Virus record (IMG/VR): IMGVR_UViG_3300043105_000117
Location: 1 to 64,000 of that record
Source of the DNA: a virus
Lineage: Duplodnaviria; Caudoviricetes
Reading direction: 5' to 3' (one strand)
Length of the DNA stretch: 64,000 bases
The notes below the pieces were generated by a model. That model was given only the letters and a program-made list of their open reading frames with translations. It was not told the origin of the DNA and did no database searches. The translations under genes and the position numbers were made by a program. Numbering within the stretch: position 1 is the first letter of the stretch; each line of letters opens with the position of its first letter. Positions 1 through 64,000 of the stretch are shown piece by piece.

Positions 1-17
1 TATAAACTTTTTCTACT

Positions 18-545
18 ATGGAAGGTAATTATCTGACCGCAGGCGACCTTGCGTTGCTTGAACAGAAAAGAGGCATCTACGATGGTGACGAGTACCGCTC
101 TCGTGGTTGCAGAGGTACAGCCGCTACCGGGCTTGCCCTTGGTGCTTCCGCACTTGGTATCGCTATCTTTGGCGGTATCGCACTTTGGGGAGGTCTTAAC
201 TCGGCTTCCAAGGCACGCTATGATGGTGCTACCAACACCATGAACGCTCAGGCTAAGGCTAATAGCGACCTTGTTGCTCTGCTTGCTAACCGCATTGTTG
301 CCGACAATCAGAGAGCGGACAATATCACGCTCGATGTAAACAACAAGCTGTATGCTTTGCAGGGTGCTACCGCCAACGCAACGGGTGGCTCCGCTGCTTC
401 CAACGCTCTTGCAACAGCGGAGGCTTTGGCACTTCTGAACAATAGTTCATCTGCCAATCCGCTGTCAAACGCTATTCAAAACTCATGCAGTTTGCGCGTT
501 ACTCGCGTAGCTGAGCAGAATTGTGGTTGCGGCTGCAACGGCTAA
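18..545 (+). CDS. Hypothetical membrane-anchored Ala/Asn-rich protein with Cys-rich C-terminus (CGCGCNG)
   Basis: ORF 175 aa; hydrophobic helix ALGASALGIAIFGGIALWGG; followed by terminator. Confidence 0.8.
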   Translation: MEGNYLTAGDLALLEQKRGIYDGDEYRSRGCRGTAATGLALGASALGIAIFGGIALWGGLNSASKARYDGATNTMNAQAKANSDLVALLANRIVADNQRADNITLDVNNKLYALQGATANATGGSAASNALATAEALALLNNSSSANPLSNAIQNSCSLRVTRVAEQNCGCGCNG

Positions 546-553
546 ATGTTTTC

Positions 554-582
554 GGGGCAGTCTTAAAAAGGGCTGTCCCTTT
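554..582 (+). terminator. Intrinsic terminator-like hairpin
   Basis: GGGGCAGTC-N8-GGCTGTCCC followed by a short TTT tract. Confidence 0.55.
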
Positions 583-605
583 ACTAAAAAAGAAGAGCGA
601 TAGCT

Positions 606-968
606 ATGTTTTTCAGACGAAACAAAATTGACCTACGTATGATTAATCCAAGTTCCAAAATCAGCCTAAAGATGTCATGCCTCGCTTCCTGCGGTGGCGA
701 TGTAGACAAGGCGACCAAACTCTATGCTTTCCTTTCGGAGGGCATAGACAGTATTCCTGACTTCGATATTCCTCGCCCCTCTGTCTTTGAACAGATAAAA
801 TCGGGTGCGGGTGATGTTTTCGGATGGTTCAAGGAAAATAAGAATGAGATAGCCGAAGGGGTCAATTTTATTCAGTCGCTACGCAAGCGACAAGACGGAC
901 AGCAAGTTGAACCGCAGCAGGGACAGCAAGCTCTTCCACCGCTGCCAAATGTGGAGGGCAAGCCATGA
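606..968 (+). CDS. Hypothetical protein (Cys-rich module)
   Basis: ORF 120 aa in tightly packed operon. Confidence 0.8.
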   Translation: MFFRRNKIDLRMINPSSKISLKMSCLASCGGDVDKATKLYAFLSEGIDSIPDFDIPRPSVFEQIKSGAGDVFGWFKENKNEIAEGVNFIQSLRKRQDGQQVEPQQGQQALPPLPNVEGKP

Positions 969-1171
969 CTACGTTAAAGCCGTTCAAAGTTGAGTTCTAT
1001 GTGTATGCGGAGGACGAAAAAGAGGCTATGGCTTTAAATAAGGCTCTCTACGACCTTGTAGACGACAAACGTAAACAAGGTATCGCTGTGACCGCAAAAT
1101 GCCTCACGAAGGCTTTAAAATCGTTTGGAAATAATATCTTCTTAACTAATTACCTAAAGAATAACGCATGA
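965..1171 (+). CDS. Hypothetical protein
   Basis: ORF 68 aa, ATGA overlap with upstream gene. Confidence 0.75.
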   Translation: MTTLKPFKVEFYVYAEDEKEAMALNKALYDLVDDKRKQGIAVTAKCLTKALKSFGNNIFLTNYLKNNA

Positions 1172-1172
1172 T

Positions 1173-1358
1173 ATGGAAACTAAGAATATATTCAGCGTAA
1201 TCGCGGAGGGTATCGGGAATACCAATCAGAATGTGGTAGAGGTATTTAACCTCATGCAGGAGAACAACCGACTACTCATGGAGATTCATTCGATACTCTT
1301 TCCGAAAGATTTAACAGCCGAGCCGACGAGCGATGGCACGGCTACTAATGATAAGTAA
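1173..1358 (+). CDS. Hypothetical protein
   Basis: ORF 61 aa, abuts upstream gene. Confidence 0.7.
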   Translation: METKNIFSVIAEGIGNTNQNVVEVFNLMQENNRLLMEIHSILFPKDLTAEPTSDGTATNDK

Positions 1359-1384
1359 TAATCGCTCTTAAAACTTTTTCTACT

Positions 1385-1813
1385 ATGTCAAATTGTTCAC
1401 AAAATCCAACCTCTAATGTGACCTTCACGTTAGGACTTGGCTCAACTACAACTCCGTATGTTGGGTTGCTGAATGTAACGACACGGCTTTGCACAAAAGT
1501 TTGTGTTGATTCGGGTTTTATATTCAATCCGACTGTGAAATTCTTGTCGCTTGCTTCATTAGGCAATAATGCCTATGTTGCAACATTCTCTTTACAGGGT
1601 GCATACATCTACACACCGTGCAGTTCTAACTGCTGTCAATCCACCGTGCAGGATGTGAATACCACCTTTAATGTGCCAATATCTTCGGCTACGACTATCA
1701 CAACTGCTACCCCAACTGTTTCAAATGTTATTAACGCGGTAGTTGCTAACGATTGCCAGAAGTGCGGAAGATATGCAGCTTCGGATATTGTTTTATCAAT
1801 AGCTGTTAAGTAG
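1385..1813 (+). CDS. Cys/Thr-rich predicted beta-sheet protein
   Basis: ORF 142 aa with paired Cys (LCTKVC, PCSSNCCQ, DCQKC). Confidence 0.8.
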   Translation: MSNCSQNPTSNVTFTLGLGSTTTPYVGLLNVTTRLCTKVCVDSGFIFNPTVKFLSLASLGNNAYVATFSLQGAYIYTPCSSNCCQSTVQDVNTTFNVPISSATTITTATPTVSNVINAVVANDCQKCGRYAASDIVLSIAVK

Positions 1814-1814
1814 T

Positions 1815-2102
1815 ATGGAAGTTTGGATAATGCTCTCGACAATGCTGATAGCTACGCTATCTGTGCATCTTGGGTTGTCAGATGCGGTGGCACCTATTAT
1901 ATCCAAGATAATCAAATGCCCACGATGCCTGAGTATGTGGCTAACATTTATCGCACTACTTTTCCACGGGAGCGATATTGTTTTTGCCGGGGCATTATCC
2001 TTACTCGTGGCATTTGTAAGCAACTACTTTATTTTTGTCCTTTTGTTTTTGAATAAATTTTATGAATGGTTATGGGAAAGAATAAACAATCAAAAGAAGT
2101 AA
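1815..2102 (+). CDS. Membrane protein with CxxC (DUF1360-like)
   Basis: Hydrophobic helices around KCPRCLSMW, resembling the CPxCLSxW motif. Confidence 0.55.
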   Translation: MEVWIMLSTMLIATLSVHLGLSDAVAPIISKIIKCPRCLSMWLTFIALLFHGSDIVFAGALSLLVAFVSNYFIFVLLFLNKFYEWLWERINNQKK

Positions 2103-2191
2103 TAAGGGAATCGACGAAAGTATTTCCTACTTTGCCAACTGTGAAATATGTTCCAATGCCAAGATTCCCAAAACATTGTGGTAATTGTTAA
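2072..2191 (+). CDS. Small basic protein ending in CxxC (39 aa)
   Basis: Read by eye: MGKNKQSKEVIRESTKVFPTLPTVKYVPMPRFPKHCGNC; below ORF-track cutoff. Confidence 0.55.
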   Translation: MGKNKQSKEVIRESTKVFPTLPTVKYVPMPRFPKHCGNC

Positions 2192-2204
2192 ATATTAGAC
2201 TATG

Positions 2205-2236
2205 TTTGCGTTGATTGGTATAATTTTATATTTTTG
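2205..2236 (+). promoter_or_regulatory. Bacteroidota sigma70-type promoter for HNH gene
   Basis: TTTG(2205)-N20-TATTTTTG(2229). Confidence 0.65.
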
Positions 2237-2336
2237 TGTTGCACAGATAGACGGGAGTAGCTACCCGTTGACAAAGGTAACGCAACAGCCTTTCTGTGCT
2301 TCCTTTATTTGTTGCGGCCATTTAAATGTTGCAAGT

Positions 2337-3191
2337 ATGGAGCAAGAAATTTGGAAGCCCGTAAAAGATTTTGAGGGGCTATATGAGGTATCAAGCCTTG
2401 GGAGGGTGAAAAGTCTTGATAGGGAAGTTATCTATTCTGATGGGCGCGTATTTAAGTACAGCGGTAATATAATGAAACACTCAATTAATAGAGGGTATCA
2501 TTATGTGAATCTTATAAAAAACACTAAACCGTATTCAAAAAAGGTGCATAGGCTTGTCGCAGAGGCTTTTGTCCCAAATCCTCAAAACAAAACATTTATA
2601 GACCACATAGACACCGATAAAGATAACAACTCAGCTGATAATCTGAGGTGGGTAACACAATCAGAGAATATGAACAACGAAATAACCAAGCAGAAAATAA
2701 TATTTAGTATGCGGAATGGGCTTACTGCAAAAATGATACAAACCAAGAAAGATAATGGGTCAATAAAAGTTATATATCAATACGATTTAAACGGCAAGTT
2801 TTTGCGGAGTTTTGAATCTATTTCAGAAGCAGCGAGGCTCACCGGCATAGGAACTTCGTGCATATGTATGTGCGCAAATAAGAAGTCCGGGTTTATGAGA
2901 GCGGGAAATTATATGTGGTCTTATGAAAAGGATAAATCAATATCACCTTATATAGATGGACATTTAAGGCACATGAGGCGAATAGTACAAGTCGATTCAA
3001 ACATGGACGTAATAAGGATATTTGCCGACAAATATGAAGCTGCAAAATCTCTAAATATGTCGCCCAAACAAGTTGCTAAAAGATGCTGGCGCAAGTCTAC
3101 ATCTTACAGATGTAACGGTGTGATTATTTTATACGAAGAGGATTTAATTAATATAAAAGGAGGTAATTATGAACTACAAAGAAATGCTTGA
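2337..3191 (+). CDS. NUMOD4-HNH homing endonuclease with C-terminal NUMOD1-like repeats
   Basis: EIWKPVKDFEGLYEVSSLGRVKS (NUMOD4); VHRLVAEAF...IDHIDTDKDNNSADNLRWVT (HNH); YQYDLNGKFLRSFESISEAAR (NUMOD1). Start moved from 2202 to ATG 2337, downstream of promoter and leader. Confidence 0.9.
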   Translation: MEQEIWKPVKDFEGLYEVSSLGRVKSLDREVIYSDGRVFKYSGNIMKHSINRGYHYVNLIKNTKPYSKKVHRLVAEAFVPNPQNKTFIDHIDTDKDNNSADNLRWVTQSENMNNEITKQKIIFSMRNGLTAKMIQTKKDNGSIKVIYQYDLNGKFLRSFESISEAARLTGIGTSCICMCANKKSGFMRAGNYMWSYEKDKSISPYIDGHLRHMRRIVQVDSNMDVIRIFADKYEAAKSLNMSPKQVAKRCWRKSTSYRCNGVIILYEEDLINIKGGNYELQRNA

Positions 3192-3663
3192 ACACGCCAA
3201 GTCAAGCGGTGTGACAAGCGAGAAAGCGATGTGGCAGAGCGTAGGTGATATAGATACGTTGCTTTGCCTTATAAAGGAAACAAATAAGGATGCGTACCAT
3301 CAATTCATGCGCAAAACTTATGCAAATCTTTACTCCGACCATTATGCAACGGAAGATTTCGCGGAATGGGACATCTCGCAAATGAAGTCTACGCAGATGG
3401 ACGGTAAGACACTCTCCGGCGCATACTGGACTATCGAGCAAGTTGTTGATGCTTACAAGAGTATGGGAGTTACAATTCCGTCGGAAGTAACAAAATATGA
3501 CCTATGGGTTTTAGCCAATGCCGCAAAGCATGACTTCGGACGTAAGTTCGATGATAGCAAGGTACTGGAGATTGGATATTTGTTCTATGTAGCTGATGAG
3601 GACTACCCAAAGCACGACAAGATTTTCCGTTACATGACTATGGTTCATTCAAAGGAGGTGTAA
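3169..3663 (+). CDS. Hypothetical helical protein (Cys-rich module)
   Basis: ORF 164 aa with AAAGGAGG upstream. Confidence 0.8.
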   Translation: MNYKEMLEHAKSSGVTSEKAMWQSVGDIDTLLCLIKETNKDAYHQFMRKTYANLYSDHYATEDFAEWDISQMKSTQMDGKTLSGAYWTIEQVVDAYKSMGVTIPSEVTKYDLWVLANAAKHDFGRKFDDSKVLEIGYLFYVADEDYPKHDKIFRYMTMVHSKEV

Positions 3664-3667
3664 AGAT

Positions 3668-3745
3668 ATGAGAGGTGATGAGTTTTTAGCAGAAATCAGG
3701 GAGTATCTGAAATGGTTACATCCGTATTTCAGAGAGAGCGAATAA
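3668..3745 (+). CDS. Small peptide (25 aa)
   Basis: MRGDEFLAEIREYLKWLHPYFRESE read by eye, 4 nt after upstream stop. Confidence 0.4.
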   Translation: MRGDEFLAEIREYLKWLHPYFRESE

Positions 3746-3750
3746 CAAAT

Positions 3751-3778
3751 AAGCCCCGCATCTCACGACGAAGGGCTT
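3751..3778. terminator. Terminator between converging operons
   Basis: AAGCCCCGCATCTCACGACGAAGGGCTT; GUGA tetraloop and T-rich tail on - strand. Confidence 0.65.
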
Positions 3779-3814
3779 ACGAATATAAACTATCTACTAT
3801 GCTAAACACAAATA

Positions 3815-4216
3815 TCACTTGACTCTATATCGTTTTATAAGCCACGCTATTACATAAGCGGCAGCACAAATATAAATAAAAATCGAGAAACTACCGATAT
3901 TCATTTTGGCTTTTTGCCATTTAGTTAGTTTTGCCTCGACAGGATAGGGAACCTGGACGCTATCAACCTTTTCGATTAATACGCTATCAACACGTTCCTT
4001 TATCCTGTCGAGGTATCTTACCTTCCATTTCTCTATCAGAACCGTATCCTTGCTCCGGTCGATATAAATACTGTCATGTTCAACCAGTTTGAACGTGTCG
4101 GCATTTGTAATAAACCGGTCCTTGTATTCGGTGCGAACGGTCTCTACCGGCACATACTTGGTCCGGCATGATGACATCACAAAAAACAATAATAGAAGAA
4201 AAACTGTCTTTTTCAT
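3815..4216 (-). CDS. Unimolecular-spanin-like lipoprotein
   Basis: Signal peptide with lipobox (VMSS-C), C-terminal TM helix, downstream of endolysin. Confidence 0.7.
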   Translation of the reverse strand: MKKTVFLLLLFFVMSSCRTKYVPVETVRTEYKDRFITNADTFKLVEHDSIYIDRSKDTVLIEKWKVRYLDRIKERVDSVLIEKVDSVQVPYPVEAKLTKWQKAKMNIGSFSIFIYICAAAYVIAWLIKRYRVK

Positions 4217-4797
4217 GTGGTAAAATTAAATCGGTTCAATCTGTTATACCAACCGTCTCGGAACTTTTTCTGTGACGGATACTTCCTGCAACGCTCATCG
4301 TAGAAGTCGTATCGGGCTATCTTGATGGCATTGAAGAAGTCTAATGCGTTTTTGGAGTTGATTGCAGCAAGAGTTTTTCTTCCGATTACTCCGTCCACTA
4401 CCGAATTAGACAGTTGCTGAATGTTTTTTGTTGCGGTTACAACTCCGGAATTAAAGGCCCAGTCCACATATATGTTGGCCACCGACTGCGACACAATCTC
4501 CGACGCGCGGCATTTATCCCAGTAGTTAGACTTCATTATATCTTTCCATGCCTCATATGTGATTGCCTTTAGTTTTGCGACATCGGGAGTGGTTAGTCCT
4601 TTTTTCTTGCAATAATCCTTATACGTAGCAAGTGTTACACCGACCATTGTCGCACCACCGCTGTCATCCTTGTCATTGGAGAATCCTCCCTTCTTGGCCC
4701 GCTCGAAGTAGTCCTTGTTGCTCTCCCCGCTTTTGATAGCAGTTACAACTGCCTCGTTCCTTATCAGAATGGGCGCAAAGTTCTCAATATCTGCCAT
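4213..4797 (-). CDS. Endolysin, glycosyl hydrolase family 108-like with PG-binding domain
   Basis: GGFSNDKDDSGGATMVGVT; YWD...VANIYVDWAFNSG; VDGVIGRKTLAAIN; GWYNRL. Confidence 0.88.
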   Translation of the reverse strand: MADIENFAPILIRNEAVVTAIKSGESNKDYFERAKKGGFSNDKDDSGGATMVGVTLATYKDYCKKKGLTTPDVAKLKAITYEAWKDIMKSNYWDKCRASEIVSQSVANIYVDWAFNSGVVTATKNIQQLSNSVVDGVIGRKTLAAINSKNALDFFNAIKIARYDFYDERCRKYPSQKKFRDGWYNRLNRFNFTT

Positions 4798-4798
4798 A

Positions 4799-5494
4799 TC
4801 AATTTTCTTTTAATGCGTTATAAAATTCGATTTTCATACCGTCATATACCATCTTTAGGTTGGTGAGGGTTCGGCTCTCATCCTCGTGGTCTGCATAGAT
4901 TTCCTGTTCGACTGTTTCCGTTACTCGGCTTATCCACTCCGGATTGGTGAACTTGCTTAGTCTCTGACCTCGATAGGTGAAGTTGTCGAACTTCGAGTTT
5001 CTGTTATCGTAGATATTCGCAAGAAGTTTGCGGATTTTGGTATCCGTTTTCTCGCGGTCCGCGATGTGGTTTTCTCTTTTTACCTTCTTGACAACCATTA
5101 GACACTCATACATTGAGTTGTCAAAAAGAGCGTTTGAAAGGTTCTTTATTCGCAGTTGTGTTTCACTTCTCAATCCTTCGGCCAGGTCATTGAGCATGTC
5201 GTTTTGTTTGCGAGTTTCCTTTAAGAGTTCGTTTACAATTTCCGCGTTGTTGATTAGTTGTTCATTCTGAATTTTTGTCTCACTAAGGAGATTTGTAACC
5301 ATGTCTGCATTTTTTTGTGCAGATTCCTGATTGTTCTTTGTCGTGGCAGCAAGGGAACTCTTAACGAAATTAAATAAACCCACCCACATTATTAACGTAA
5401 GTATAATAAAGAACCCTGCAAAAACTACGAGAAAACCGTAGTCGCTAATACCTTTGGCGGTGTCTAATGCGCCTTGAACAACATTTGTATCCAT
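4799..5494 (-). CDS. Putative holin/antiholin (single N-terminal TM plus coiled coil)
   Basis: First gene of lysis cassette; start moved to MDTNVV (5494), downstream of promoter. Confidence 0.55.
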   Translation of the reverse strand: MDTNVVQGALDTAKGISDYGFLVVFAGFFIILTLIMWVGLFNFVKSSLAATTKNNQESAQKNADMVTNLLSETKIQNEQLINNAEIVNELLKETRKQNDMLNDLAEGLRSETQLRIKNLSNALFDNSMYECLMVVKKVKRENHIADREKTDTKIRKLLANIYDNRNSKFDNFTYRGQRLSKFTNPEWISRVTETVEQEIYADHEDESRTLTNLKMVYDGMKIEFYNALKEN

Positions 5495-5524
5495 TGAAAA
5501 ACAAAAATTAAGTAAACTATGCCA

Positions 5525-5554
5525 CAAATATAGTGAACAAAAGCTGAATTTCAA
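5525..5554 (-). promoter_or_regulatory. Promoter for lysis cassette
   Basis: - strand TTG-N19-TATATTTG. Confidence 0.55.
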
Positions 5555-5603
5555 TAACTTAAATACATGTGTTAAACAGAATATAATTTTGTTTTCAATT
5601 TGT

Positions 5604-5634
5604 TTTGTCATATAAAAAAGTCTTTCTAATTTTG
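5604..5634 (+). promoter_or_regulatory. Promoter for replication operon
   Basis: TTTG(5604)-N19-TAATTTTG(5627). Confidence 0.65.
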
Positions 5635-5751
5635 GCGCAGAATAAACCCTGTTCACTCCTACGGACAGCAAGATATAAGGCAATAGCCGATATTAAAGGA
5701 CAGATTCAAGAGGTAGGAGGCTTGTTTCTTGTCCTTTTGTTTTATTCTATC

Positions 5752-5895
5752 ATGAGAAACAATAATAATAATGTTCTATCTATGTCTCAGCTTGATACGG
5801 ACAAAGTTTTTTACACACGACTCGGACTGCACAGTCTGAGTACGACTTCACTTTGTAACCATAAATTATCCCATCATGAACCAAAACAGTTTTAA
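5752..5895 (+). CDS. Short upstream ORF (47 aa) overlapping initiator start
   Basis: MRNNNNNVLSMSQLDT..., after structured leader. Confidence 0.35.
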   Translation: MRNNNNNVLSMSQLDTDKVFYTRLGLHSLSTTSLCNHKLSHHEPKQF

Positions 5896-6841
5896 GTACA
5901 CAGTAACCATCAACATCAAGGCACTTATCGATAGCGAACTTGATTTGGACTATATCGACCTTGTGGTTTTCGAGGCCATTAAGGACTCTGCCCCGGTAAG
6001 TGATAAACTTATAGACGGAAAGACTGTCTACTTCAAAATGAGGGCGGATTTTCTTATCCAACAATTACCCAAGTTGGGCATTACTACATCAAGAGGAATG
6101 TGGAAACGTATAGAGAATCTCATACGCGAAGGAGTTTTTGTCCGATACGACAAGAATAAATCCGTAAAAGAGCAGTATCTGACATACGGGGAGAACTATG
6201 AGAGGCTTATCTACTCGACATTAAAAAATGACCGCACTATGAACGAAAGTTCCGAGTTAAATAATTTAACTATGAACGAAAGTTCCGAGTTGACTATGAA
6301 CGAAAGTTCCGAGTATAATATAATAAATAATAATAATATAATAAATATACCCTCTAAAGAGGGTGTCGAGGCCGAAAAATCGGCTCGACTCTCTGAAAAA
6401 AGGGACATCAAAAGAAAGGAGGTAAAGAAAGAGCCGACACTAATAGGCCAGGCCCGTCCAATCTTCGAGCTGTACTATCAGCAGATGACTGGGGCAAAGT
6501 ACTATTGGGAGGCAAAAGATGCAGCTAACATGAAACGACTACTAGCCAAAATAAAGTTCACGCTTGAAGATTACAACACACAGGCCGATGATGAAAATAT
6601 ACTCGTAAGCCTTAAAACGTTCCTTTCACACATAAGGAACGAATGGATAATTGGCAATTTAAGCGTAAGCAAAATAAACTCACAGTACAACGAATTAATA
6701 GCAAACATAAAGAATGGACGAGAACATCTTAAAAACATGGAGAGAGAGTCTGCCGCGCGGTACGCAGCCCAGCGCGTCTATGAACTCACTCATGGAACAA
6801 ACACCGGTGGAGGGGATGTGCCGGAACCTGACATCATCTGA
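5876..6841 (+). CDS. Replication initiator (lambda O-like architecture)
   Basis: N-terminal winged-helix-like region, internal iterons in a low-complexity linker, C-terminal DnaD-like helical region. Confidence 0.75.
   Translation: MNQNSFKYTVTINIKALIDSELDLDYIDLVVFEAIKDSAPVSDKLIDGKTVYFKMRADFLIQQLPKLGITTSRGMWKRIENLIREGVFVRYDKNKSVKEQYLTYGENYERLIYSTLKNDRTMNESSELNNLTMNESSELTMNESSEYNIINNNNIINIPSKEGVEAEKSARLSEKRDIKRKEVKKEPTLIGQARPIFELYYQQMTGAKYYWEAKDAANMKRLLAKIKFTLEDYNTQADDENILVSLKTFLSHIRNEWIIGNLSVSKINSQYNELIANIKNGREHLKNMERESAARYAAQRVYELTHGTNTGGGDVPEPDII
6236..6350 (+). repeat. Putative replication origin: three 22-bp iterons plus AT-rich tract
   Basis: ACTATGAACGAAAGTTCCGAGT at 6236, 6269, 6293; AT-only tract from 6315. 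Confidence 0.8.
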
Positions 6842-7388
6842 AATCACCCAGAGATTCTCACCGGGAAACATGGAGTACATCTTGGCAAACCCCGGACTCG
6901 CAATTACGACAGATAAGAGTCCGACTGTCATAGAAGTCAAAAAAACGTTTGGTGACGAATTTTTCAAAGGGTGGCTATTGCAACAGCTATATGCACTCTT
7001 TCTGACGAGCAAGGAGCGGGACATGAGTCTTATTAAAACAATCGAGACTTTTGCCACATACTTCGCTTCCGAACTCAACAGGTTTAAGCTGTCTGAAATA
7101 ATGCTATACCTTGCAAGATACAAGGCCGGCAAATATGATGCGTCATACACGTCTTTCGATGAGAAACGAATCGGATATTGTTTCTTTCATCAGTTCCAGG
7201 AAGAGCGGAACAATGAACTCGAGAAGGAATACAGACGCAAAAGCATGGAGGAATCACTTAAACGCGCGTCATTGCCTGACAGTGTTCCGAGGGGATATAC
7301 ATCGCTTAGCTGGTATAACGAACTGAAAAAGCGAGAACGCAACGGAGATGAAGAAGCGAAGAGATTGCTTGAACCTCCAAGTCTCTAA
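6714..7388 (+). CDS. Initiator-partner protein (possible helicase loader)
   Basis: Directly follows initiator; LSEIMLYLARYKAGKY motif. Confidence 0.5.
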   Translation: MDENILKTWRESLPRGTQPSASMNSLMEQTPVEGMCRNLTSSEITQRFSPGNMEYILANPGLAITTDKSPTVIEVKKTFGDEFFKGWLLQQLYALFLTSKERDMSLIKTIETFATYFASELNRFKLSEIMLYLARYKAGKYDASYTSFDEKRIGYCFFHQFQEERNNELEKEYRRKSMEESLKRASLPDSVPRGYTSLSWYNELKKRERNGDEEAKRLLEPPSL

Positions 7389-7504
7389 ATTGAATAAAAT
7401 AAAGCCCGCTGTCGCATTTTCTTGTTGAAATGGTATAGTTGCTTAGGTTTGATAGAGAAAATGCAACAGAGAGCCTTAAAATAATAAACTAAAACTTTGA
7501 AGTG

Positions 7505-8002
7505 ATGAAGTGTAAAATTACAAAGGAAACTGAATATGACGTAAGGTTCATGGTCGTGGATACATGCGTCAGATATTGGGAAGATACGGATGTCGATGGT
7601 GTGGAGGACGATGCAGTCAATCCAAGAATACCATGCGCACAGAGAATCGACGAGTTTGAGGTCCATTGGCAGCCTGTTATCGAGGTTGAAACGGGACGTA
7701 TAATCAATTGGGCCAAGGGTGTGAGGGCTGAGGTTACTTATAAGGTCTGTGATGAGTTCCGGTGTAAGTTGAAAACAGAAATGGATAAGCCCTCCGTTTA
7801 CCGTTATGTCGGTTACGTACCGAAAATTATGTACCCACGCGAGAACGGATACGGAGATTACATCGAGATGAATATCGACACCGAGGGGTATATCGAGGGC
7901 TGGAACGCGAAAATGTTGCAGCAATTGATTGACTATATGGAGAATTATGCCGAATATGATACGATTAACAAAACATGCCGAAAAATATGTTGTAGAACAT
8001 AG
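7505..8002 (+). CDS. Conserved phage hypothetical protein
   Basis: VRYWED...YKVCDE...GYVP...GYGDYIEM motifs. Confidence 0.75.
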   Translation: MKCKITKETEYDVRFMVVDTCVRYWEDTDVDGVEDDAVNPRIPCAQRIDEFEVHWQPVIEVETGRIINWAKGVRAEVTYKVCDEFRCKLKTEMDKPSVYRYVGYVPKIMYPRENGYGDYIEMNIDTEGYIEGWNAKMLQQLIDYMENYAEYDTINKTCRKICCRT

Positions 8003-8020
8003 AAAAAAAATATATAAATG

Positions 8021-8052
8021 CTTGCAAAATTCACAAAAGCACTTTATATTTG
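8021..8052 (+). promoter_or_regulatory. Promoter of long rightward operon
   Basis: CTTG(8021)-N20-TATATTTG(8045). Confidence 0.65.
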
Positions 8053-8113
8053 CAGTGTTGTTAATAAACAATGATAATTAATATCAATCAGACAACATAA
8101 AGTAGTAGGTATT

Positions 8114-8317
8114 ATGGCAGAAAAAGCGTGTGTTATCAAAAAGACATCCCCGTCGCTCACTCTCCGGAATATGAAAATCGGAGAGAGGATGAGCATAAAA
8201 CAGAGGGATATATGTGAAGCAGTCGTGAGAGCAACAGCCTCCAGACTGAAAAAAAACGGCTACATGTTCAGTGTTTCCAAAACCAAACATGGAGTTGAGG
8301 TATTTAGGATTAAATAA
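8114..8317 (+). CDS. Small basic protein, possible DNA-binding regulator
   Basis: 67 aa, basic, first gene after promoter. Confidence 0.55.
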   Translation: MAEKACVIKKTSPSLTLRNMKIGERMSIKQRDICEAVVRATASRLKKNGYMFSVSKTKHGVEVFRIK

Positions 8318-8327
8318 TCTCTAATAA

Positions 8328-8389
8328 GACGCTAGATAGTTCTAAAATGCAATTGCATCGAGGTGGTGCGACTCCACCATAGTGTCCCA
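8328..8389 (+). ncRNA. tRNA-like minihelix (acceptor stem plus T-like arm, ends CCA)
   Basis: GACGCTA/TAGTGTC 7-bp stem, GGTGG-TGCGACT-CCACC arm, CCA at 8387-8389; no D or anticodon arm. Confidence 0.45.
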
Positions 8390-8397
8390 AGATGATG

Positions 8398-8409
8398 GTT
8401 CTTTGACAT
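8398..8409 (+). promoter_or_regulatory. boxA-like antitermination element
   Basis: GTTCTTTGACAT resembles boxA consensus (TGCTCTTTAACA). Confidence 0.45.
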
Positions 8410-8690
8410 TGTGAAAATATTGAGGGTTATCGGTTCTCCCTAATGGTCAATATCTCGTCGAGAGAGAGGGCAAACCGTTCAGTGAAAAGAATGTGTTGAA
8501 TGGTGCGTCACAGGAACGGGCACATGAATCACTGCATAAAATACTCGTTACGGATTCCGAGTGGTGATAGGTTCACTCCAATAATATATTCTCTTCATAC
8601 TCTACATTCACTTAACTGTGAAGCACCGGAAAAAGTAACGTGAAAGGAGGTGCGGATTGGTTTTCGCATCTCTTCCTAAAAATAGAATAA

Positions 8691-9986
8691 ATGATACAAT
8701 TAAGAGACTATCAAGATGATTTGTCATCAAAGGCATGCTCTTTACTAAAAGAGAAAAACATCGTATATCTCTCGATGCAGGTAAGAACCGGAAAGACTCT
8801 TACCGCGCTTGTAGCAGCCGAGAAATATGGAGCAAGGAAAATTCTCTTTGTTAGTAAGCTGAAAGCATTGCCGAGTGTCAGGCAAGATTATGAACTACTC
8901 GGTCCATCCTTTAAAATGGATGTTATCAGTCATGACAGCGTAGGCAAAAGCAGTTCTGATTATGATTTGTATATCATAGACGAAGCTCATTGTTTTGGTA
9001 CATATCCCGTACCGTCAAAGCGGACAAGGGCAGCGAAGAAAATAATAGGCAAGAAACCGGTAATATTCCTGTCGGGTACACCTACCCCGGAAAGTTACTC
9101 ACAGATATTTCATCAATTTTGGCTGTCGGATTATTCTCCGTTTAAGGCCGACTGCGGTGATGGTGTTAGAGCATTCTATAAGTTTGCCAAGATATACTGT
9201 GATGTGACGAAAAAGAAAATAGGGGGCTTTGACGTAAATGACTACTCCAAAGCGAGACGAGAAGATGTAATGAGAATCGTCGGTCCATACATGCTCACAT
9301 ACACACAAGAGCAAGCGGGCTTCAAGGTCGAGATAAATGAACATGTACTCAACTGCGAGAGTGGGCTGGAACTAGAACATATATTTAAGACCTTAAAGAA
9401 GGACAGGTGCTATTATGATTCCATAACGGGAATGAAAATACTTGCAGATTCCCCGGCCAATCTTATAGGAAAGCTTAATCAGTTAAGCGGTGGAACGGTC
9501 ATTGACTACGAGGGTAATCATCGAATATTGGACGATTTCAAGGTGCGGTCGATTGACTCACACTTCCATAATAAACGAATCGCAATCTTCTATGTATATC
9601 AGTGCGAGAAGAATCTACTTCTTGATTATTACAAGGAGAAAGCGACTACCGTTCCGGAAGAGTTTCAAAGGGGGCTGTATAGCGTATTTATCGGCCAAAT
9701 TCGCTCGGTAAGGGAGGGGGTTAGGCTGGATACCGCAGATTCCATTATTTTCTATTCTATGGAGTTTAGCTACTTGTCATATGAGCAAGGCCGAAACCGA
9801 CTGATGAGCAAGGAGAGAGAAACCCCGGCAGACGTCTGGTTTGCGGAATCTCAACTTGGCATAGAAAATAAGATACTTAAAGCCGTACATAGTAAGAAAG
9901 ACTTTACTCTTTCCTATTACATAAAATCCGAAAAGAATGAGCAAGTTGGAGAAGGAAGTCCAATCGGAGATAGTGAAGCGATATAA
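8691..9986 (+). CDS. SF2 (SNF2-like) helicase
   Basis: QVRTGKT (Walker A), IIDEAH, LSGTP, EGVRL, EQGRNR. Confidence 0.88.
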   Translation: MIQLRDYQDDLSSKACSLLKEKNIVYLSMQVRTGKTLTALVAAEKYGARKILFVSKLKALPSVRQDYELLGPSFKMDVISHDSVGKSSSDYDLYIIDEAHCFGTYPVPSKRTRAAKKIIGKKPVIFLSGTPTPESYSQIFHQFWLSDYSPFKADCGDGVRAFYKFAKIYCDVTKKKIGGFDVNDYSKARREDVMRIVGPYMLTYTQEQAGFKVEINEHVLNCESGLELEHIFKTLKKDRCYYDSITGMKILADSPANLIGKLNQLSGGTVIDYEGNHRILDDFKVRSIDSHFHNKRIAIFYVYQCEKNLLLDYYKEKATTVPEEFQRGLYSVFIGQIRSVREGVRLDTADSIIFYSMEFSYLSYEQGRNRLMSKERETPADVWFAESQLGIENKILKAVHSKKDFTLSYYIKSEKNEQVGEGSPIGDSEAI

Positions 9987-10179
9987 GGCCGATGGATATT
10001 TGGTAATAAAGATATCGCTTTGCAATATGGCCGGATTCCCCGACCTTATGGCATTAAAGAACGGACAAGCAACATTTATTGAGGTTAAGCGCAAGGGAGA
10101 AAAACCACGCGCACTGCAAAGATTTGTTCATGAGATTCTGAGAGAAAAGGGTTTTGAAGTATTGATACTTGACGAATGA
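9937..10179 (+). CDS. VRR-NUC domain nuclease
   Basis: GFPDLMAL...FIEVKRKGEKPRALQ. Confidence 0.9.
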   Translation: MSKLEKEVQSEIVKRYKADGYLVIKISLCNMAGFPDLMALKNGQATFIEVKRKGEKPRALQRFVHEILREKGFEVLILDE

Positions 10180-11150
10180 GAAGAAAACTAATATCCCCGC
10201 TTGAAGCATTGCTCGACCCTAAAGAGGAAAAGATGAGAGCAAAGCAAAGATATATAATCAGAAAGTTCTGTTCTATGGAATATTTCTATAATGATGCGGT
10301 GCTTCTGCCAAGATATTACTCCTTACTTATCAATGAGAACATGGTTACATGGTCGGCTGCAAGACGGAGAGAGTATATGAAATCTCCGTTTTACAGAGAA
10401 TATCCGATACATGACTATGATGTCCGTAGTGTAGAGATTGCTGCAATTACGGCCATGTGGCTCAATCAGAAAAACAGAAGAAAGGCATTTGCAAGCTGTG
10501 TAAAGGCTCTCAATATATTCGGTCAGTCTCCATTTCCCTATGTGAACGAAAAACGATGTTATGAGTTTACATACAGGGAATGTGAGATGTTCTCGGAGAA
10601 GTACACCAATCAGGATTTCATCAACCTTATGGAGCGATTAAGGGCTGTATATTTCAAGTTCAGTACTCTTGAAGATTGCGTTTTGCATTTCGTGAAGAAA
10701 TACGATATAGAGCCATTGAATGCGCTGCTGAGGATATTTGAGGGTGTGTCTGGATTCAAACAGTGCAATGACTACGTTTACAGGGCAAGTATGTTCTTTA
10801 GGTGGATGTGCCTGCGTTACAAGGTAGACATTGGTATATGGCAGAAGATTCCCAAAGATAGTGTGCAGATAGGAATGAGAGATACGGAACTAGAACTGAT
10901 ATCCAAAAGGAGCGAGTTCTATGGCAAGGTAAGGCAGGGACGCAAAGATTCGCCGTCAATACTTACTGCTGTGGCAAAAAAAACGTTTCCGAACTGTCCT
11001 CTTATCTGCTCGTACATCATCCAGTATTGGATAGTAAAAGCGAAAATGAAGCTCTCATTTGAGGATGACGGTGTTGTAGATAAAAGCCCGACGCATACAG
11101 AAAGGCTGTTTACAATGGGGAACAATATACAACGCTCGATAGAAGAATAA
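10176..11150 (+). CDS. Divergent TIGR02757/DUF2400-like protein
   Basis: VEIAA, DF...L..VY...LED, RASMFFRWM...VDIGIW pattern. Confidence 0.6.
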   Translation: MRRKLISPLEALLDPKEEKMRAKQRYIIRKFCSMEYFYNDAVLLPRYYSLLINENMVTWSAARRREYMKSPFYREYPIHDYDVRSVEIAAITAMWLNQKNRRKAFASCVKALNIFGQSPFPYVNEKRCYEFTYRECEMFSEKYTNQDFINLMERLRAVYFKFSTLEDCVLHFVKKYDIEPLNALLRIFEGVSGFKQCNDYVYRASMFFRWMCLRYKVDIGIWQKIPKDSVQIGMRDTELELISKRSEFYGKVRQGRKDSPSILTAVAKKTFPNCPLICSYIIQYWIVKAKMKLSFEDDGVVDKSPTHTERLFTMGNNIQRSIEE

Positions 11151-11182
11151 AGCGACAATTAATTTTTTAAACAAATAATATC

Positions 11183-11359
11183 ATGAAGTATCAAATTTTT
11201 TCATTTCAGATTATCTTTGCCAATGGTGCAAAGAAAGCAGAGAATTTGTCAGAGCCGGTAGTAACAAACAACATCGAGAACTTTCGCGGAATGCTTAAAG
11301 ACCAACATCCCGATGCTGTCAGAGTAAACTTAACCTATGATGAGAACATCAGCATGTAA
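11183..11359 (+). CDS. Hypothetical protein (58 aa)
   Basis: Read by eye; A-rich initiation region. Confidence 0.55.
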   Translation: MKYQIFSFQIIFANGAKKAENLSEPVVTNNIENFRGMLKDQHPDAVRVNLTYDENISM

Positions 11360-11591
11360 AACAGCAAGGCTAACTCAGGAGTTAGAGGACTTACAGAAAG
11401 AATATGACTGGGTGGAGAACTACCCGTCAGATTACATCGAGGAATACGGCAGAGACAAAGACTCGGTATTGGAAGATATTCTTTCTGACATTGAGAACGT
11501 AAGAGAAGAACTTGACCCTTTACTCGAAAAGGAAATAGAGGATGAAAGAACTGCTTTTACGGTAGGATTCGGAATATCAAGATTTTCATAA
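11337..11591 (+). CDS. Small acidic protein
   Basis: ORF 84 aa, D/E-rich. Confidence 0.7.
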   Translation: MMRTSACKTARLTQELEDLQKEYDWVENYPSDYIEEYGRDKDSVLEDILSDIENVREELDPLLEKEIEDERTAFTVGFGISRFS

Positions 11592-11602
11592 AATATAAAG
11601 AT

Positions 11603-11773
11603 ATGGAAGAGGAAAAAATCAAAAAACTTAACGATGAGTTGCAGGAATGTAAGTCACGTTTGAATGCAGAGGTTCAGAACTCGGAGTTCTGGAAGAAAAC
11701 ATACCTGGATTATAAACAGAGAGTCGAGAAATGCCTCTCGGCAATACGAAACGTCAGTGAACTTCTACAATAG
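11603..11773 (+). CDS. Hypothetical coiled-coil protein (56 aa)
   Basis: Read by eye, MEEEKIKKLN... Confidence 0.55.
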   Translation: MEEEKIKKLNDELQECKSRLNAEVQNSEFWKKTYLDYKQRVEKCLSAIRNVSELLQ

Positions 11774-11779
11774 CAAGGT

Positions 11780-12412
11780 ATGGTAAAGGAATTAGTAATG
11801 ATACAGACGGAACTCGTAGCAACCAAGAACCAATTCAACAAGTTTAATGGTTTTTACTATCGAAGCTGCGAGGATATATTGGAGAATCTGAAACCTCTGC
11901 TAAAAAAGGCTGAGTGCGAACTGATTCTATCCGATACGATTGAACTTATCGGAAACAGATATTATATAAAGGCTACTGCTACGATAATCAACAAAGACGG
12001 AGAGTCTGCCAGTGCGACCGGATATGCAAGAGAGGATGAGCAAAAAAAAGGAATGGATTCAAGCCAGCTAACCGGTGCTACCAGCTCATACGCAAGGAAG
12101 TATGCATTGAACGGACTGTTCTGTATTGATGACAACAAGGACGTCGATGTGGATAACGGCAATCAGCCAAGCGGGAAATCTAAAAAGTCGCAGGCTGTGA
12201 TTCCACCATTCCCACCGCAGCAACTTGTACAACAGCAAGTCGGTGATATACTGGAGGTGGCAACTGCCCGGATAATGGGTGCGCAGTCCATTCCAGACTT
12301 GACAGAGATATATAAAACGTTCTTTAATCAACTGACAGATGAACAGAAAAAGAGATTTACCGGGCTCTGTACATCCCGAAGAAAGCAGATAGAGGCAAAT
12401 GAAACTAAATAA
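11780..12412 (+). CDS. erf: ERF-family single-strand annealing protein
   Basis: KNQFNKF...YRSCEDIL; GATSSYARKYALNGLFCIDD. Confidence 0.9.
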   Translation: MVKELVMIQTELVATKNQFNKFNGFYYRSCEDILENLKPLLKKAECELILSDTIELIGNRYYIKATATIINKDGESASATGYAREDEQKKGMDSSQLTGATSSYARKYALNGLFCIDDNKDVDVDNGNQPSGKSKKSQAVIPPFPPQQLVQQQVGDILEVATARIMGAQSIPDLTEIYKTFFNQLTDEQKKRFTGLCTSRRKQIEANETK

Positions 12413-13331
12413 ATCATCTGTCATATTCAATCAGGAGAATCACACATATACGCTGGGCGGTAAGACGCTCAGCGGTGTGACCTCGATGATGTCGGCAATG
12501 CTTTTCCCTGGGAAATATGACAACGTGCCGGAATACATCGTGGAGAGAGCGAGAGATAAAGGCTCATATATTCACGAGTGTTGTGAACTTGTGGATGCAC
12601 TTGGGGTCGAGCCGGACGTAGAAGAAGCGATAGCATATCGGGACTTAATGACGCGATTGAATGAGCAACTAGGTACAAAGGTCGAGGAAAGTGAATACCT
12701 TGTGTCAGATAATAGAGCAGTTGCAAGTTCTATCGACAAGGTTCTCTCCGAGGGTGAAGACATATACCTTGCTGATATCAAGACCACGTACAAGCTTGAT
12801 ATGGATTGGTTAAGGTGGCAGCTATCAATATACGCATACCTCTTTGAGTTGCAGAACCCAGATAAGCATGTCAGTAAGCTGTTTGCTATATGGCTTAGAG
12901 GCAGCATGGCTAAGTTCGTTGAGATAGAACGCATCGAGGTGGCCACCGTTATTGACTTGATAGAACATTTCAGCGACGGAGAAGTCTACGAGAGCCCTGT
13001 CAAGTCGCTGGTGCGTGTAGCCAACGAGCTGCCCTCTGAATATGCAGAAATGGAGAACACCATTCGCGAAATTAGTGAGCAAGCGGACTTCTGGACAGCT
13101 AAGAAAAAGGAACTGACAGAGGGTATCATGAGAGAGATGGTTGCAGCCGGAGAGTACGCTTGGAAGGGCGAGGCCATTCAGTTCATCCGCAGAACAGACA
13201 CCATAAGAAAGAGTTTTGATGCGAAGCGGTTTCAAGCCGACTATCCTGAATTGTATGAGAAATACGTTACGGAGAGTCCGGTTGTCGGAAGCGTTTCATT
13301 AAAGATTAACAAGAAAAAAGAAGAAGAATAA
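12399..13331 (+). CDS. PD-(D/E)XK exonuclease (Cas4/YqaJ-like)
   Basis: SSIDKV...LADIKTT...WQLSIY; next to ERF. Confidence 0.8.
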   Translation: MKLNKSSVIFNQENHTYTLGGKTLSGVTSMMSAMLFPGKYDNVPEYIVERARDKGSYIHECCELVDALGVEPDVEEAIAYRDLMTRLNEQLGTKVEESEYLVSDNRAVASSIDKVLSEGEDIYLADIKTTYKLDMDWLRWQLSIYAYLFELQNPDKHVSKLFAIWLRGSMAKFVEIERIEVATVIDLIEHFSDGEVYESPVKSLVRVANELPSEYAEMENTIREISEQADFWTAKKKELTEGIMREMVAAGEYAWKGEAIQFIRRTDTIRKSFDAKRFQADYPELYEKYVTESPVVGSVSLKINKKKEEE

Positions 13332-13332
13332 A

Positions 13333-13803
13333 ATGGCATTGGAAGTACAAGGAGTGATAGTGAGCATCGAGCCGGCTATCACCATTCAGACAAATAGCGG
13401 TAAGACAATTACCAAGAGAGAGCTAATTCTTGATATTACAAAATACAATCCTACAACAGGAGAACGTTCCCCATATGAGAGCACACCACTCTTTGAGTTT
13501 ACCGGAGATGACTGTGCGCAGTTGGACTTGTACGCAAGGGGCCAGGCGGTAAGAATCACATTTGACCTTCGCGGAGTATCATATGTAGATAAGACAACTG
13601 GACGAAAGAGAATCTTTAATTCTATCCGTCCTTACAGAATTGAGGCACTCAATTACGCACAGCCAACGGCAACACCGCAGCAAGCGGTGAATTACCAACA
13701 GCCGGCACAGCCACCATATCAGCAACCACAAGCGCAGCCACAACCGTATTATCAACAGCCGCAGCAGCCTGCGCAACCGGGCGGCAGTGGACTGCCATTC
13801 TAA
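13333..13803 (+). CDS. DUF3127-family SSB-like protein
   Basis: OB-fold-like N-terminus, Q/P-rich linker, C-terminal LPF. Confidence 0.8.
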   Translation: MALEVQGVIVSIEPAITIQTNSGKTITKRELILDITKYNPTTGERSPYESTPLFEFTGDDCAQLDLYARGQAVRITFDLRGVSYVDKTTGRKRIFNSIRPYRIEALNYAQPTATPQQAVNYQQPAQPPYQQPQAQPQPYYQQPQQPAQPGGSGLPF

Positions 13804-13810
13804 TTGAGAT

Positions 13811-14263
13811 ATGACTTACGATTTATCAAATCCTTTACAGAAGGAGAACTTCTTGCTACGCGCAAAGAAACTCTCCGAGAAGAATGTGGTAGTGGAGTTG
13901 ACCGAGAAAAAAGGAGTCCGTTCTTTGTCGCAGAATAGTTACATGCACACTTGTATCTCCTATTTTGCGGCATTGACCGGCAACACTGTTGACTACGTGA
14001 AGAAGGAATACTTCAAAATACTTTGTTCCCCGGATATCTTCATCCGAGAAAAGGATGATAAATACCGCGGTCACATCAAGGTGCTTAGAAGTACGGCAGA
14101 ACTTGACGTATCGGAAGCAACTTTGGCAATAGAGAGATTTAGAAACTGGGCCTCATCTGAGGTCGGCATCTATATTGCTTCGCCTGATGAACATCGCATG
14201 ATACAATTGATGGAGATTGAGGTAGAACGCAACAGGGATTTCATACAACAGTGGAAAGACTGA
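13811..14263 (+). CDS. NinB-like recombination protein
   Basis: RSLSQNSYMH...STAELD pattern in recombination module. Confidence 0.6.
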   Translation: MTYDLSNPLQKENFLLRAKKLSEKNVVVELTEKKGVRSLSQNSYMHTCISYFAALTGNTVDYVKKEYFKILCSPDIFIREKDDKYRGHIKVLRSTAELDVSEATLAIERFRNWASSEVGIYIASPDEHRMIQLMEIEVERNRDFIQQWKD

Positions 14264-14267
14264 TAAT

Positions 14268-14429
14268 ATGGTAAACTTTTTAATTTCATTTATGTTCACG
14301 TTAATATTAACGCTACCTTTGGTTTTCATACTGGAAATATACGAGGTCAAGGGTAAACACGCGCTGGTATTGCTAGTGACATATAGTCTTGCGTTTAGTA
14401 TATTGATTAATTTGGTGCTTGCAAGATAA
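14268..14429 (+). CDS. Small two-TM membrane protein (53 aa), paralog of 27642-27797
   Basis: Read by eye; gap-free alignment to second copy. Confidence 0.6.
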   Translation: MVNFLISFMFTLILTLPLVFILEIYEVKGKHALVLLVTYSLAFSILINLVLAR

Positions 14430-14463
14430 TATCTGATTCATATAAAACAATAAGGGAGTTATT

Positions 14464-14736
14464 ATGGAAGAACAAAAAAAATACGAAGTAGCTTATGTGG
14501 TTGAACACCCGGATAAGTCGGCTTACAACAATGAAGTAGGTGGAGACCACTACAAGAAGATGAAAATTCAACCATTCCAGTATGCTATGGCCAACAACTT
14601 CAATGCAGGTCAGACATTGGCACTCCGCTACATCAGCCGATATAAGTTCAAGAACGGTAAGGAAGATTTGCAGAAAGCGATTCACTGTATTCAGCTTCTT
14701 ATTGAGGAAGAGTATGGAAAGGTGGATATGAAATGA
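14464..14736 (+). CDS. DUF3310-family protein
   Basis: VGGDHYK...IQP...KYISRY..KNGKEDLQKA pattern. Confidence 0.8.
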   Translation: MEEQKKYEVAYVVEHPDKSAYNNEVGGDHYKKMKIQPFQYAMANNFNAGQTLALRYISRYKFKNGKEDLQKAIHCIQLLIEEEYGKVDMK

Positions 14737-15071
14737 GCAGTTCAATAAAGGATACCATTAAGTTCGTGCATAACGGTGAAATTCCACACACAGGATATGA
14801 CCCGTTAGATACGTTATATCCTTGTGGTAGCAGTGGGCTTAGTCCGAGTGCGAGTGAGTTCTTGTGGAGATTGGTTAGGCCATGTATTCTGGATGACCTT
14901 CGCTCCATGCTCGGAATACATAGACGTATAAACGTCCGTAGATATACAGAACTACTAGGCAAAGCTCATTCCATTAGAAAAAAAGTGAAGTATGCCAAGA
15001 TATTGGGTTACAAAATAGATAGGAGGTCAGAATGGAACAATGGTGGAGGGCATCTACACAAATTAGCATAA
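14733..15071 (+). CDS. Hypothetical protein
   Basis: ORF, ATGA overlap. Confidence 0.6.
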   Translation: MSSSIKDTIKFVHNGEIPHTGYDPLDTLYPCGSSGLSPSASEFLWRLVRPCILDDLRSMLGIHRRINVRRYTELLGKAHSIRKKVKYAKILGYKIDRRSEWNNGGGHLHKLA

Positions 15072-15427
15072 GAACAAAGAATTATAATCGTCTGAAAGAG
15101 TTGGACGAGCAGATTAAACGACTCATAAAGGAGAGAGACGAATTGGCCAAGGAATCAAGTGAAGAGTTTCCCATTAAATCCGGTTCTCGCGTTATCGTTT
15201 ATATGAAAAACGCGAATCCTCGTGCCGCGTATCTTGGAAATTACCTGTATTGCGATATAAGTCATAGCTTCTCGCCTGAGTTTTTCGAGACGAAAGCAGA
15301 CGGTTCTTGTGGTTATCAGCGAATCAAGAATTATAATGATGCTTACGACTTTGAGGATGCGAACGATATTCCGGACTTGAAGAAATTCCTTCTGAAAATA
15401 AACAAGAAAAAGTCAAATTCTAAATAA
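15032..15427 (+). CDS. Hypothetical protein
   Basis: ORF 131 aa. Confidence 0.65.
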   Translation: MEQWWRASTQISIRTKNYNRLKELDEQIKRLIKERDELAKESSEEFPIKSGSRVIVYMKNANPRAAYLGNYLYCDISHSFSPEFFETKADGSCGYQRIKNYNDAYDFEDANDIPDLKKFLLKINKKKSNSK

Positions 15428-15433
15428 AACAAT

Positions 15434-15883
15434 ATGGTAAACTTAAAACAATGGTTTGAAGTTGGCATCCGTTATGAGAAACTCATGGATAACGGAATGC
15501 AGAAAAAGGTAACTGAGAATTACCTTATAGACAGTCTCTCTTTTACGGAGAGTGAAAGTCGTGCAATCGAAGAACTGACCAAATATATCAGCGGTGAGTT
15601 TGAGGTTAAGACAATGAAAAAATCCAATATCTCGGAGATTTTCACATCCGGTGAAGAAAAGGATGATATGTATTTCAGAGCAAAAATCGGTTTCATTACA
15701 CTCGATGAGAAGTCCGGAGCAGAGAAGCGTGCAGTCACCAATGTATTGGTCCAAGCAGATAAGTTGGAGACAGCAGTTGAATATCTGAATGAGAAATGGC
15801 TAAAAAATAGTATGTCAGACGGTGTAATCATCTCGGTTGCAGAATCCAATATCGTTGATATTTATCAATACGAGGTAAAATAG
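15434..15883 (+). CDS. DUF4494-family protein
   Basis: WFEVGIRYEK...GMQKKVTENYLIDSLSFTE. Confidence 0.8.
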   Translation: MVNLKQWFEVGIRYEKLMDNGMQKKVTENYLIDSLSFTESESRAIEELTKYISGEFEVKTMKKSNISEIFTSGEEKDDMYFRAKIGFITLDEKSGAEKRAVTNVLVQADKLETAVEYLNEKWLKNSMSDGVIISVAESNIVDIYQYEVK

Positions 15884-16284
15884 AACCAAACAACGTCGTG
15901 CGCGGTTACAGGTCTATCCGGGGTTATGCCAAAGGCACCGTGTCGATACCATAGTCGTGAAAAATTTGTCAGCATATAATATGTGTTAGTGCTAATGGTC
16001 CGCGAGGATAATTAGACGGGGTGGAACGGTGATACGGTCCACCTCTACAAAAAATTGTTATATACAATTTAATTTTGTCGTAACTAGATGTATATTTGTT
16101 CGTGAGAATAGATATTCAGGGGAGCGGGAGTGATATCCTTCTCCCTGACAATCTGAATTGGGTAAGGAAGAGTAGCCCGCGAGGGTGAAACTTCCGAAGG
16201 GTTATTCCTACAAACTCATGGTATTAGATTAAAATTAGGTTAATTGGGAAGTTGCAGTGCGTGAGTATAGCAACTTTCAAATAT

Positions 16285-16377
16285 GGGAGTAACGGTTGGG
16301 CAAGAAATGTTCTTTTCCATTTCAATACTTTTTTATGTCTAGTCTTGCTCCGGAGGTTCGAGTCCTCTGCTCCCACA
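16285..16377 (+). ncRNA. tRNA-like element lacking D arm
   Basis: GGGAGTA/TGCTCCC acceptor, GGAGG-TTCGAGT-CCTCT T arm, GGGCAAGA/TCTTGCTC inner stem, ends ACA. Confidence 0.5.
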
Positions 16378-16501
16378 AGTACATTTATCATGTGTTTAGT
16401 TTAACGCAACAGTGCCAAGCGTGGTACGGATATTTTTATTTGTATTTAAGTTAATTGTTAGTGAACCGTCCGGTACGTGAGTATAGGACGTTTTTTTATC
16501 C

Positions 16502-16560
16502 GGGGAGAACGGTTGTTTTTTTATAGGTTTTTTGGGTGGTTCGATTCCACACTCCCCACA
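16502..16560 (+). ncRNA. tRNA-like minihelix
   Basis: GGGGAG/CTCCCC acceptor, GTGG-TTCGATT-CCAC T arm, ends ACA. Confidence 0.45.
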
Positions 16561-16575
16561 AACTAAAACAAAGAT

Positions 16576-16884
16576 ATGATGAAAAAGAAAGTCTATGTAT
16601 CGCTCCCGATAACGGGACATCCTATTAATGAGGTAATGAACGAAGCGTTGCGCATCAAGGAGTCACTGAGCGTAGATTACGATGTTATAACACCATTTGA
16701 CATCAACAAGGATTTAAATAAGCCATATTCGTACTATATTGGCGAAGATATGAAAGTACTGTTGGAGTGTGATTTGGTTTTCTTCGCACATGGATGGGCT
16801 AAATCACGAGGGTGTAGGCTTGAAAGCTATGCAGCGGTGATATACAAGAAAGAAATTATTTTTGAAGAATATACAAAATTATGA
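16576..16884 (+). CDS. DUF4406-family protein (nucleoside deoxyribosyltransferase-like fold)
   Basis: KVYVSLPITG...LLECDLVFF..GW.KSRGCRLE. Confidence 0.8.
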   Translation: MMKKKVYVSLPITGHPINEVMNEALRIKESLSVDYDVITPFDINKDLNKPYSYYIGEDMKVLLECDLVFFAHGWAKSRGCRLESYAAVIYKKEIIFEEYTKL

Positions 16885-17396
16885 AAGTAAAAATCGTAAA
16901 GCTAGATTCAAAAGCTGTCATTCCATATAAGACACATGACAGCGATTTTTGTTATGACGTGGTTGCTACATCATGTGAGCAGATTGCACCAAACGTGTAC
17001 AGATACGGGACAGGATTGTCATTTCAGATAGAGAGAGGCCCAGAAACGGTCAATGAGAAGGTCGTTTACAAAAGCGGGAACACGTCTACAACGATATATT
17101 CCGTCATACCGTTTAAAGGTTCACCATTAAGGCTCTCCATCGACGCGCGTCCGCGTTCATCTGTATGGAAAACGGGCATGGTTCTGGCCAATTGCGAGGG
17201 TACGATAGATGAGGACTACACCGGAGAAGTATCGGCTGTATTCTACCATGTGCTCCCTGATATGCCTAAATACGAGGTTGGTGACAGAATTTGTCAGATA
17301 AAGATTGGAATTACAACACCGATAGACTTTGAAGAGGTTGATGAACTGGAATCCACAGAGAGAGGAAGCGGTCGAGAAGGTTCAACCGGTAAGTGA
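16881..17396 (+). CDS. dut: Trimeric dUTPase
   Basis: RPRSS, GTIDEDYTGE, GDRICQ, RGSGREGSTG motifs. Confidence 0.88.
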   Translation: MKVKIVKLDSKAVIPYKTHDSDFCYDVVATSCEQIAPNVYRYGTGLSFQIERGPETVNEKVVYKSGNTSTTIYSVIPFKGSPLRLSIDARPRSSVWKTGMVLANCEGTIDEDYTGEVSAVFYHVLPDMPKYEVGDRICQIKIGITTPIDFEEVDELESTERGSGREGSTGK

Positions 17397-17464
17397 TGTG
17401 TATAGTCGGCCCATTGAATAATCCGTTGATTAACGAAATTATGTTTTATAACATATAAATTCTC

Positions 17465-17495
17465 TTTGATATTTAAGTTAAGGAATGTACTTTTG
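17465..17495 (+). promoter_or_regulatory. Internal promoter
   Basis: TTTG(17465)-N19-TACTTTTG(17488). Confidence 0.55.
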
Positions 17496-17499
17496 TGCT

Positions 17500-17739
17500 A
17501 TGATAATAAAAGATATGATAAGGGATATTAAATCTACGATACGGTACAAACGCGCATTGAAAGAGTATGCGAGATTTAAGGTAGAAAAGGCTGGAGGCAG
17601 CTTGTATCTTACTTATAGGGGTGTTGCCTTTATGGAGTTGGATGGCAGTCAGACCTCCGAAGATATATCGGCATTGCTCGATGACGCGAGAATTACATCA
17701 ATGAAATTTGTGATATCTAAACATAATGAAAGAGTGTAG
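17500..17739 (+). CDS. Hypothetical protein
   Basis: ORF; start moved to first ATG after the promoter. Confidence 0.6.
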   Translation: MIIKDMIRDIKSTIRYKRALKEYARFKVEKAGGSLYLTYRGVAFMELDGSQTSEDISALLDDARITSMKFVISKHNERV

Positions 17740-18103
17740 GAAATGCGGGGCGGTGCTGGCAGAAACAGAGTTCTATGAAGGTCGGAGGGAATGTAAAGAA
17801 TGTACCAAGAAAAGAGTGTATCAGAAAAAGGGAGTTACCTATAATCATGAAAAGCAAAGGCTGATGAAAGGTAAGGCCTATTATTGGAATCCACAGTCAA
17901 TCTCTGACTTGAAAAGATATTACCCGGATACCAAGAATGACGAATTGACCGGCATGTTTGGTGTTTCAAAGCGGACACTGGTACGGATGGCGAGAAAGCT
18001 AGGAATCGAAAAAGACAAGGATTTCATGCTGCAATGCCAAAAGGAAAGCAGTTTGTTTGCTGCGGTAAAAAGGCGAGAAGTAAACAGGAATAAAAACAAT
18101 TAA
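17726..18103 (+). CDS. Zn-finger plus HTH-like protein
   Basis: CRKC...CKEC; NDELTGMFGVSKRTLVRMARKLGI. Confidence 0.6.
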   Translation: MKECRKCGAVLAETEFYEGRRECKECTKKRVYQKKGVTYNHEKQRLMKGKAYYWNPQSISDLKRYYPDTKNDELTGMFGVSKRTLVRMARKLGIEKDKDFMLQCQKESSLFAAVKRREVNRNKNN

Positions 18104-18114
18104 ATTCAACAACA

Positions 18115-18513
18115 ATGCAAGGAAGTTCGGAAGCGAACACACGAAACAATATCGTATTCATTCTTACCGATATTGTGGAGACTAATTTAATGGATTTGCT
18201 GCATTTTATGCGCAAGGAAGGATGCGTAATGAAGCATGAGGCAAAGAGAGACTTTAATACAGCAATCGCGGCAATAAAGAGGCTCAAACACCACGTAGAT
18301 AAATGTTCTGCGGAAACACAAGGTGACTTTGGAGACGAATCCGACATGCTGAATGCTGTACTCTTGACAATCGTCGACCGAGTAGGAGACGATGATATGT
18401 TGCTACTGGATATATACAATTATCTGAAAGCCATGCCATCCAAGGGCATCCTTACTATGAATGTCGATGACGCTTTCAGTCATTTACAGAAGGATGAGAA
18501 TCAGCAAGTTTGA
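18115..18513 (+). CDS. Hypothetical protein
   Basis: ORF 132 aa. Confidence 0.7.
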   Translation: MQGSSEANTRNNIVFILTDIVETNLMDLLHFMRKEGCVMKHEAKRDFNTAIAAIKRLKHHVDKCSAETQGDFGDESDMLNAVLLTIVDRVGDDDMLLLDIYNYLKAMPSKGILTMNVDDAFSHLQKDENQQV

Positions 18514-18625
18514 GAGATTAGACGAAAGATTAAGAGAGAGTAACAAAAGGCTTATCAAGGGACTAGTGATATCCTTGATATTGCTTATTCTATCAATAGT
18601 TTATTTTATAAAAGAAATCGCATGA
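18494..18625 (+). CDS. Small membrane protein (43 aa)
   Basis: Read by eye; one TM. Confidence 0.45.
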   Translation: MRISKFERLDERLRESNKRLIKGLVISLILLILSIVYFIKEIA

Positions 18626-18777
18626 AAGACCGTATGATTTGTTGCATGAACTGCAAAGAATATATCGAAGATAAGAATTACCCCGGCACCGGTTGGTGCA
18701 AACACAAGATTGGTGTGAGACTTAACGAAGATTGCCCATGTAAAAAGTTCGTGTACAAGTATGCAAAGAAAAATTGA
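18622..18777 (+). CDS. Small Cys-rich protein (51 aa)
   Basis: CCMNC...WC...CPC; ATGA overlap. Confidence 0.5.
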   Translation: MKDRMICCMNCKEYIEDKNYPGTGWCKHKIGVRLNEDCPCKKFVYKYAKKN

Positions 18778-18949
18778 TTTATTGGAGAACGGAGATTGCT
18801 CTAAATGTGAGCCACAAGGCCGTATTTATCCGATTAGAGTAAGTCCTACAACAGTATTCATGGTCACTAAAGACAAGAATACTCCCGAATACGCTGCAAA
18901 GCTACGTGAGAAATACAACCAAATGAAATTCACAAAATCAGATGTATAA
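18761..18949 (+). CDS. Hypothetical protein
   Basis: ORF 62 aa. Confidence 0.55.
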   Translation: MQRKIDLLENGDCSKCEPQGRIYPIRVSPTTVFMVTKDKNTPEYAAKLREKYNQMKFTKSDV

Positions 18950-19172
18950 GTTATTCGTTATTCTATTATGGTGTGATATAATATTCTTAGTCGAGATTGC
19001 ATTGGAGTTTCTGCTCCGGTGCAATTCTCGCAAAGCCTTTAATGCAATAAATTGGGCAGATTTCAAGCGAAGAATCCCAAAGAAAGTCAAAATGCAGACT
19101 GTAAGAGATTTGAAAATCTGTCTGATTGTTGCTATTCTGCTCGAAATACTGATAGTGATTTTTAAAGCATAG
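18942..19172 (+). CDS. Small membrane protein
   Basis: Two hydrophobic segments. Confidence 0.55.
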   Translation: MYKLFVILLWCDIIFLVEIALEFLLRCNSRKAFNAINWADFKRRIPKKVKMQTVRDLKICLIVAILLEILIVIFKA

Positions 19173-19176
19173 AGAT

Positions 19177-19710
19177 ATGGAAGAACTAACCGATTATACA
19201 AAATTCCTGCTTTGCGATATGTTGGCAAAGGATGAGTTGACCGTCCATGATAGATACGTACAACTGTTCTCTGCCAATGATATAGACAAGGCATATAGGG
19301 ATGCAAGACGCACGACAATTCACGATGCGAGAGTTGAACTTCCGGAATACGGAAAGGTTGTGTTGGTATGTGATTCCGACTGCAATATTGGAATAGCATT
19401 CCGCAAAGACCAAGAATCTTGGGATAGTCCGAGCCGCGTGAATATTGACAATCTGGTCATGTGGTGTGATTTGGCAGGGACTGCATTGAGCGAGTGGCTA
19501 AAGGCAATGATTGGAAGCATGAGAAAGAAGAGTCGAAACAGTCAGGCAGCAAACGTTGATGCGGATTTCAGGGTTGGTGATTACGTGCACCACATAACAT
19601 CTGACGGGAGTGAAGTATCGGGCATCATATTTATGCTTGAACCAGGATGCGCGCACATCACAACCGGATACGGCCCGCTCAAAATCGAATTAGCACAATT
19701 AACTCACTGA
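19177..19710 (+). CDS. Hypothetical protein
   Basis: ORF 177 aa. Confidence 0.7.
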   Translation: MEELTDYTKFLLCDMLAKDELTVHDRYVQLFSANDIDKAYRDARRTTIHDARVELPEYGKVVLVCDSDCNIGIAFRKDQESWDSPSRVNIDNLVMWCDLAGTALSEWLKAMIGSMRKKSRNSQAANVDADFRVGDYVHHITSDGSEVSGIIFMLEPGCAHITTGYGPLKIELAQLTH

Positions 19711-19735
19711 TAACGAATCAACATAAAATAAGAAT

Positions 19736-19963
19736 ATGACACTCACACTAAAGGACGACCACGCGCCACAATTACTCATCGACGGGTGCGTGGTCACAGA
19801 CAGAACAGAACTCACGACCATAGCCCTTCTGATGATGGGCAAGGTTGTAACAGGTGATATACGAATGTTCATCTCAGAGATGGCACGAGTTTACGGAACG
19901 ATAATAAAGACAACCCATTGTGAGTGCGGGGCACCCATAATGACATACGAGATAAAGTTATGA
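19736..19963 (+). CDS. Hypothetical protein
   Basis: ORF 75 aa. Confidence 0.6.
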   Translation: MTLTLKDDHAPQLLIDGCVVTDRTELTTIALLMMGKVVTGDIRMFISEMARVYGTIIKTTHCECGAPIMTYEIKL

Positions 19964-20904
19964 TACTTGGATTACTTACAGCTGGATTGGCGGTTTGCAC
20001 CGTCGGCTTGGCGATAGAGCTGGCTAACTACCACACACTTGTTAGAGGGCTTAGGAATACGGTGAAGGACTTGGAGGGAGCTTGCAACCATAAAGATTAC
20101 ACCATTGAAGACTTGAAAAACCTTCTTGAAACCGAGAAAGAGGCTTCCAAGACCAACAATGACTTGCTGAATATGAGGTGCGAGGAAGTCGAAGAGCTGA
20201 AAAAAGATTGTAATAAGGAACATCTCCGGCTACTTGAGACCTCGAATGAGCTTAGCGAGATGAAGCGTACACGATGCAAAGTGCTGGCAGATATAAGCGA
20301 TGTTGAATCAAAAAATAGAGAACTTATGGAAAAGATAGATAACCTCGAAAAGGATAATGGTAGCGTTCGCGAGTTATTATCAGCTGAAGAGGTACTAAGT
20401 AAAGGCTTGAAGGCAAAGATTGATGAGCTTTATAAGAAAATTGAAGAAATGGATGCCAATAGGCTCGTTCAGATAGATATTATTGAAGCGAAAGATAAAC
20501 GCATTGAAGAGCTGAATGACTCTCTAAAATTCGAGGTAGAAAGGGTAAGTTCATTAACCAATGAAATCAAAAGTCTCCGAGCTAATACCAAATTGGATGA
20601 GGAATTATGCGAAGAGAACAAGAAATTATCGAAGAAACTTGAAGAAGCAGAACATAAAGCTATGGTATCGAGCGAGGTATCGAACGCACAAAGCAGAAAA
20701 CTCAGTGAATTGAGTAAAGTGATTGGGAATGAAAATCCCACACAATTCGGAATTGTGCGAAATGGCGTTCATGATTACTGTGTGTATGCTTATTTCAAAA
20801 AAGTAAAGGCGCCTGTGCTTATCAAGACCTTTGCAACAGAAGATAAGGACTACAATCTTGGTTTGGCTGAGGAACTTAAAGAGAAGTTGGAGGAGAAGAT
20901 ATGA
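19960..20904 (+). CDS. Membrane-anchored long coiled-coil protein
   Basis: N-terminal TM, long heptad-rich region; start moved to ATG 19960. Confidence 0.75.
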   Translation: MILGLLTAGLAVCTVGLAIELANYHTLVRGLRNTVKDLEGACNHKDYTIEDLKNLLETEKEASKTNNDLLNMRCEEVEELKKDCNKEHLRLLETSNELSEMKRTRCKVLADISDVESKNRELMEKIDNLEKDNGSVRELLSAEEVLSKGLKAKIDELYKKIEEMDANRLVQIDIIEAKDKRIEELNDSLKFEVERVSSLTNEIKSLRANTKLDEELCEENKKLSKKLEEAEHKAMVSSEVSNAQSRKLSELSKVIGNENPTQFGIVRNGVHDYCVYAYFKKVKAPVLIKTFATEDKDYNLGLAEELKEKLEEKI

Positions 20905-21137
20905 AGTTTTACCTAAGCATAATCGCAAGACGTCAGCCATTGAAGAATGTGCATGATATGCTGCGAGAGAAGGGATTTGAGATTTGGGATGCAAGCGAGG
21001 ATGAGTACGACTTCGATAGCTTCTGTATAAGAATCAACTCCATTGAAGATTTTGAGTTAATAAAGAACACATTGGATAGTCCGTTACATATTCATTATGA
21101 AGATGAGAACACTATCCAAGTTGAAAAAGAATTTTGA
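20901..21137 (+). CDS. Hypothetical protein
   Basis: ORF, ATGA overlap. Confidence 0.65.
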   Translation: MKFYLSIIARRQPLKNVHDMLREKGFEIWDASEDEYDFDSFCIRINSIEDFELIKNTLDSPLHIHYEDENTIQVEKEF

Positions 21138-21138
21138 T

Positions 21139-21441
21139 ATGCAAGCAGATAGAAATAAATTAAGAGATATGGTTGCGGACTTTCGCACAAAGACAGTAGG
21201 CGAAAGTAAAGCCTTCATTGATGGTTGGAACTGTGCTGATGAAAATCCCGATTGGAGGAATGTTCGTGATGAAATGCCGGAAGAGGCAGGCTACGTACTG
21301 ACATTCAATGCTGACGGAAATTTTATTGTCGGCTACTATATGGCAGATAAGAAAGTATGGATGGTAGCAAACCGCAACGAGGTTATTCCTAACGTTAGTT
21401 TATGGATGCCTATACCGAAGTTGTCAAAATCAGTTTGTTAG
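21139..21441 (+). CDS. DUF551-like protein
   Basis: W.NV.DEMPE...VL...V..WMPIP. Confidence 0.65.
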   Translation: MQADRNKLRDMVADFRTKTVGESKAFIDGWNCADENPDWRNVRDEMPEEAGYVLTFNADGNFIVGYYMADKKVWMVANRNEVIPNVSLWMPIPKLSKSVC

Positions 21442-21443
21442 CT

Positions 21444-21776
21444 ATGACACAATCCGACCACACTAATCGGTACTACATCAATCGAATAGACAACAAGTAC
21501 GCAGACAAAGCCGAATGTACATTGTATTCGGTTGCAAGACGTTCAAAGAATTGGATGGGAACGCACTACTACGAAACCACTCTCTACTACGATGAGCAGT
21601 GCACAAAAGTAGCCTACGAGATAAGTCGCAGCTGCTCCCGACCAATGAAAGACGGAATATTCCGGATTGTGAACTTCATAAAGACTTTTAAAAAGTACGT
21701 TCATGTCGTCTGTATTGACAACGGAGTAAGACGAGAGGGAACGGCAGGAGTTAAATATAAATACAATTACAAGTAA
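21444..21776 (+). CDS. Hypothetical protein
   Basis: ORF; start moved past upstream stop. Confidence 0.6.
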   Translation: MTQSDHTNRYYINRIDNKYADKAECTLYSVARRSKNWMGTHYYETTLYYDEQCTKVAYEISRSCSRPMKDGIFRIVNFIKTFKKYVHVVCIDNGVRREGTAGVKYKYNYK

Positions 21777-22084
21777 TGAGCAGATATTATTGGACTAAGA
21801 TTAGCAAGGAGCCGAAGAAGTATGATGACTACCTTGTTACGTTAAAGAGCGGTGCTGTTGATTCAGCACACTTTAATGGCAAGTGGCATAATAGCAGATA
21901 TTGGGAAGCCGACCCATCGTACTTTACATATTGGCGACACTACCCGAATGAGCCGAAGAGTGCGATGAAAAGAATACGAGATATTGTTGAATGGATTTTA
22001 ACGCCATTTGGAGTAGTGGTAATTTCGATAATGATTGCTGTATTCCTTATGTGGGATATATTGAAAAACGGAAATAAATATTGA
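21776..22084 (+). CDS. DUF551-like protein with C-terminal TM
   Basis: WTKISKEP...YLVT...W...YWRHYP. Confidence 0.55.
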   Translation: MSRYYWTKISKEPKKYDDYLVTLKSGAVDSAHFNGKWHNSRYWEADPSYFTYWRHYPNEPKSAMKRIRDIVEWILTPFGVVVISIMIAVFLMWDILKNGNKY

Positions 22085-22536
22085 TTATGGACTACGAAAA
22101 AGAGAAATACAGACGATTCTTCGAGAGTATTCCCGAAAATAAGCGAGAGGAGATTGGCGACAAGATAGCCAAGTTGATGAGCGGTGAAGCTAATGCTCCT
22201 TCCGAAAGCACCGGGAAAGGAGGAAAGCAAATGAAAAGATTTAAATTCCCACACATAATACACCTTGTACTGAAAGGCAAGTGGTATGATATGATTAAGT
22301 CCGGTGAGAAGAAGGAGGAATACCGAGAAATCACCGACTATTGGAAGAGGCGACTTGAGGGAGAAAGCGTGTACAATGTTATATTTCATCGAGGCTATAC
22401 CAACAAGGAGACAATGGCTTTTGGTGTACTTAGAATCACGAAGGGTAAAGGGCGACCAGAGTGGGGAGCCAAACCCGATAAAGACTATTATGTAATTGAA
22501 CTTTTAGGAAGAGTTGATAAGGAGGAAACCAAATGA
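22081..22536 (+). CDS. ASCH-domain protein
   Basis: HLVLKGKWYDMIKSGEKKEEYRE...GKGRPEWGA. Confidence 0.8.
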   Translation: MIMDYEKEKYRRFFESIPENKREEIGDKIAKLMSGEANAPSESTGKGGKQMKRFKFPHIIHLVLKGKWYDMIKSGEKKEEYREITDYWKRRLEGESVYNVIFHRGYTNKETMAFGVLRITKGKGRPEWGAKPDKDYYVIELLGRVDKEETK

Positions 22537-23228
22537 CACTTGACGAAGCAATAAGACATTGCGAAGAGAAAGCAAGTCAAATGTGTAACAACGAATGTGG
22601 CTTGGAGCATAAACAATTAGCTGAATGGTTGGACGAACTGAAAAAATTTCGCAGAAGGGCTGAAATTGAGCGACCAAATTGGGTAAATTGTTTTGCCGAG
22701 CTTCCACCGGAAAACAGAAGGGTTGTTGTTACGAATGAGAAAGGGGCTTATTTCTTGGCATATAGACAGGGTGAAGGATTCTTTAATTATAGGACAGGTG
22801 AAAAAATCAAAAAACCTCACAGTTGGATGAGAATTGACGATAATCCAATATCAAATGAAGAGGACGCTTTTATATATTCACTTGAACGGAGTTATAATGA
22901 CCCTGCCCCGGAAACAGAAACGGAAATTTGGAACAAGTCTTCAAGAGGAGAATGTGTAAAATGTAAATATAGAAACACCCATATATGCCTTAATTACTGC
23001 GCAAGAAATGGATGGATACTTACAGATGAAGCACTTCCATCGGATGGTGAAATAGTTGAAGTTAGGACACGTGATTGTAGACGCTTTTTGGCCGTTTTCG
23101 ATGCTTATGGAAGAGATTGGATTAGATATAATGAGCGGGAATATAAAGGGGGTAAAAGTATATGCTTATACGATGTAGTATGTTGGCGGCACCGTCAATA
23201 TAAGAGAGTTTATGACACATGGGAATGA
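22533..23228 (+). CDS. AEWL domain plus two DUF551-like domains
   Basis: EHKQLAEWLDEL; two W..LP...V...W repeats. Confidence 0.65.
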   Translation: MTLDEAIRHCEEKASQMCNNECGLEHKQLAEWLDELKKFRRRAEIERPNWVNCFAELPPENRRVVVTNEKGAYFLAYRQGEGFFNYRTGEKIKKPHSWMRIDDNPISNEEDAFIYSLERSYNDPAPETETEIWNKSSRGECVKCKYRNTHICLNYCARNGWILTDEALPSDGEIVEVRTRDCRRFLAVFDAYGRDWIRYNEREYKGGKSICLYDVVCWRHRQYKRVYDTWE

Positions 23229-23554
23229 TACAGATAGCAACAACAATAGAGCAGTACGGAAGATTGAAACGCATACTTCCGAAAGAAACTGCGGATATGT
23301 CTATATGGCAAGATAGAAACAGAGTTCTTCATTACGATGTAATGGAGTCCAATCGTTGCCATTATCCTGCGTGGAGCCTATCAGCCTTACTGTCGTTCAT
23401 ACCGCAACCTACATTACAGCAGATTGGCCGTGAGTGGGTTTGCACTTCGGCAGTTGAGTTTACTAAAGGGAGCGGAGATACACCATTTGATGCGTGTGTT
23501 TTGGTGATAGAGGAATTATATGTTTATGGATATTTTGGAGAGGAAAACAAATGA
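23225..23554 (+). CDS. Hypothetical protein, paralog of 28078-28521
   Basis: TADM...PAWS...LL..IP. Confidence 0.65.
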   Translation: MIQIATTIEQYGRLKRILPKETADMSIWQDRNRVLHYDVMESNRCHYPAWSLSALLSFIPQPTLQQIGREWVCTSAVEFTKGSGDTPFDACVLVIEELYVYGYFGEENK

Positions 23555-23877
23555 TAGACGAATTAGATAAAGCAATACACTGCTACGAAGGTGGTTCACC
23601 TTACGCATCATGTGGCAGAGAGTTTAAGCAGATGGCCGAGTGGCTGAAAGAGCTGAAAAGGCTGAAAGAAGCGGAGGTAGCGGAGGTTTGGGTAGCGAGA
23701 GATGAAACAGATGATTTCAGTCGCGGATTATACCTCTACGCGACAGAGCCGACGCGCTATAAGCATTTATTCAAAGGTAGTTTGTTTAACTTGATTAGGC
23801 TTCCTAAAGAATTATTCCCTTCCCTCACCTTTGAGAACAACCCACAAAAAGTTGAACTTAGATTGATTGGAAAATGA
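23551..23877 (+). CDS. AEWL plus WVAR/ENxP domain protein
   Basis: KQMAEWLKEL; VWVARD...LFPSLTFENNP. Confidence 0.65.
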   Translation: MIDELDKAIHCYEGGSPYASCGREFKQMAEWLKELKRLKEAEVAEVWVARDETDDFSRGLYLYATEPTRYKHLFKGSLFNLIRLPKELFPSLTFENNPQKVELRLIGK

Positions 23878-24209
23878 AAGAACTTGAAGTAATGGAACAC
23901 AAAAGACTTGCGTACTTCGGATGCATCAATAAAGCGAAGTACGAATTTAAAGAGATCTTTGGAACTTTTTCAGATGAAGAGAAAAAGCTAATTGCCCGTG
24001 TAATAAAGCGTCCAAGTACCCGAGATTATGTGTTTTTTGGTGATAGAAGAATGACAAAAGAAGATTTCGTATTCTATTTTAGCAAAAAATCAAGTCGTTT
24101 CAAAAATGGCATATCAGCATTGATAGCTGATGCGAGAATGGTATGGTTTGACCGCGATTTTGAGAAAGTAATAAAAGAAAATCCTATAATCCGAGAAAAT
24201 TTTGATTGA
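23874..24209 (+). CDS. Hypothetical protein
   Basis: ORF, ATGA overlap. Confidence 0.65.
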   Translation: MKELEVMEHKRLAYFGCINKAKYEFKEIFGTFSDEEKKLIARVIKRPSTRDYVFFGDRRMTKEDFVFYFSKKSSRFKNGISALIADARMVWFDRDFEKVIKENPIIRENFD

Positions 24210-24215
24210 GCAGTT

Positions 24216-24533
24216 ATGAAAGAGTTAGAAGTAAAAGCAATGTTAGCCGACCCGAACATCCCCGACAGTTATAAGTTGGGTGGTCGGCTTGATGAGAGAT
24301 TCTTGGCAGGCGTTGAGTATGCCGAGGCAGCGATAGAGAAGGCACCGGCTATGTGGATAGCGAGAGATAAAGGTGGAACGACGAGCTTCTTTTCTAAGAA
24401 ACCATCTTATAACGAGAACTACAATTGGTTCATGCCGATGAATTTTGAGACAATAGGCGAAACGTGGCTTCCCGAAGTGACTTGGGGGAACAGCCCACGC
24501 AAGGTTAGATTAATTTTGGAGGACGAAGAATGA
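24216..24533 (+). CDS. WIAR/NSP domain protein
   Basis: MWIARD...LPEVTWGNSP. Confidence 0.65.
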   Translation: MKELEVKAMLADPNIPDSYKLGGRLDERFLAGVEYAEAAIEKAPAMWIARDKGGTTSFFSKKPSYNENYNWFMPMNFETIGETWLPEVTWGNSPRKVRLILEDEE

Positions 24534-24871
24534 ACCGCCAACTAATCTATCAAAAGTACAACGGACACTGCGCCTACTGCGGACAGCCGATTACAATCAG
24601 CGAGATGCAAGTAGACCACTTGAAACCACTTGCAAGGGGAGTACCCGATAGGTGGTTACAAGAAGAGCGAGGCACTGACGACATCGACAACCTTATGCCG
24701 AGTTGTAGGATGTGCAACTTCTATAAGGGTCGCGACAGCTTGGAGATATTCAGGAGAAAGCTCCAAACGATGCTTGACTATAAGAGAACATTTGCCACAA
24801 GACTTGCTATAAAGTATGGCATACTTGTGGAGAATGAATGGAATGGAAAATTTTATTTTGAGGAACAATGA
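24530..24871 (+). CDS. HNH endonuclease
   Basis: CAYCG...VDH...NLMPSCRMCN..K. Confidence 0.88.
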   Translation: MNRQLIYQKYNGHCAYCGQPITISEMQVDHLKPLARGVPDRWLQEERGTDDIDNLMPSCRMCNFYKGRDSLEIFRRKLQTMLDYKRTFATRLAIKYGILVENEWNGKFYFEEQ

Positions 24872-25275
24872 GAGAAATATTATTCAGAGCGAAAAACATC
24901 GAAAAAGATGAGTGGGCAGAGGGTTATTTTGCTTGGTTCACAATAAACACGGGCGAACAAGTTCCTGTTATTATAGCTCCTTATCATTTTGGTGATAAAG
25001 AATTGCATTATACTCACGTAGACGCATCAACGGTGCGCCAATACATAGGAACTTATGATTGCAACGGTGAGAGAATATTTGAAGGCGATATTATTGAATC
25101 TGTCAGCGGATTCAGACATCATGTTGTGTACGACACAGATACTGCATCATTCAAGGCAGCGAGAGGCGGTGTGCTAATGGGCGACATTACACGCACGCGG
25201 ATAGCGAGGTTCGAGTTGAAGGTTATCGGCAACATCCACGATAATCCCGAACTGTTGAAAGGAGGCAAACAATGA
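24868..25275 (+). CDS. YopX-family protein
   Basis: MREILFRAK...QYIG..DCNGERIFEGDII...VIGNIHDNPELL. Confidence 0.88.
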   Translation: MREILFRAKNIEKDEWAEGYFAWFTINTGEQVPVIIAPYHFGDKELHYTHVDASTVRQYIGTYDCNGERIFEGDIIESVSGFRHHVVYDTDTASFKAARGGVLMGDITRTRIARFELKVIGNIHDNPELLKGGKQ

Positions 25276-25595
25276 AAGACCGGGCAGCAGTAACTTGCAA
25301 CGGGAGGGCAGCGTTCTACGCTTCAATGTGGAACGACCTCCGACAAGCGGCAATGGATTGCGGATGGGCACTTGGCTTACATGGCAGTCTTAACACAGAT
25401 ATGGACATCATGGCTATGCCGTGGGTATGGTGGGCAGTACCTGCCGATAAGATGATTGAGAACTTGCAAAGGTGCTTTACGGGTGTTCCTCACGGAGTAC
25501 AGAAGGACTGCACGAGCAAACCTAATCACAGGGTGGTTTACACCATCCCGATTTACGGAGATTTTTACTTGGATATAAATGTTATTGAGATATGA
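25272..25595 (+). CDS. Conserved phage hypothetical protein
   Basis: GWALGLHGSLNTDMDIMAMPW. Confidence 0.7.
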   Translation: MKDRAAVTCNGRAAFYASMWNDLRQAAMDCGWALGLHGSLNTDMDIMAMPWVWWAVPADKMIENLQRCFTGVPHGVQKDCTSKPNHRVVYTIPIYGDFYLDINVIEI

Positions 25596-25807
25596 ACGGT
25601 GAAGAAATGTTAGAGAAGTTCAGAGAAGTCACAAGAGCCATAAACGGCTGTTCTGTGGACGAAGGCTGTTTTATTCTGACAAGAGTACTTGGCGGTATCT
25701 TCGCAGCAGCAGAACTAAGCGAAGAGGATGCGAAGGGCTTTGCCGATGCGGTAGCCCAAGACGTTTTGGAGGCATACAAGGATTGCAAGAAAGGAGGTAA
25801 GAAATGA
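25592..25807 (+). CDS. Hypothetical protein, copy 1 of duplicated gene
   Basis: Near-identical to 26154-26369. Confidence 0.75.
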   Translation: MNGEEMLEKFREVTRAINGCSVDEGCFILTRVLGGIFAAAELSEEDAKGFADAVAQDVLEAYKDCKKGGKK

Positions 25808-26157
25808 GAATTGCAAAAATCCAAAAGCAACGCTGGGATGGCTACGACAAGTATGTCATTTGGGCAGAACATGGCTCCGTACAACTTGAAGTACATGATA
25901 AGCCTTACGGAGAATACAACATCGAGGCTTGGTTATTCTCCCTTTGGGTGGACGAGGATTCACGCAAGAGTGGACTTGGCAAGCAGCTTAGAGAGTTAGC
26001 CGAGCAGATTGCACATGAGAGGGGCTGTAAGACTGTCTGCCTTGAATGGTCAAAGAGGGAGGCTCCGTATTGGGTACGTGAGTGGTACGAGAGAAATGGC
26101 TACAAGATAAGAGCCTTTATAGGTGGTTCAAGTCTTATGTTAAGGAAGGAACTATGA
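25804..26157 (+). CDS. GNAT-family N-acetyltransferase
   Basis: LWVDEDSRKSGLGKQL (motif A); WYERNGY. Confidence 0.85.
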   Translation: MRIAKIQKQRWDGYDKYVIWAEHGSVQLEVHDKPYGEYNIEAWLFSLWVDEDSRKSGLGKQLRELAEQIAHERGCKTVCLEWSKREAPYWVREWYERNGYKIRAFIGGSSLMLRKEL

Positions 26158-26369
26158 GCGGTGAAGAAATTTTAGAGAAGTTCAGAGAAGTTGCGAAAGC
26201 CATAGACGGATGCTCTGTGGACGAAGGCTGTTTCATTCTGACAAGGGTACTTGGTGGGATATTCGCAGCAGCAGAACTAAGCGAAGAGGATGCGAAGGGC
26301 TTTGCCGATGCGGTAGCCCAGGATGTTTTGGAGGCATACAAGAATTTCAAGGAAGGAGGCAAGAAATGA
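26154..26369 (+). CDS. Hypothetical protein, copy 2 of duplicated gene
   Basis: Start at ATG 26154 by alignment with copy 1. Confidence 0.75.
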   Translation: MSGEEILEKFREVAKAIDGCSVDEGCFILTRVLGGIFAAAELSEEDAKGFADAVAQDVLEAYKNFKEGGKK

Positions 26370-26581
26370 GAGAGCAAGGTGTATGGGTTGCGAGGCAGCC
26401 CGAAGGCGATTTATGGTGCTATTTCGTTGAGCCAAGAAGGTACGAGGATGGCTTCGGATTGGAATGGGGTGACGAGCAAGGTACTGCCGATGTAGCCTAT
26501 GTCATGTTACACAAAGAGCTATTTCCCGAAGTAACTTTCGAGAATAGCCCGAAACGATTAGTAGTGGAGGATTTGCGATGA
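26366..26581 (+). CDS. WVAR/ENSP domain protein
   Basis: VWVARQ...LFPEVTFENSP; GGAGG upstream. Confidence 0.65.
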   Translation: MREQGVWVARQPEGDLWCYFVEPRRYEDGFGLEWGDEQGTADVAYVMLHKELFPEVTFENSPKRLVVEDLR

Positions 26582-26814
26582 GAGGATTATTCATATTAGA
26601 AATGTTGATACCTATAATTGCTTTTATAGCAGTAATAGCATCCATTACCATTGTTATAAAGGATAAAATAATAGCAAGGGATAATCAACAATCCGAGCAG
26701 TGGTTTGGTCGCTACATGGACGAGAATAAAAGATGCGATTCCTTGCAAAACGAGGTTTGGCAGCTAAAGAGAGAAAATGACAGTTTGAAAATTGAATTGA
26801 AGTATTATGAGTAA
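26578..26814 (+). CDS. Small membrane-anchored coiled-coil protein
   Basis: N-terminal TM. Confidence 0.6.
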   Translation: MRGLFILEMLIPIIAFIAVIASITIVIKDKIIARDNQQSEQWFGRYMDENKRCDSLQNEVWQLKRENDSLKIELKYYE

Positions 26815-27148
26815 CATAGGTAAGTATATGTGGGGCGAGTCGGAGGATTGCTTCGTCTGCGACATCTTCGACTCAGTTGAAGAGTGCAAGAACGACATCG
26901 CAGTCCATCGAGATTCCATTACAAGAGACTGCGTTTACATCTGTCAGATAACAAGGGAGTTCGACTATGCTGCATTGGCGAATGACATAGTTTCATTTGC
27001 GGAAGGAATGGCTTGCGAGTTTGACGCTGACGCTTCGATTGATATTGAAGTAAATGGAGATATTGAGGAATTACTAAGAAAAAGCCTTGATATGTTGCCA
27101 TTTAAGGTCAGAACGGTCGAGAAAGTAAAATTGGAGGATTTGTTATGA
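26807..27148 (+). CDS. Acidic hypothetical protein
   Basis: ORF 113 aa. Confidence 0.65.
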   Translation: MSNIGKYMWGESEDCFVCDIFDSVEECKNDIAVHRDSITRDCVYICQITREFDYAALANDIVSFAEGMACEFDADASIDIEVNGDIEELLRKSLDMLPFKVRTVEKVKLEDLL

Positions 27149-27645
27149 GAGTTAAATTCAAAGGAGAGTGGTACGAGATTCAGTGCTTCAACATTACGAA
27201 GAACGATGGAACGGCCTTTATCACGAAAGACTATGAAAACAGTATCGAGGACATTGAAATCAATGGCAGGCATCTTGCTCCCGACAAAGATGTCGCCACC
27301 AAAACAGAAGCAGTTGAGCCACAAGACAATAAGCCGACTGAAAAAGTTGGCGAATATGAGTACACCCACATCTGTATGAGCGATAAGCCCGAAGTGGGCG
27401 ATGAAGGAGCGAGCTACGCAGTATTCCGAAGCTTTGATGAGCTAAATACCGGTATTGCGGTCGCTTCCGAGGAATTGAAAAACAATATCATCCACTGGCA
27501 CGAGCAGAAGGAGATTGATTGGGAGCAGAGACAGTTCTTCCTCGCAGCACAAATCTATGCAAAGAGAGATTTCTGTTCATACCAAGAAAGTATGGCGGAG
27601 GCGAAGGACTTTATCAAGTATTACCGAGAGGTTTTTGAGTCATGA
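27145..27645 (+). CDS. Hypothetical protein
   Basis: ORF 166 aa. Confidence 0.7.
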   Translation: MRVKFKGEWYEIQCFNITKNDGTAFITKDYENSIEDIEINGRHLAPDKDVATKTEAVEPQDNKPTEKVGEYEYTHICMSDKPEVGDEGASYAVFRSFDELNTGIAVASEELKNNIIHWHEQKEIDWEQRQFFLAAQIYAKRDFCSYQESMAEAKDFIKYYREVFES

Positions 27646-27797
27646 TTCGCTTCATCATTACAACGACATTCACGCTTGTGGTAACTACACCACTTGCGAT
27701 AACATTAGGGGCTTACAACGTGCATGATAAGCACGCTTTGCCCCTTATAGCAGTTTACAGCCTTATGGCGAGTATATTAATAAATTTGGCATTATGA
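27642..27797 (+). CDS. Small two-TM membrane protein (51 aa), paralog of 14268-14429
   Basis: Read by eye; ATGA overlap. Confidence 0.6.
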   Translation: MIRFIITTTFTLVVTTPLAITLGAYNVHDKHALPLIAVYSLMASILINLAL

Positions 27798-27862
27798 AAG
27801 TACAGCAACTATCCGCAAAGGAATAGTTACGTACCTAAAGAATATATCGAGGAGGAAAGAGA

Positions 27863-28075
27863 ATGGGAGTCAGAAAGAAACGAATAGCGAAAGCGAGAAT
27901 CGACAATGCCGAAACGCTGATAGCAATTACGGCTGACAAGACGGATGTGCATCTGACAACAGCAGGGGAGCAGAAAGACCTCTTTAAGATGCTCGTGTGT
28001 CTGTTCATGTCGGATGAAGATAGTAAGAACTTTTTTAAAGCAGCAATAATTGAAGCAGATAAAAGAATAGAGTAA
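27863..28075 (+). CDS. Hypothetical protein
   Basis: ORF 70 aa. Confidence 0.6.
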   Translation: MGVRKKRIAKARIDNAETLIAITADKTDVHLTTAGEQKDLFKMLVCLFMSDEDSKNFFKAAIIEADKRIE

Positions 28076-28077
28076 AT

Positions 28078-28521
28078 ATGTTAAGTAAACAAGTAACTGA
28101 TTTTCGGCAATCCGAAAGAATGTGCAGTATGGGACTTATTAAAACCGCAGACATGCACTACCACCTAGACGAAAACTGTTGTTATAACATTATGTTGGGA
28201 GGCGACCTGAAAGCGCACGTAGATATTCCGGCATGGAGTGCTCCGCGGCTTTTATGCTTGCTCCCGAAACAGATAGAACTTCCTCCACTAGACTGTGATG
28301 ATGAAGAAAGAGACAGATGCGCAGCACTAGAGCTCATGTTTACATCAGAGGATTCAGTAGCGTACGGGTATCGCTATGGGTTCGTATCTAACGATGATGA
28401 GGATAAAGGCTGGCTCTACATAAACGAGTGTGATAACATGGTCAATGCATTATATGACCTTGTGTGCTTTTGCTACAACGAGAATATAAAACTTAATTTG
28501 GAGGAAAGCGAATGGTTCTAG
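28078..28521 (+). CDS. Hypothetical protein, paralog of 23225-23554
   Basis: TADM...PAWS...LL..LP. Confidence 0.65.
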   Translation: MLSKQVTDFRQSERMCSMGLIKTADMHYHLDENCCYNIMLGGDLKAHVDIPAWSAPRLLCLLPKQIELPPLDCDDEERDRCAALELMFTSEDSVAYGYRYGFVSNDDEDKGWLYINECDNMVNALYDLVCFCYNENIKLNLEESEWF

Positions 28522-28694
28522 CATCGGTTTTTATTGCTTGTGGTGCCATCATAATGACAACCATATTGTGTGCGATATTCTACTATGGGTACTTTGCCCC
28601 AGAGATTGAATCGTACAAGACTGTAATAAGAGAGTTAATGGATAAAATCAGAGAATTGGAAATTGAAATTGGTAAACTAAAAGGAGAATTATGA
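28512..28694 (+). CDS. Small membrane protein
   Basis: N-terminal TM. Confidence 0.55.
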   Translation: MVLASVFIACGAIIMTTILCAIFYYGYFAPEIESYKTVIRELMDKIRELEIEIGKLKGEL

Positions 28695-29086
28695 GTGAGT
28701 TATATTGGATTACAAGGCTTGATGCTATATGCATTGCGCTCGGATTGACTATTTTTCTGTTATTGTTGGCCATTGCATTCTTTGCAATGCGATATTATGA
28801 TTTGCGAGAAGATTACACCCGCGATTACATAAAAAAAGACGTGACGAGCGAAATACAGAGCATCGTGAAACGAATCGGTAAGATTGTATTGGCCGTAGTT
28901 GTCTTAGTGATATTTGAGGTGTTTATTCCAACCACAAAGCAAGCATTAGTCATCTACGGAATAGGAGGTACAATCGACTATATCAAAAGCAATAATACAG
29001 CGAACCAGCTACCCGACAAGGTTATTAGTGCGCTGGATAAGTATCTTGATGCGTTGAACGAGGAGAATGATGAGAAAGATAAATAA
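28691..29086 (+). CDS. Two-TM membrane protein
   Basis: MSELYWITRLD...IPTTKQAL. Confidence 0.7.
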   Translation: MSELYWITRLDAICIALGLTIFLLLLAIAFFAMRYYDLREDYTRDYIKKDVTSEIQSIVKRIGKIVLAVVVLVIFEVFIPTTKQALVIYGIGGTIDYIKSNNTANQLPDKVISALDKYLDALNEENDEKDK

Positions 29087-29297
29087 GTTACCGAAGTTAA
29101 ATTGGAAACGTTTTATCATTGGTATTCCTCTAGGAATATTAGGGTTGGGAATCGCTGCCATTTGTTTCTCGATAGGGATGGAAGTTCAAAGAGATATCGA
29201 CGGTGGTGAGTACAACCTTACAAACGTTACATCAACATTCCTGGGAACTATGATTGGAATGGCAATAAATGTGATAATTGTTTTATTGATAAATTAG
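29067..29297 (+). CDS. Two-TM membrane protein
   Basis: Hydrophobic segments. Confidence 0.6.
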   Translation: MMRKINKLPKLNWKRFIIGIPLGILGLGIAAICFSIGMEVQRDIDGGEYNLTNVTSTFLGTMIGMAINVIIVLLIN

Positions 29298-29348
29298 GTG
29301 GTATTGCGATTGTCATTTCTAAATGAACTACTAACAACACAATAAATT

Positions 29349-29633
29349 ATGATTAAAGTGATAAGCAATCCCCGAAAGGGGGAACAATTGAAACCTTACG
29401 CGAATAACGTATGGATATGGGAACTGCAAAGCGATTTGTCTTATGAACAGACGCTAGATTATTGTCAGGCGAATTTAAAGAAGTGCAAATACGAAAAGAA
29501 CGAATATTTTCATTTGTATCGGACTTTGGGATGGCCGGATGTCATGAAAGTAAAGAGTGAAGGATACTATTCGCTTGTTAGTTGCGCTGATGGCCGATAC
29601 GTTTACACAGTTGAGCAAGAATATTTGGATTAG
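29349..29633 (+). CDS. Hypothetical protein
   Basis: ORF 94 aa. Confidence 0.65.
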   Translation: MIKVISNPRKGEQLKPYANNVWIWELQSDLSYEQTLDYCQANLKKCKYEKNEYFHLYRTLGWPDVMKVKSEGYYSLVSCADGRYVYTVEQEYLD

Positions 29634-29637
29634 CAAA

Positions 29638-29877
29638 ATGGAAGGTGACAAAAGCAAGGCATTAAAACTAGTGCAGGATTCAACATCTTGCTTAGTATTT
29701 GGAGTGTATGATGAATATATGGCCGTTGCCCATTACAACGGAGAAAATATGTACACTTACATAGCAGATATATTCTCGCAGGATAAAGAACTATGTGATT
29801 TCTTTCGCGAGGCAATCAGATTTGCCGATGCAGTAAGAAACTATGAGAATGATACAGTAAACCCTCAACTAAACTAG
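29638..29877 (+). CDS. Hypothetical protein
   Basis: Start moved to ATG 29638. Confidence 0.55.
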   Translation: MEGDKSKALKLVQDSTSCLVFGVYDEYMAVAHYNGENMYTYIADIFSQDKELCDFFREAIRFADAVRNYENDTVNPQLN

Positions 29878-29918
29878 GCCGAGGGTCAGATAATAAAAAC
29901 TTAAATATTATACCGAAA

Positions 29919-30155
29919 ATGAATTTACCGACAAAAGTTCTGCTACTGGCAGATGATTATAATGAAGCACTGCGCGTTAGATGTCCGCGCGTGGCAGCTA
30001 GGTTCGGCAGACAGATATTGCCGTATATCAAAGCAAAGCATTGCGGAGAATGTGAAGCATATGCCGGTGGTAATTGTCGTCTTTGTCATCAAGAGATGAA
30101 CCGAGATGACGAATGTTTCTTTAATAAATTCGATTATAGAAGGAGGAAACGATGA
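29919..30155 (+). CDS. Small Cys-containing protein
   Basis: HCGEC...CRLC...C. Confidence 0.6.
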   Translation: MNLPTKVLLLADDYNEALRVRCPRVAARFGRQILPYIKAKHCGECEAYAGGNCRLCHQEMNRDDECFFNKFDYRRRKR

Positions 30156-30676
30156 AAGACGTCTATACAGTAACTCATGGAGAGGATGAGGAATTTACTT
30201 TCGATGGTGTGTTCGAGAGCAGGGAAATCGCACGCAAATACATCGACCAGCATGTAAGCGAGTGGACGTGGTATAAAGCGGAGGATTTTAAAATAGAGAG
30301 GTGGCCGCTTAACTGTGGAATAGACAGAGATACGTTTACATTCGTTGTGAACATCTACGAGGATGGTCATGCGGCAGCTTCAATGCAAGCTTGTCCCGAA
30401 CTAGTCGGCACTTTCCGTAAAGTGCTCCCGACAAGGGGAATGAACATCGTGTGGCAGTGTGTGGTACGAGCCAAGAATAGACAAGAAGCGGAACGTATTG
30501 CCGTAGATATGATTAAGAAAGTCGAACAGTCTGTCGCTTTATATCCATTAATGGAGAAACGATGTGCGTATGTACCTAGCATCAGTACGTATATCTATCC
30601 GTGGTACAATGCCGAGACTCACTCAATTATGGTGGATGAAGAACAAGAAATAACAGTTGAAGTATGGGAGAAATAG
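30152..30676 (+). CDS. Hypothetical protein
   Basis: ORF 174 aa. Confidence 0.7.
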   Translation: MKDVYTVTHGEDEEFTFDGVFESREIARKYIDQHVSEWTWYKAEDFKIERWPLNCGIDRDTFTFVVNIYEDGHAAASMQACPELVGTFRKVLPTRGMNIVWQCVVRAKNRQEAERIAVDMIKKVEQSVALYPLMEKRCAYVPSISTYIYPWYNAETHSIMVDEEQEITVEVWEK

Positions 30677-30945
30677 AAGAAACTAAAATCTATAAGTTTG
30701 TCGAGGAATTAAGAGAATTACTCGGAAAGTATAATGCTACGATTAAGTCGAATGTCGTGGCAAAACAAGACTTTGACATTGCAACCGGAACAGGTACAAT
30801 GCACATGTATGCAAATCTCGAATTTGAAGTGGATGGAGATGTTGCCGTACTTAGAAGCCCCTACCAGCCTGTTCAGAACGTAGAGATTGATAGTAACAAT
30901 ATATGCAACAATGAGACGATTTCATTTCTTGTGTATGACAAATAA
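30664..30945 (+). CDS. Hypothetical protein
   Basis: ORF 93 aa. Confidence 0.6.
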   Translation: MGEIEETKIYKFVEELRELLGKYNATIKSNVVAKQDFDIATGTGTMHMYANLEFEVDGDVAVLRSPYQPVQNVEIDSNNICNNETISFLVYDK

Positions 30946-30957
30946 AATTCGGTTATC

Positions 30958-31299
30958 ATGTTTAGAATAGGGGACTATGTAAAAATCCATGCACAAGGTT
31001 CTAACTATGACAATCTAGCAGGTAAGGTTGCCGGAAAGACATCTGATTGTGATGCCTACCAAATAAAATTAGAGAAAGGCCCATATCTATGGGTGCATAC
31101 AGAATACCTTGTGCTTGACAGCGAACACTTGGACGTGGAGTATGAAGCCGGACCAACAGCCGACTATTGGAAAATGCAGTGCGCTCGGCTTGCTTGGCGG
31201 CTATATCTCATGGAGAAAGAGAAAGGCTTGGTACCGTCAATACATGAGTCCATTAAGGAAGCAAGGCATGTCATTGAAGAGATACGGAAGTCAATATAA
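30958..31299 (+). CDS. Hypothetical protein with KOW-like N-terminus
   Basis: FRIGDYVKI...GKV. Confidence 0.6.
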   Translation: MFRIGDYVKIHAQGSNYDNLAGKVAGKTSDCDAYQIKLEKGPYLWVHTEYLVLDSEHLDVEYEAGPTADYWKMQCARLAWRLYLMEKEKGLVPSIHESIKEARHVIEEIRKSI

Positions 31300-31333
31300 C
31301 CATCATCTTGTAAGGAGTGCACTGGCTATTGTG

Positions 31334-31879
31334 CTAGTTGTGCTCCTTTGTTTTTTCTATCCAGTCCGCTACCGCATCTTTGAGAAGAAACTCTCTCATC
31401 GGATATATGCCCTCGCCACAGCCATTATTTAAGTCGATAAAATAGTACGTGTAATCGCACGTAATGTAAGAGTTCGGGAAGTCAGCAAGAGCGAAGAACA
31501 ACCGCTCATTTCTGATGACCAGCTCACCAAAACTGTCGCGCATCAGAATAAAACCGTTTCTATCCTTGCAAATACCGGTCGGCACAAGGGTTTCTCTGCT
31601 CCACCCGTTGTAGTCAATGGCAAACTCGATATCCATAGTAAGGCCACCATACAACTCCATTGCCGACTTACAGCCCTTTAGACTGGTTATCGCAGTCTTT
31701 ATATCCAGTTCTATGAACGGAAACGTATCAAATATCTCATCAGCCGAATCTTCCGAAACGAAGAAAACGCTGGCATTACCGCACGCGACTGTATATGGTA
31801 TGCGGTTTGAATCCATGAAATCGAATAGTTCTATCTTATCCCTCGCAGACATTCTGCTTGTAATAATCAACGCTCTCAT
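31334..31879 (-). CDS. Hypothetical protein
   Basis: ORF 181 aa at end of packaging operon. Confidence 0.65.
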   Translation of the reverse strand: MRALIITSRMSARDKIELFDFMDSNRIPYTVACGNASVFFVSEDSADEIFDTFPFIELDIKTAITSLKGCKSAMELYGGLTMDIEFAIDYNGWSRETLVPTGICKDRNGFILMRDSFGELVIRNERLFFALADFPNSYITCDYTYYFIDLNNGCGEGIYPMREFLLKDAVADWIEKTKEHN

Positions 31880-32424
31880 AATGAATCGCTTGTATTTTGT
31901 TTATTACTTCTTTGCTTGGCTTTATGGGCCTCAAAGAGAGGACAGCTATAACAAGATATGGGTAGATAGAAGTGAACTAGATGTTCCTCATCCTTTACCT
32001 CATCCTTCTTCATCTGCAAGAGGTCGGCATACTTCATCATGATATCAGCCCTCTCCTTTGATTTAAGAGGCAGGCTCTTGGCCATGCGCAGCAGTTCTCT
32101 TGCCACTGCGTCCTTGTCTACAAGGTCATCCGTATCCAGTCCACCAATAATACTGCTCTCATCATCATCTGAATTTTCGTTTGACTGTCGCTTGGTAAAC
32201 TTCTTGGCCAGTCTGCCTACTGTATCTGCATAGGCAGGGTCCTTGGTTATCGTGCGCAACTTTGCAATATCGTAGTGCTCCGGAGAAGTAGAGTCCTTGT
32301 TTATTACGGCACAATACGCATCTCTCTCCGTGAAGCCGATGGCTACGAGGTTAGCCATTACATACACATCCCACTCCAAGCCCTCTCGCTTGGCCGCTTT
32401 CAATAATTTATCTGTCGGGTTCAT
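31876..32424 (-). CDS. Possible terminase small subunit
   Basis: Helical N-terminus, oligomer-like DAVARELLRMA helix, in packaging operon; position only. Confidence 0.4.
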   Translation of the reverse strand: MNPTDKLLKAAKREGLEWDVYVMANLVAIGFTERDAYCAVINKDSTSPEHYDIAKLRTITKDPAYADTVGRLAKKFTKRQSNENSDDDESSIIGGLDTDDLVDKDAVARELLRMAKSLPLKSKERADIMMKYADLLQMKKDEVKDEEHLVHFYLPISCYSCPLFEAHKAKQRSNKQNTSDSL

Positions 32425-33269
32425 AACATGTCATTATTTGAGTTTCCAAATTCCATATCTCTCTCATCACCATAAATGGGTACACGATAGCATTGGCAGT
32501 GCACATGCGGATAACCGAACTCTGCATCCGATATATCGTGGTAGCCCACCTCTGAATCGCATATCTCGCACGGGTAGTTGCTGCCTCGCAGTTGGATGTA
32601 TCCGATAGCACCGTCGCGGCCCATGTTTACACCGTCATAGTACCACCACGACAAAGATATGCTGCCAACACCTATCCTCTCAATAAGAGTAGATGAAACA
32701 TTGGAACGGCCTCGGCCATAAGATACACCACGGTTGCGCAGACGTTCGGCCTTGACACCCGGAGTGTTGAATGCCGCAACTATCATCTTGTCGGTCCAGG
32801 GAGCCTTGATGTTGCTTACGTATTCATTAAGCGTTTTAAAGGCCGTATAACCTGCGATAAGCCCCGCGGCAATAAAGGCTTCCATTTCCGACTTAAAACG
32901 GCTTATATAGTCCTCTAATTGAGCGTAGACGTCTCTAGCTCCGTCTCCAAGCGAGGCAAAGTAAGCAAGTATCATATCTCTGTCATCATCGCTCTCGGCA
33001 AGGCTGTTAATCTCGTCGGTAAGCAAATCATATATTGCATCGAGCAGTTCTCGCAGAAGTTCATCGACCTCGGCTTCAAAGTCGGGATTGGATGAAAACT
33101 CAAAATCCTTCGGCTGTATCTTGTATTTGTACCCGATGTCGATAATCTTACCCGCATATTCACGCAACAGTTCCATAAGTCCCTTACGAAAGATATTCTC
33201 TGCCGATATACGCTGTGCAAGGAAGTCCTGTGCTGCAAGCACATCTGAGTCTTTAGGTATATAGTTCAT
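32421..33269 (-). CDS. Minor head morphogenesis protein (Mu F/SPP1 gp7-like)
   Basis: C-terminal CEIC...PHVHCQCY; follows portal. Confidence 0.75.
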   Translation of the reverse strand: MNYIPKDSDVLAAQDFLAQRISAENIFRKGLMELLREYAGKIIDIGYKYKIQPKDFEFSSNPDFEAEVDELLRELLDAIYDLLTDEINSLAESDDDRDMILAYFASLGDGARDVYAQLEDYISRFKSEMEAFIAAGLIAGYTAFKTLNEYVSNIKAPWTDKMIVAAFNTPGVKAERLRNRGVSYGRGRSNVSSTLIERIGVGSISLSWWYYDGVNMGRDGAIGYIQLRGSNYPCEICDSEVGYHDISDAEFGYPHVHCQCYRVPIYGDERDMEFGNSNNDML

Positions 33270-33323
33270 TACAATGGAAAGCGGAAAAATTAAGTAGTGC
33301 GGAAACGTCCGCATCGCTTTTTA

Positions 33324-33353
33324 TCCGGTTAAACTCCGGTTAAATCCGGTTAA
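33324..33353. repeat. Three TCCGGTTAA direct repeats
   Basis: Copies at 33324, 33335, 33345 in intergenic DNA. Confidence 0.7.
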
Positions 33354-33385
33354 TTACCCCGACTATCCGCACTACTATCTGTTAC

Positions 33386-35149
33386 TTAACGTTCTCGGTC
33401 GAATTTTTCCCAATTGTTCTCACCCTCGTAGTTGCCATTGTTCCATGTCTTGCCACTAAGGTTGGGCCGGCCACCTTTACCGCCGCTTTTACGGCCACGT
33501 CCTCCGGTGTTTAGTTCTCCCTTGTAGCCTTTTTTCTTCTGCAATGGAGTATCGTTTGCCTTGTCGGGGTCCACGATATCTTCCAACTGGTCCATAGGAG
33601 TAACGACTCCTCCTTCTGTCTGTACCTCGGAGTTGATGAACTGCTGTCCGTAGGATTGCTGCAAGTTGGCGAGAACATCGTCTTGCTGCTCATCTTTCAT
33701 CTCTTTAAGTATGCGTTCCATCTCGTCATTTGTGGTGTAGACTGACGCTCTCATAGAGGCTGTGCGCTTGGAGATGAACTTATTCTGTACACCGGTTGCA
33801 AGGTTTGTAACGAGTTCGCTTACGTTCTGCGGGATGTAAGGCTCAATCCATACGTTGTAGTTGAGTTCTCTGAAATCGAGTTCGCACTCCATTTCCGTAC
33901 CATATCCGAAGCTGAAAATCTGTACCATCTTGTCAATGAACGGCTGATATTCCTGGGCATCTGTTGTGGCTTTCTCGATGGCCGTATGGAACAGAAGTCG
34001 GATTGATGATGACGGTGTATCACCACTCTTTAATTCAATGTTCTTAACCGCATGCGAGAGGTTATATATCATATCCTCCAACTTGTTGAGTTCGGTAGCA
34101 TATGAGTTGGAAGCGTCCTGTCTGTTAAGGAACCCGGCCTCTCCATCCTCCGGAATAAGAATAGTCTTGACTGCGTTATTCTCATCGCCGATAACCTCAA
34201 CTCCCTCGCCCTTTAAATACATGATAGGAGTGCCGAAAGCGTGATTGTTTTGCGCAAGTCGTGAAAATGCCATTTCGTAATTGTCTATACTTTCTTGCGA
34301 AAGTGACCAACATGCGCCACCGTCATCGCGGAAATAAGCCACAGGAATGAAGCCGAATCCATGAAGTTTTGACTCCACGACTCTGTATCCGGACTGTCCG
34401 AACAATCCCTTAATGCTGTTTGCAATCTTGTCGAGAGCCCCCGATGTATCGCGACGCAGACGATAATAATATTTATCATCCCATACTTCAATCCAAGAAG
34501 TGACCGATTTACCTTCCTCGTCAAGGTCAGTGTACTCACGCGCAAAGATGCTCAACTCACCTGTTATGTGGTCAAAGTGTGGATAAATCTTGTCACCCTT
34601 GGCATATGAGAAAGTCGTCCAGCCAAACTTACCATTGCGCAGATATCCTACGAATGCACCGTCACCGGTTTTTTTGACGGACTTTGCGGCCTCATACCAC
34701 GCAATCTCCATATTCTTCTTCAACCATCCCAAACGGAACTTCATAAACAGTTCGTTTTTCTTCTCATTCTGTTTGGTGTCGAGAAGTTCAAACTGGATAT
34801 CATTCGCACAAAGGTGGGTAAGCTGTTTGGTCATTATCACAGCTTGGTAGGCAAAGGCATATCGTGGAACCTGCTCGACATACCAAAGCTTATCTTCCGG
34901 ATTCTGCCTCCACACGTCCGGATAATACTTGGTGTCATTGATGATATGGCCGTTAGGGTCATACTCTCGCAAGAAGTCCGACTGTGTAATGACCTTATAT
35001 GACATCCTTTCAGCCTCTCGCAAACTGACAAGTCTGTTAGGGTCTTGCGTATTACCTCCGTTGTGGTAGCCATCGGGGAGCATACGCACAAATGGCTTTT
35101 TCAGTAGTAAGTCCTGAATCTGCCGAGAAGTAGTGCTCAAAGTCTCCAT
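33386..35149 (-). CDS. Portal protein (SPP1 gp6-like)
   Basis: 587 aa after terL; FIPVAYF, YLKG, W.EPYIPQN..E patterns. Confidence 0.85.
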   Translation of the reverse strand: METLSTTSRQIQDLLLKKPFVRMLPDGYHNGGNTQDPNRLVSLREAERMSYKVITQSDFLREYDPNGHIINDTKYYPDVWRQNPEDKLWYVEQVPRYAFAYQAVIMTKQLTHLCANDIQFELLDTKQNEKKNELFMKFRLGWLKKNMEIAWYEAAKSVKKTGDGAFVGYLRNGKFGWTTFSYAKGDKIYPHFDHITGELSIFAREYTDLDEEGKSVTSWIEVWDDKYYYRLRRDTSGALDKIANSIKGLFGQSGYRVVESKLHGFGFIPVAYFRDDGGACWSLSQESIDNYEMAFSRLAQNNHAFGTPIMYLKGEGVEVIGDENNAVKTILIPEDGEAGFLNRQDASNSYATELNKLEDMIYNLSHAVKNIELKSGDTPSSSIRLLFHTAIEKATTDAQEYQPFIDKMVQIFSFGYGTEMECELDFRELNYNVWIEPYIPQNVSELVTNLATGVQNKFISKRTASMRASVYTTNDEMERILKEMKDEQQDDVLANLQQSYGQQFINSEVQTEGGVVTPMDQLEDIVDPDKANDTPLQKKKGYKGELNTGGRGRKSGGKGGRPNLSGKTWNNGNYEGENNWEKFDRER

Positions 35150-36747
35150 AAGCCTTTTGGTTTTGAATTTTTCTTTTTAGTTATATCATATATCTTCTTC
35201 ATAAAGAGTGACTCAAAGAAGTCGGGAGAGTGGCCGACCAGCTTTTTCATTACGTCCTTAGATACAATTCTGAATCCCTTCCCATCGTTGCCCTCTTCAC
35301 GTCTAATACATCGTCTTTCCTTCATCAGAATCTGACGAAGCGGCATATTCTCAAATCCCTTACCTGAAAACTTCTTGTCAAGCAATCGTGGATTAATGGA
35401 AATCTCGCCCTTCCAAAAGTCCTCTGCCAAAGCCCAAGCGCACTGCGATTTGAGGTTTGCATACACGTTCTTTACACTCACATCGACGGCAGCTTGGTTA
35501 TTGAACGCACGCGCTTTAGGGAAGAATCCCTTAAACGTCTGTCCGACTCCTTGCAGGTCATACGTAAAATTAGGCTCCAACACCTCCCAATCTTCGAGTT
35601 TGGAATGCACTGCCGATATTGTGGTTTTCGGGTCTAGCTTGCAGACGTATATATCCTCGATATGATTGCCTATCCATAGCCACATAACCAAGCTATCACC
35701 GCCTGTAAATGCAACGTCACACGACACTCTGCGCATCTTATCGCCCAACATCTGAGGCTGTCTAAAGAATCGCTCCATGTCGTCCATTTTTATCATATCG
35801 TCACCCGCGGCCTTGAAGTTCCAGTTACCCTCCAGGTCACGCGCACGCTGTTCCTCGCTCTGTTGCGCAAGGTTGGCCACGTAGTTCGGGTCCGAAGTGA
35901 TGAGCTTGACGTTTTCCTCGATGTTGCCTTTGATGAATGTAACTGACTTGATGAACATATCAAGTTTATTGAAGCCGAGTTCTTCGTATGCGGGCTTCCA
36001 TAGTCCGTCGATAATATCCTTGCATTGGTCGTAGACTTCCTGCCTCGTGCTGCCCCAATAGACGCTCGTAACCTCATCTCCATCCATGAAGCAATAGCGA
36101 ATGACACCGCTTCGTTCCTTGATAGGCAGTCCGTCCTCACCAATCCACCAATCAATAAAAGTTCTGACCCACGAATCGGGGTCGGGGTTGCAGGTCCCGT
36201 AGAAGCGGTTCCTTATGCCATATGCGTTACGGTTACAAGTGACGAGGTACTTAAACTTGTTGTATGGTGCGTGCGTTATCTCATCAATACCGATAAAAGC
36301 CCATTGTTTACCTTGGAAACGTTTAACGAAGTCCTCGAAAGAATCGGCATAGTAGCTGAACTTTAGGTTGCCTCCACGATAGAAGTTCCACGTCATGTCG
36401 GCGGCTGACTTGTTGTAAGTCCCAAACTGTCCGTATAGCAGATATGCGTCCTTGATGAGCGAGGCTAAGTCCTCCTTCTCGTTACGTAGGATAAGGGCGC
36501 GATAATTGGGGTTGTAGATGTCTTTAAGGCTCTCCATGAGCAAAGAGAATGACTTAGAACTGCCTCGACTTCCGCCAAATATGGTAATATCCGCGCTTGT
36601 CGAGAGAAAAATCTCCTGACATCCGCGCTGGGCAATAAAGTACTCCGGAGTGACTTTCCTCTTATCCTCTTCGCGTAACTTCTCGATGTAATCATAAGAG
36701 AGTACATCCTCACCCTTTATAGTATGTAAAATTACATTGTTGCTCAT
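35137..36747 (-). CDS. terL: Terminase large subunit
   Basis: FGGSRGSSKS (Walker A), IGIDE (Walker B), GTCNP, C-terminal DVA nuclease motif, SPDFFES. Confidence 0.92.
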   Translation of the reverse strand: MSNNVILHTIKGEDVLSYDYIEKLREEDKRKVTPEYFIAQRGCQEIFLSTSADITIFGGSRGSSKSFSLLMESLKDIYNPNYRALILRNEKEDLASLIKDAYLLYGQFGTYNKSAADMTWNFYRGGNLKFSYYADSFEDFVKRFQGKQWAFIGIDEITHAPYNKFKYLVTCNRNAYGIRNRFYGTCNPDPDSWVRTFIDWWIGEDGLPIKERSGVIRYCFMDGDEVTSVYWGSTRQEVYDQCKDIIDGLWKPAYEELGFNKLDMFIKSVTFIKGNIEENVKLITSDPNYVANLAQQSEEQRARDLEGNWNFKAAGDDMIKMDDMERFFRQPQMLGDKMRRVSCDVAFTGGDSLVMWLWIGNHIEDIYVCKLDPKTTISAVHSKLEDWEVLEPNFTYDLQGVGQTFKGFFPKARAFNNQAAVDVSVKNVYANLKSQCAWALAEDFWKGEISINPRLLDKKFSGKGFENMPLRQILMKERRCIRREEGNDGKGFRIVSKDVMKKLVGHSPDFFESLFMKKIYDITKKKNSKPKGLWRL

Positions 36748-36757
36748 CTAAAAACAA

Positions 36758-36800
36758 AGCCCGCGCGGGACCACCTTAGAAAGATGACCTGGCACGGGCT
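36758..36800 (-). promoter_or_regulatory. Terminator-like leader hairpin upstream of terL
   Basis: AGCCCG...CGGGCT stem followed by TTGTTTTT just before ATG. Confidence 0.5.
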
Positions 36801-36825
36801 AAAATGCCTCCCATTGAAATCATCA

Positions 36826-36833
36826 CAAATATA
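36826..36833 (-). promoter_or_regulatory. -7 box of packaging operon promoter
   Basis: - strand TATATTTG; no good -33 box. Confidence 0.4.
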
Positions 36834-36894
36834 GCAAATGTTTGTGAACCAATATAATAAAATTAGGATAATCGCAAAAATTTTATGAAAATTA

Positions 36895-36926
36895 TTTGGA
36901 GATATGTGTTGTTAAACATATATTTG
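36895..36926 (+). promoter_or_regulatory. Promoter of com/capsid/tail operon
   Basis: TTTG(36895)-N20-TATATTTG(36919). Confidence 0.65.
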
Positions 36927-36947
36927 CCACAAATATATATAAAGAGA

Positions 36948-37151
36948 ATGAATTTTAAACAAACAGAGGATTTAAGCACACCCGACTACATCCGGACTTT
37001 CGGTAAAGAGCCGAATACCGTCAGATGCAAGAAGTGTGGCACCAAACTGTTTGAGTATTGCGACAACCTTTCCGGGGATGTTCGCATAAAGTGCAAGAGA
37101 TGTCGCAATACGTACAAGTTTCATTTCTCAGGCAGCACAGAACAGAAGTAA
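36948..37151 (+). CDS. Mu Com-like zinc-ribbon regulator
   Basis: VRCKKCGTKLF...IKCKRCR; start moved to ATG 36948. Confidence 0.75.
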   Translation: MNFKQTEDLSTPDYIRTFGKEPNTVRCKKCGTKLFEYCDNLSGDVRIKCKRCRNTYKFHFSGSTEQK

Positions 37152-37195
37152 TTCTCAATACTGCTACACATTTTCTTTAGAGACCAACAATCAAG

Positions 37196-37241
37196 AGTCC
37201 GATATTGGAACGAAATCCGCTCCTTTATCGGACTTTTTGTT
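37196..37241 (+). promoter_or_regulatory. Terminator-like leader hairpin upstream of scaffold gene
   Basis: AGTCCGATA...TATCGGACT followed by TTTTGTTT. Confidence 0.55.
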
Positions 37242-37257
37242 TAAAATAACATCTTAA

Positions 37258-38019
37258 ATGGAGAAAGAAACACTTATTTCCGAATTGACGACAAGGATAG
37301 GAGAAACCCCTTTGTCAGAGCGTTCATTGCAGGAGTATGCAGAAGCTATACTTCCGACAGTTCCAACTGAGGGAGAAATCCCACAGAGTTTTTGGGACAC
37401 TCATGTTAAGATTCTGTCATCTATCGGTGGCCAACTTCGACACGATAACAAGAGTGCAATCGAGAACTTTAGAACCACTTGGGAGAAAGAGCATCAGACA
37501 AAACCTGCGGCATCGGTCACACCCCCGGCATCAACCACACCCCCAACACCACCGACCGGCTTTGAGGAAATCATGCGGAAGTTGCTAGAGGAACAGGGCA
37601 GAGCACAGAACGAAAAACTTGCCGAATTACAGAAGTCCTATGAGACCAGCTCAACAGTAATTCAGCAATTGCAGGAAAAACTTGCGAACAAGGAACGTCA
37701 GGAACGCGAAGCGGCACAGAAATCTGCCGTTGTTACTGCGGTCAAAAAGTTGGGCGACGTGAACGAAGCTGTCTTGGACCTTACTTTGAGTCAATTGCAA
37801 ATTACCGAGAGCACAACAATCGAGCAATTGGTTGAGTCTGCAAAGGCAATTTACGGAAAGGAATACAAACGTTTCTTTGGTGATGCAGCAGTGCCATTCA
37901 AGGGTGCAGGTGAAGAAGAAAGAGACAAAACAAATGTCGATTCTTACATCGCAAAAATGAAAGAGCGTCAAGCATCCGATAAAGCGAGACTCGAAGAACA
38001 GCGAAAGACACTTCTTTAA
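37258..38019 (+). CDS. Capsid scaffolding protein
   Basis: Coiled-coil/Pro-rich, upstream of capsid genes. Confidence 0.65.
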   Translation: MEKETLISELTTRIGETPLSERSLQEYAEAILPTVPTEGEIPQSFWDTHVKILSSIGGQLRHDNKSAIENFRTTWEKEHQTKPAASVTPPASTTPPTPPTGFEEIMRKLLEEQGRAQNEKLAELQKSYETSSTVIQQLQEKLANKERQEREAAQKSAVVTAVKKLGDVNEAVLDLTLSQLQITESTTIEQLVESAKAIYGKEYKRFFGDAAVPFKGAGEEERDKTNVDSYIAKMKERQASDKARLEEQRKTLL

Positions 38020-38046
38020 AGGATTGTTTAATTAAAACTTACAAGT

Positions 38047-38700
38047 ATGTCATTAGCTACAATTAATCAGAACATCGTCCAAGAGGATAAGATTGGCGGT
38101 TCTATTAAGGTATTCGAGGGTCGCGCTTGGATTTTGACCGGTGGTTTTGAGTTTGAACTCGCAGACCTCCCTGATAATGGTAACGTACTGCCACAGGGTA
38201 CACCGGTTAATTGCGACGAAGAGACCCGTAAGATGAAGCCTAGTTACACCTTTGCTATCTTTGAGAAGTCAGAGGCATCTGCCACTACTTACAAGATTAA
38301 GAAGGGATTGAACGGTTCATTGGTAAAGAAGGGCGCAGCTCTCATGGTTGCTCCCGAAACAGTTGCTACTAAGGGCACAGCGGTCACTGTATCTGACGTT
38401 GACTACACCAACGAAGCCTACGATGTGATTACCGTATCAGCCACTCTCGGAGAGTTGGCTGAGGGCGCAATTCTCGTAGAGGCAAGCACAGCAGGTGCAG
38501 ACGCAACAGTCAAGGTAATTCCTAACGCATTGCTCGACCGCGATGTCAGAAAGCATCCGAACGCTAAGCAGGTAAATGCAGACGGTGTATTTAACTGCGA
38601 GGCCCCAGTCCTGGAAAGACGCATCCCGCCTATTCCTGACGCATTTAAGAAAGCACTCGTTGAGGGTGGTTGCTACGTAAGATTCTCAAAACGTAAGTAA
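38047..38700 (+). CDS. Head decoration-like protein
   Basis: Between scaffold and MCP; LPQGTPV, PN.LL..DV. Confidence 0.6.
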   Translation: MSLATINQNIVQEDKIGGSIKVFEGRAWILTGGFEFELADLPDNGNVLPQGTPVNCDEETRKMKPSYTFAIFEKSEASATTYKIKKGLNGSLVKKGAALMVAPETVATKGTAVTVSDVDYTNEAYDVITVSATLGELAEGAILVEASTAGADATVKVIPNALLDRDVRKHPNAKQVNADGVFNCEAPVLERRIPPIPDAFKKALVEGGCYVRFSKRK

Positions 38701-38717
38701 AATAAGGAGGGTAAGAT

Positions 38718-39839
38718 ATGTTAAAAGACAGAACAATATTTAATGACCTTGACCTCCGTAAGTATATCGACGCGGAGCAGCTTGGTATCATTTCAGAGAC
38801 AGCCAATGCAAAGTACAATAACCAAGGTTGGCAGCTTTATGCAAAATGGGGTATTCCTTCAAACTCTACACAGTGGTCACAAGCTATCAAGAACGAGGAA
38901 ATCCTTGTAACTGCATCATTGCTTTCAGTAGGTGGTAACAAGCCACAGCGTTCAGCAAGTGGATGGAGCATCTACTCTGGCTCAATTCCAAAGATTGGTC
39001 ACGGTATGTCAATGGACGAGAGCGATTTGCTTAGCATCCGAGAGTTGCAGAAAACAACCAACGTACCTTACGTTGAATTGATGCTTGGTGCATTGAACAC
39101 CAACGTTACCAACTTGCTTGGCGGTATCCACAATAAGTTGAACCGCTTCACTTATGAGGCTTTGTCTACCGGTGAGGTCAACGCAGAGGATTCTGACGGT
39201 GTTTCATTCCACATGGATTACCGCATCAAGAACAAGATGGGAGTATCAGAGAAATGGTTTGACGAGGATGGCAATCCTAATGAGAAAGCCACTCCGGTTC
39301 AGGATTTGCTCGACTTCCAGAAGTGGGCAAGAAAAGAGAAGAACGCAATCTTCGACCACTGGGAGGTATCTCAGGACGCTTGGGACGCATTCCTTTCTCA
39401 TCCCGATGTAATTTCTAAGACAGCAGTCAGAGTAAACGCATTTACTCCCGGCAGCTACGTCATGACTGAATTGGAGAAAACAAATGCACTTCACTCTATG
39501 GGTGTACTTCCTATCCGCGTAGTAGACGAGAAATCGGCTCACGAGGAAGATGGTATCCCTGTAATTGATGAGCCTGCATTCAACAAGAACAACTGGGTTC
39601 TCTGTCAGCTTGGTGATATCTTCGAGATGAAGTGTGCACACTCTCTCTACAAGGACCGCATCTCTTACGGTTCTATCGGTGGCGATACAATGTACTCTTT
39701 CGTAAGTGGTATCATCGCTGTGCTTAATACATGGCAGGAGAGACCTATCACAAACATTATTGACACTGAGCTTTGGGCACTCCCAGTATTGAAGAACCCG
39801 AACAACGTGGCAATTTTGAAAACTGATACAACAGCGTAA
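38718..39839 (+). CDS. Major capsid protein (HK97 fold, lambda E-like)
   Basis: 373 aa; IPKIGHG...E.DL; YEALSTG; W...ATP.QDL; ALPVL.NP. Confidence 0.85.
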   Translation: MLKDRTIFNDLDLRKYIDAEQLGIISETANAKYNNQGWQLYAKWGIPSNSTQWSQAIKNEEILVTASLLSVGGNKPQRSASGWSIYSGSIPKIGHGMSMDESDLLSIRELQKTTNVPYVELMLGALNTNVTNLLGGIHNKLNRFTYEALSTGEVNAEDSDGVSFHMDYRIKNKMGVSEKWFDEDGNPNEKATPVQDLLDFQKWARKEKNAIFDHWEVSQDAWDAFLSHPDVISKTAVRVNAFTPGSYVMTELEKTNALHSMGVLPIRVVDEKSAHEEDGIPVIDEPAFNKNNWVLCQLGDIFEMKCAHSLYKDRISYGSIGGDTMYSFVSGIIAVLNTWQERPITNIIDTELWALPVLKNPNNVAILKTDTTA

Positions 39840-39851
39840 CTGAGATAACGT

Positions 39852-40259
39852 ATGGAAACCGTTTTAGAAGAAAATACAACACCCACGACTACGGTAGCTG
39901 ACTACTGCCGTAGTGTAGTGGCTGTGGAGGTTAAGGATGAAGCAATCCGCACAATCTCCAAGAGAAGAGGCACCACGTCAGATGCTGATGCAGATGAGTT
40001 GGACGACAGAACGCTCGACCTGCTCAAAGCGGACATCTTTATGTGGTGTCAGACTCTCCCGAACTCATCATCGCAGGTAAAGGATTCCGACTCGAACTGG
40101 TCACACTCCGAGGGCGGTGTACGTTTCACCTCCGAGGATAAGAAAACGCTAAGACGGTTAGCAAACGATATTTACACTACCTACGGTGAAGAATCGCAAG
40201 GTGTCAGCAAGTTCCGCATCGTAAGCGGTGGTATTGGTAATATAAAACGTCCGTTATAA
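39852..40259 (+). CDS. Head-tail adaptor
   Basis: Position after MCP; KADIFMW...DSNWSHSEGG. Confidence 0.6.
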   Translation: METVLEENTTPTTTVADYCRSVVAVEVKDEAIRTISKRRGTTSDADADELDDRTLDLLKADIFMWCQTLPNSSSQVKDSDSNWSHSEGGVRFTSEDKKTLRRLANDIYTTYGEESQGVSKFRIVSGGIGNIKRPL

Positions 40260-40597
40260 TGGTAGAGAATCCCAGGTATCCGCATACACTTATCATTGAA
40301 CGCAAAGGAGAGGATGCAACCAATCCGTTTGTGGATGTAACTGAAAACACAGTCATTTATGATGACTGTTGCAGAAGCTACACGCAGACTAGAACATCCG
40401 TCAGCGGAGATGTGATAACAAACCAGCGAATAATCGCAGTTCCCAAGAACGTGAAGGACTGGACTGCGGAGGATTTGCCAAAGACGGGCGACCTTGTTAC
40501 CGTTACCAAAGGAGTACAGATAGAGGAAGGAGTCATAGTAGACGTGAGACCGAACAACTTCGGTACTGATATTGCATGGGAGTATGGCAGAAATTAA
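40259..40597 (+). CDS. Head closure protein
   Basis: NPRYPHT...TGDLVTV...FGTDI; synteny. Confidence 0.6.
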   Translation: MVENPRYPHTLIIERKGEDATNPFVDVTENTVIYDDCCRSYTQTRTSVSGDVITNQRIIAVPKNVKDWTAEDLPKTGDLVTVTKGVQIEEGVIVDVRPNNFGTDIAWEYGRN

Positions 40598-41228
40598 AAA
40601 CGTAAAGGAGTGGAACAAGAAGGTTATGGACGAGGCCGCTACCAAGTTGGAGAGGCTGAAACATAACTACATGGTAAACAAATACCTCCCCTCGCTTATG
40701 GAGTCAATGCTCATGGATTTCGGGGCCGATTACAACGCAAACAATCCGTCACTTACCGGTAATACATATACCGGAACAACGATTGGAGCGTATTACAACA
40801 GGTCGCTGATTGGAAGTCTCAATATGATTGACCTTGGAGCGAAGCCTCCGACACAAGGCCAGACATTTGTCGGCGACTATGGTTTCTATGATTACGACAG
40901 CGGAGAATGGATTGGTCCATATGGTAGTTCCGACTACATTTTTGACAGTGAAGGAGGAATTGACGATATGAACGAACATCCTGAGTTTGTTGCAAGTTAC
41001 AAAAACCTTAGCAAGCAGTGGCAGAAAGCCCAGTACGGCAAATATGCCTATCAGATTGCGAAAGAGTTTCTGCAAGCATACAAACCGACAGTCAGCGGTT
41101 ATGCACTCGTTATGGTGGTAGGTTCTGAATATTCGGCCTGGCTTGAAAAAGTCCGAGGGCTTGATATTCTGACCGGAAGCAGGTTATATGCAAAATATTA
41201 CGTAATGAATACAAAAGTTAAGTTATGA
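40584..41228 (+). CDS. Neck/tail-completion protein
   Basis: LTGNT...Y; synteny. Confidence 0.55.
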   Translation: MAEIKNVKEWNKKVMDEAATKLERLKHNYMVNKYLPSLMESMLMDFGADYNANNPSLTGNTYTGTTIGAYYNRSLIGSLNMIDLGAKPPTQGQTFVGDYGFYDYDSGEWIGPYGSSDYIFDSEGGIDDMNEHPEFVASYKNLSKQWQKAQYGKYAYQIAKEFLQAYKPTVSGYALVMVVGSEYSAWLEKVRGLDILTGSRLYAKYYVMNTKVKL

Positions 41229-41626
41229 CAGCAAAGCCATTTGATTCATATACAGTCCTTATGGACCTATATAATGCTGTCGCAGGTATAAGCGACAATA
41301 TCTTTGTCACCAATCGTCCTACAAGCGTTGATGAGAAGATGAATGACTTTATTGTTGTGGCTCTGCCGGTAAGAATGAGAACTCAGACTTACGGATATGA
41401 GCATTACGTAGAAAAGACAACGGGCAGGATTATTCTGTATGTGAGGGACAAGACGAATGGCATACCAAATATGGCACGTATGCAGTCGATGATTGATGCG
41501 ACAGCGAAAATATTCCCTATCAATACGGAGAACATCGGTTGTTACAGACCATCCGTTGTTGATTCCGGAAGCGATGATAACGGTTTCCATACTTATATAT
41601 TTCAGTTCTCATTAATTATTAAGTAA
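41225..41626 (+). CDS. Tail terminator protein
   Basis: Synteny, upstream of major tail gene. Confidence 0.6.
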   Translation: MTAKPFDSYTVLMDLYNAVAGISDNIFVTNRPTSVDEKMNDFIVVALPVRMRTQTYGYEHYVEKTTGRIILYVRDKTNGIPNMARMQSMIDATAKIFPINTENIGCYRPSVVDSGSDDNGFHTYIFQFSLIIK

Positions 41627-41644
41627 TTTAAAATTTAAAGTGTT

Positions 41645-42241
41645 ATGGCTGAATCAACATTCAAGACTAAAAACGATTTGAAAGACGTTTTCTCAGGTCT
41701 TTCTTCTATCTACGTTCAGAAGGGCGGTCTTACATCTTTCAAGGACGTAACATTTGACTACGATATGCCCGTAACTGTCGATTCTCTGTCAATCTCAGTT
41801 TCTGACCCGACACTGAACCGCACTAAGGTGCATGGACTTAACGCAGACTGGACAGTGACTGCAACTCCGGGTGAGTTGACGTTCTCTGCCACAGTTCCGT
41901 CAATCAGCGAGGAACTTGTAAAGTACTTCATGGGCGAGGCAAACGCATTGGATTCTGTGTCTGTAAAGACAAAAGATGCAACTGGAGTAACTTACAAGGG
42001 TATTTCTTCTACAATCAAGACTCTCAAAATCTACATGGGACTCGGACTCCTTTCAGAAGATGGCGAGAAGCTTGTACTTATCAAGAAGCTGGCTGTTTAC
42101 GCTACTCCGCTTTACGAGAACGCTTCAACAACTCCGTTCGGCTTCAAGCTTACCGGTACAATTGAGGCATCAGATGCAGCAGAGGGCGAAGGCGACGAGG
42201 GCGATGATATCGCATTCCTTACTAAGTATGTGGCAGCTTAA
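41645..42241 (+). CDS. Major tail (tube) protein
   Basis: 198 aa beta-rich, followed by terminator and chaperones. Confidence 0.75.
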   Translation: MAESTFKTKNDLKDVFSGLSSIYVQKGGLTSFKDVTFDYDMPVTVDSLSISVSDPTLNRTKVHGLNADWTVTATPGELTFSATVPSISEELVKYFMGEANALDSVSVKTKDATGVTYKGISSTIKTLKIYMGLGLLSEDGEKLVLIKKLAVYATPLYENASTTPFGFKLTGTIEASDAAEGEGDEGDDIAFLTKYVAA

Positions 42242-42271
42242 CTGCGCTAACTTAGCGGCATAAGTATTTCA

Positions 42272-42308
42272 AGGGTGGTGGTTATATTAGGCCACTGCCC
42301 TTTTATTT
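42272..42308 (+). terminator. Intrinsic terminator after major tail gene
   Basis: AGGGTGGTGGT/GCCACTGCCCT stem plus TTTTATTT. Confidence 0.7.
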
Positions 42309-42327
42309 TATAAAGCAATATCAGAAA

Positions 42328-42789
42328 ATGGCAAAGACTCAACTTTTAGAGCAACCTACATCGGAAGAACAAGAGCTCCTGAATGCGGTTGCGGAAGATA
42401 GCGAAACGATAGTAACACTGTCGGGGCTTAGAAAGAGTTACAAGATTAGGTGGCTCAAACGCGGTGCACTGCGTAAAATCAGTTCTATCATGAACGGCCC
42501 GGACAGCGACAAGAACAACTGCAAGGTGGCAGCGTGCATAGTACTGAACGGACTATGGCCCATCAAACTGCGTTATTGGTTCCTTTGGAGATGGTTCTAC
42601 TACGTAAAGGAATACACCGACGAGCAGCTAGCCCCATTGCTTGAAGAGGGTAAAAAAAAAGTACCTGTGGAAGCATACTACGAAGCTACCATATTAGCGA
42701 TAGGGATGAAGGACACGATGATGGCGATGACGAGAGCGGAAGTCGAGCGTATCCTCCAAGAACATTCTACGGGGCAGCCCACTCCCTAA
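42328..42789 (+). CDS. Tail assembly chaperone (G-like)
   Basis: Between tail tube and TMP; contains A9 run. Confidence 0.75.
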   Translation: MAKTQLLEQPTSEEQELLNAVAEDSETIVTLSGLRKSYKIRWLKRGALRKISSIMNGPDSDKNNCKVAACIVLNGLWPIKLRYWFLWRWFYYVKEYTDEQLAPLLEEGKKKVPVEAYYEATILAIGMKDTMMAMTRAEVERILQEHSTGQPTP

Positions 42790-43082
42790 GTAAAGACCAT
42801 CCGTATCTGACCGAACCGCTGACTTTGTTTTGGGGTATTGTCAAGATTCCCATGTATGCTTTCTATTGGGTGCATACGGCAGCACAGATAGAACTGATTG
42901 CATGTGATGTTCCGCTGGTGGTGTATGACAAGCCGGATAATCCCGACAAGAAGCACTCCAAGCGAGAACTAGACGACCTTGCAAAGAGGTGGAAAGAGAA
43001 GAAGGAGAAAGATAAAAAAGAGGGAAAGGCTTTCAACTTTGCTGAATATATAAATACTCCCGTTGGAAAATTTAAAGACTAA
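42654..43082 (+). CDS. -1 frame extension of tail chaperone (GT-like)
   Basis: The -1 frame is open from 42654, within the A9 run, to stop at 43082. Confidence 0.65.
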   Translation, partial: KKSTCGSILRSYHISDRDEGHDDGDDESGSRAYPPRTFYGAAHSLSKDHPYLTEPLTLFWGIVKIPMYAFYWVHTAAQIELIACDVPLVVYDKPDNPDKKHSKRELDDLAKRWKEKKEKDKKEGKAFNFAEYINTPVGKFKD

Positions 43083-43097
43083 TAATGCAACAATAAT

Positions 43098-46000
43098 ATG
43101 GCAGAAGGTACATCATTAGGTAATCTGTATTTTGAGCTTGGCATACAAGATAATGTTACCAAGCAGATAAATGAAATCAAGAGGAAGGCATTAGAGGCTC
43201 TTAGCAGCAATCAGGAGATTGTCATCAACTCCGTAAGAATCGGAAGCGGAGCGATGGAAGCTATCAAGGCCTCCATTGCCGAACTTACCAAGACGGAGAC
43301 AAAGACAATCAGCATCGAGGCCGCACAGGGAACATTGGAGTCCAGTATCAACAAGATACTCACCAATTACAAAAAGGCTTTCGATGTCGTGCTTCTGGAT
43401 GAGCACGCTTTTGATATCCCGAAGGAGAAATTGCAAGCTATGTCCGATGCGCTTGCAAAGACGCAGCAACTGGCGAAAGCACTCGGAGAGATATCTGCAA
43501 CACCCGTCACTCCGACGGGAGGAACCGTTGCGCCCGCGCCGGCCACACCGGTCGCTCCGACACCGACATCGGGAGGCAGCAAGACAATAACCATTACGGG
43601 AAAGTTTGACGAATCACAGACCATTGCAAATCTGCAAGGCGCGTTGAGCCGAATGAATCTCACTGTAAAGGTCAAAGGAATACTGGATGGGGTCGTAGGT
43701 GGCTCTAACATTACAATTCCCGTACAGCCAAGCCCGACGGGTGGTGGCGAAGGTGGTGCATCTACCCGCAGAAGAAGTGCAACGACAGAGACGGTAGTCG
43801 ATAATCAAGCACTATTGCAAAGCCTCGAACAGCTTAAACGCAAATACAACGAGCTAAAGGAACAGCAGATAGAGTATGCGTCCAAGTTGGAGTCCACAAT
43901 GAAGGAGAACCGCCAACTTTATGCCGAGCAGCAGCAAGCTGTAAACGCTTTGGATGCGTTGAAACGCAAACTTGAAGAACTGGAAGCAGCGGAGAGAAAG
44001 CTTAATGAGCAATCAAAGAGCACAACTCCGATAGACCGAATACGTTCACTGTTTCAGCGTGGTGCACAAGCTCTTTTTTATGATGAGGGCAATAATGGAG
44101 CGGATGTAAGGGAGAAAATTGCAAGACAGCAAGGTGTGGTTGATTCTTTTGAGGAAAGGCGCAAGAAGCTTAAAGAGGAAGCGCAGAAGTACGAGGATGA
44201 AGCGAACCGTATCAGAGCACAGATAGAAGAGGTAAACAATGAGATAGCCAAAATCATGGCCCAAATGCCACAGACGGGACAGACGGGGCAGACTGAGAAG
44301 AAACAGAATGTCGGCAGAGCATCTAGCAGAATAGATATAGAAGCTAAAGCAGAGCTCGAAGCAATCAAGCTTATCGACCGCATCATTGTATCTCAAAAGC
44401 AGTCACTTGCCAAGCAAGGCAAAGACTACAATGCCGCATTTGACGAGTTCCTCCAGGAACGTGCCAAGCGTGTCGAGAAACTCACCGCAATGCCAAACGG
44501 TAAGGAAGCTCTCAGTGACTATGAAACGGTTGCTACGGAGGCCAACGTGGTGCGTAACATCAAGCTGTCACAAGAGAAAGCGCAAGCGGAAGTAAAGGCA
44601 AATGAAAAGGCGGCTGAAAGCAACAAGAAAAAGGCCGAGAAAGATGAACGAATCGAGCAGAGAAGAAAGACTTTGCTTGCAAGCATTGCGAAAAGTATCA
44701 AGGATGTTCAGCTTGCGGAAGAAGCTACTCAAAGAAGCCGAGTTCCGGGGCTGGATACCTCACAGTACAGAACCGCAATAGATGAACTCAATGCTCTCCA
44801 AAATCTACTTGCAAGCACTCAGAACGCTAACTCACTAGCTATACTGTCATCCCGTTTTAGTGAACTGAAAGCGAAGATAGAGGCCGCGAGGAAAGAAATG
44901 GAGGCTCTTAACAGCGAGTCCGTTTCAAAGAATAAAGTCATAACCGATGCCCAGTCTTTGTTGCAGACGCAAACTATTGCAAATGCAGGCAATGCAGTGC
45001 TTAAAAACAGCACATCGGCAGCAATGGCCGAGTTGCAGAACTTCATCAATGGATTCAACTCCAGTTCGCTTAGTGCAGACCAACTCCGTCAGAAACTCGA
45101 CAGTATAAAGCAAAAACTGCGAGAGTCCACAAAGGAGGCAGGAAACGAAACGAAAGAGTTCTACTCTACGGAGGAAGCGGCCACGAAGATAGACGCTGCA
45201 ATCCTTAGAGTAAAGAATGCAATGCGTGCAGTTGACAATTACAAAGGCACACAAGGCAATTACTGGAGAGATGCAAGAGCCAAGCTGGAGGAATATCTGA
45301 GGACTCTGAACAATCTGAAGAGTTCCGGAGTACGTTCCAAGGCCGACATAATGAACGCTACTGGAATCGGTGTGAATACAGCCTTGTATGAGGCCAATCT
45401 AAAGCTTGACCAGCAGAAAAAGATAGATGCGGCGAACAGCAGTACGAACAGAAGTACAACTGCCCACACAAAGGCGGCAACGGCAGTCAGAAAGCATACA
45501 GATTCATATCTGAGCCTTAACGATGTCATGAAGAAGTCGAACTCACTGTTTGGCTTGAATATAAACCTCATGGGGCAGCTTGCCTCACAGATGTCAATGT
45601 TCCTTAGCATCTATACATTAAAGAGGTTCATATCAGGTATTGCGGAGATTCACGGAGAGTTCCAAAAGACAAAGATTGCGCTCGGCTCTATCCTTAACGA
45701 TACAGCAAAGGCAAACGAGCTCTTCCAGCAACTCAAATCCCTCGCAGTTGTATCACCGTATCAGTTCAAGGACTTGACGAGCTTTACCAAGCAGCTCTCT
45801 GCATTCAGTTTCCCGACTGACGAGCTTTATGATATGACAAAGCGACTCGCGGATGTCAGCGCGGGACTTGGTGTAGATATGGGACGTATCATCCTTGCGG
45901 TAGGTCAGGTACGTTCAGCATCATACCTTAGAGGTCAGGAGCTTCGTCAGTTCACAGAGGCCGGTGTGCCTTTGCTCGATGAGCTTGCAAAGAAATTCAC

Positions 46001-49000
46001 CGAACTCAGAGGCGAGGTGGTTGATACAGGACAGGTGTTCGATAAAATCTCCAAGCGAGAAGTTCCTTATGAGATGGTGCGCGATATCATGTATGACCTT
46101 ACCAACGAGGGAGGAAAGTTCTACAAGATGCAGGAGGAACTTGCAGGTACACTTGCAGGTAAAATCTCCAACTTGACGGATGCCTACAACATCATGCAGG
46201 ATGAGATTGGTAAGATGGGTATGGGTAACTTCATGGGAGGCGCGGTTGATGCGACAAAGAAACTCATGCTTAACTGGAAGGAAATTTCAGTACTTATTGC
46301 GTCCGTTATTGCAGCATTTGCGGCCAGGAAAGCATACACACTCATTCCCGACACTCTAATGGGCTCAAACGGAGTGAGAAGCATTAATAATGCAGTAACA
46401 GCGACAAACAAGCTGAACTTGGCGAGAATCCGCGAAAAGTCGTATCTGACGCAACTGGACGCTGCGGAGAAACGTTCATTGCGCACAAAGAACGCGCTTA
46501 CATGGACCAATATCCGAGAACTTGCCGCAAATAAGAAAATGTCTACCGCTGACGTTGTAAGGCTCAATCTTATGGGCAAACTCACAAAAGGTCAATATAT
46601 ATACGCGCTGGCATTGTCGGGATTAAGCGCACAGGAGGCCAGACATATTGCAAACATGAGCAAAATGAGCCAGGCTTGGGCATTGTTTAAAGCAAGAGTG
46701 GCCGATGGTGTTGCAGCTCTCAAAGACTTCGCGACATCGCTCATATCTCCGCAGATGGCAATCATGGCAATTGTCGCTGTGCTTACAAAGGTATTTGCAA
46801 CTATGGCCCAAAAGAGAGAGCAGATGCGAGAACTACTTAGTGATGCGCAGACAAAGGCAAACGAGGCTTATAATGGTATCAGAGAGACATTGGGAAGCAT
46901 AGGTAGTGAGGCTGGCGGTGTAAGGCTTGAAGAAATGCTCACTCTCGATGAGAGCAAGATGTCCAAGGAGATGAAAGGCAAGGTTCTGAAAGCGATAGAT
47001 GATATGAAAGAACTACTTAAAAAGTACTCTCCTATCGCTGCGGACCAGATATTCGATATAGAGTCATTCTCCAATCTTAATGATAAGCTCAAAAAGGCCT
47101 ACGAATATGTGCAGAAACTGCAAGATGCGAGTGGTGATAATGTGAAGATTGCTGAGACAATCGGAGACCTTGACAGACAGAATAAATTCTTCCAAAAGGC
47201 CAACGACAGAATGAAAACTTTCAGAAACACGCTAAAATCTGCCAAGTCCAGCGAACTTCCGGAAACTTTTGACAAGATAGAAGCGATGTTCCCGAACTTT
47301 AAGACACAGCTTGATGAACTTCGGCAAATGCACAAGGAAGGTGCTTCATTGGAACAGATATTCACCAAACTCGGAGAACTTAGCGTCCGTGCCAATAAGC
47401 AGGGACGTGGAGCAATGTTCTATGGGGCGGTCGGAGACTTTGAAAAAGGACTCCGTTCGTATGCGACTGCACAAACGTACATAAAAAATGCAGTTGCTAA
47501 AGTCGAGCAGACTACAACAAACTTGAAGGAAAGCTTTAAATTCAGGCAGATTGGTGTAAGTCAGAGCCTCAAAGATAGTCTCGCTGCCGAACTAAAGAAG
47601 AACAAAATTAAGGTTGGGGTTGAAGCAGTTCTGAACATAGGAAATGAAGAAGAACTGAAACAGAAACTTAAACTGGATGATAGTTCTCCAATTGTTAAGT
47701 ATTACAAGGAAGCGTCGCAGCAGCGTCAGAAATACGAACTGGAGGCCGAGTTTGCTTGGCAAAACATTTCCAATCAGCTTACTAACCTTAACGACCCAAC
47801 AATGAAGTCGCAAGCTCGTGCACGCTTTGAGATGATGATGTTCGGATTTTCTAAGGAACAAGCCAGACTTATCATTGACGACTATCTGAAAACGCTGACT
47901 CCCGAACAGCAGTTGGCAATAGATGTCGATGATGACAAGACAAAATCAAGCATCAGGGACTGGGTGAAGAAATACATAAAGAACACCAAGGCTGAACTCG
48001 CAGGAGGTTACAAGGATGAGTTTGATGATGAGTTCTTCAAGCAGTTTCAGATGAAACTCCCGAAACCCGATATTACAGGGTGGCGAAAGGATATCGTTGA
48101 CGCGGTTAAGGACGTTGTGTCAACGTTTAAGTCCACCGATGATGTGTATATCAAAATCAAGGAATCCAAATCTGTCGATGAGGTTGTGGATGACTTGCAG
48201 AAGATATACAAAGCTGCCAAGGATGTCGAGAAGGATATGAAGCCTGTACTTATCAAGTTCGGTCTTGATGCGTCCGATATCTCCAAGTATTTTGATGAGG
48301 AAGGAAACATTAAGCCCGGAAGTTTCTCTATTAAAGCACCATACAGACCGGAGGAATACGAAGAAGTATTGGGAACTGCATGGAGTAACATGTGGAAGCC
48401 TAAAACAACTGCGGAGGCCGCACTGAATTACTTGGGCGCACCGCTTTCAAATAGCAAGGACAGCAGTTCGAGCCATGCGGACAAACAGTTACAGGAATGG
48501 AGGAAGCAATTTGAGGCCCTTAAAAAGATTTACTCCGATTACGCTAAGTGGAGTAAAGAACTGGGGCGAAATGAGGCTTTAAGGTACATCCAGGAATCCG
48601 GAATGCAAAGCGAGGATATCGGTGATATATCCAAGTTCGACCCCGCCAAACGTCAGCAGTACTTCAATAATCTATTCAGCCGAATCAGTAAGTTTAAGAT
48701 GAATACGGACGACCGCAAGGCATTCGAGAACTCACTGAAGGAATTTAAGGTTGAACTCGATATTGAGATAGACAAGGACAACTTGCAGAAGGAACTGGAT
48801 AAGGTTAAACAGCAGATTGACAAGGCCGCAAATCAATGGGATATCTTCAAGGAGTGGTTTGATACCACCGGCGACAGGGGACTTGCCATGAACGTGGCAT
48901 TTGGCAATATTGTCGAGGATGAGGATTTCGTTGAATCGCTGAAATCGCAGCTCCAGCAATCTCTTGAAGAACAAGGACTGGAGTTTACGGTCGATGCAGT

Positions 49001-51305
49001 GATAGCAATGGAAGGTGAGGCTACCGTCAAGGACAAACTCAATCTGCCCGACAATTCTCCTATACTCGAATATTACAAGAAGATAATATCCGAGCAGGAT
49101 AAACTGAAAAAGGAGAATGCAAAGACTCTGCTTGATATCATCAAGAATAACAAGAACTTCGAGCAACAACTTGCAGATGTCGAGAGACAACGCGAAAAGG
49201 ATTTGAAATCAATTCAAAGCGAGTCAAATCTTTCCGGAGAAGAAAGACAACAATACACCGAGGGTACTAACAAGAAATACGATGAACAGCGTTCAAAGAT
49301 TCTCTTGGAGCAGTTTAAGGCAACAAACAACTGGGCCGCGGTGTTTGATGACCTCGACAGAGTATCAAGCAAGACTTTGGATAGCATGTATGCAAAGATT
49401 GCGGATTTCGCAAAGGGAGCAACGCTCGGCATAACGGAGACTAAAGACCTTATATCTGCAATGCGCAAGTTACGCGAGGAATCACTTACGCGCAATCCGT
49501 TCAAGACTTTGTTCTCTGCGTTCAGCTCATTGTACTCAGGCTCATCGGACCGCAACTATTTGAGAAACATCCTCAAAGGAATGGGCGAATACGACAAGAT
49601 AACAATGGGTAGAAGCATCGGAACATTAAAGGCCGGCCAGAGTTATACAAGAGAACAGATACAGCAGGAATTTAACGATACCGACCGCGCAGCGACATCA
49701 GACCTTGATAAATCTATAACGGAGATTATCAACGAGTTCAACGCGCTTGCATCCGCTGCCGACATGCTTAGCAAGATGTTTGAAGCGATGGGTACGGGAG
49801 ATGGATTCTCCGATGCAGTCAGTGTGGTGCAAAGTTCACTCAGTGGTGCATCACAGATGCAAGGTATTACATCTGCCTTGGGTATTGCAGGGCCCTGGGG
49901 CGCGGTAGCCGGAGCGGGCATAGGTATGGTGACTTCATTATTTGAGCTTGGCGACAAGGCCATTCAGGAGGCAATCGAGGATAGTAAACAGCGACTCTCG
50001 GAATTGCAGTCTGCATACGACAATCTTAACCGTTCTATGGAGAGATTCAACGGCAACTCTTCAAAGTCTATTGAACGTGCCATTACTTCATATAATCAGT
50101 TACTTCGTCAGGTAGACTCAATGGGTGGTAAACTCACTGACAGCTACAAGAAACAGTACGAGGTACTGATAAACGGCTTTGATAACTATGCGGCAGTGTT
50201 CGGAGCAAAGGCCGACTTGGAGGATGATGCCGTCGGAATCTTGCAGAACTACGGATATCAGCTTGGAGAACTGACAGACGAGTCAAGGGAACTCGATGAG
50301 GAACTGCAATCCATCGGAGTGACCTCCAAATTGCTGAACGGCATAACATGGAAGGTTCAGATAGACGACGAGGCTCGTGATGCCTTAAAGACTATCCAAA
50401 ACGGTGGAACGGTCCAGTCTAAATCCGGTCAGCTTTATCTGTCACAGTACGCAAGTCTTGTGGCGCAGAGGGCTGAGGTTGAGGAACAATTGCAATGGGA
50501 AGCTTCAAGAGGAAAGAAGAAAGACCAGGACAAGATTGATGAGTATGCGGACCAGCTTGCAGAACTTAATGATGAGATTACCAATTTCATCATGGACCTT
50601 GCAGACGAACTGTATGGAATCAATTTCGAGGACTGGGCAGGCCAGCTTTCTGATAGTCTTGTGACGGCTTTCCGCAACGGAGAAAACGCTGCGGAGGCCT
50701 TTAAGGAAACCACCAATGACATACTTTCCGACATCGCAAACAATATGGTTAAGTATAATATCATACAGCCTATGTTTGACGAACTCGAAGAGTTGCTGTT
50801 CGGAACGGTCGATGCAAGCGGAAACAGAACCGGAGGCGCGGCCACAATGCAGGCTTTGTTTGATGCTCCCGAAACGGTCGCACAGACAATATCCGAGTGG
50901 TTTAATTCCAAAGGAAGCGATATGATTGATGAAGTGAATGCTTTCCTTAAAGTGTTCAACGATGCGACCGGAAACTCGCTTACGGACAACACGACCAATA
51001 AGTCGGGACTTTCTGCCAGCATCACCGGAATCACTGAGGAAACTGCCGACTTGCTTGCATCATATCTGAATGCAATGAGGGCCGATTTGAGTGCTTTAAG
51101 AAGCATGGCATCTGACTATTATATGAAAACAATGCCAGATGTATCGGAAACGCTTGGCAACCAATTGGCGACATTGAAGTTGATAGAGACCAACACTCTC
51201 AAAACGGCCAACAATACAGCCGATATCGCGAAGATTGCCGATGACACGTATACATTACTCAAAAAGGCAACCACGAGCGGTAGTGGTGTCAAACTTAACT
51301 TATAA
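43098..51305 (+). CDS. Tape measure protein
   Basis: 2735 aa helical; tape-measure domain SPYQFKDL...RQFTEAGVPLLDELAK. Confidence 0.92.
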   Translation: MAEGTSLGNLYFELGIQDNVTKQINEIKRKALEALSSNQEIVINSVRIGSGAMEAIKASIAELTKTETKTISIEAAQGTLESSINKILTNYKKAFDVVLLDEHAFDIPKEKLQAMSDALAKTQQLAKALGEISATPVTPTGGTVAPAPATPVAPTPTSGGSKTITITGKFDESQTIANLQGALSRMNLTVKVKGILDGVVGGSNITIPVQPSPTGGGEGGASTRRRSATTETVVDNQALLQSLEQLKRKYNELKEQQIEYASKLESTMKENRQLYAEQQQAVNALDALKRKLEELEAAERKLNEQSKSTTPIDRIRSLFQRGAQALFYDEGNNGADVREKIARQQGVVDSFEERRKKLKEEAQKYEDEANRIRAQIEEVNNEIAKIMAQMPQTGQTGQTEKKQNVGRASSRIDIEAKAELEAIKLIDRIIVSQKQSLAKQGKDYNAAFDEFLQERAKRVEKLTAMPNGKEALSDYETVATEANVVRNIKLSQEKAQAEVKANEKAAESNKKKAEKDERIEQRRKTLLASIAKSIKDVQLAEEATQRSRVPGLDTSQYRTAIDELNALQNLLASTQNANSLAILSSRFSELKAKIEAARKEMEALNSESVSKNKVITDAQSLLQTQTIANAGNAVLKNSTSAAMAELQNFINGFNSSSLSADQLRQKLDSIKQKLRESTKEAGNETKEFYSTEEAATKIDAAILRVKNAMRAVDNYKGTQGNYWRDARAKLEEYLRTLNNLKSSGVRSKADIMNATGIGVNTALYEANLKLDQQKKIDAANSSTNRSTTAHTKAATAVRKHTDSYLSLNDVMKKSNSLFGLNINLMGQLASQMSMFLSIYTLKRFISGIAEIHGEFQKTKIALGSILNDTAKANELFQQLKSLAVVSPYQFKDLTSFTKQLSAFSFPTDELYDMTKRLADVSAGLGVDMGRIILAVGQVRSASYLRGQELRQFTEAGVPLLDELAKKFTELRGEVVDTGQVFDKISKREVPYEMVRDIMYDLTNEGGKFYKMQEELAGTLAGKISNLTDAYNIMQDEIGKMGMGNFMGGAVDATKKLMLNWKEISVLIASVIAAFAARKAYTLIPDTLMGSNGVRSINNAVTATNKLNLARIREKSYLTQLDAAEKRSLRTKNALTWTNIRELAANKKMSTADVVRLNLMGKLTKGQYIYALALSGLSAQEARHIANMSKMSQAWALFKARVADGVAALKDFATSLISPQMAIMAIVAVLTKVFATMAQKREQMRELLSDAQTKANEAYNGIRETLGSIGSEAGGVRLEEMLTLDESKMSKEMKGKVLKAIDDMKELLKKYSPIAADQIFDIESFSNLNDKLKKAYEYVQKLQDASGDNVKIAETIGDLDRQNKFFQKANDRMKTFRNTLKSAKSSELPETFDKIEAMFPNFKTQLDELRQMHKEGASLEQIFTKLGELSVRANKQGRGAMFYGAVGDFEKGLRSYATAQTYIKNAVAKVEQTTTNLKESFKFRQIGVSQSLKDSLAAELKKNKIKVGVEAVLNIGNEEELKQKLKLDDSSPIVKYYKEASQQRQKYELEAEFAWQNISNQLTNLNDPTMKSQARARFEMMMFGFSKEQARLIIDDYLKTLTPEQQLAIDVDDDKTKSSIRDWVKKYIKNTKAELAGGYKDEFDDEFFKQFQMKLPKPDITGWRKDIVDAVKDVVSTFKSTDDVYIKIKESKSVDEVVDDLQKIYKAAKDVEKDMKPVLIKFGLDASDISKYFDEEGNIKPGSFSIKAPYRPEEYEEVLGTAWSNMWKPKTTAEAALNYLGAPLSNSKDSSSSHADKQLQEWRKQFEALKKIYSDYAKWSKELGRNEALRYIQESGMQSEDIGDISKFDPAKRQQYFNNLFSRISKFKMNTDDRKAFENSLKEFKVELDIEIDKDNLQKELDKVKQQIDKAANQWDIFKEWFDTTGDRGLAMNVAFGNIVEDEDFVESLKSQLQQSLEEQGLEFTVDAVIAMEGEATVKDKLNLPDNSPILEYYKKIISEQDKLKKENAKTLLDIIKNNKNFEQQLADVERQREKDLKSIQSESNLSGEERQQYTEGTNKKYDEQRSKILLEQFKATNNWAAVFDDLDRVSSKTLDSMYAKIADFAKGATLGITETKDLISAMRKLREESLTRNPFKTLFSAFSSLYSGSSDRNYLRNILKGMGEYDKITMGRSIGTLKAGQSYTREQIQQEFNDTDRAATSDLDKSITEIINEFNALASAADMLSKMFEAMGTGDGFSDAVSVVQSSLSGASQMQGITSALGIAGPWGAVAGAGIGMVTSLFELGDKAIQEAIEDSKQRLSELQSAYDNLNRSMERFNGNSSKSIERAITSYNQLLRQVDSMGGKLTDSYKKQYEVLINGFDNYAAVFGAKADLEDDAVGILQNYGYQLGELTDESRELDEELQSIGVTSKLLNGITWKVQIDDEARDALKTIQNGGTVQSKSGQLYLSQYASLVAQRAEVEEQLQWEASRGKKKDQDKIDEYADQLAELNDEITNFIMDLADELYGINFEDWAGQLSDSLVTAFRNGENAAEAFKETTNDILSDIANNMVKYNIIQPMFDELEELLFGTVDASGNRTGGAATMQALFDAPETVAQTISEWFNSKGSDMIDEVNAFLKVFNDATGNSLTDNTTNKSGLSASITGITEETADLLASYLNAMRADLSALRSMASDYYMKTMPDVSETLGNQLATLKLIETNTLKTANNTADIAKIADDTYTLLKKATTSGSGVKLNL

Positions 51306-51309
51306 CGTA

Positions 51310-51807
51310 ATGGATGAATTAAACAGAGAATTAAGAGCAAAAGCAGTTGAGTTGAACATGTGCCAAAGGGTCGGTGGCACATGGCTCAACAAAAAGAGCA
51401 AGGACGACCTTTGCGAACTGTATAAGTCACAATTGTATTTCTGCATAGACAATGACTATCCGAGTGTCGGTTACATGAAGGAGCACTTCAATGGTGTAAT
51501 GCAGAAACATGGGATATTTGCCAATGACGTGGCAAAGGTAAGAGCAAAGGATGTTTTGGTTTTCAATGGGGAAACCGTAGCATACGTGGAAGGAAGGGAT
51601 TATGATGTATGCACGATGTTCATACGTCACGATTCAAGGGTGGTTATCCATGCCAGCGGTAATGCCAAACTTTTCGTGAGAGTCTACGACAATTCGAGAG
51701 TGAGCATTACGCAAAAGGATAACGCTTTCGTGAGTGTGATTCTTATGGGAGGTAAAATCGCGTCCATAAAAGGAGACGTGAAGATAAAAAGAGAGGTTAA
51801 AGCCTAA
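51310..51807 (+). CDS. Hypothetical protein downstream of TMP
   Basis: Start moved to ATG 51310; beta-repeat-like C-terminus. Confidence 0.7.
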   Translation: MDELNRELRAKAVELNMCQRVGGTWLNKKSKDDLCELYKSQLYFCIDNDYPSVGYMKEHFNGVMQKHGIFANDVAKVRAKDVLVFNGETVAYVEGRDYDVCTMFIRHDSRVVIHASGNAKLFVRVYDNSRVSITQKDNAFVSVILMGGKIASIKGDVKIKREVKA

Positions 51808-51823
51808 GTTCTGATATTGCTTG

Positions 51824-51860
51824 AAGGCCCACTCGATAATCAGTCGGGTGAGCCTTTTTT
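51824..51860. terminator. Terminator between converging operons
   Basis: AAGGC-CCAC...GGGTG-AGCCTTTTTT. Confidence 0.7.
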
Positions 51861-51862
51861 GT

Positions 51863-52372
51863 TTACTCCATAGATACGACTTTTATATTGTCATCGTATT
51901 CAAGGAAGTGGCACATGCCTTTAGCATACTCGCCATTCTCACAAAGTATGTAGAATTGGTTAGGCATGATGCGGTGTACATCTCTCGGATATGGCAGCAT
52001 TGCATTGAAACTCTTGTACTGCTGAACAAGATACTGTCTTGCGTCCGCGCCACTCTCAAAAAGCAGATGTTTTTCCTTTTTGTTCTCGGAACTTTCCTCG
52101 GTGTATCTCCATTTGAAATCCGGATTGAATCTGACTTTCCACCCGAATAACTCGCCAAGAGTATCATGGACCTCGACATCTATTCCCTCGTCTTTCAGTA
52201 TGTCGATGTAATGTTTTGCCTCATCAGTCGGAATCTTGCAGATTTTACGCTCCTTGACGTAAACATCATCAATCAGAGCCAATCCGCAGACCTTTGATAC
52301 AATTTCTGCGTCAGCTTCTTCCGCTATAAGGAAGTTATAATCATCTCTTAAAGTTACTTTCATAAGAATCAA
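51863..52372 (-). CDS. Hypothetical protein
   Basis: ORF 169 aa. Confidence 0.65.
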   Translation of the reverse strand: MILMKVTLRDDYNFLIAEEADAEIVSKVCGLALIDDVYVKERKICKIPTDEAKHYIDILKDEGIDVEVHDTLGELFGWKVRFNPDFKWRYTEESSENKKEKHLLFESGADARQYLVQQYKSFNAMLPYPRDVHRIMPNQFYILCENGEYAKGMCHFLEYDDNIKVVSME

Positions 52373-52390
52373 AAATAATTATTCAATAAG

Positions 52391-52705
52391 TTAATCTTCG
52401 CACTTCTTTATCAGAACCGATTGGTTCTGTCCTGCTTCCACTATGTGATAAGCTCCCTTGGGTGTGAGCTTTTTGGTAAGCAGCCGACCTGAGTATATTA
52501 TGTCCGGCATAACGTTGTCTGTTCTCCACTCAAGTTCCCATCTGCCAATTCTTAGAATGGTTTTTGTTCCATTCGCACCGGAATGTTCGATAATGTCATG
52601 GACTCCATACAGTCTATTCTCTGTCAGGACCCTATTTTTAAGAGCCAGAACATCATTATTACTTTTGCACAACCCATAAGCTGCGCGGTATTCTTCCTGC
52701 GTCAT
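52391..52705 (-). CDS. Hypothetical protein
   Basis: ORF 104 aa. Confidence 0.65.
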   Translation of the reverse strand: MTQEEYRAAYGLCKSNNDVLALKNRVLTENRLYGVHDIIEHSGANGTKTILRIGRWELEWRTDNVMPDIIYSGRLLTKKLTPKGAYHIVEAGQNQSVLIKKCED

Positions 52706-52724
52706 ACATAATCGGTTTAAATGA

Positions 52725-52958
52725 TTAATACTCTATTGCCTCGTCAAGACTACTTATCGCTTCGTCTATGCTGTCTACGGCAGACTGCAATTGCTCGATG
52801 ATTTCTTCCATCCTGTCGCCGCGCTCACTGTATTGGATAGATTCAGGAAGATTGTCGTAGCATTCCTGCTCCGTATCTATAAGCATATCTATCTCGTCTC
52901 TGATTACTTCAAGCTGTGAGCATAGTTTCTCAATCTGTTTTCTTCTTTGTGCATTCAT
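52725..52958 (-). CDS. Small acidic helical phage protein
   Basis: MNAQRRK...EQECYDNLPESIQYSERGDRMEE. Confidence 0.75.
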   Translation of the reverse strand: MNAQRRKQIEKLCSQLEVIRDEIDMLIDTEQECYDNLPESIQYSERGDRMEEIIEQLQSAVDSIDEAISSLDEAIEY

Positions 52959-52978
52959 TGTTACAAAATTTTAGTGTG

Positions 52979-53212
52979 TTAAATATCTAGTACAAAAGTT
53001 CTCAAACAACCTTCATATACGTTCTTAATCTCTTTAAGACATGACAGCTTCATGGCCTCATTCTCTGCATCGAGTGAATCCTCTCCTGATTCCTGTATCT
53101 TATGTTCTAAGTTTGAGACTTCATCCATGAACTCATCAAAAGCCTTTGTGAACTTGTGGTCGTAAAGGAATACGCTGTTGTCCCATTCCGGATTTCTACT
53201 TTGTTTTTTCAT
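52979..53212 (-). CDS. Small acidic protein
   Basis: ORF 77 aa. Confidence 0.65.
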   Translation of the reverse strand: MKKQSRNPEWDNSVFLYDHKFTKAFDEFMDEVSNLEHKIQESGEDSLDAENEAMKLSCLKEIKNVYEGCLRTFVLDI

Positions 53213-53245
53213 TGCCCTGCGTCAGTTTTACGTGTGCCTCACGTT

Positions 53246-53641
53246 TTAAATGTATTTCTTTATAGTTTCTCTTGCCCAATCAATAACTTCCAGTTTTGAC
53301 GGATTTCTGACGAACTCAACGATTTTCAGTTCCTCTGTCGAGTTGTCTATAATGTCAGCTTCATAGAAGTATTTCACATCCTGCAATCTATTTTTCTTGG
53401 TGTAGGTGAACGCTTCATTCTCTGTACTGAACAGTTTGACGTCATCACCACCGGTATCAACCCCAACAGATATGCGGTACTCGTAGTCTGGCTTTTCCTC
53501 AATGCCTGTCTCCAAATATTCATAGAAAATGGATTCTTGCAGTTCCTCGCGTTTTTGCGATGCGCTCTCATGCGACTTGAATACGAAAGAGGCAATCTTG
53601 TTTTTCCTCTTGTCGATAGCAAATAATGTGTATAGTTTCAT
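53246..53641 (-). CDS. Hypothetical protein
   Basis: ORF preceded by conserved hairpin. Confidence 0.7.
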   Translation of the reverse strand: MKLYTLFAIDKRKNKIASFVFKSHESASQKREELQESIFYEYLETGIEEKPDYEYRISVGVDTGGDDVKLFSTENEAFTYTKKNRLQDVKYFYEADIIDNSTEELKIVEFVRNPSKLEVIDWARETIKKYI

Positions 53642-53697
53642 ATCAAAAAAAAATAATATTTGTACTGCGGAAGGCTATCACACCAACCGCAGCTTTG

Positions 53698-54012
53698 TTA
53701 ATCACTAATATCAAAGAATATGAGGTAATCTCCAAGATTACTCAAAATATCTTTTATTCCCTCTATGCCGAACTCACACCACATCATAAAGAAAGCCATC
53801 GGCAAGAGTATCAAAAGTCCCGCAACGAGCCCCAAAATGCCTCTATAATGAAATATCGTCTTTCCTCTCGATACAAAACGGCATATGCTCATCGGAATAA
53901 GATACATAAGGAAGATGTAAAACACCCACCAGCCAAACATACAGAACTCAATAATGAGATCTAGTAACACCCATAAAAATACTACCATAATCTTAACTAT
54001 TAATCCAATCAT
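53698..54012 (-). CDS. Membrane protein
   Basis: Very hydrophobic, overlaps recombinase stop. Confidence 0.55.
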   Translation of the reverse strand: MIGLIVKIMVVFLWVLLDLIIEFCMFGWWVFYIFLMYLIPMSICRFVSRGKTIFHYRGILGLVAGLLILLPMAFFMMWCEFGIEGIKDILSNLGDYLIFFDISD

Positions 54013-54970
54013 TAACTTGTGAGGGAAGTTCTCTTTCCTCCATCACCAAATATCCCTCAGTAACCTTGACCGAACTGTGGCCCATACGTCTTGCAATAGT
54101 GTAGATATCGCATCCTCTGAGATAGAGGTTGCAAGCGTATGAACGTCTTGCGGTGTGGCTACCGACGAACTTCCATTTTTCATCTACTATACGTTTCCCT
54201 GCGAGGAATACGGATACCTTCTCATTAATACCGGCCTTGCGGCAAATCTCGCGAAGAAGAACGTAATAACGTGCCAGGGAAATTTCTCTGCGGTCTACCC
54301 AATCAAAGAACTTCAAGAAGTTGGCATGTAGCGGAGCGGATATCACAGATTTTGTTTTCTGCGATACGTAGTTGATGCGTTTTCTCTCGACATCAATCAT
54401 CTCTCTCTTAATCAGAAGCAAGTCTGAACGTCGGCCTCCAAGATAGTACTCGCACAGGAACTGCGCCTGTACTGTTCTCTCATAAGCGTTGGCCGGAGTG
54501 TAGTTTACAATCTTTGCAATCTCATCTTCGTTGAGGTAAACGCTCTGACTCGGCTCATCCTTTACGTAGAGAGCCTTTCTGAAATTGGCTGTCGGCAACT
54601 CTACATCATCTTTCCAGTCATTGAAGATAGAATTGAGAACCTTTGAGTAAAGCTTTGCGCTTTTGGCACAAACATTGGACTGAATAAAGTTCATGGACTC
54701 GATAAGATTCTGTCTTGTCATATCTTCCCAATTCGGTCTCTCCTTACCCAAGGCTTTCTCAATGTATCTTATGACGGTCGTGTACTGCGGATATTTTCTC
54801 AGGAAAGCACCGGTGAACGTCTTGGCCCACTCTTTAGGATTCTCGCCATCCTTGAAATACCCCATACAGCAAACGCGCAGAAGATATGTCTCATTGCCAT
54901 TGCCGTTGTAAAGTTCCTTGTTGAGCAGTTCAGCATTTCGTCTGTCTGCGTCAGAATAAATCAGTCTCAT
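53993..54970 (-). CDS. Tyrosine recombinase/integrase
   Basis: GGRRSD (R), SQKT (K), SHTARRS (HxxR), MGHS (H), TEGY (Y). Confidence 0.9.
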   Translation of the reverse strand: MRLIYSDADRRNAELLNKELYNGNGNETYLLRVCCMGYFKDGENPKEWAKTFTGAFLRKYPQYTTVIRYIEKALGKERPNWEDMTRQNLIESMNFIQSNVCAKSAKLYSKVLNSIFNDWKDDVELPTANFRKALYVKDEPSQSVYLNEDEIAKIVNYTPANAYERTVQAQFLCEYYLGGRRSDLLLIKREMIDVERKRINYVSQKTKSVISAPLHANFLKFFDWVDRREISLARYYVLLREICRKAGINEKVSVFLAGKRIVDEKWKFVGSHTARRSYACNLYLRGCDIYTIARRMGHSSVKVTEGYLVMEERELPSQVNDWINS

Positions 54971-55026
54971 ACTTTTTATTTTTAGTTAATATTGGTACTA
55001 TGCGGGGCTGCCACACCCCGAATAGT

Positions 55027-55578
55027 TTACAGTTCCAGAACACCGATTGCGTAACAGTGTGAATCGAAGCTGAACTCCGTCGGCTGTTTCTTTACTGTAT
55101 CGTAATACTCACCTTCGCGGAGAATCAGCATTTCATCATCCGCAAGATTATCAATATCTTCGCAAATTGGCAGTATTTGGTCATTTAGCAAAGTCCTGAT
55201 AGTATCAATGTAATTCTCGATATCATCAACAAAACCCTTAATATCGTCTATCCAATCTTTGAGATATTGCTGACCTGAACCGGAATATAGTTCATAATCA
55301 TCAGAAACGATGCTCTGCACGTCAATCCCATCCCACGCGCAATCACCTCTTCTTGTGTAAAAGTGATGTCCTTCGGGGCGGTCAAGCAGATACACGTTAC
55401 AACTTGTAAAGTATTTCTTGGCAACCTCATTGGCCTCATCCATATTCTTGAAGCCTATCAAAGCCTCTCTGATACCACTGGGATACCCATTGATACTGTC
55501 ATTGGTCTCCACGACTGAAAGATGTGGGTAATCAATCTGAATTTCCTGCAACTTCAATGAATAATCTTCTCTTGTCAT
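55027..55578 (-). CDS. Acidic hypothetical protein
   Basis: ORF 183 aa, D/E-rich C-terminal half. Confidence 0.75.
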   Translation of the reverse strand: MTREDYSLKLQEIQIDYPHLSVVETNDSINGYPSGIREALIGFKNMDEANEVAKKYFTSCNVYLLDRPEGHHFYTRRGDCAWDGIDVQSIVSDDYELYSGSGQQYLKDWIDDIKGFVDDIENYIDTIRTLLNDQILPICEDIDNLADDEMLILREGEYYDTVKKQPTEFSFDSHCYAIGVLEL

Positions 55579-55648
55579 AATCTTGTAAATTTAAAAGGTT
55601 AATAATATTCGCGGTACGGCCTTGATACCATCGCAGCCGCCCTTTGTT

Positions 55649-55897
55649 TTACTCAACACCGTCAAAGATTGCAATTTTCTCACCGGCATCGACCATCAGC
55701 GGGAGGTATTTATCAACCATGTGCATGGCAAACCTGCACACTCTAACACCGTCACGCACCACAACGCTCAGGTTGCAAATCTTTCCGACCTTAATCGCGT
55801 CTTTGTTATAACTCTCGTAGGAATCTCCGTCACCAAAAAGGCACAACATTCCGGGATGTTTCTCTCGCAGTTCTCTGCATTTTCTAATGTCTAGCAT
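55649..55897 (-). CDS. Stand-alone MutS domain I-like protein
   Basis: REKHPGMLCLFGDGDSYESY..DA...KYLP.MV.AG.KIAI matches MutS N-terminus pattern. Confidence 0.7.
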   Translation of the reverse strand: MLDIRKCRELREKHPGMLCLFGDGDSYESYNKDAIKVGKICNLSVVVRDGVRVCRFAMHMVDKYLPLMVDAGEKIAIFDGVE

Positions 55898-55922
55898 ACT
55901 CTCTCTATTTTAATTGTTAATA

Positions 55923-56303
55923 CTAAATGTAATTGCAAGGTGTATTATGAATCTTCTCAAAGAATATTCTGAATACCACATATTCTTTTGTGAGTTCATA
56001 GTCGGCTTCGCTTCTGATTGCGATGTACTCGATGAAGTTATCGTGGTCGTTTCGCTCTAACATCTTGAAATCATTGAAACCTTTGGTAACTCGCATTAGA
56101 CGTTTGATTGTGTCCTCCGCAGCCTTGAAGTTGGAGAATATCTTACTATATTCAAGCATCAGGTTTTCTCGCTCGGCTTTATAGGTTGTCGGCCCGGTGT
56201 AGTACTTTAGAACATACACCTCACTTCCTTTCTCATACAAATGCGCCCAATCGGAGTCCGCACATTTTGGATAGTCCTCTTGAAAAAATCTAAACTTCTT
56301 CAT
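55923..56303 (-). CDS. Hypothetical protein
   Basis: ORF with AAGAGTATG start. Confidence 0.7.
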   Translation of the reverse strand: MKKFRFFQEDYPKCADSDWAHLYEKGSEVYVLKYYTGPTTYKAERENLMLEYSKIFSNFKAAEDTIKRLMRVTKGFNDFKMLERNDHDNFIEYIAIRSEADYELTKEYVVFRIFFEKIHNTPCNYI

Positions 56304-56367
56304 ACTCTTTTGTTTTATGGTTAATGATTGTGGAACGGTATTGATGCAATCTCAACCGCCCTGTACC

Positions 56368-56643
56368 TTAGATATCGTGTTGCTGTAACTCTATGGTGAA
56401 CTCGTCTCCATCTCTGTCCTGCACGTTGATGAAATACCCGGTCATGTTCTTTTCTGCATCAAGGAGCGGAAATTTTCTGTAAAATGTAACATTGTCACAA
56501 CTAGGAGAGAGTCCGAATGTGTGTTTAAAAAAGTCCATTCTTTCTTCCGCTTCCTCTTTTGTAGTAAACAAACTTGAATCTGCGGTAAGTACCTCGTCTT
56601 TGATTGCGATAGCCGCAACTACTGAATAAATCTTCATACTCAT
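56368..56643 (-). CDS. Hypothetical protein
   Basis: Start moved to ATGAGTATG at 56643. Confidence 0.7.
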   Translation of the reverse strand: MSMKIYSVVAAIAIKDEVLTADSSLFTTKEEAEERMDFFKHTFGLSPSCDNVTFYRKFPLLDAEKNMTGYFINVQDRDGDEFTIELQQHDI

Positions 56644-56702
56644 GTATTTTAAAGGGTTAATAATTGCAGCCGGGCCACCCGTCACGATGGACCGGCATGT
56701 TG

Positions 56703-56972
56703 TCAGAGTATTGTTGCCTTTGTCTTAATGCACTTGATGTCAAATGTTACATCTTGCGACAACATATTGTCCTTGTCTCGCCACTCGGTCCATTTGTCTC
56801 CGTCCGGGAGTTCAACAGACGCTTCTCTGAATCTTTCCTTTGACAGTATTTTGCGATACCAATCGCACTTCTTTTGGTATGCTTCCTCCGCAACGGCCAG
56901 GTCTAAGTAGTAACTAGGAGTTCCACCCAGTGTTGAAACGATGTAAAGCTTTTGTAAAATCTCTCTCTTCAT
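56703..56972 (-). CDS. Hypothetical protein
   Basis: ORF with AAGAGTATG start. Confidence 0.7.
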   Translation of the reverse strand: MKREILQKLYIVSTLGGTPSYYLDLAVAEEAYQKKCDWYRKILSKERFREASVELPDGDKWTEWRDKDNMLSQDVTFDIKCIKTKATIL

Positions 56973-57071
56973 ACTCTTTGAAATTTTAGTGGTTAAGTAA
57001 TCATGTTAATTGTATCTTGTACAATGGCACACCTATCAAGCGTACCATTGTTTATCAACCTTATTACAATG

Positions 57072-57101
57072 CAAATTTACGAAGTAAATTATAAATAGCA
57101 A
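57072..57101 (-). promoter_or_regulatory. Internal promoter with overlapping palindrome
   Basis: - strand TTG-N19-TAAATTTG; AATTTAC-GAA-GTAAATT at 57074-57090. Confidence 0.6.
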
Positions 57102-57112
57102 TAGGTGAAGTG

Positions 57113-57445
57113 TTAAAAATGCTCGACTTTTATATGTTTTACAACATCATAATAGATGTAGTCCTCAAAGAAGTTGAGCACGTCCTTAAACGAGGGAAAT
57201 TCTCTGATATTACCTCCGCTATCTGTCACGAGCCAACTATCGAACACTTTGGGTGGCTCAGGATTAGCGCAACAGTCGCATCCGCAGTCGCCTTTGTCAA
57301 TAAGGAACTCCCAGGACTCTTCTTCATTGCCATTAGGTTGCAACATCGGAAGCTTTGTTCCGATTACGATTCTGTACTCAGTTGGTTTCTCTGCAATTGT
57401 CAGCATGCATTCTTTCAGTTGGTCTTTCATTTCCACAATTCTCAT
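57113..57445 (-). CDS. Hypothetical protein
   Basis: ORF with AAAGTATG start. Confidence 0.7.
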   Translation of the reverse strand: MRIVEMKDQLKECMLTIAEKPTEYRIVIGTKLPMLQPNGNEEESWEFLIDKGDCGCDCCANPEPPKVFDSWLVTDSGGNIREFPSFKDVLNFFEDYIYYDVVKHIKVEHF

Positions 57446-57480
57446 ACTTTCATTAATTTTAGTGATTAAACAATACCCTT

Positions 57481-58014
57481 CTATAATACGTGAACATAGG
57501 CGATTTTACCGTCGTAGCTGCAACCTTGATACTCGATGTATTCTTTGGTGAATAGCGGAATATCGGGCTCGCCATCCCTTGTAACGGTCGCCCACGTTTC
57601 GTTGTCCGGTTTCCCGTTTCTGACGAAAACGGAATAGTAATTGCGGTTACGGTCTTGGAACAGCCAATATCCGTTGTGCGCTGACTCAAAGTGTGCATCG
57701 CGTACTCTCTTCATCTCGTAGTATTGGATATTGCTCATTCCGATAAGCGCGTCAAACACCTCATCACATTTGCCGTATAAGTGCCCGTATTCGCCCTCCA
57801 GCCGACTGATGTATCTTACGATATTATCCCAAAGAAACGATGATGTATCTCTTCGCTCAGGATAGTCGAGGGTTCTAGCGTACTCTACGTTCTCTATGAA
57901 CGTCTTAGCTTGAAACTCTGACAGTCTGCCGACCTTTATAATGTCAGCGACCAAATCACCGGTTTTGTAACCGTTAGGCTCTCTGTCGAGCACTGTGAAC
58001 TTAATTTTCTCCAT
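57481..58014 (-). CDS. Hypothetical protein
   Basis: ORF with AAGAGTATG start. Confidence 0.7.
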   Translation of the reverse strand: MEKIKFTVLDREPNGYKTGDLVADIIKVGRLSEFQAKTFIENVEYARTLDYPERRDTSSFLWDNIVRYISRLEGEYGHLYGKCDEVFDALIGMSNIQYYEMKRVRDAHFESAHNGYWLFQDRNRNYYSVFVRNGKPDNETWATVTRDGEPDIPLFTKEYIEYQGCSYDGKIAYVHVL

Positions 58015-58082
58015 ACTCTTAAAATTTAGTTAAACAATATTAGTATCGGGCGCAAGCTACCAACCTGCGCCCGATTTGTTTG

Positions 58083-59150
58083 TTAGTGAGTGATGCGACA
58101 TCTCAGCTTGAAGTAAGCCTCATGAACTCCATTGAAAGAATCTGCTGTTTTCTTTCTCTTTCCCGGAACATTACGGTATCTGCAATAGCCCAGCCCAACC
58201 TCGGTGACCGAGCTGAGAAGCAGTCCGCGTGTACGTGGATGAATCTTAAAGCTGACGGAATCAGCAAGCTCTAAAAAGTCCGCGGTACTGAGAAACTCTC
58301 CATGTTCAATCTTTGCGCGTGAAACTTCAAGTCTTGCCTTACGCTCTATCTCTTCCGCTTCCTTTTGCGCTTTTTCTCTCGCTTTACGCTCCGCTCTGTC
58401 CTGTTTCTCTTTTATCGCTCTCATCTCCAGACATCTTTTACGTGATGCAAGGAGCGGAGTCACATCGTAGCCGAGTCGCTTCATTACCTCAATCTCTAAA
58501 TTGTTGAAGTAACAATCAGAATTATCGCCAACCGTATGCGCGGCAATAAAGCCATTTCTTACTTCGAGCGTGAGGGATATTATCTGCGACTTATTGTCCT
58601 CATTGCACTTTACGTAAGTACCGAGTTGGAATATCACACCATTAATTTCGGTGAAATACAAGTCGTTGTAATCATCAATAGACTCACAATATACACAGTC
58701 TGCTATCTTGGAAAGAACTATCGGATAGTCGGTCAGCGTGTTGCCATCTTGCTTGTATCGCAAGGCATGAACCTTGACCATACCCTCAGGCAGTTGCTGC
58801 TTGGCTTTCTCTTTCAGTTCCCAAATAACCGGCAATTCCGGATGAACAGCTCTGCGTATAATCTCTGCTTTGGGAGATGGCTTACACTGCGCGAAGTCAT
58901 GGTTTTGGAAACGATTCAAGAAATGCGGCACGTTTGGAATTATATCATATGCCAGCTTCACAGGAACGTCTGCCTCAATCCAATAAACTCCGTTAAGCTC
59001 CAGAACAAACGTCACTTTATCATCGTCCATAGGACGTGTGATGTAAGCGTTGTCTGCAATCTTCGCGATGTTCATCGTCTTAGACTTTAGTGTTGTGCCA
59101 TTCTCGACGTAGAGGATTCCACTCACTCTTTTGTAACTTAAATTCTCCAT
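58083..59150 (-). CDS. Hypothetical protein with charged coiled coil
   Basis: Start moved to AAAAGTATG at 59150; IHPRTRG motif. Confidence 0.7.
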   Translation of the reverse strand: MENLSYKRVSGILYVENGTTLKSKTMNIAKIADNAYITRPMDDDKVTFVLELNGVYWIEADVPVKLAYDIIPNVPHFLNRFQNHDFAQCKPSPKAEIIRRAVHPELPVIWELKEKAKQQLPEGMVKVHALRYKQDGNTLTDYPIVLSKIADCVYCESIDDYNDLYFTEINGVIFQLGTYVKCNEDNKSQIISLTLEVRNGFIAAHTVGDNSDCYFNNLEIEVMKRLGYDVTPLLASRKRCLEMRAIKEKQDRAERKAREKAQKEAEEIERKARLEVSRAKIEHGEFLSTADFLELADSVSFKIHPRTRGLLLSSVTEVGLGYCRYRNVPGKRKKTADSFNGVHEAYFKLRCRITH

Positions 59151-59214
59151 ACTTTTGATTTTTAGTAAAACAATAATAGTTGATGGGCAAGCGTTCAGTC
59201 TCACCCACCATAAA

Positions 59215-59535
59215 TCAGTCACCGAACATTGACTTGCAGGTTATCTGGCAAAGTTCAAGCGGTGTTTTGCCCGTGAAGTCCAAATCTACAACCGAGAGAA
59301 TGAGGTCAATTAGTTTTCTGAATACCATGAAGCACATTTCGTTATAGAAATTCCGGTCTATCACATTGGTAGACACAAGTGGCTTAACATCCTCTTCAAA
59401 CATTGTAAGTGCACAGCGAGGGCCTTCGGAATAATCTATGTAAAGGCCGTACATCCAGCATTCACTCACGTGGTTTCCGTAGTGTTTCTTGCAAGCGTTT
59501 ACAACATCTCTTTTAGCATTTTCGTAATAATTCAT
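59215..59535 (-). CDS. Hypothetical protein
   Basis: ORF with AAGAGTATG start. Confidence 0.7.
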   Translation of the reverse strand: MNYYENAKRDVVNACKKHYGNHVSECWMYGLYIDYSEGPRCALTMFEEDVKPLVSTNVIDRNFYNEMCFMVFRKLIDLILSVVDLDFTGKTPLELCQITCKSMFGD

Positions 59536-59620
59536 ACTCTTATAATTTTAAAGTGAAACAATAAATCGTGAAGATGCCCGAACCCAATCGGACACCCTCT
59601 CATAATACCTAAACTAGTAA

Positions 59621-60487
59621 TTAGAAATCGACTGTTCCTATCTCCTGCTCCATCTTGCGACGGAACTCATATGGGTAAGGCTTGTAAACGTCCTTATAGT
59701 TCGGATTTGGACGATATAGCTCAATTTCCTTTTCAGTTGTGTTGATGTAACAATCAACCACGCTGCCATTGCAATAAGTCCGGACAAGCTTAGCACCCAC
59801 AGGCAATTCCGCTACCGAACTAAAATACAGTTCCGAAATGTTGTGAGATAGCTTGTAACGCTTGAATGTGTCATTGCCGTCCCACTCGGTTTTTGTTGCG
59901 CCAACATAAGCCAGGAATCTGTCAAGTTGCTCGACACTCACAAATCCGAAAGCAATGAAACAGCTCCAATTGGTATTGTCGATTGTAACCGGCCATTTAC
60001 CTTCTTCTCTTTTATTCAGGTAAACGTTAATGAATGTGCGTGACTGCCAAGTGTAAGGAATCGACCAACGTCTGACGGGAGCACTAAAATGAAGCCCGCC
60101 ACCGGCACAAGCACCAACGCGGCCAAACGTCCAGAAGTCTGCCTCATCGTCACCGACGAGATTAAACTCCGACCTGTCGTGAGTGAAGAATGGACCGCCA
60201 CTAATTGAAGTACCAATCCATTTCGTACTATCGAACACACTGACCGAACCTTCCGCGCAAACTGTAATCTTGTCACCGACTATCTTGTCGATACGTCCAT
60301 ATTGATACTCATACATTCCATCGTAATAAGCACCCTGAACCAAGTCACCTACGTGAGGCTCATTGTCGGAAAGCTGCATTGCAGAAATCAGTCCGATATA
60401 GTGGTCTACAATCTGAAAATCTCTTTCCGTAAGGTCGTAACGCATAGCATATGAACCATTAGCCTCGATAAACTCTTTTCTCTCCAT
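59621..60487 (-). CDS. DUF4121-like protein
   Basis: PHVGD...SISGGPF...FWTFG..GACAGGGL.F.A.V..W. Confidence 0.65.
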   Translation of the reverse strand: MERKEFIEANGSYAMRYDLTERDFQIVDHYIGLISAMQLSDNEPHVGDLVQGAYYDGMYEYQYGRIDKIVGDKITVCAEGSVSVFDSTKWIGTSISGGPFFTHDRSEFNLVGDDEADFWTFGRVGACAGGGLHFSAPVRRWSIPYTWQSRTFINVYLNKREEGKWPVTIDNTNWSCFIAFGFVSVEQLDRFLAYVGATKTEWDGNDTFKRYKLSHNISELYFSSVAELPVGAKLVRTYCNGSVVDCYINTTEKEIELYRPNPNYKDVYKPYPYEFRRKMEQEIGTVDF

Positions 60488-60567
60488 ACTCTTAAATTTT
60501 AAAGTGAAACATAAATGAATTAGAAAGCTACGCGGCTGTCACACCACGTAGCCCACAATACTAACAA

Positions 60568-61014
60568 TTAACACCTGACGTCGGTCAGAAACACTACTCT
60601 ATTCGCTTCCAAAGCGGAGAATAGTGAGGCCTCGTCAGTTATGGGTCTCTTATGAGGCTTGAAGTCAATGTACTCGTAGTAACACAGCCCGAAATTTACA
60701 GCTTCCTTGATTGTCATTGGATACATAAACATGATTTTCAGCTTCCGTTCCATATTACTGTTGCGCGGCACAAATTGAAAGATTTTGTCTGCAAACACCT
60801 GTCTGCAAACGTTCTTTATTGCATGCTCGACATCATTGAACAATCTCGGAGCAGACTTAACGAATGCACCGGGTAACGTACTCCAATATTTCTCTCTCAC
60901 CATATTGCCTTTGCTATCCATTACACGAACGTTGTTAGAACCATTCTCAAAGATTGGCAATATGCCGCGTGAAGTCTTGATTGCGAGTCCACGATAGATA
61001 ATTTGGTAACTCAT
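60568..61014 (-). CDS. Hypothetical protein
   Basis: ORF with CATAGTATG start. Confidence 0.7.
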   Translation of the reverse strand: MSYQIIYRGLAIKTSRGILPIFENGSNNVRVMDSKGNMVREKYWSTLPGAFVKSAPRLFNDVEHAIKNVCRQVFADKIFQFVPRNSNMERKLKIMFMYPMTIKEAVNFGLCYYEYIDFKPHKRPITDEASLFSALEANRVVFLTDVRC

Positions 61015-61087
61015 ACTATGAATATTTTAAATTAAACATTAGTAGTCGGACGGACTGTCACATCCATCCGACATTCGCTTCATATGC

Positions 61088-61339
61088 TTACTTTGTCACA
61101 TCTTCCGGGATAGTACCGTTTGAAAGTCTGATTCCGAACGCACCGGCATAAACCGCAGCCAAGTTCGCGTCAGGATTATCGACCATATAGGCCGCAACTT
61201 TGCGAAGCTTCGCGGATATCTGCATCGGACTCCATCCGAAGAATATCTTCAAACGCTCCTTGAATGTCTGATGAACACTTGATGTTGAAATCATCTTGTA
61301 AGCATAAGCAACTCTGAGTTTTCTTTCTTCTTTAGTCAT
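61088..61339 (-). CDS. Hypothetical protein
   Basis: ORF with AAGAGTATG start. Confidence 0.7.
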   Translation of the reverse strand: MTKEERKLRVAYAYKMISTSSVHQTFKERLKIFFGWSPMQISAKLRKVAAYMVDNPDANLAAVYAGAFGIRLSNGTIPEDVTK

Positions 61340-61405
61340 ACTCTTTAATTTTTAGGTTAAACATGTCGTAACCGGCACGACTATCACATCGTACCGGCCG
61401 TTTCA

Positions 61406-61816
61406 CTAAATCACATATTTAAGAGGCAATCTCTCGTATGCTTCTCTGTATGCTCTCTCACCAATGCCGTACTTTGTAACGCTTTTCTGAACGTTATATA
61501 CGACCTCATTGCGGACGCTCAAACGGATACTATATCTGTTATCGTTGAATAGTCTGAATCCGTCATCTTTGAAAGCTTTGCGGACATCGGCAGGGAGCAA
61601 CGTAAGGACGCGCAATGCGCATTGCATCCTGTTTATTCTCTCAACGTCGCTTACTGAGTATTCTCTGTGTCGAGGTATCGAGAACTTTAATTCACTCTCG
61701 ATGGACTCCGGGTATCTGTAAGTTCCATTTTCCGTTGTCACAGTCACCATTCCATTCTCGACTACTTTATTCTCGCAGTTCACGATTTCGCTGATTTCTC
61801 TTTTAATACTCTTCAT
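61406..61816 (-). CDS. Hypothetical protein
   Basis: ORF with AAGAGTATG start. Confidence 0.7.
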   Translation of the reverse strand: MKSIKREISEIVNCENKVVENGMVTVTTENGTYRYPESIESELKFSIPRHREYSVSDVERINRMQCALRVLTLLPADVRKAFKDDGFRLFNDNRYSIRLSVRNEVVYNVQKSVTKYGIGERAYREAYERLPLKYVI

Positions 61817-61881
61817 ACTCTTATTTTTTTAATTAAACATTCAGTGGGTTGCGCGACTATCACACCGCGCAATCCTTTTTG

Positions 61882-62037
61882 TCAATCGGCCCATGTGTCG
61901 AAGTACACCTCTCGTGTTGAGAACAGGTCACGTCTGCAACCGAACTCTTTCACACAATCATCAATTACATCTTTTGCCTCCTGAATATCGTCATAATATC
62001 CATAGCACCAACCATCATAATTAAGTTCAATCTCCAT
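61882..62037 (-). CDS. Small acidic protein (51 aa)
   Basis: Read by eye; fills one cassette exactly, AAGAGTATG start. Confidence 0.65.
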   Translation of the reverse strand: MEIELNYDGWCYGYYDDIQEAKDVIDDCVKEFGCRRDLFSTREVYFDTWAD

Positions 62038-62107
62038 ACTCTTTGAATTTTAAGTTAATAAATAGGTTGTGGCGCGACTTTGATGCAATCGCAGTCGCCC
62101 TTTTAGT

Positions 62108-62320
62108 TTATTCCTCAAATCCTATTCTCCGCATACATTTCTTTACCCATGCGGGAGTTGCATAAATACGTTTAACGCTTGACACAACGGCATAGCCTCC
62201 GTTCGCCACGAATTGAATGTGGTCTATTGGCTTTGCTTTTGCTTTAGCTTCCGCAAGCGTGTGATAGTCCTGTATTCCATACCGATTCACGACTCTGTAA
62301 ATAATTCCTCTCATACTCAT
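62108..62320 (-). CDS. Hypothetical protein
   Basis: Start moved to ATGAGTATG at 62320. Confidence 0.65.
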   Translation of the reverse strand: MSMRGIIYRVVNRYGIQDYHTLAEAKAKAKPIDHIQFVANGGYAVVSSVKRIYATPAWVKKCMRRIGFEE

Positions 62321-62388
62321 AAAATTTAAATTAGACATTCGGGTTGATAATGGTAGTCCGGAACGTTGCCACACGCGCCGGACATTTT

Positions 62389-62760
62389 TTACATCACCGT
62401 AATACTGTCACCAAATCCACTGTACACAAGCCCATTCAGTTCATATATCGGCATGAAGTTACTCGTGAAACCTTGAAAGTGGAAGTCGCGGGCCGATGAT
62501 GAAAAGATGAGGTTTTTCGTTCTCTCGTCCACGACTGCCTTACGCTTATTTGCAATCTTACGCAGCCATCGCAGGCCCTGTTCACCTTGCTCGAATGTAA
62601 CGGGGATTCCTTTGCTTTTGAACTCCGGAATGGTAGTCCTTTTATAGACTGTAACTCCGTTGCGCTCTGACATTTTCTTTAATGCCTGAATCTGGCTCTT
62701 TGTGATGTAACCTTGACTCTTGATTTCCTCGAAAATACTCTCTTTAGTTCTCATACTCAT
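62389..62760 (-). CDS. Basic hypothetical protein
   Basis: ATGAGTATG start. Confidence 0.7.
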   Translation of the reverse strand: MSMRTKESIFEEIKSQGYITKSQIQALKKMSERNGVTVYKRTTIPEFKSKGIPVTFEQGEQGLRWLRKIANKRKAVVDERTKNLIFSSSARDFHFQGFTSNFMPIYELNGLVYSGFGDSITVM

Positions 62761-62822
62761 GTTATTTTAAGTTAGACAATAGTTGTAGTCGGATGGCCTG
62801 TCACAGCCACCCGGCCTTTTTT

Positions 62823-63815
62823 TCATTCGTAGTACGATTTGACGTCATCGAATATGCGTTTCAATTCAGATTTGGCAAGTTCCGGATATTTATCACGGAA
62901 CACCGTATAAAAGTCGTCAAACTCTGAATCTGAATTGTTGTAGAGATAATCATCAATCTCGTCCCACATGCACCAATAATCATCATCAGGCATGTCGTCA
63001 ATCCCACTTTTGATATCTCCGAAGTCCCATTCGTACCACTTGGAGTTGTTTCCGATACTCAATCTGTTTCTGTGCGGATAGTCATGAACTAGTGAGCATA
63101 ACAGGTCGTGCACCATACTAGTGCATCTGTTCAGGTCGTCAATTACCGTTATCTCATGGTCTGTATGCGGTTCATAATATCCGCATGAAAGATTGATACA
63201 TGAAACACCGACTCCGTTCTGAACTAATTGGTAGACGTCAGTCAGTGAACCGTCGCACTCATGATATCCGTAAGTTTCCGGCTCGACGTCCGAGATGAAA
63301 TCTTCACTGCATATCGGTGTGCCGCAAGCATTGGTAATCATGTCAGAACGTCCTCGACGGTCGCACTGAATGATATACTTAACATCCTTGAAGAACTCCA
63401 TGTCGCAGTTTGCACTTCCCAGACATCCGACTTCCTCTTCCGCAAAGAATGCAAGCTTGATATTGTCAATATCTTCAAGCAAACATGTAAGAGCGACATA
63501 GATACCGTTTTTATCATCTGCTCCGAGCCCTTCCTGTCTGCGGTTTTTCGGTGAATATCCTAGCAGAATACCGTCCGACTCAATGACCTTGAAATCCTTT
63601 GAGTGTGAGTGACTGCGAACCTGGTCCATATGTGCGACCACGCAAGGATAGCTCTCCGATTTACCTTTGGTTATGTAGAGATTAACACCGTCGTCCGCGA
63701 TTGCCGCGTCGGGAGCATTTTTGCTAACCCACTCAGTGATAAACTCTCTCATCTTACACTCTTTGCCACTAGGAGAATAAATCATATACAACTCCTTCAA
63801 TAAATCTAGATTCAT
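62823..63815 (-). CDS. M28/M20-like zinc peptidase with acidic tail
   Basis: VAHMD, GADDKNG, EEVGC.GS, DRRG, GYYEPHT; start moved to 63815. Confidence 0.85.
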   Translation of the reverse strand: MNLDLLKELYMIYSPSGKECKMREFITEWVSKNAPDAAIADDGVNLYITKGKSESYPCVVAHMDQVRSHSHSKDFKVIESDGILLGYSPKNRRQEGLGADDKNGIYVALTCLLEDIDNIKLAFFAEEEVGCLGSANCDMEFFKDVKYIIQCDRRGRSDMITNACGTPICSEDFISDVEPETYGYHECDGSLTDVYQLVQNGVGVSCINLSCGYYEPHTDHEITVIDDLNRCTSMVHDLLCSLVHDYPHRNRLSIGNNSKWYEWDFGDIKSGIDDMPDDDYWCMWDEIDDYLYNNSDSEFDDFYTVFRDKYPELAKSELKRIFDDVKSYYE

Positions 63816-63889
63816 ACTTTTATTTTTTAAATTATACATTCAGTTGATTGTGTCAGTGCGTGAAGTATCACCCTCGCGCACTGTTTTTG

Positions 63890-64000
63890 TTAAGCCTCGG
63901 TCAATTCCTCGGTTTTCACGATTTCGGTCCATGCTTGACGTTCCGTATCCCACTCAAACTCATCAGTCGGAATGTTTTCTTCGAGAGCCTTGACCCATTT
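63890..64000 (-). CDS. 3' end of a gene truncated by window edge
   Basis: Open frame ...EFEWDTERQAWTEIVKTEELTEA-stop, followed by hairpin. Confidence 0.55.
   Translation of the reverse strand, partial: KWVKALEENIPTDEFEWDTERQAWTEIVKTEELTEA

Follow-up and report, generated by a model that had tools for sequence, protein, structure and literature searches.

In a gut Bacteroidales phage, about 30 small accessory genes are each parted by the same two-part spacer, a hairpin followed by an A/T-rich leader. A chance origin of these modules is excluded, and folding of the hairpins is confined to the sense strand. Based on the sequence comparisons described below, we suggest that the hairpins would act as punctuation at the RNA level, by processing or stabilisation, a reading to which we assign a probability of about 0.45. 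Overall, the observation behind the original prediction is confirmed and its interpretation is partly supported.

Layout of the array

The array forms a long early operon that is read leftward. All 17 predicted hairpins are present with the listed loop sequences on the minus strand of the window (the whole analysed stretch of 64,000 nt), between 53,664 and 63,883. Described originally for this interval, the array extends past the window as far as genome position 69,063; it comprises about 27 hairpins and 30 gene starts. Two further junctions in the window contain the A/T block and lack the hairpin. There are probably two transcription units, one starting near 70,470 and the other at the 57,101 promoter. 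The features of the window are the following:

63,813-63,892, minus strand: module before a 330-aa M20/M42-like peptidase gene; loop GUGAUA, hairpin 63,848-63,887, leader ending AGTATG; 38.7 bits (R1)
62,752-62,825, minus strand: module with A-run; loop GUGACA, hairpin 62,781-62,820, ATG 62,754; 41.2 bits
62,312-62,391, minus strand: module; loop GUGGCA, tail ACCA, hairpin 62,349-62,388, ATG 62,314; 38.1 bits
62,035-62,110, minus strand: class-B module; hairpin 62,071-62,100, loop GAUUGCAUCAA, then AC, ATG 62,037
61,814-61,884, minus strand: module; loop GUGAUA, hairpin 61,840-61,879, ATG 61,816; 40.2 bits
61,337-61,408, minus strand: module; loop GUGAUA, hairpin 61,364-61,403, ATG 61,339; 36.6 bits
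61,012-61,090, minus strand: module; loop GUGACA, hairpin 61,038-61,077, ATG 61,014; 43.9 bits
60,485-60,570, minus strand: module before a DUF4121 gene; loop GUGACA, hairpin 60,519-60,558, ATG 60,487; 34.2 bits
59,533-59,623, minus strand: module; 12-bp hairpin 59,570-59,599, loop UUGGGU, AC, ATG 59,535
59,148-59,217, minus strand: module; 11-bp hairpin 59,181-59,210, 8-nt loop, AC, ATG 59,150; 17.6 bits
58,012-58,085, minus strand: module; 14-bp hairpin 58,045-58,075, loop region UUGGUA, AC, ATG 58,014; 20.4 bits
57,443-57,483, minus strand: hairpin-less junction with the full A/T leader (TGTTTAATCACTAAAAT...AGTATG)
56,970-57,115, minus strand: long junction; host-type promoter, then 14-bp hairpin 57,021-57,051, AC, ATG 56,972
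56,635-56,705, minus strand: module; loop GUGACG, hairpin 56,662-56,701, ATG 56,637; 32.4 bits
56,301-56,370, minus strand: class-B module; hairpin 56,332-56,361, loop GAGAUUGCAUCAA, AC, ATG 56,303
55,895-55,925, minus strand: hairpin-less junction before a stand-alone MutS-domain-I gene; A/T leader
55,576-55,651, minus strand: class-B variant module; hairpin 55,611-55,642, loop GAUGGUAUCAA, leader ending ATTATG, ATG 55,578
54,968-55,029, minus strand: module before the tyrosine recombinase gene; loop GUGGCA, tail ACCA, hairpin 54,991-55,030; 35.1 bits
53,993-54,970, minus strand: tyrosine recombinase, the only one of the phage; co-oriented with the array, near its distal end
53,639-53,700, minus strand: last module; loop GUGAUA, hairpin 53,658-53,697, AC, T-rich leader, ATG 53,641; 39.9 bits
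16,013-16,052 and 16,114-16,153, plus strand: two class-A hairpins; 33.9 and 33.7 bits

Hairpin structure and strand

The class-A hairpin consists of an unpaired A, a 12-bp helix, a hexaloop (mostly GUGAYA), an unpaired A and then a C; the octaloop described originally becomes this hexaloop on a 12-bp stem once G.U pairs are allowed. Among 20 class-A hairpins, the base before the stem is A in 17, and the bases after it are A in 18 and C in all 20, followed by another C in only two. These nearly invariant flanks had been overlooked. The C falls 14 nt past the loop, invariantly in this set. Furthermore, the span between the flanking A and the A-C is 30-31 nt in about 23 of 27 modules of any loop class, and class-B hairpins (loop GAUUGCAUCAA) keep it with a different inner structure. 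Loops are conserved; stems turn over and are unrelated in sequence between modules.

In a gapless alignment of the 20 class-A hairpins, 92.9% of the stem cells are paired compared to 52.7% in shuffles, double changes affect 12 of 12 stem pairs and none of 500 shuffles reached the observed values, although pairing is partly given by construction, as the set was picked as hairpins. The motif TAAAWW-N6-10-AGTATG occurs nine times in the window, compared to 0.36 expected occurrences. Orthologous hairpins (in the L204 lineage, L217 and strain variants) show only changes that preserve pairing. For instance, strain SNPs in the module at 62,752-62,825 maintain or improve pairing, and the L217 orthologue of the module at 59,533-59,623 stays paired via a change from G-C to G.U. 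The covariation and these changes support the original proposal that hairpin structure and loop are under selection.

The hairpins show strong covariation. Matches of a covariance model lie solely on the locally transcribed strand, including the two plus-strand hairpins, which sit beside tRNA-like elements ending ...CCC-ACAA, in a region that is free of ORFs and transcribed rightward. In 21 of 27 modules, the fold of the sense strand is the more stable one (mean -18.4 kcal/mol, compared to -14.1 kcal/mol for the antisense strand; p=2e-4), and the stem cells contain 44 G.U compared to five A.C (p=8e-9). The elements thus work on the sense strand, in favour of RNA, although single-stranded DNA is equally compatible with strand-specific folding. 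As foreseen, no described Rfam family matches the hairpins, even at E<=1.

We also confirmed that the hairpins are unlike ordinary sense terminators: this is supported by a mean T content of only 3.2 of 10 nt downstream, without U-tract, and by the canonical U-tract terminators found elsewhere in the phage. The predicted U-tract on the antisense side, seen as an upstream A-run, is present in only six of 27 modules and missing from the remaining majority.

Leaders and gene starts

The leader comprises about 30 nt, is A/U-rich and G-free, and ends in AGTATG. Among 30 array starts, A is found at -3 in 29, at -6 in 25 and at -11 to -13 in 24-29, and no Shine-Dalgarno-like motif was found in 25 array genes. 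Bacteroidetes starts without Shine-Dalgarno are characterized by A at -3, -6 and -11 to -15 (PMC7366714, PMC6028130). This match to published data shows the leader to be an extreme or optimised form of the known Bacteroidetes translation start, and not the signal of a dedicated system for which it had been taken. The distance from the hairpin foot to the ATG has a median of 34 nt, close to the median 5' UTR of 32 nt in Bacteroides thetaiotaomicron (PMC7366714).

The leader is not a promoter. The host -33/-7 promoter is found in no module except the junction at 56,972. There, TTG-N19-TAAATTTG (57,072-57,101, minus strand) is the only intergenic full host-type match of the array on this strand, with the hairpin downstream of it.

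Likeness to tRNA ends and competing explanations

The hairpins resemble tRNA ends, a match in geometry that was noticed post hoc. The 12-bp helix has the length of the stacked acceptor and T stems (PMC7954030), and the 3' flank, A-C followed by a base other than C, resembles the way in which the templates of host pre-tRNAs end. Of 44 tRNA genes in three Bacteroidaceae genomes, 43 encode N73-C74 and none has C at position 75. CCA is mostly not encoded in Bacteroidetes tRNA genes (PMC5143459). The host family has RNase Z and the phage does not. A third lineage, L249, with unrelated cargo and T-loop-like loops of the UUCGYU type, retains the C at the 14th nt past the loop in most of its hairpins, and the tRNA-like elements of the phage itself end ...CCC-ACAA. 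In plant mitochondria, cuts by RNase Z or RNase P at t-elements and at acceptor-stem-like stem-loops make mRNA ends (PMC1920247). The likeness has limits: ARAGORN and the Rfam tRNA models did not detect the hairpins, and GUGAYA is unlike a T-loop. Mimicry for RNase P is incomplete, as an A precedes the stem and host pre-tRNAs favour U at -1 (26 of 44). Loops that are conserved within a lineage and differ between lineages are not a requirement of host tRNA enzymes; this pattern agrees with a binding factor specific to the lineage, or with modules having been homogenised. We treat tRNA mimicry with an RNase Z or P step as a tentative and rather doubtful part of the RNA-level reading.

The original prediction had invoked a loop-binding factor. 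A lineage-specific, phage-encoded RNA-binding protein or nuclease might read the loop and measure the helix, and thereby process, protect, antiterminate or translationally control the units, comparable to Cas6/Csy4 on repeat hairpins, yeast Rnt1p on AGNN loops and lambda N on boxB. Conserved loops on stems that turn over would be expected for such a factor, as would the same scaffold carrying a loop family by lineage (GUGAYA here, UUCGYU in L249). The distribution also fits: the repeated element was not found in 272 sampled Bacteroidales genomes (no match in 121 Bacteroidaceae genomes; two isolated weak matches in 151 Bacteroidales genomes, compared to about seven expected by chance), and it is absent from LoVEphage-like relatives. 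The array proteins, mostly ORFans, could include the factor; however, about 50 scanned phage proteins contain no RNA-binding or nuclease domain. Moreover, this phage and L249 have no array gene in common except the recombinase (58% identity), so that a common factor would be encoded elsewhere or differ per lineage. The A-C flank copying host pre-tRNA ends would be left unexplained. We consider such a factor unlikely, and the best current reading does not require it.

Passive structural punctuation without a specific factor, by blocking 3' exonucleases, insulating each unstructured translation start against coding RNA upstream of it or attenuating read-through, seems to us no more probable. Shared descent and gene conversion among modules would then account for the similar loops and flanks, in line with distant whole-module homology (66,196-66,262 and 56,301-56,363, the latter within the module at 56,301-56,370; 85% over 67 nt) and with an identical 25-nt leader segment ahead of unrelated L249 genes. 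Both GUGA and UUCG belong to the classical stable tetraloop motifs, and intercistronic stabiliser hairpins are well known from REP elements and T7 early mRNAs. Yet gene conversion would homogenise the stems too, and these are unrelated. Passive hairpins need neither a constant 12 bp, nor flanking unpaired As, nor a C 14 nt past the loop, which recurs in 11 of 13 L249 hairpins. In addition, the first array gene has a hairpin ahead of it, and the last module gene has none on its 3' side.

The module architecture is found in two further phage lineages, and cassette gain and loss edges in relatives coincide with modules, as had been predicted. This raises the question of integron-like sites, at which hairpins in single-stranded DNA would be recombined site-specifically at the A-C foot by the tyrosine recombinase, moving units of leader, gene and hairpin. 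Unrelated ORFan cargo with one hairpin per gene and strand-specific folding suit this idea. So does the recombinase, which is shared with L249 together with the architecture alone, closes the L249 array and lies near the array end here. Furthermore, haplotypes differ by whole cassettes, with one homology edge exactly at a hairpin 3' foot, and L204 has one extra gene-plus-module. The integron/attC idea nevertheless fails its defining tests. Against the integron-integrase model, the recombinase scores 31.9 bits over just 42 residues (cut-off 265), and its homologues (36-37% identity) occur in LoVEphage-like phages without hairpins. It is the only integrase of the phage, and small accessory genes in an early operon that ends with an integrase correspond to the classical pL layout of lambda. 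RYYYAAC/GTTRRRY boxes and extrahelical bases are missing; the hairpins measure 30 nt instead of 57-141 nt, with conserved instead of variable loops. The L249 junctions beside the recombinase have no good hairpins and do not vary across 10 contigs, so that there is no counterpart of an attI insertion point. Leader segments were swapped between modules, as in homologous recombination, and two hairpins are located where there are no cassettes, in a region rich in non-coding RNA. We consider integron-like sites quite improbable.

Cassettes of the PeSL type, which the layout and ORFan association resemble (PMC2839356), would combine a hairpin terminating or attenuating upstream transcription with an A/T block serving as per-gene promoter for a phage-modified polymerase, yielding nearly leaderless mRNAs. 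The block is conserved unusually for a translation start (TGTTTAAY at -27 to -18, G-T at -2/-1), with TAAAAT at a fixed spacing of 8-10 nt ahead of the ATG. However, the modules lack the Bacteroides promoter and the hairpins lack U-tracts, the sole host-type promoter lies upstream of a hairpin, and neither a sigma factor nor an RNA polymerase was found among the scanned phage proteins. The positions that make up the A pattern are those with an effect inside the mRNA leader (PMC7366714). In B. thetaiotaomicron, only about 3.7% of the mRNAs have leaders below 10 nt. We regard this explanation as very unlikely.

Under RNA-level punctuation, the hairpin would be a signal for RNA processing or stability, and cuts in the polycistronic message would yield defined mRNAs of one gene each, whose leaders are short and uniform. 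The cutting agent would most likely be the host tRNA-maturation machinery: RNase Z, cleaving the 3' foot, RNase P, cleaving the 5' foot, or the two together. The gain, loss and exchange of cassettes at the repeated modules, which may provide homology patches, would be a by-product.

The array and its hairpins

The viral record comprises 79,417 bp and is judged complete; the window corresponds to its bases 1–64,000. It encodes a large terminase, a portal, a major head protein, a 2,735-aa tape-measure-like protein, a helicase, an ERF recombinase (an ERF-type annealing protein), a PD-(D/E)XK nuclease and one tyrosine recombinase. The terminase is ~61% identical to the terminases of Bacteroides LoVEphage, Bacteroides phage BI-TP1 and Phocaeicola phage PV4-TP1, and from this kinship we conclude that the host is a member of the Bacteroidales. 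The proteins of the array mostly belong to no family. Outside the window, a 1,376-aa fusion of a helicase and a DNA methylase (genome 74,632–78,762, −; L198:11632-15762 on the contig that holds this part of the genome) is apparently broken by two intein-type insertions, with matches to Intein_splicing, Hint_2 and LAGLIDADG_3.

The original prediction listed 17 hairpin modules between 53,664 and 63,883. We found every one of the listed junctions on the − strand and counted 17 hairpin-bearing junctions in this interval; two further junctions carry the A/T block alone. The intergenic lengths in the array are strikingly uniform, mostly 64–76 nt. The array extends past the window edge and starts with a hairpin at 69,033–69,063, ahead of its first small gene, whose ATG is at 68,997. 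In total, the array has ~27 hairpins, and 30 gene starts share its leader. The hairpin finding is real, and the regularity is greater than was first seen. Between a 186-aa gene and the first array hairpin, we also observed an 830-nt G+C-rich stretch without a convincing gene (genome 69,000–69,830, −, outside the window; L198:6000-6830). It contains GGTCGG-type repeats, is conserved in the diverged relative L204 over its last ~90 nt only, and may be a long leader, an origin or an attachment site.

Stems and loops were defined with G.U pairs allowed. The commonest hairpin class (class A) has a 12-bp stem and the hexaloop GUGAYA, with the variants GUGGCA, GUGACG and AUGAUA. We aligned 20 class-A copies without gaps: 13 from the array, two from the + strand (16,013–16,153) and five from the diverged relative. 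Positions 2 and 3 of the loop are invariant. An A directly precedes the stem in 17/20 copies, and the stem is followed by an A (18/20) and then a C (20/20); the following base is a C in just two copies. All 20 copies have 12 paired columns, with 92.9% of the cells paired compared to 52.7% in shuffles; this pairing is partly by construction because the aligned copies were selected as hairpins, but the selection does not account for a fixed loop and fixed flanks beside freely varying stems. Two-sided changes occur at all 12 pairs, and sliding the partner by 1–3 columns reduces pairing to 32–46%. The hairpin is a new, strongly supported structured element.

The other loop classes comprise GAGAUUGCAUCAA (four copies), the GAGUACGAUAAC class, UGAACG-containing loops at the array start and a few singletons. 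Across all loop classes, the hairpin spans 30–31 nt between the flanking A and the A-C in ~23 of the 27 modules. On the + strand, an ORF-free and RNA-rich region (15,950–16,570) contains two class-A hairpins as well as two with GUGAGUAUA-containing loops, and in addition two anticodon-less tRNA-like elements. The positions of the latter are:

16,284–16,382 and 16,492–16,562, + strand: phage tRNA-like elements with true T-loops (UUCGAGU, UUCGAUU), adjoining the two class-A hairpins and ending ...CCC-ACAA

ARAGORN called no tRNA in this region and none at the array hairpins.

Strand, leaders and transcription units

In 21/27 modules, the sense fold is more stable than the antisense fold (mean −18.4 compared to −14.1 kcal/mol, Wilcoxon p=2e-4), and the stem cells include 44 G.U compared to five A.C combinations (p=8e-9). 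With the covariance model that was built from the alignment, all array hairpins were recovered on the − strand; two extra copies, within a rightward-transcribed region, lie on the + strand, and the antisense strands gave no match at E<0.05. The more stable sense fold, the excess of G.U and the sense-strand-only matches together indicate that the element acts as a single strand with the sense sequence. Most simply, the working molecule would be RNA; folded DNA of the sense strand is a less simple alternative that the sequence alone would also allow.

The hairpins had been described as different from ordinary sense terminators, and we came to the same conclusion. With a mean of 3.2 T in the 10 nt downstream, they do not qualify as intrinsic terminators, and a generic terminator scan detected 9 terminator-like sites compared to 8.5 in shuffles. 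Canonical terminators of hairpin and U-tract are present elsewhere in the same phage. The U-tracts had further been placed on the antisense side, which applies to 6/27 modules (A-run of at least 5/8 upstream) and not to the remainder; the fold of this + strand is weaker overall. A minority of the modules could act bidirectionally as terminators. The modules correspond to no described Rfam family: the window is without a match at the gathering score, and 52,000–64,000 is without a match at E<=1. The sole Rfam match in the remainder of the genome is distant from the array and belongs to the c4-2 antisense RNA family (genome 78,778–78,853, −, outside the window; L198:15778-15853; above the gathering score with 46.1 bits, E=2e-7).

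To our knowledge, Bacteroidetes and their phages lack both Shine-Dalgarno (SD)-led initiation and Hfq. Anchored on the ATG, the array leaders contain A at −3 in 29/30, at −6 in 25/30, at −5 in 23/30 and at −11 to −13 in 24–29/30 cases; there is no G from −20 to −9, and T is invariant at −1. The pattern TAAAWW-N6-10-AGTATG occurs nine times in the window, with 0.36 occurrences expected, and an SD-like motif was found in none of 25 array genes. In Bacteroidetes mRNAs, A is enriched at −3, −6 and −11 to −15, which is tied to translation efficiency (PMC7366714), and SD-less translation initiation regions have been described for this group (Baez et al. 2019, as cited in PMC7366714). Furthermore, an A-rich TAAAA-type motif lies 7–9 nt upstream of all genes; as internal operon genes also have it, this motif is not a promoter (PMC6028130; GeneMarkS-2 group B motif). 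The array leaders share the A at −3, −6 and −11 to −15, the TAAAA-type core 7–9 nt from the start and the lack of an SD. They are, however, far more uniform than the start regions of the other phage genes, where the same A pattern is weak (A 0.43–0.50 compared to 0.8–0.97 in the array). The A/T block had been regarded as part of a special system; known Bacteroidetes biology accounts for it, and its sequence is that of a host-style SD-less translation start. Beyond this pattern, the leaders include a TGTTTAAY box at −27 to −18 and an invariant G-T before the ATG, which is T-T in the lineage of locus L249. Elsewhere in the window, at 22,500–30,700 (+), ~13 of 22 genes have clear GGAGG-type SD motifs 6–8 nt before the ATG, which is odd for a Bacteroidales phage.

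We detected the following candidate promoters, the first of them with the Bacteroides promoter pattern TTG-N17-23-TAnnTTTG:

57,072–57,101, − strand: host-type promoter TTG-N19-TAAATTTG, the array's sole full intergenic match on the − strand
near 70,470: near-consensus promoter upstream of a gene preceding the array

The promoter at 57,072–57,101 is found in the single long junction of the array, directly after the stop codon and upstream of the hairpin, and suggests a second transcription unit. The promoter positions, together with a hairpin ahead of the first gene and none behind the last module gene, point to one or two long transcripts, in which the hairpin would be read through and be functionally tied to the 5' side of each unit.

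Relatives and cassette turnover

Near-identical copies (98–99%) are colinear; at the few sites where their modules differ, pairs are kept or gained, or loop position 4 switches between A and G. L204 (~69% nucleotide identity) has the same modules and the same loop repertoire with other stems. Compared to this phage, its orthologous hairpins show compensatory or wobble changes, or they are replaced outright with 12 bp and the A-C kept; L204 also includes one additional gene-plus-module. Two further pairing-preserving changes were found in another compared locus (L217). A third lineage (L249, L252, L253 and L255) was located via the array's tyrosine recombinase (58% identity); it has the same architecture and zero cargo genes in common with this phage. 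Its junctions consist of a stop codon, a 10–12-bp hairpin, a conserved C and then TAATTAYTAAC..TTAAAA..GATTATG, and its loops are UUCGUU, UUCGGU, UUCGCU, GUCGAA and similar. In 11/13 hairpins, the conserved C is the 14th nt after the hexaloop, which is the same distance as in the window. The module architecture is common to at least three rare phage lineages.

In the sampled host genomes, no repeated element was seen with the covariance model: it had 0 matches in 121 Bacteroidaceae genomes and two isolated weak matches in 151 Bacteroidales genomes, compared to ~7 expected by chance. It also had none in five complete LoVEphage-like genomes. Both the leader motif and the hairpin are absent from these five genomes and from 80 loci of TerL relatives at ~60% identity. 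A megablast search with the array gave zero matches among GenBank phages. In IMG/VR, a scan with the leader pattern resulted in at least 114 single, apparently random matches and no second array, and scans seeded with proteins (peptidase, integrase) gave no close relatives. One metagenome DNA scan with the loop pattern of class B, a class with another loop type, gave three chance matches, and a scan of genome contigs with TerL gave one short prophage fragment. No antisense partner RNA was found for the class-B and class-C loops at <=2 mismatches, and a 7-nt match at 8,345 that had been pointed out earlier is not above chance expectation.

Among the array genes, those for a 505-aa protein with its peptidase neighbour, for DUF4121 and for a MutS-domain-I protein have more distant homologues in further Bacteroidales elements and phages. 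There the gaps measure 4–25 nt, and no modules were found, bar one module-like hairpin in L218, an unrelated phage contig. The 505-aa protein (L198:890-2407 (−)), whose family is unassigned, has >1,500 homologues in Bacteroidales elements. In loci L206–L210, its homologue is directly followed by a 322–356-aa gene that resembles the array peptidase (window 62,823–63,815, −) by size alone; among these contexts, the hairpin module between the 505-aa gene and its neighbour is inserted in this phage lineage only. The stand-alone MutS-type protein (window 55,649–55,897, −) has 82 aa and comprises nothing but MutS domain I, which binds mismatches; it possibly acts as a decoy for the mismatch repair of the host. 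Its homologue in L218 (L218:11324-11563) is located behind the module-like hairpin.

It had been proposed to compare breakpoints of gene gain and loss with the modules. In a small sample of events, we observed that the edges coincide with modules in the L249, L252 and L255 haplotypes and for the extra L204 cassette. Ten contigs of the third lineage represent haplotypes that are distinguished by a 113-aa cassette and by an upstream block that has been replaced, and homology between L249 and L252 starts at the first base past the 3' foot of the hairpin. The hairpin remains with the upstream gene and leader segments are exchanged: in L249, an identical 25-nt leader stretch precedes two unrelated genes, and one gene is preceded by three different leaders in three haplotypes. 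In this phage, the module at 66.2 kb matches the one at 56.3 kb with 85% identity over 67 nt. A candidate swap of a 113-aa and a 119-aa gene in L253 was rejected, as it is actually another gene of equal length. In cassette turnover, the modules behave as described for the PeSL (promoter-early stem-loop) cassettes of T4-type phages (PMC2839356).

Candidate functions of the hairpin

The best-supported function of the hairpin would be RNA punctuation, possibly by tRNA mimicry. We tentatively propose, with a probability of about 0.3, that the bare hairpins mimic the top half of a tRNA, where the 12-bp helix, the discriminator A and C74 would stand in for the upper half of the molecule. Host RNase Z and/or RNase P would then cleave the 16-kb early transcript into ~30 mRNAs of one gene each, all with short, uniform leaders that fit SD-less initiation, and the cut sites would double as joints for cassette exchange. 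In a tRNA, the discriminator and position 74 are the 13th and 14th nt after the T-loop. The stacked acceptor and T stems comprise 12 bp (PMC7954030), and the class-A helix has this length. To compare the flanks, we used 44 distinct tRNA genes from three Bacteroidaceae genomes (G006, G009 and G021; loci L219–L248). The discriminator is followed by a templated C74 in 43/44 genes, and position 75 is A (18), T (18) or G (8), and never C. CCA is templated in none of the 44 except one doubtful case, in agreement with the observation that CCA is missing from most tRNA genes of Bacteroidetes (PMC5143459). In its discriminator, C74 and following non-C, the hairpin flank A-C-(A/U)-A reproduces this 3' end of host pre-tRNAs, a likeness that was recognised post hoc. 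The gene for RNase Z is present in the Bacteroidaceae host genomes and not in the phage. The T-loop-like loops of the third lineage, its conserved C at the 14th nt and the phage tRNA-like elements next to class-A hairpins also speak for mimicry. Several observations argue against tRNA mimicry, however. The stem is preceded by A, whereas host precursors prefer U. The GUGAYA loop is not a T-loop, and the T-loop (UUCRANY) is absent from the hairpins of this lineage; the UUCGYU-type hexaloops of the third lineage are T-loop-like only. Furthermore, loop identity is lineage-specific, which host enzymes should not require.

A lineage-specific factor that binds the loop could instead recognise the hairpins, but among ~50 phage proteins examined no RNA-binding protein or nuclease was found, and we consider this explanation unlikely. 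That the hairpins are purely passive seems to us unlikely to the same degree. Phage T7 offers a known case of processing: its early RNase III sites (R0.3 to R1.3) are ~20-bp irregular duplexes with an internal loop between early genes, and processing yields single-gene mRNAs with stable hairpin ends. The array likewise has hairpins between consecutive early genes of one long transcript. Nevertheless, a T7-type site was ruled out since the stems have 12 bp and a conserved hexaloop and form no two-turn duplex with an internal loop; the 12-bp helix is too short for a classical RNase III site. A DNA-hairpin promoter of the N4 type was also ruled out, as the template strand would hold A.C mismatches and the giant virion protein has tape-measure features only. 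The PeSL of RB49 and phi1 combines a strong sigma-70 promoter and SD site with a stem-loop of variable position that acts as a terminator (PMC2839356). As in the array, these stem-loop modules occur just upstream of ORFans in a plastic early region, with gain and loss at the modules and A/T-rich crossovers (PMC2839356). In contrast, the array modules have neither a host-type promoter nor a U-tract; the geometry of their hairpins is fixed, loop and flanks are conserved, and their leaders are SD-less. Per-gene promoters of the PeSL type are the least probable of the explanations weighed here: the only host-type promoter match (57,072–57,101) lies upstream of the hairpin and in one junction only, and no sigma factor or RNA polymerase was found among the ~50 phage proteins.

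Integron attC sites, which the original prediction named as a partial analogue, share with the array the co-oriented promoterless cassettes that each have one strand-specifically folding hairpin, the association with a tyrosine recombinase and a varying cassette content. We nevertheless regard integron-like cassette sites (attC/IntI) as unlikely. The recombinase (53993..54970, −) scores 31.9 bits compared to the TIGR02249 cut-off of 265, with residues 267–308 only aligned. It is the sole integrase of the phage, has homologues in hairpin-less relatives and is co-oriented at the distal end, like int in the lambda pL operon. Regarding the sites, there are no RYYYAAC/GTTRRRY boxes and no extrahelical bases; the A and A-C flanks are unpaired, with 5' AAAC / 3' GTTT pairing possible in 4–5/27 modules only, the stems are near-perfect, the loops are conserved and the length is 30–31 nt and not 57–141. 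In L249, the junctions closest to the recombinase show no good hairpins and no variation across 10 contigs, unlike an attI insertion point. The analogy thus failed for the recombinase type, for boxes and length and for the integrase position.

The module belongs to already known kinds of intergenic cassette and processing modules and is not a new category. For the proposed tRNA mimicry, plant mitochondria provide a precedent, where t-elements and plain acceptor-stem-like stem-loops are the RNase Z and RNase P signals that make mRNA ends (PMC1920247). Similar to these t-elements and to tRNA punctuation in animal mitochondria, the array has structured, acceptor-branch-like elements between the genes of polycistronic transcripts, and translation is also independent of SD pairing. 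Unlike in mitochondria, where the known elements are cut, cleavage is here predicted, and the elements are bare 30-nt hairpins of a bacterial phage that lack a cloverleaf and, in this lineage, a T-loop as well; one operon has ~27 of them.

Little is known of post-transcriptional control in Bacteroidetes and in the abundant phages of the gut that infect them. The array operon is a compact, directly testable model for the expression of internal cistrons in SD-less, Hfq-less hosts, and it raises a possible new role for tRNA-maturation enzymes in mRNA processing. That Bacteroidaceae template C74 but not C75-A76 bears on how tRNA 3' ends arise, and the modules are ready-made parts, insulator and strong translation start, for Bacteroides engineering. 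After the T4-like and Felix O1-like phages, this is the third phage group where repeated intergenic modules mark sites of accessory-gene swaps. If the proposed tRNA mimicry is true, the array would be a bacterial-virus counterpart of mitochondrial tRNA punctuation.
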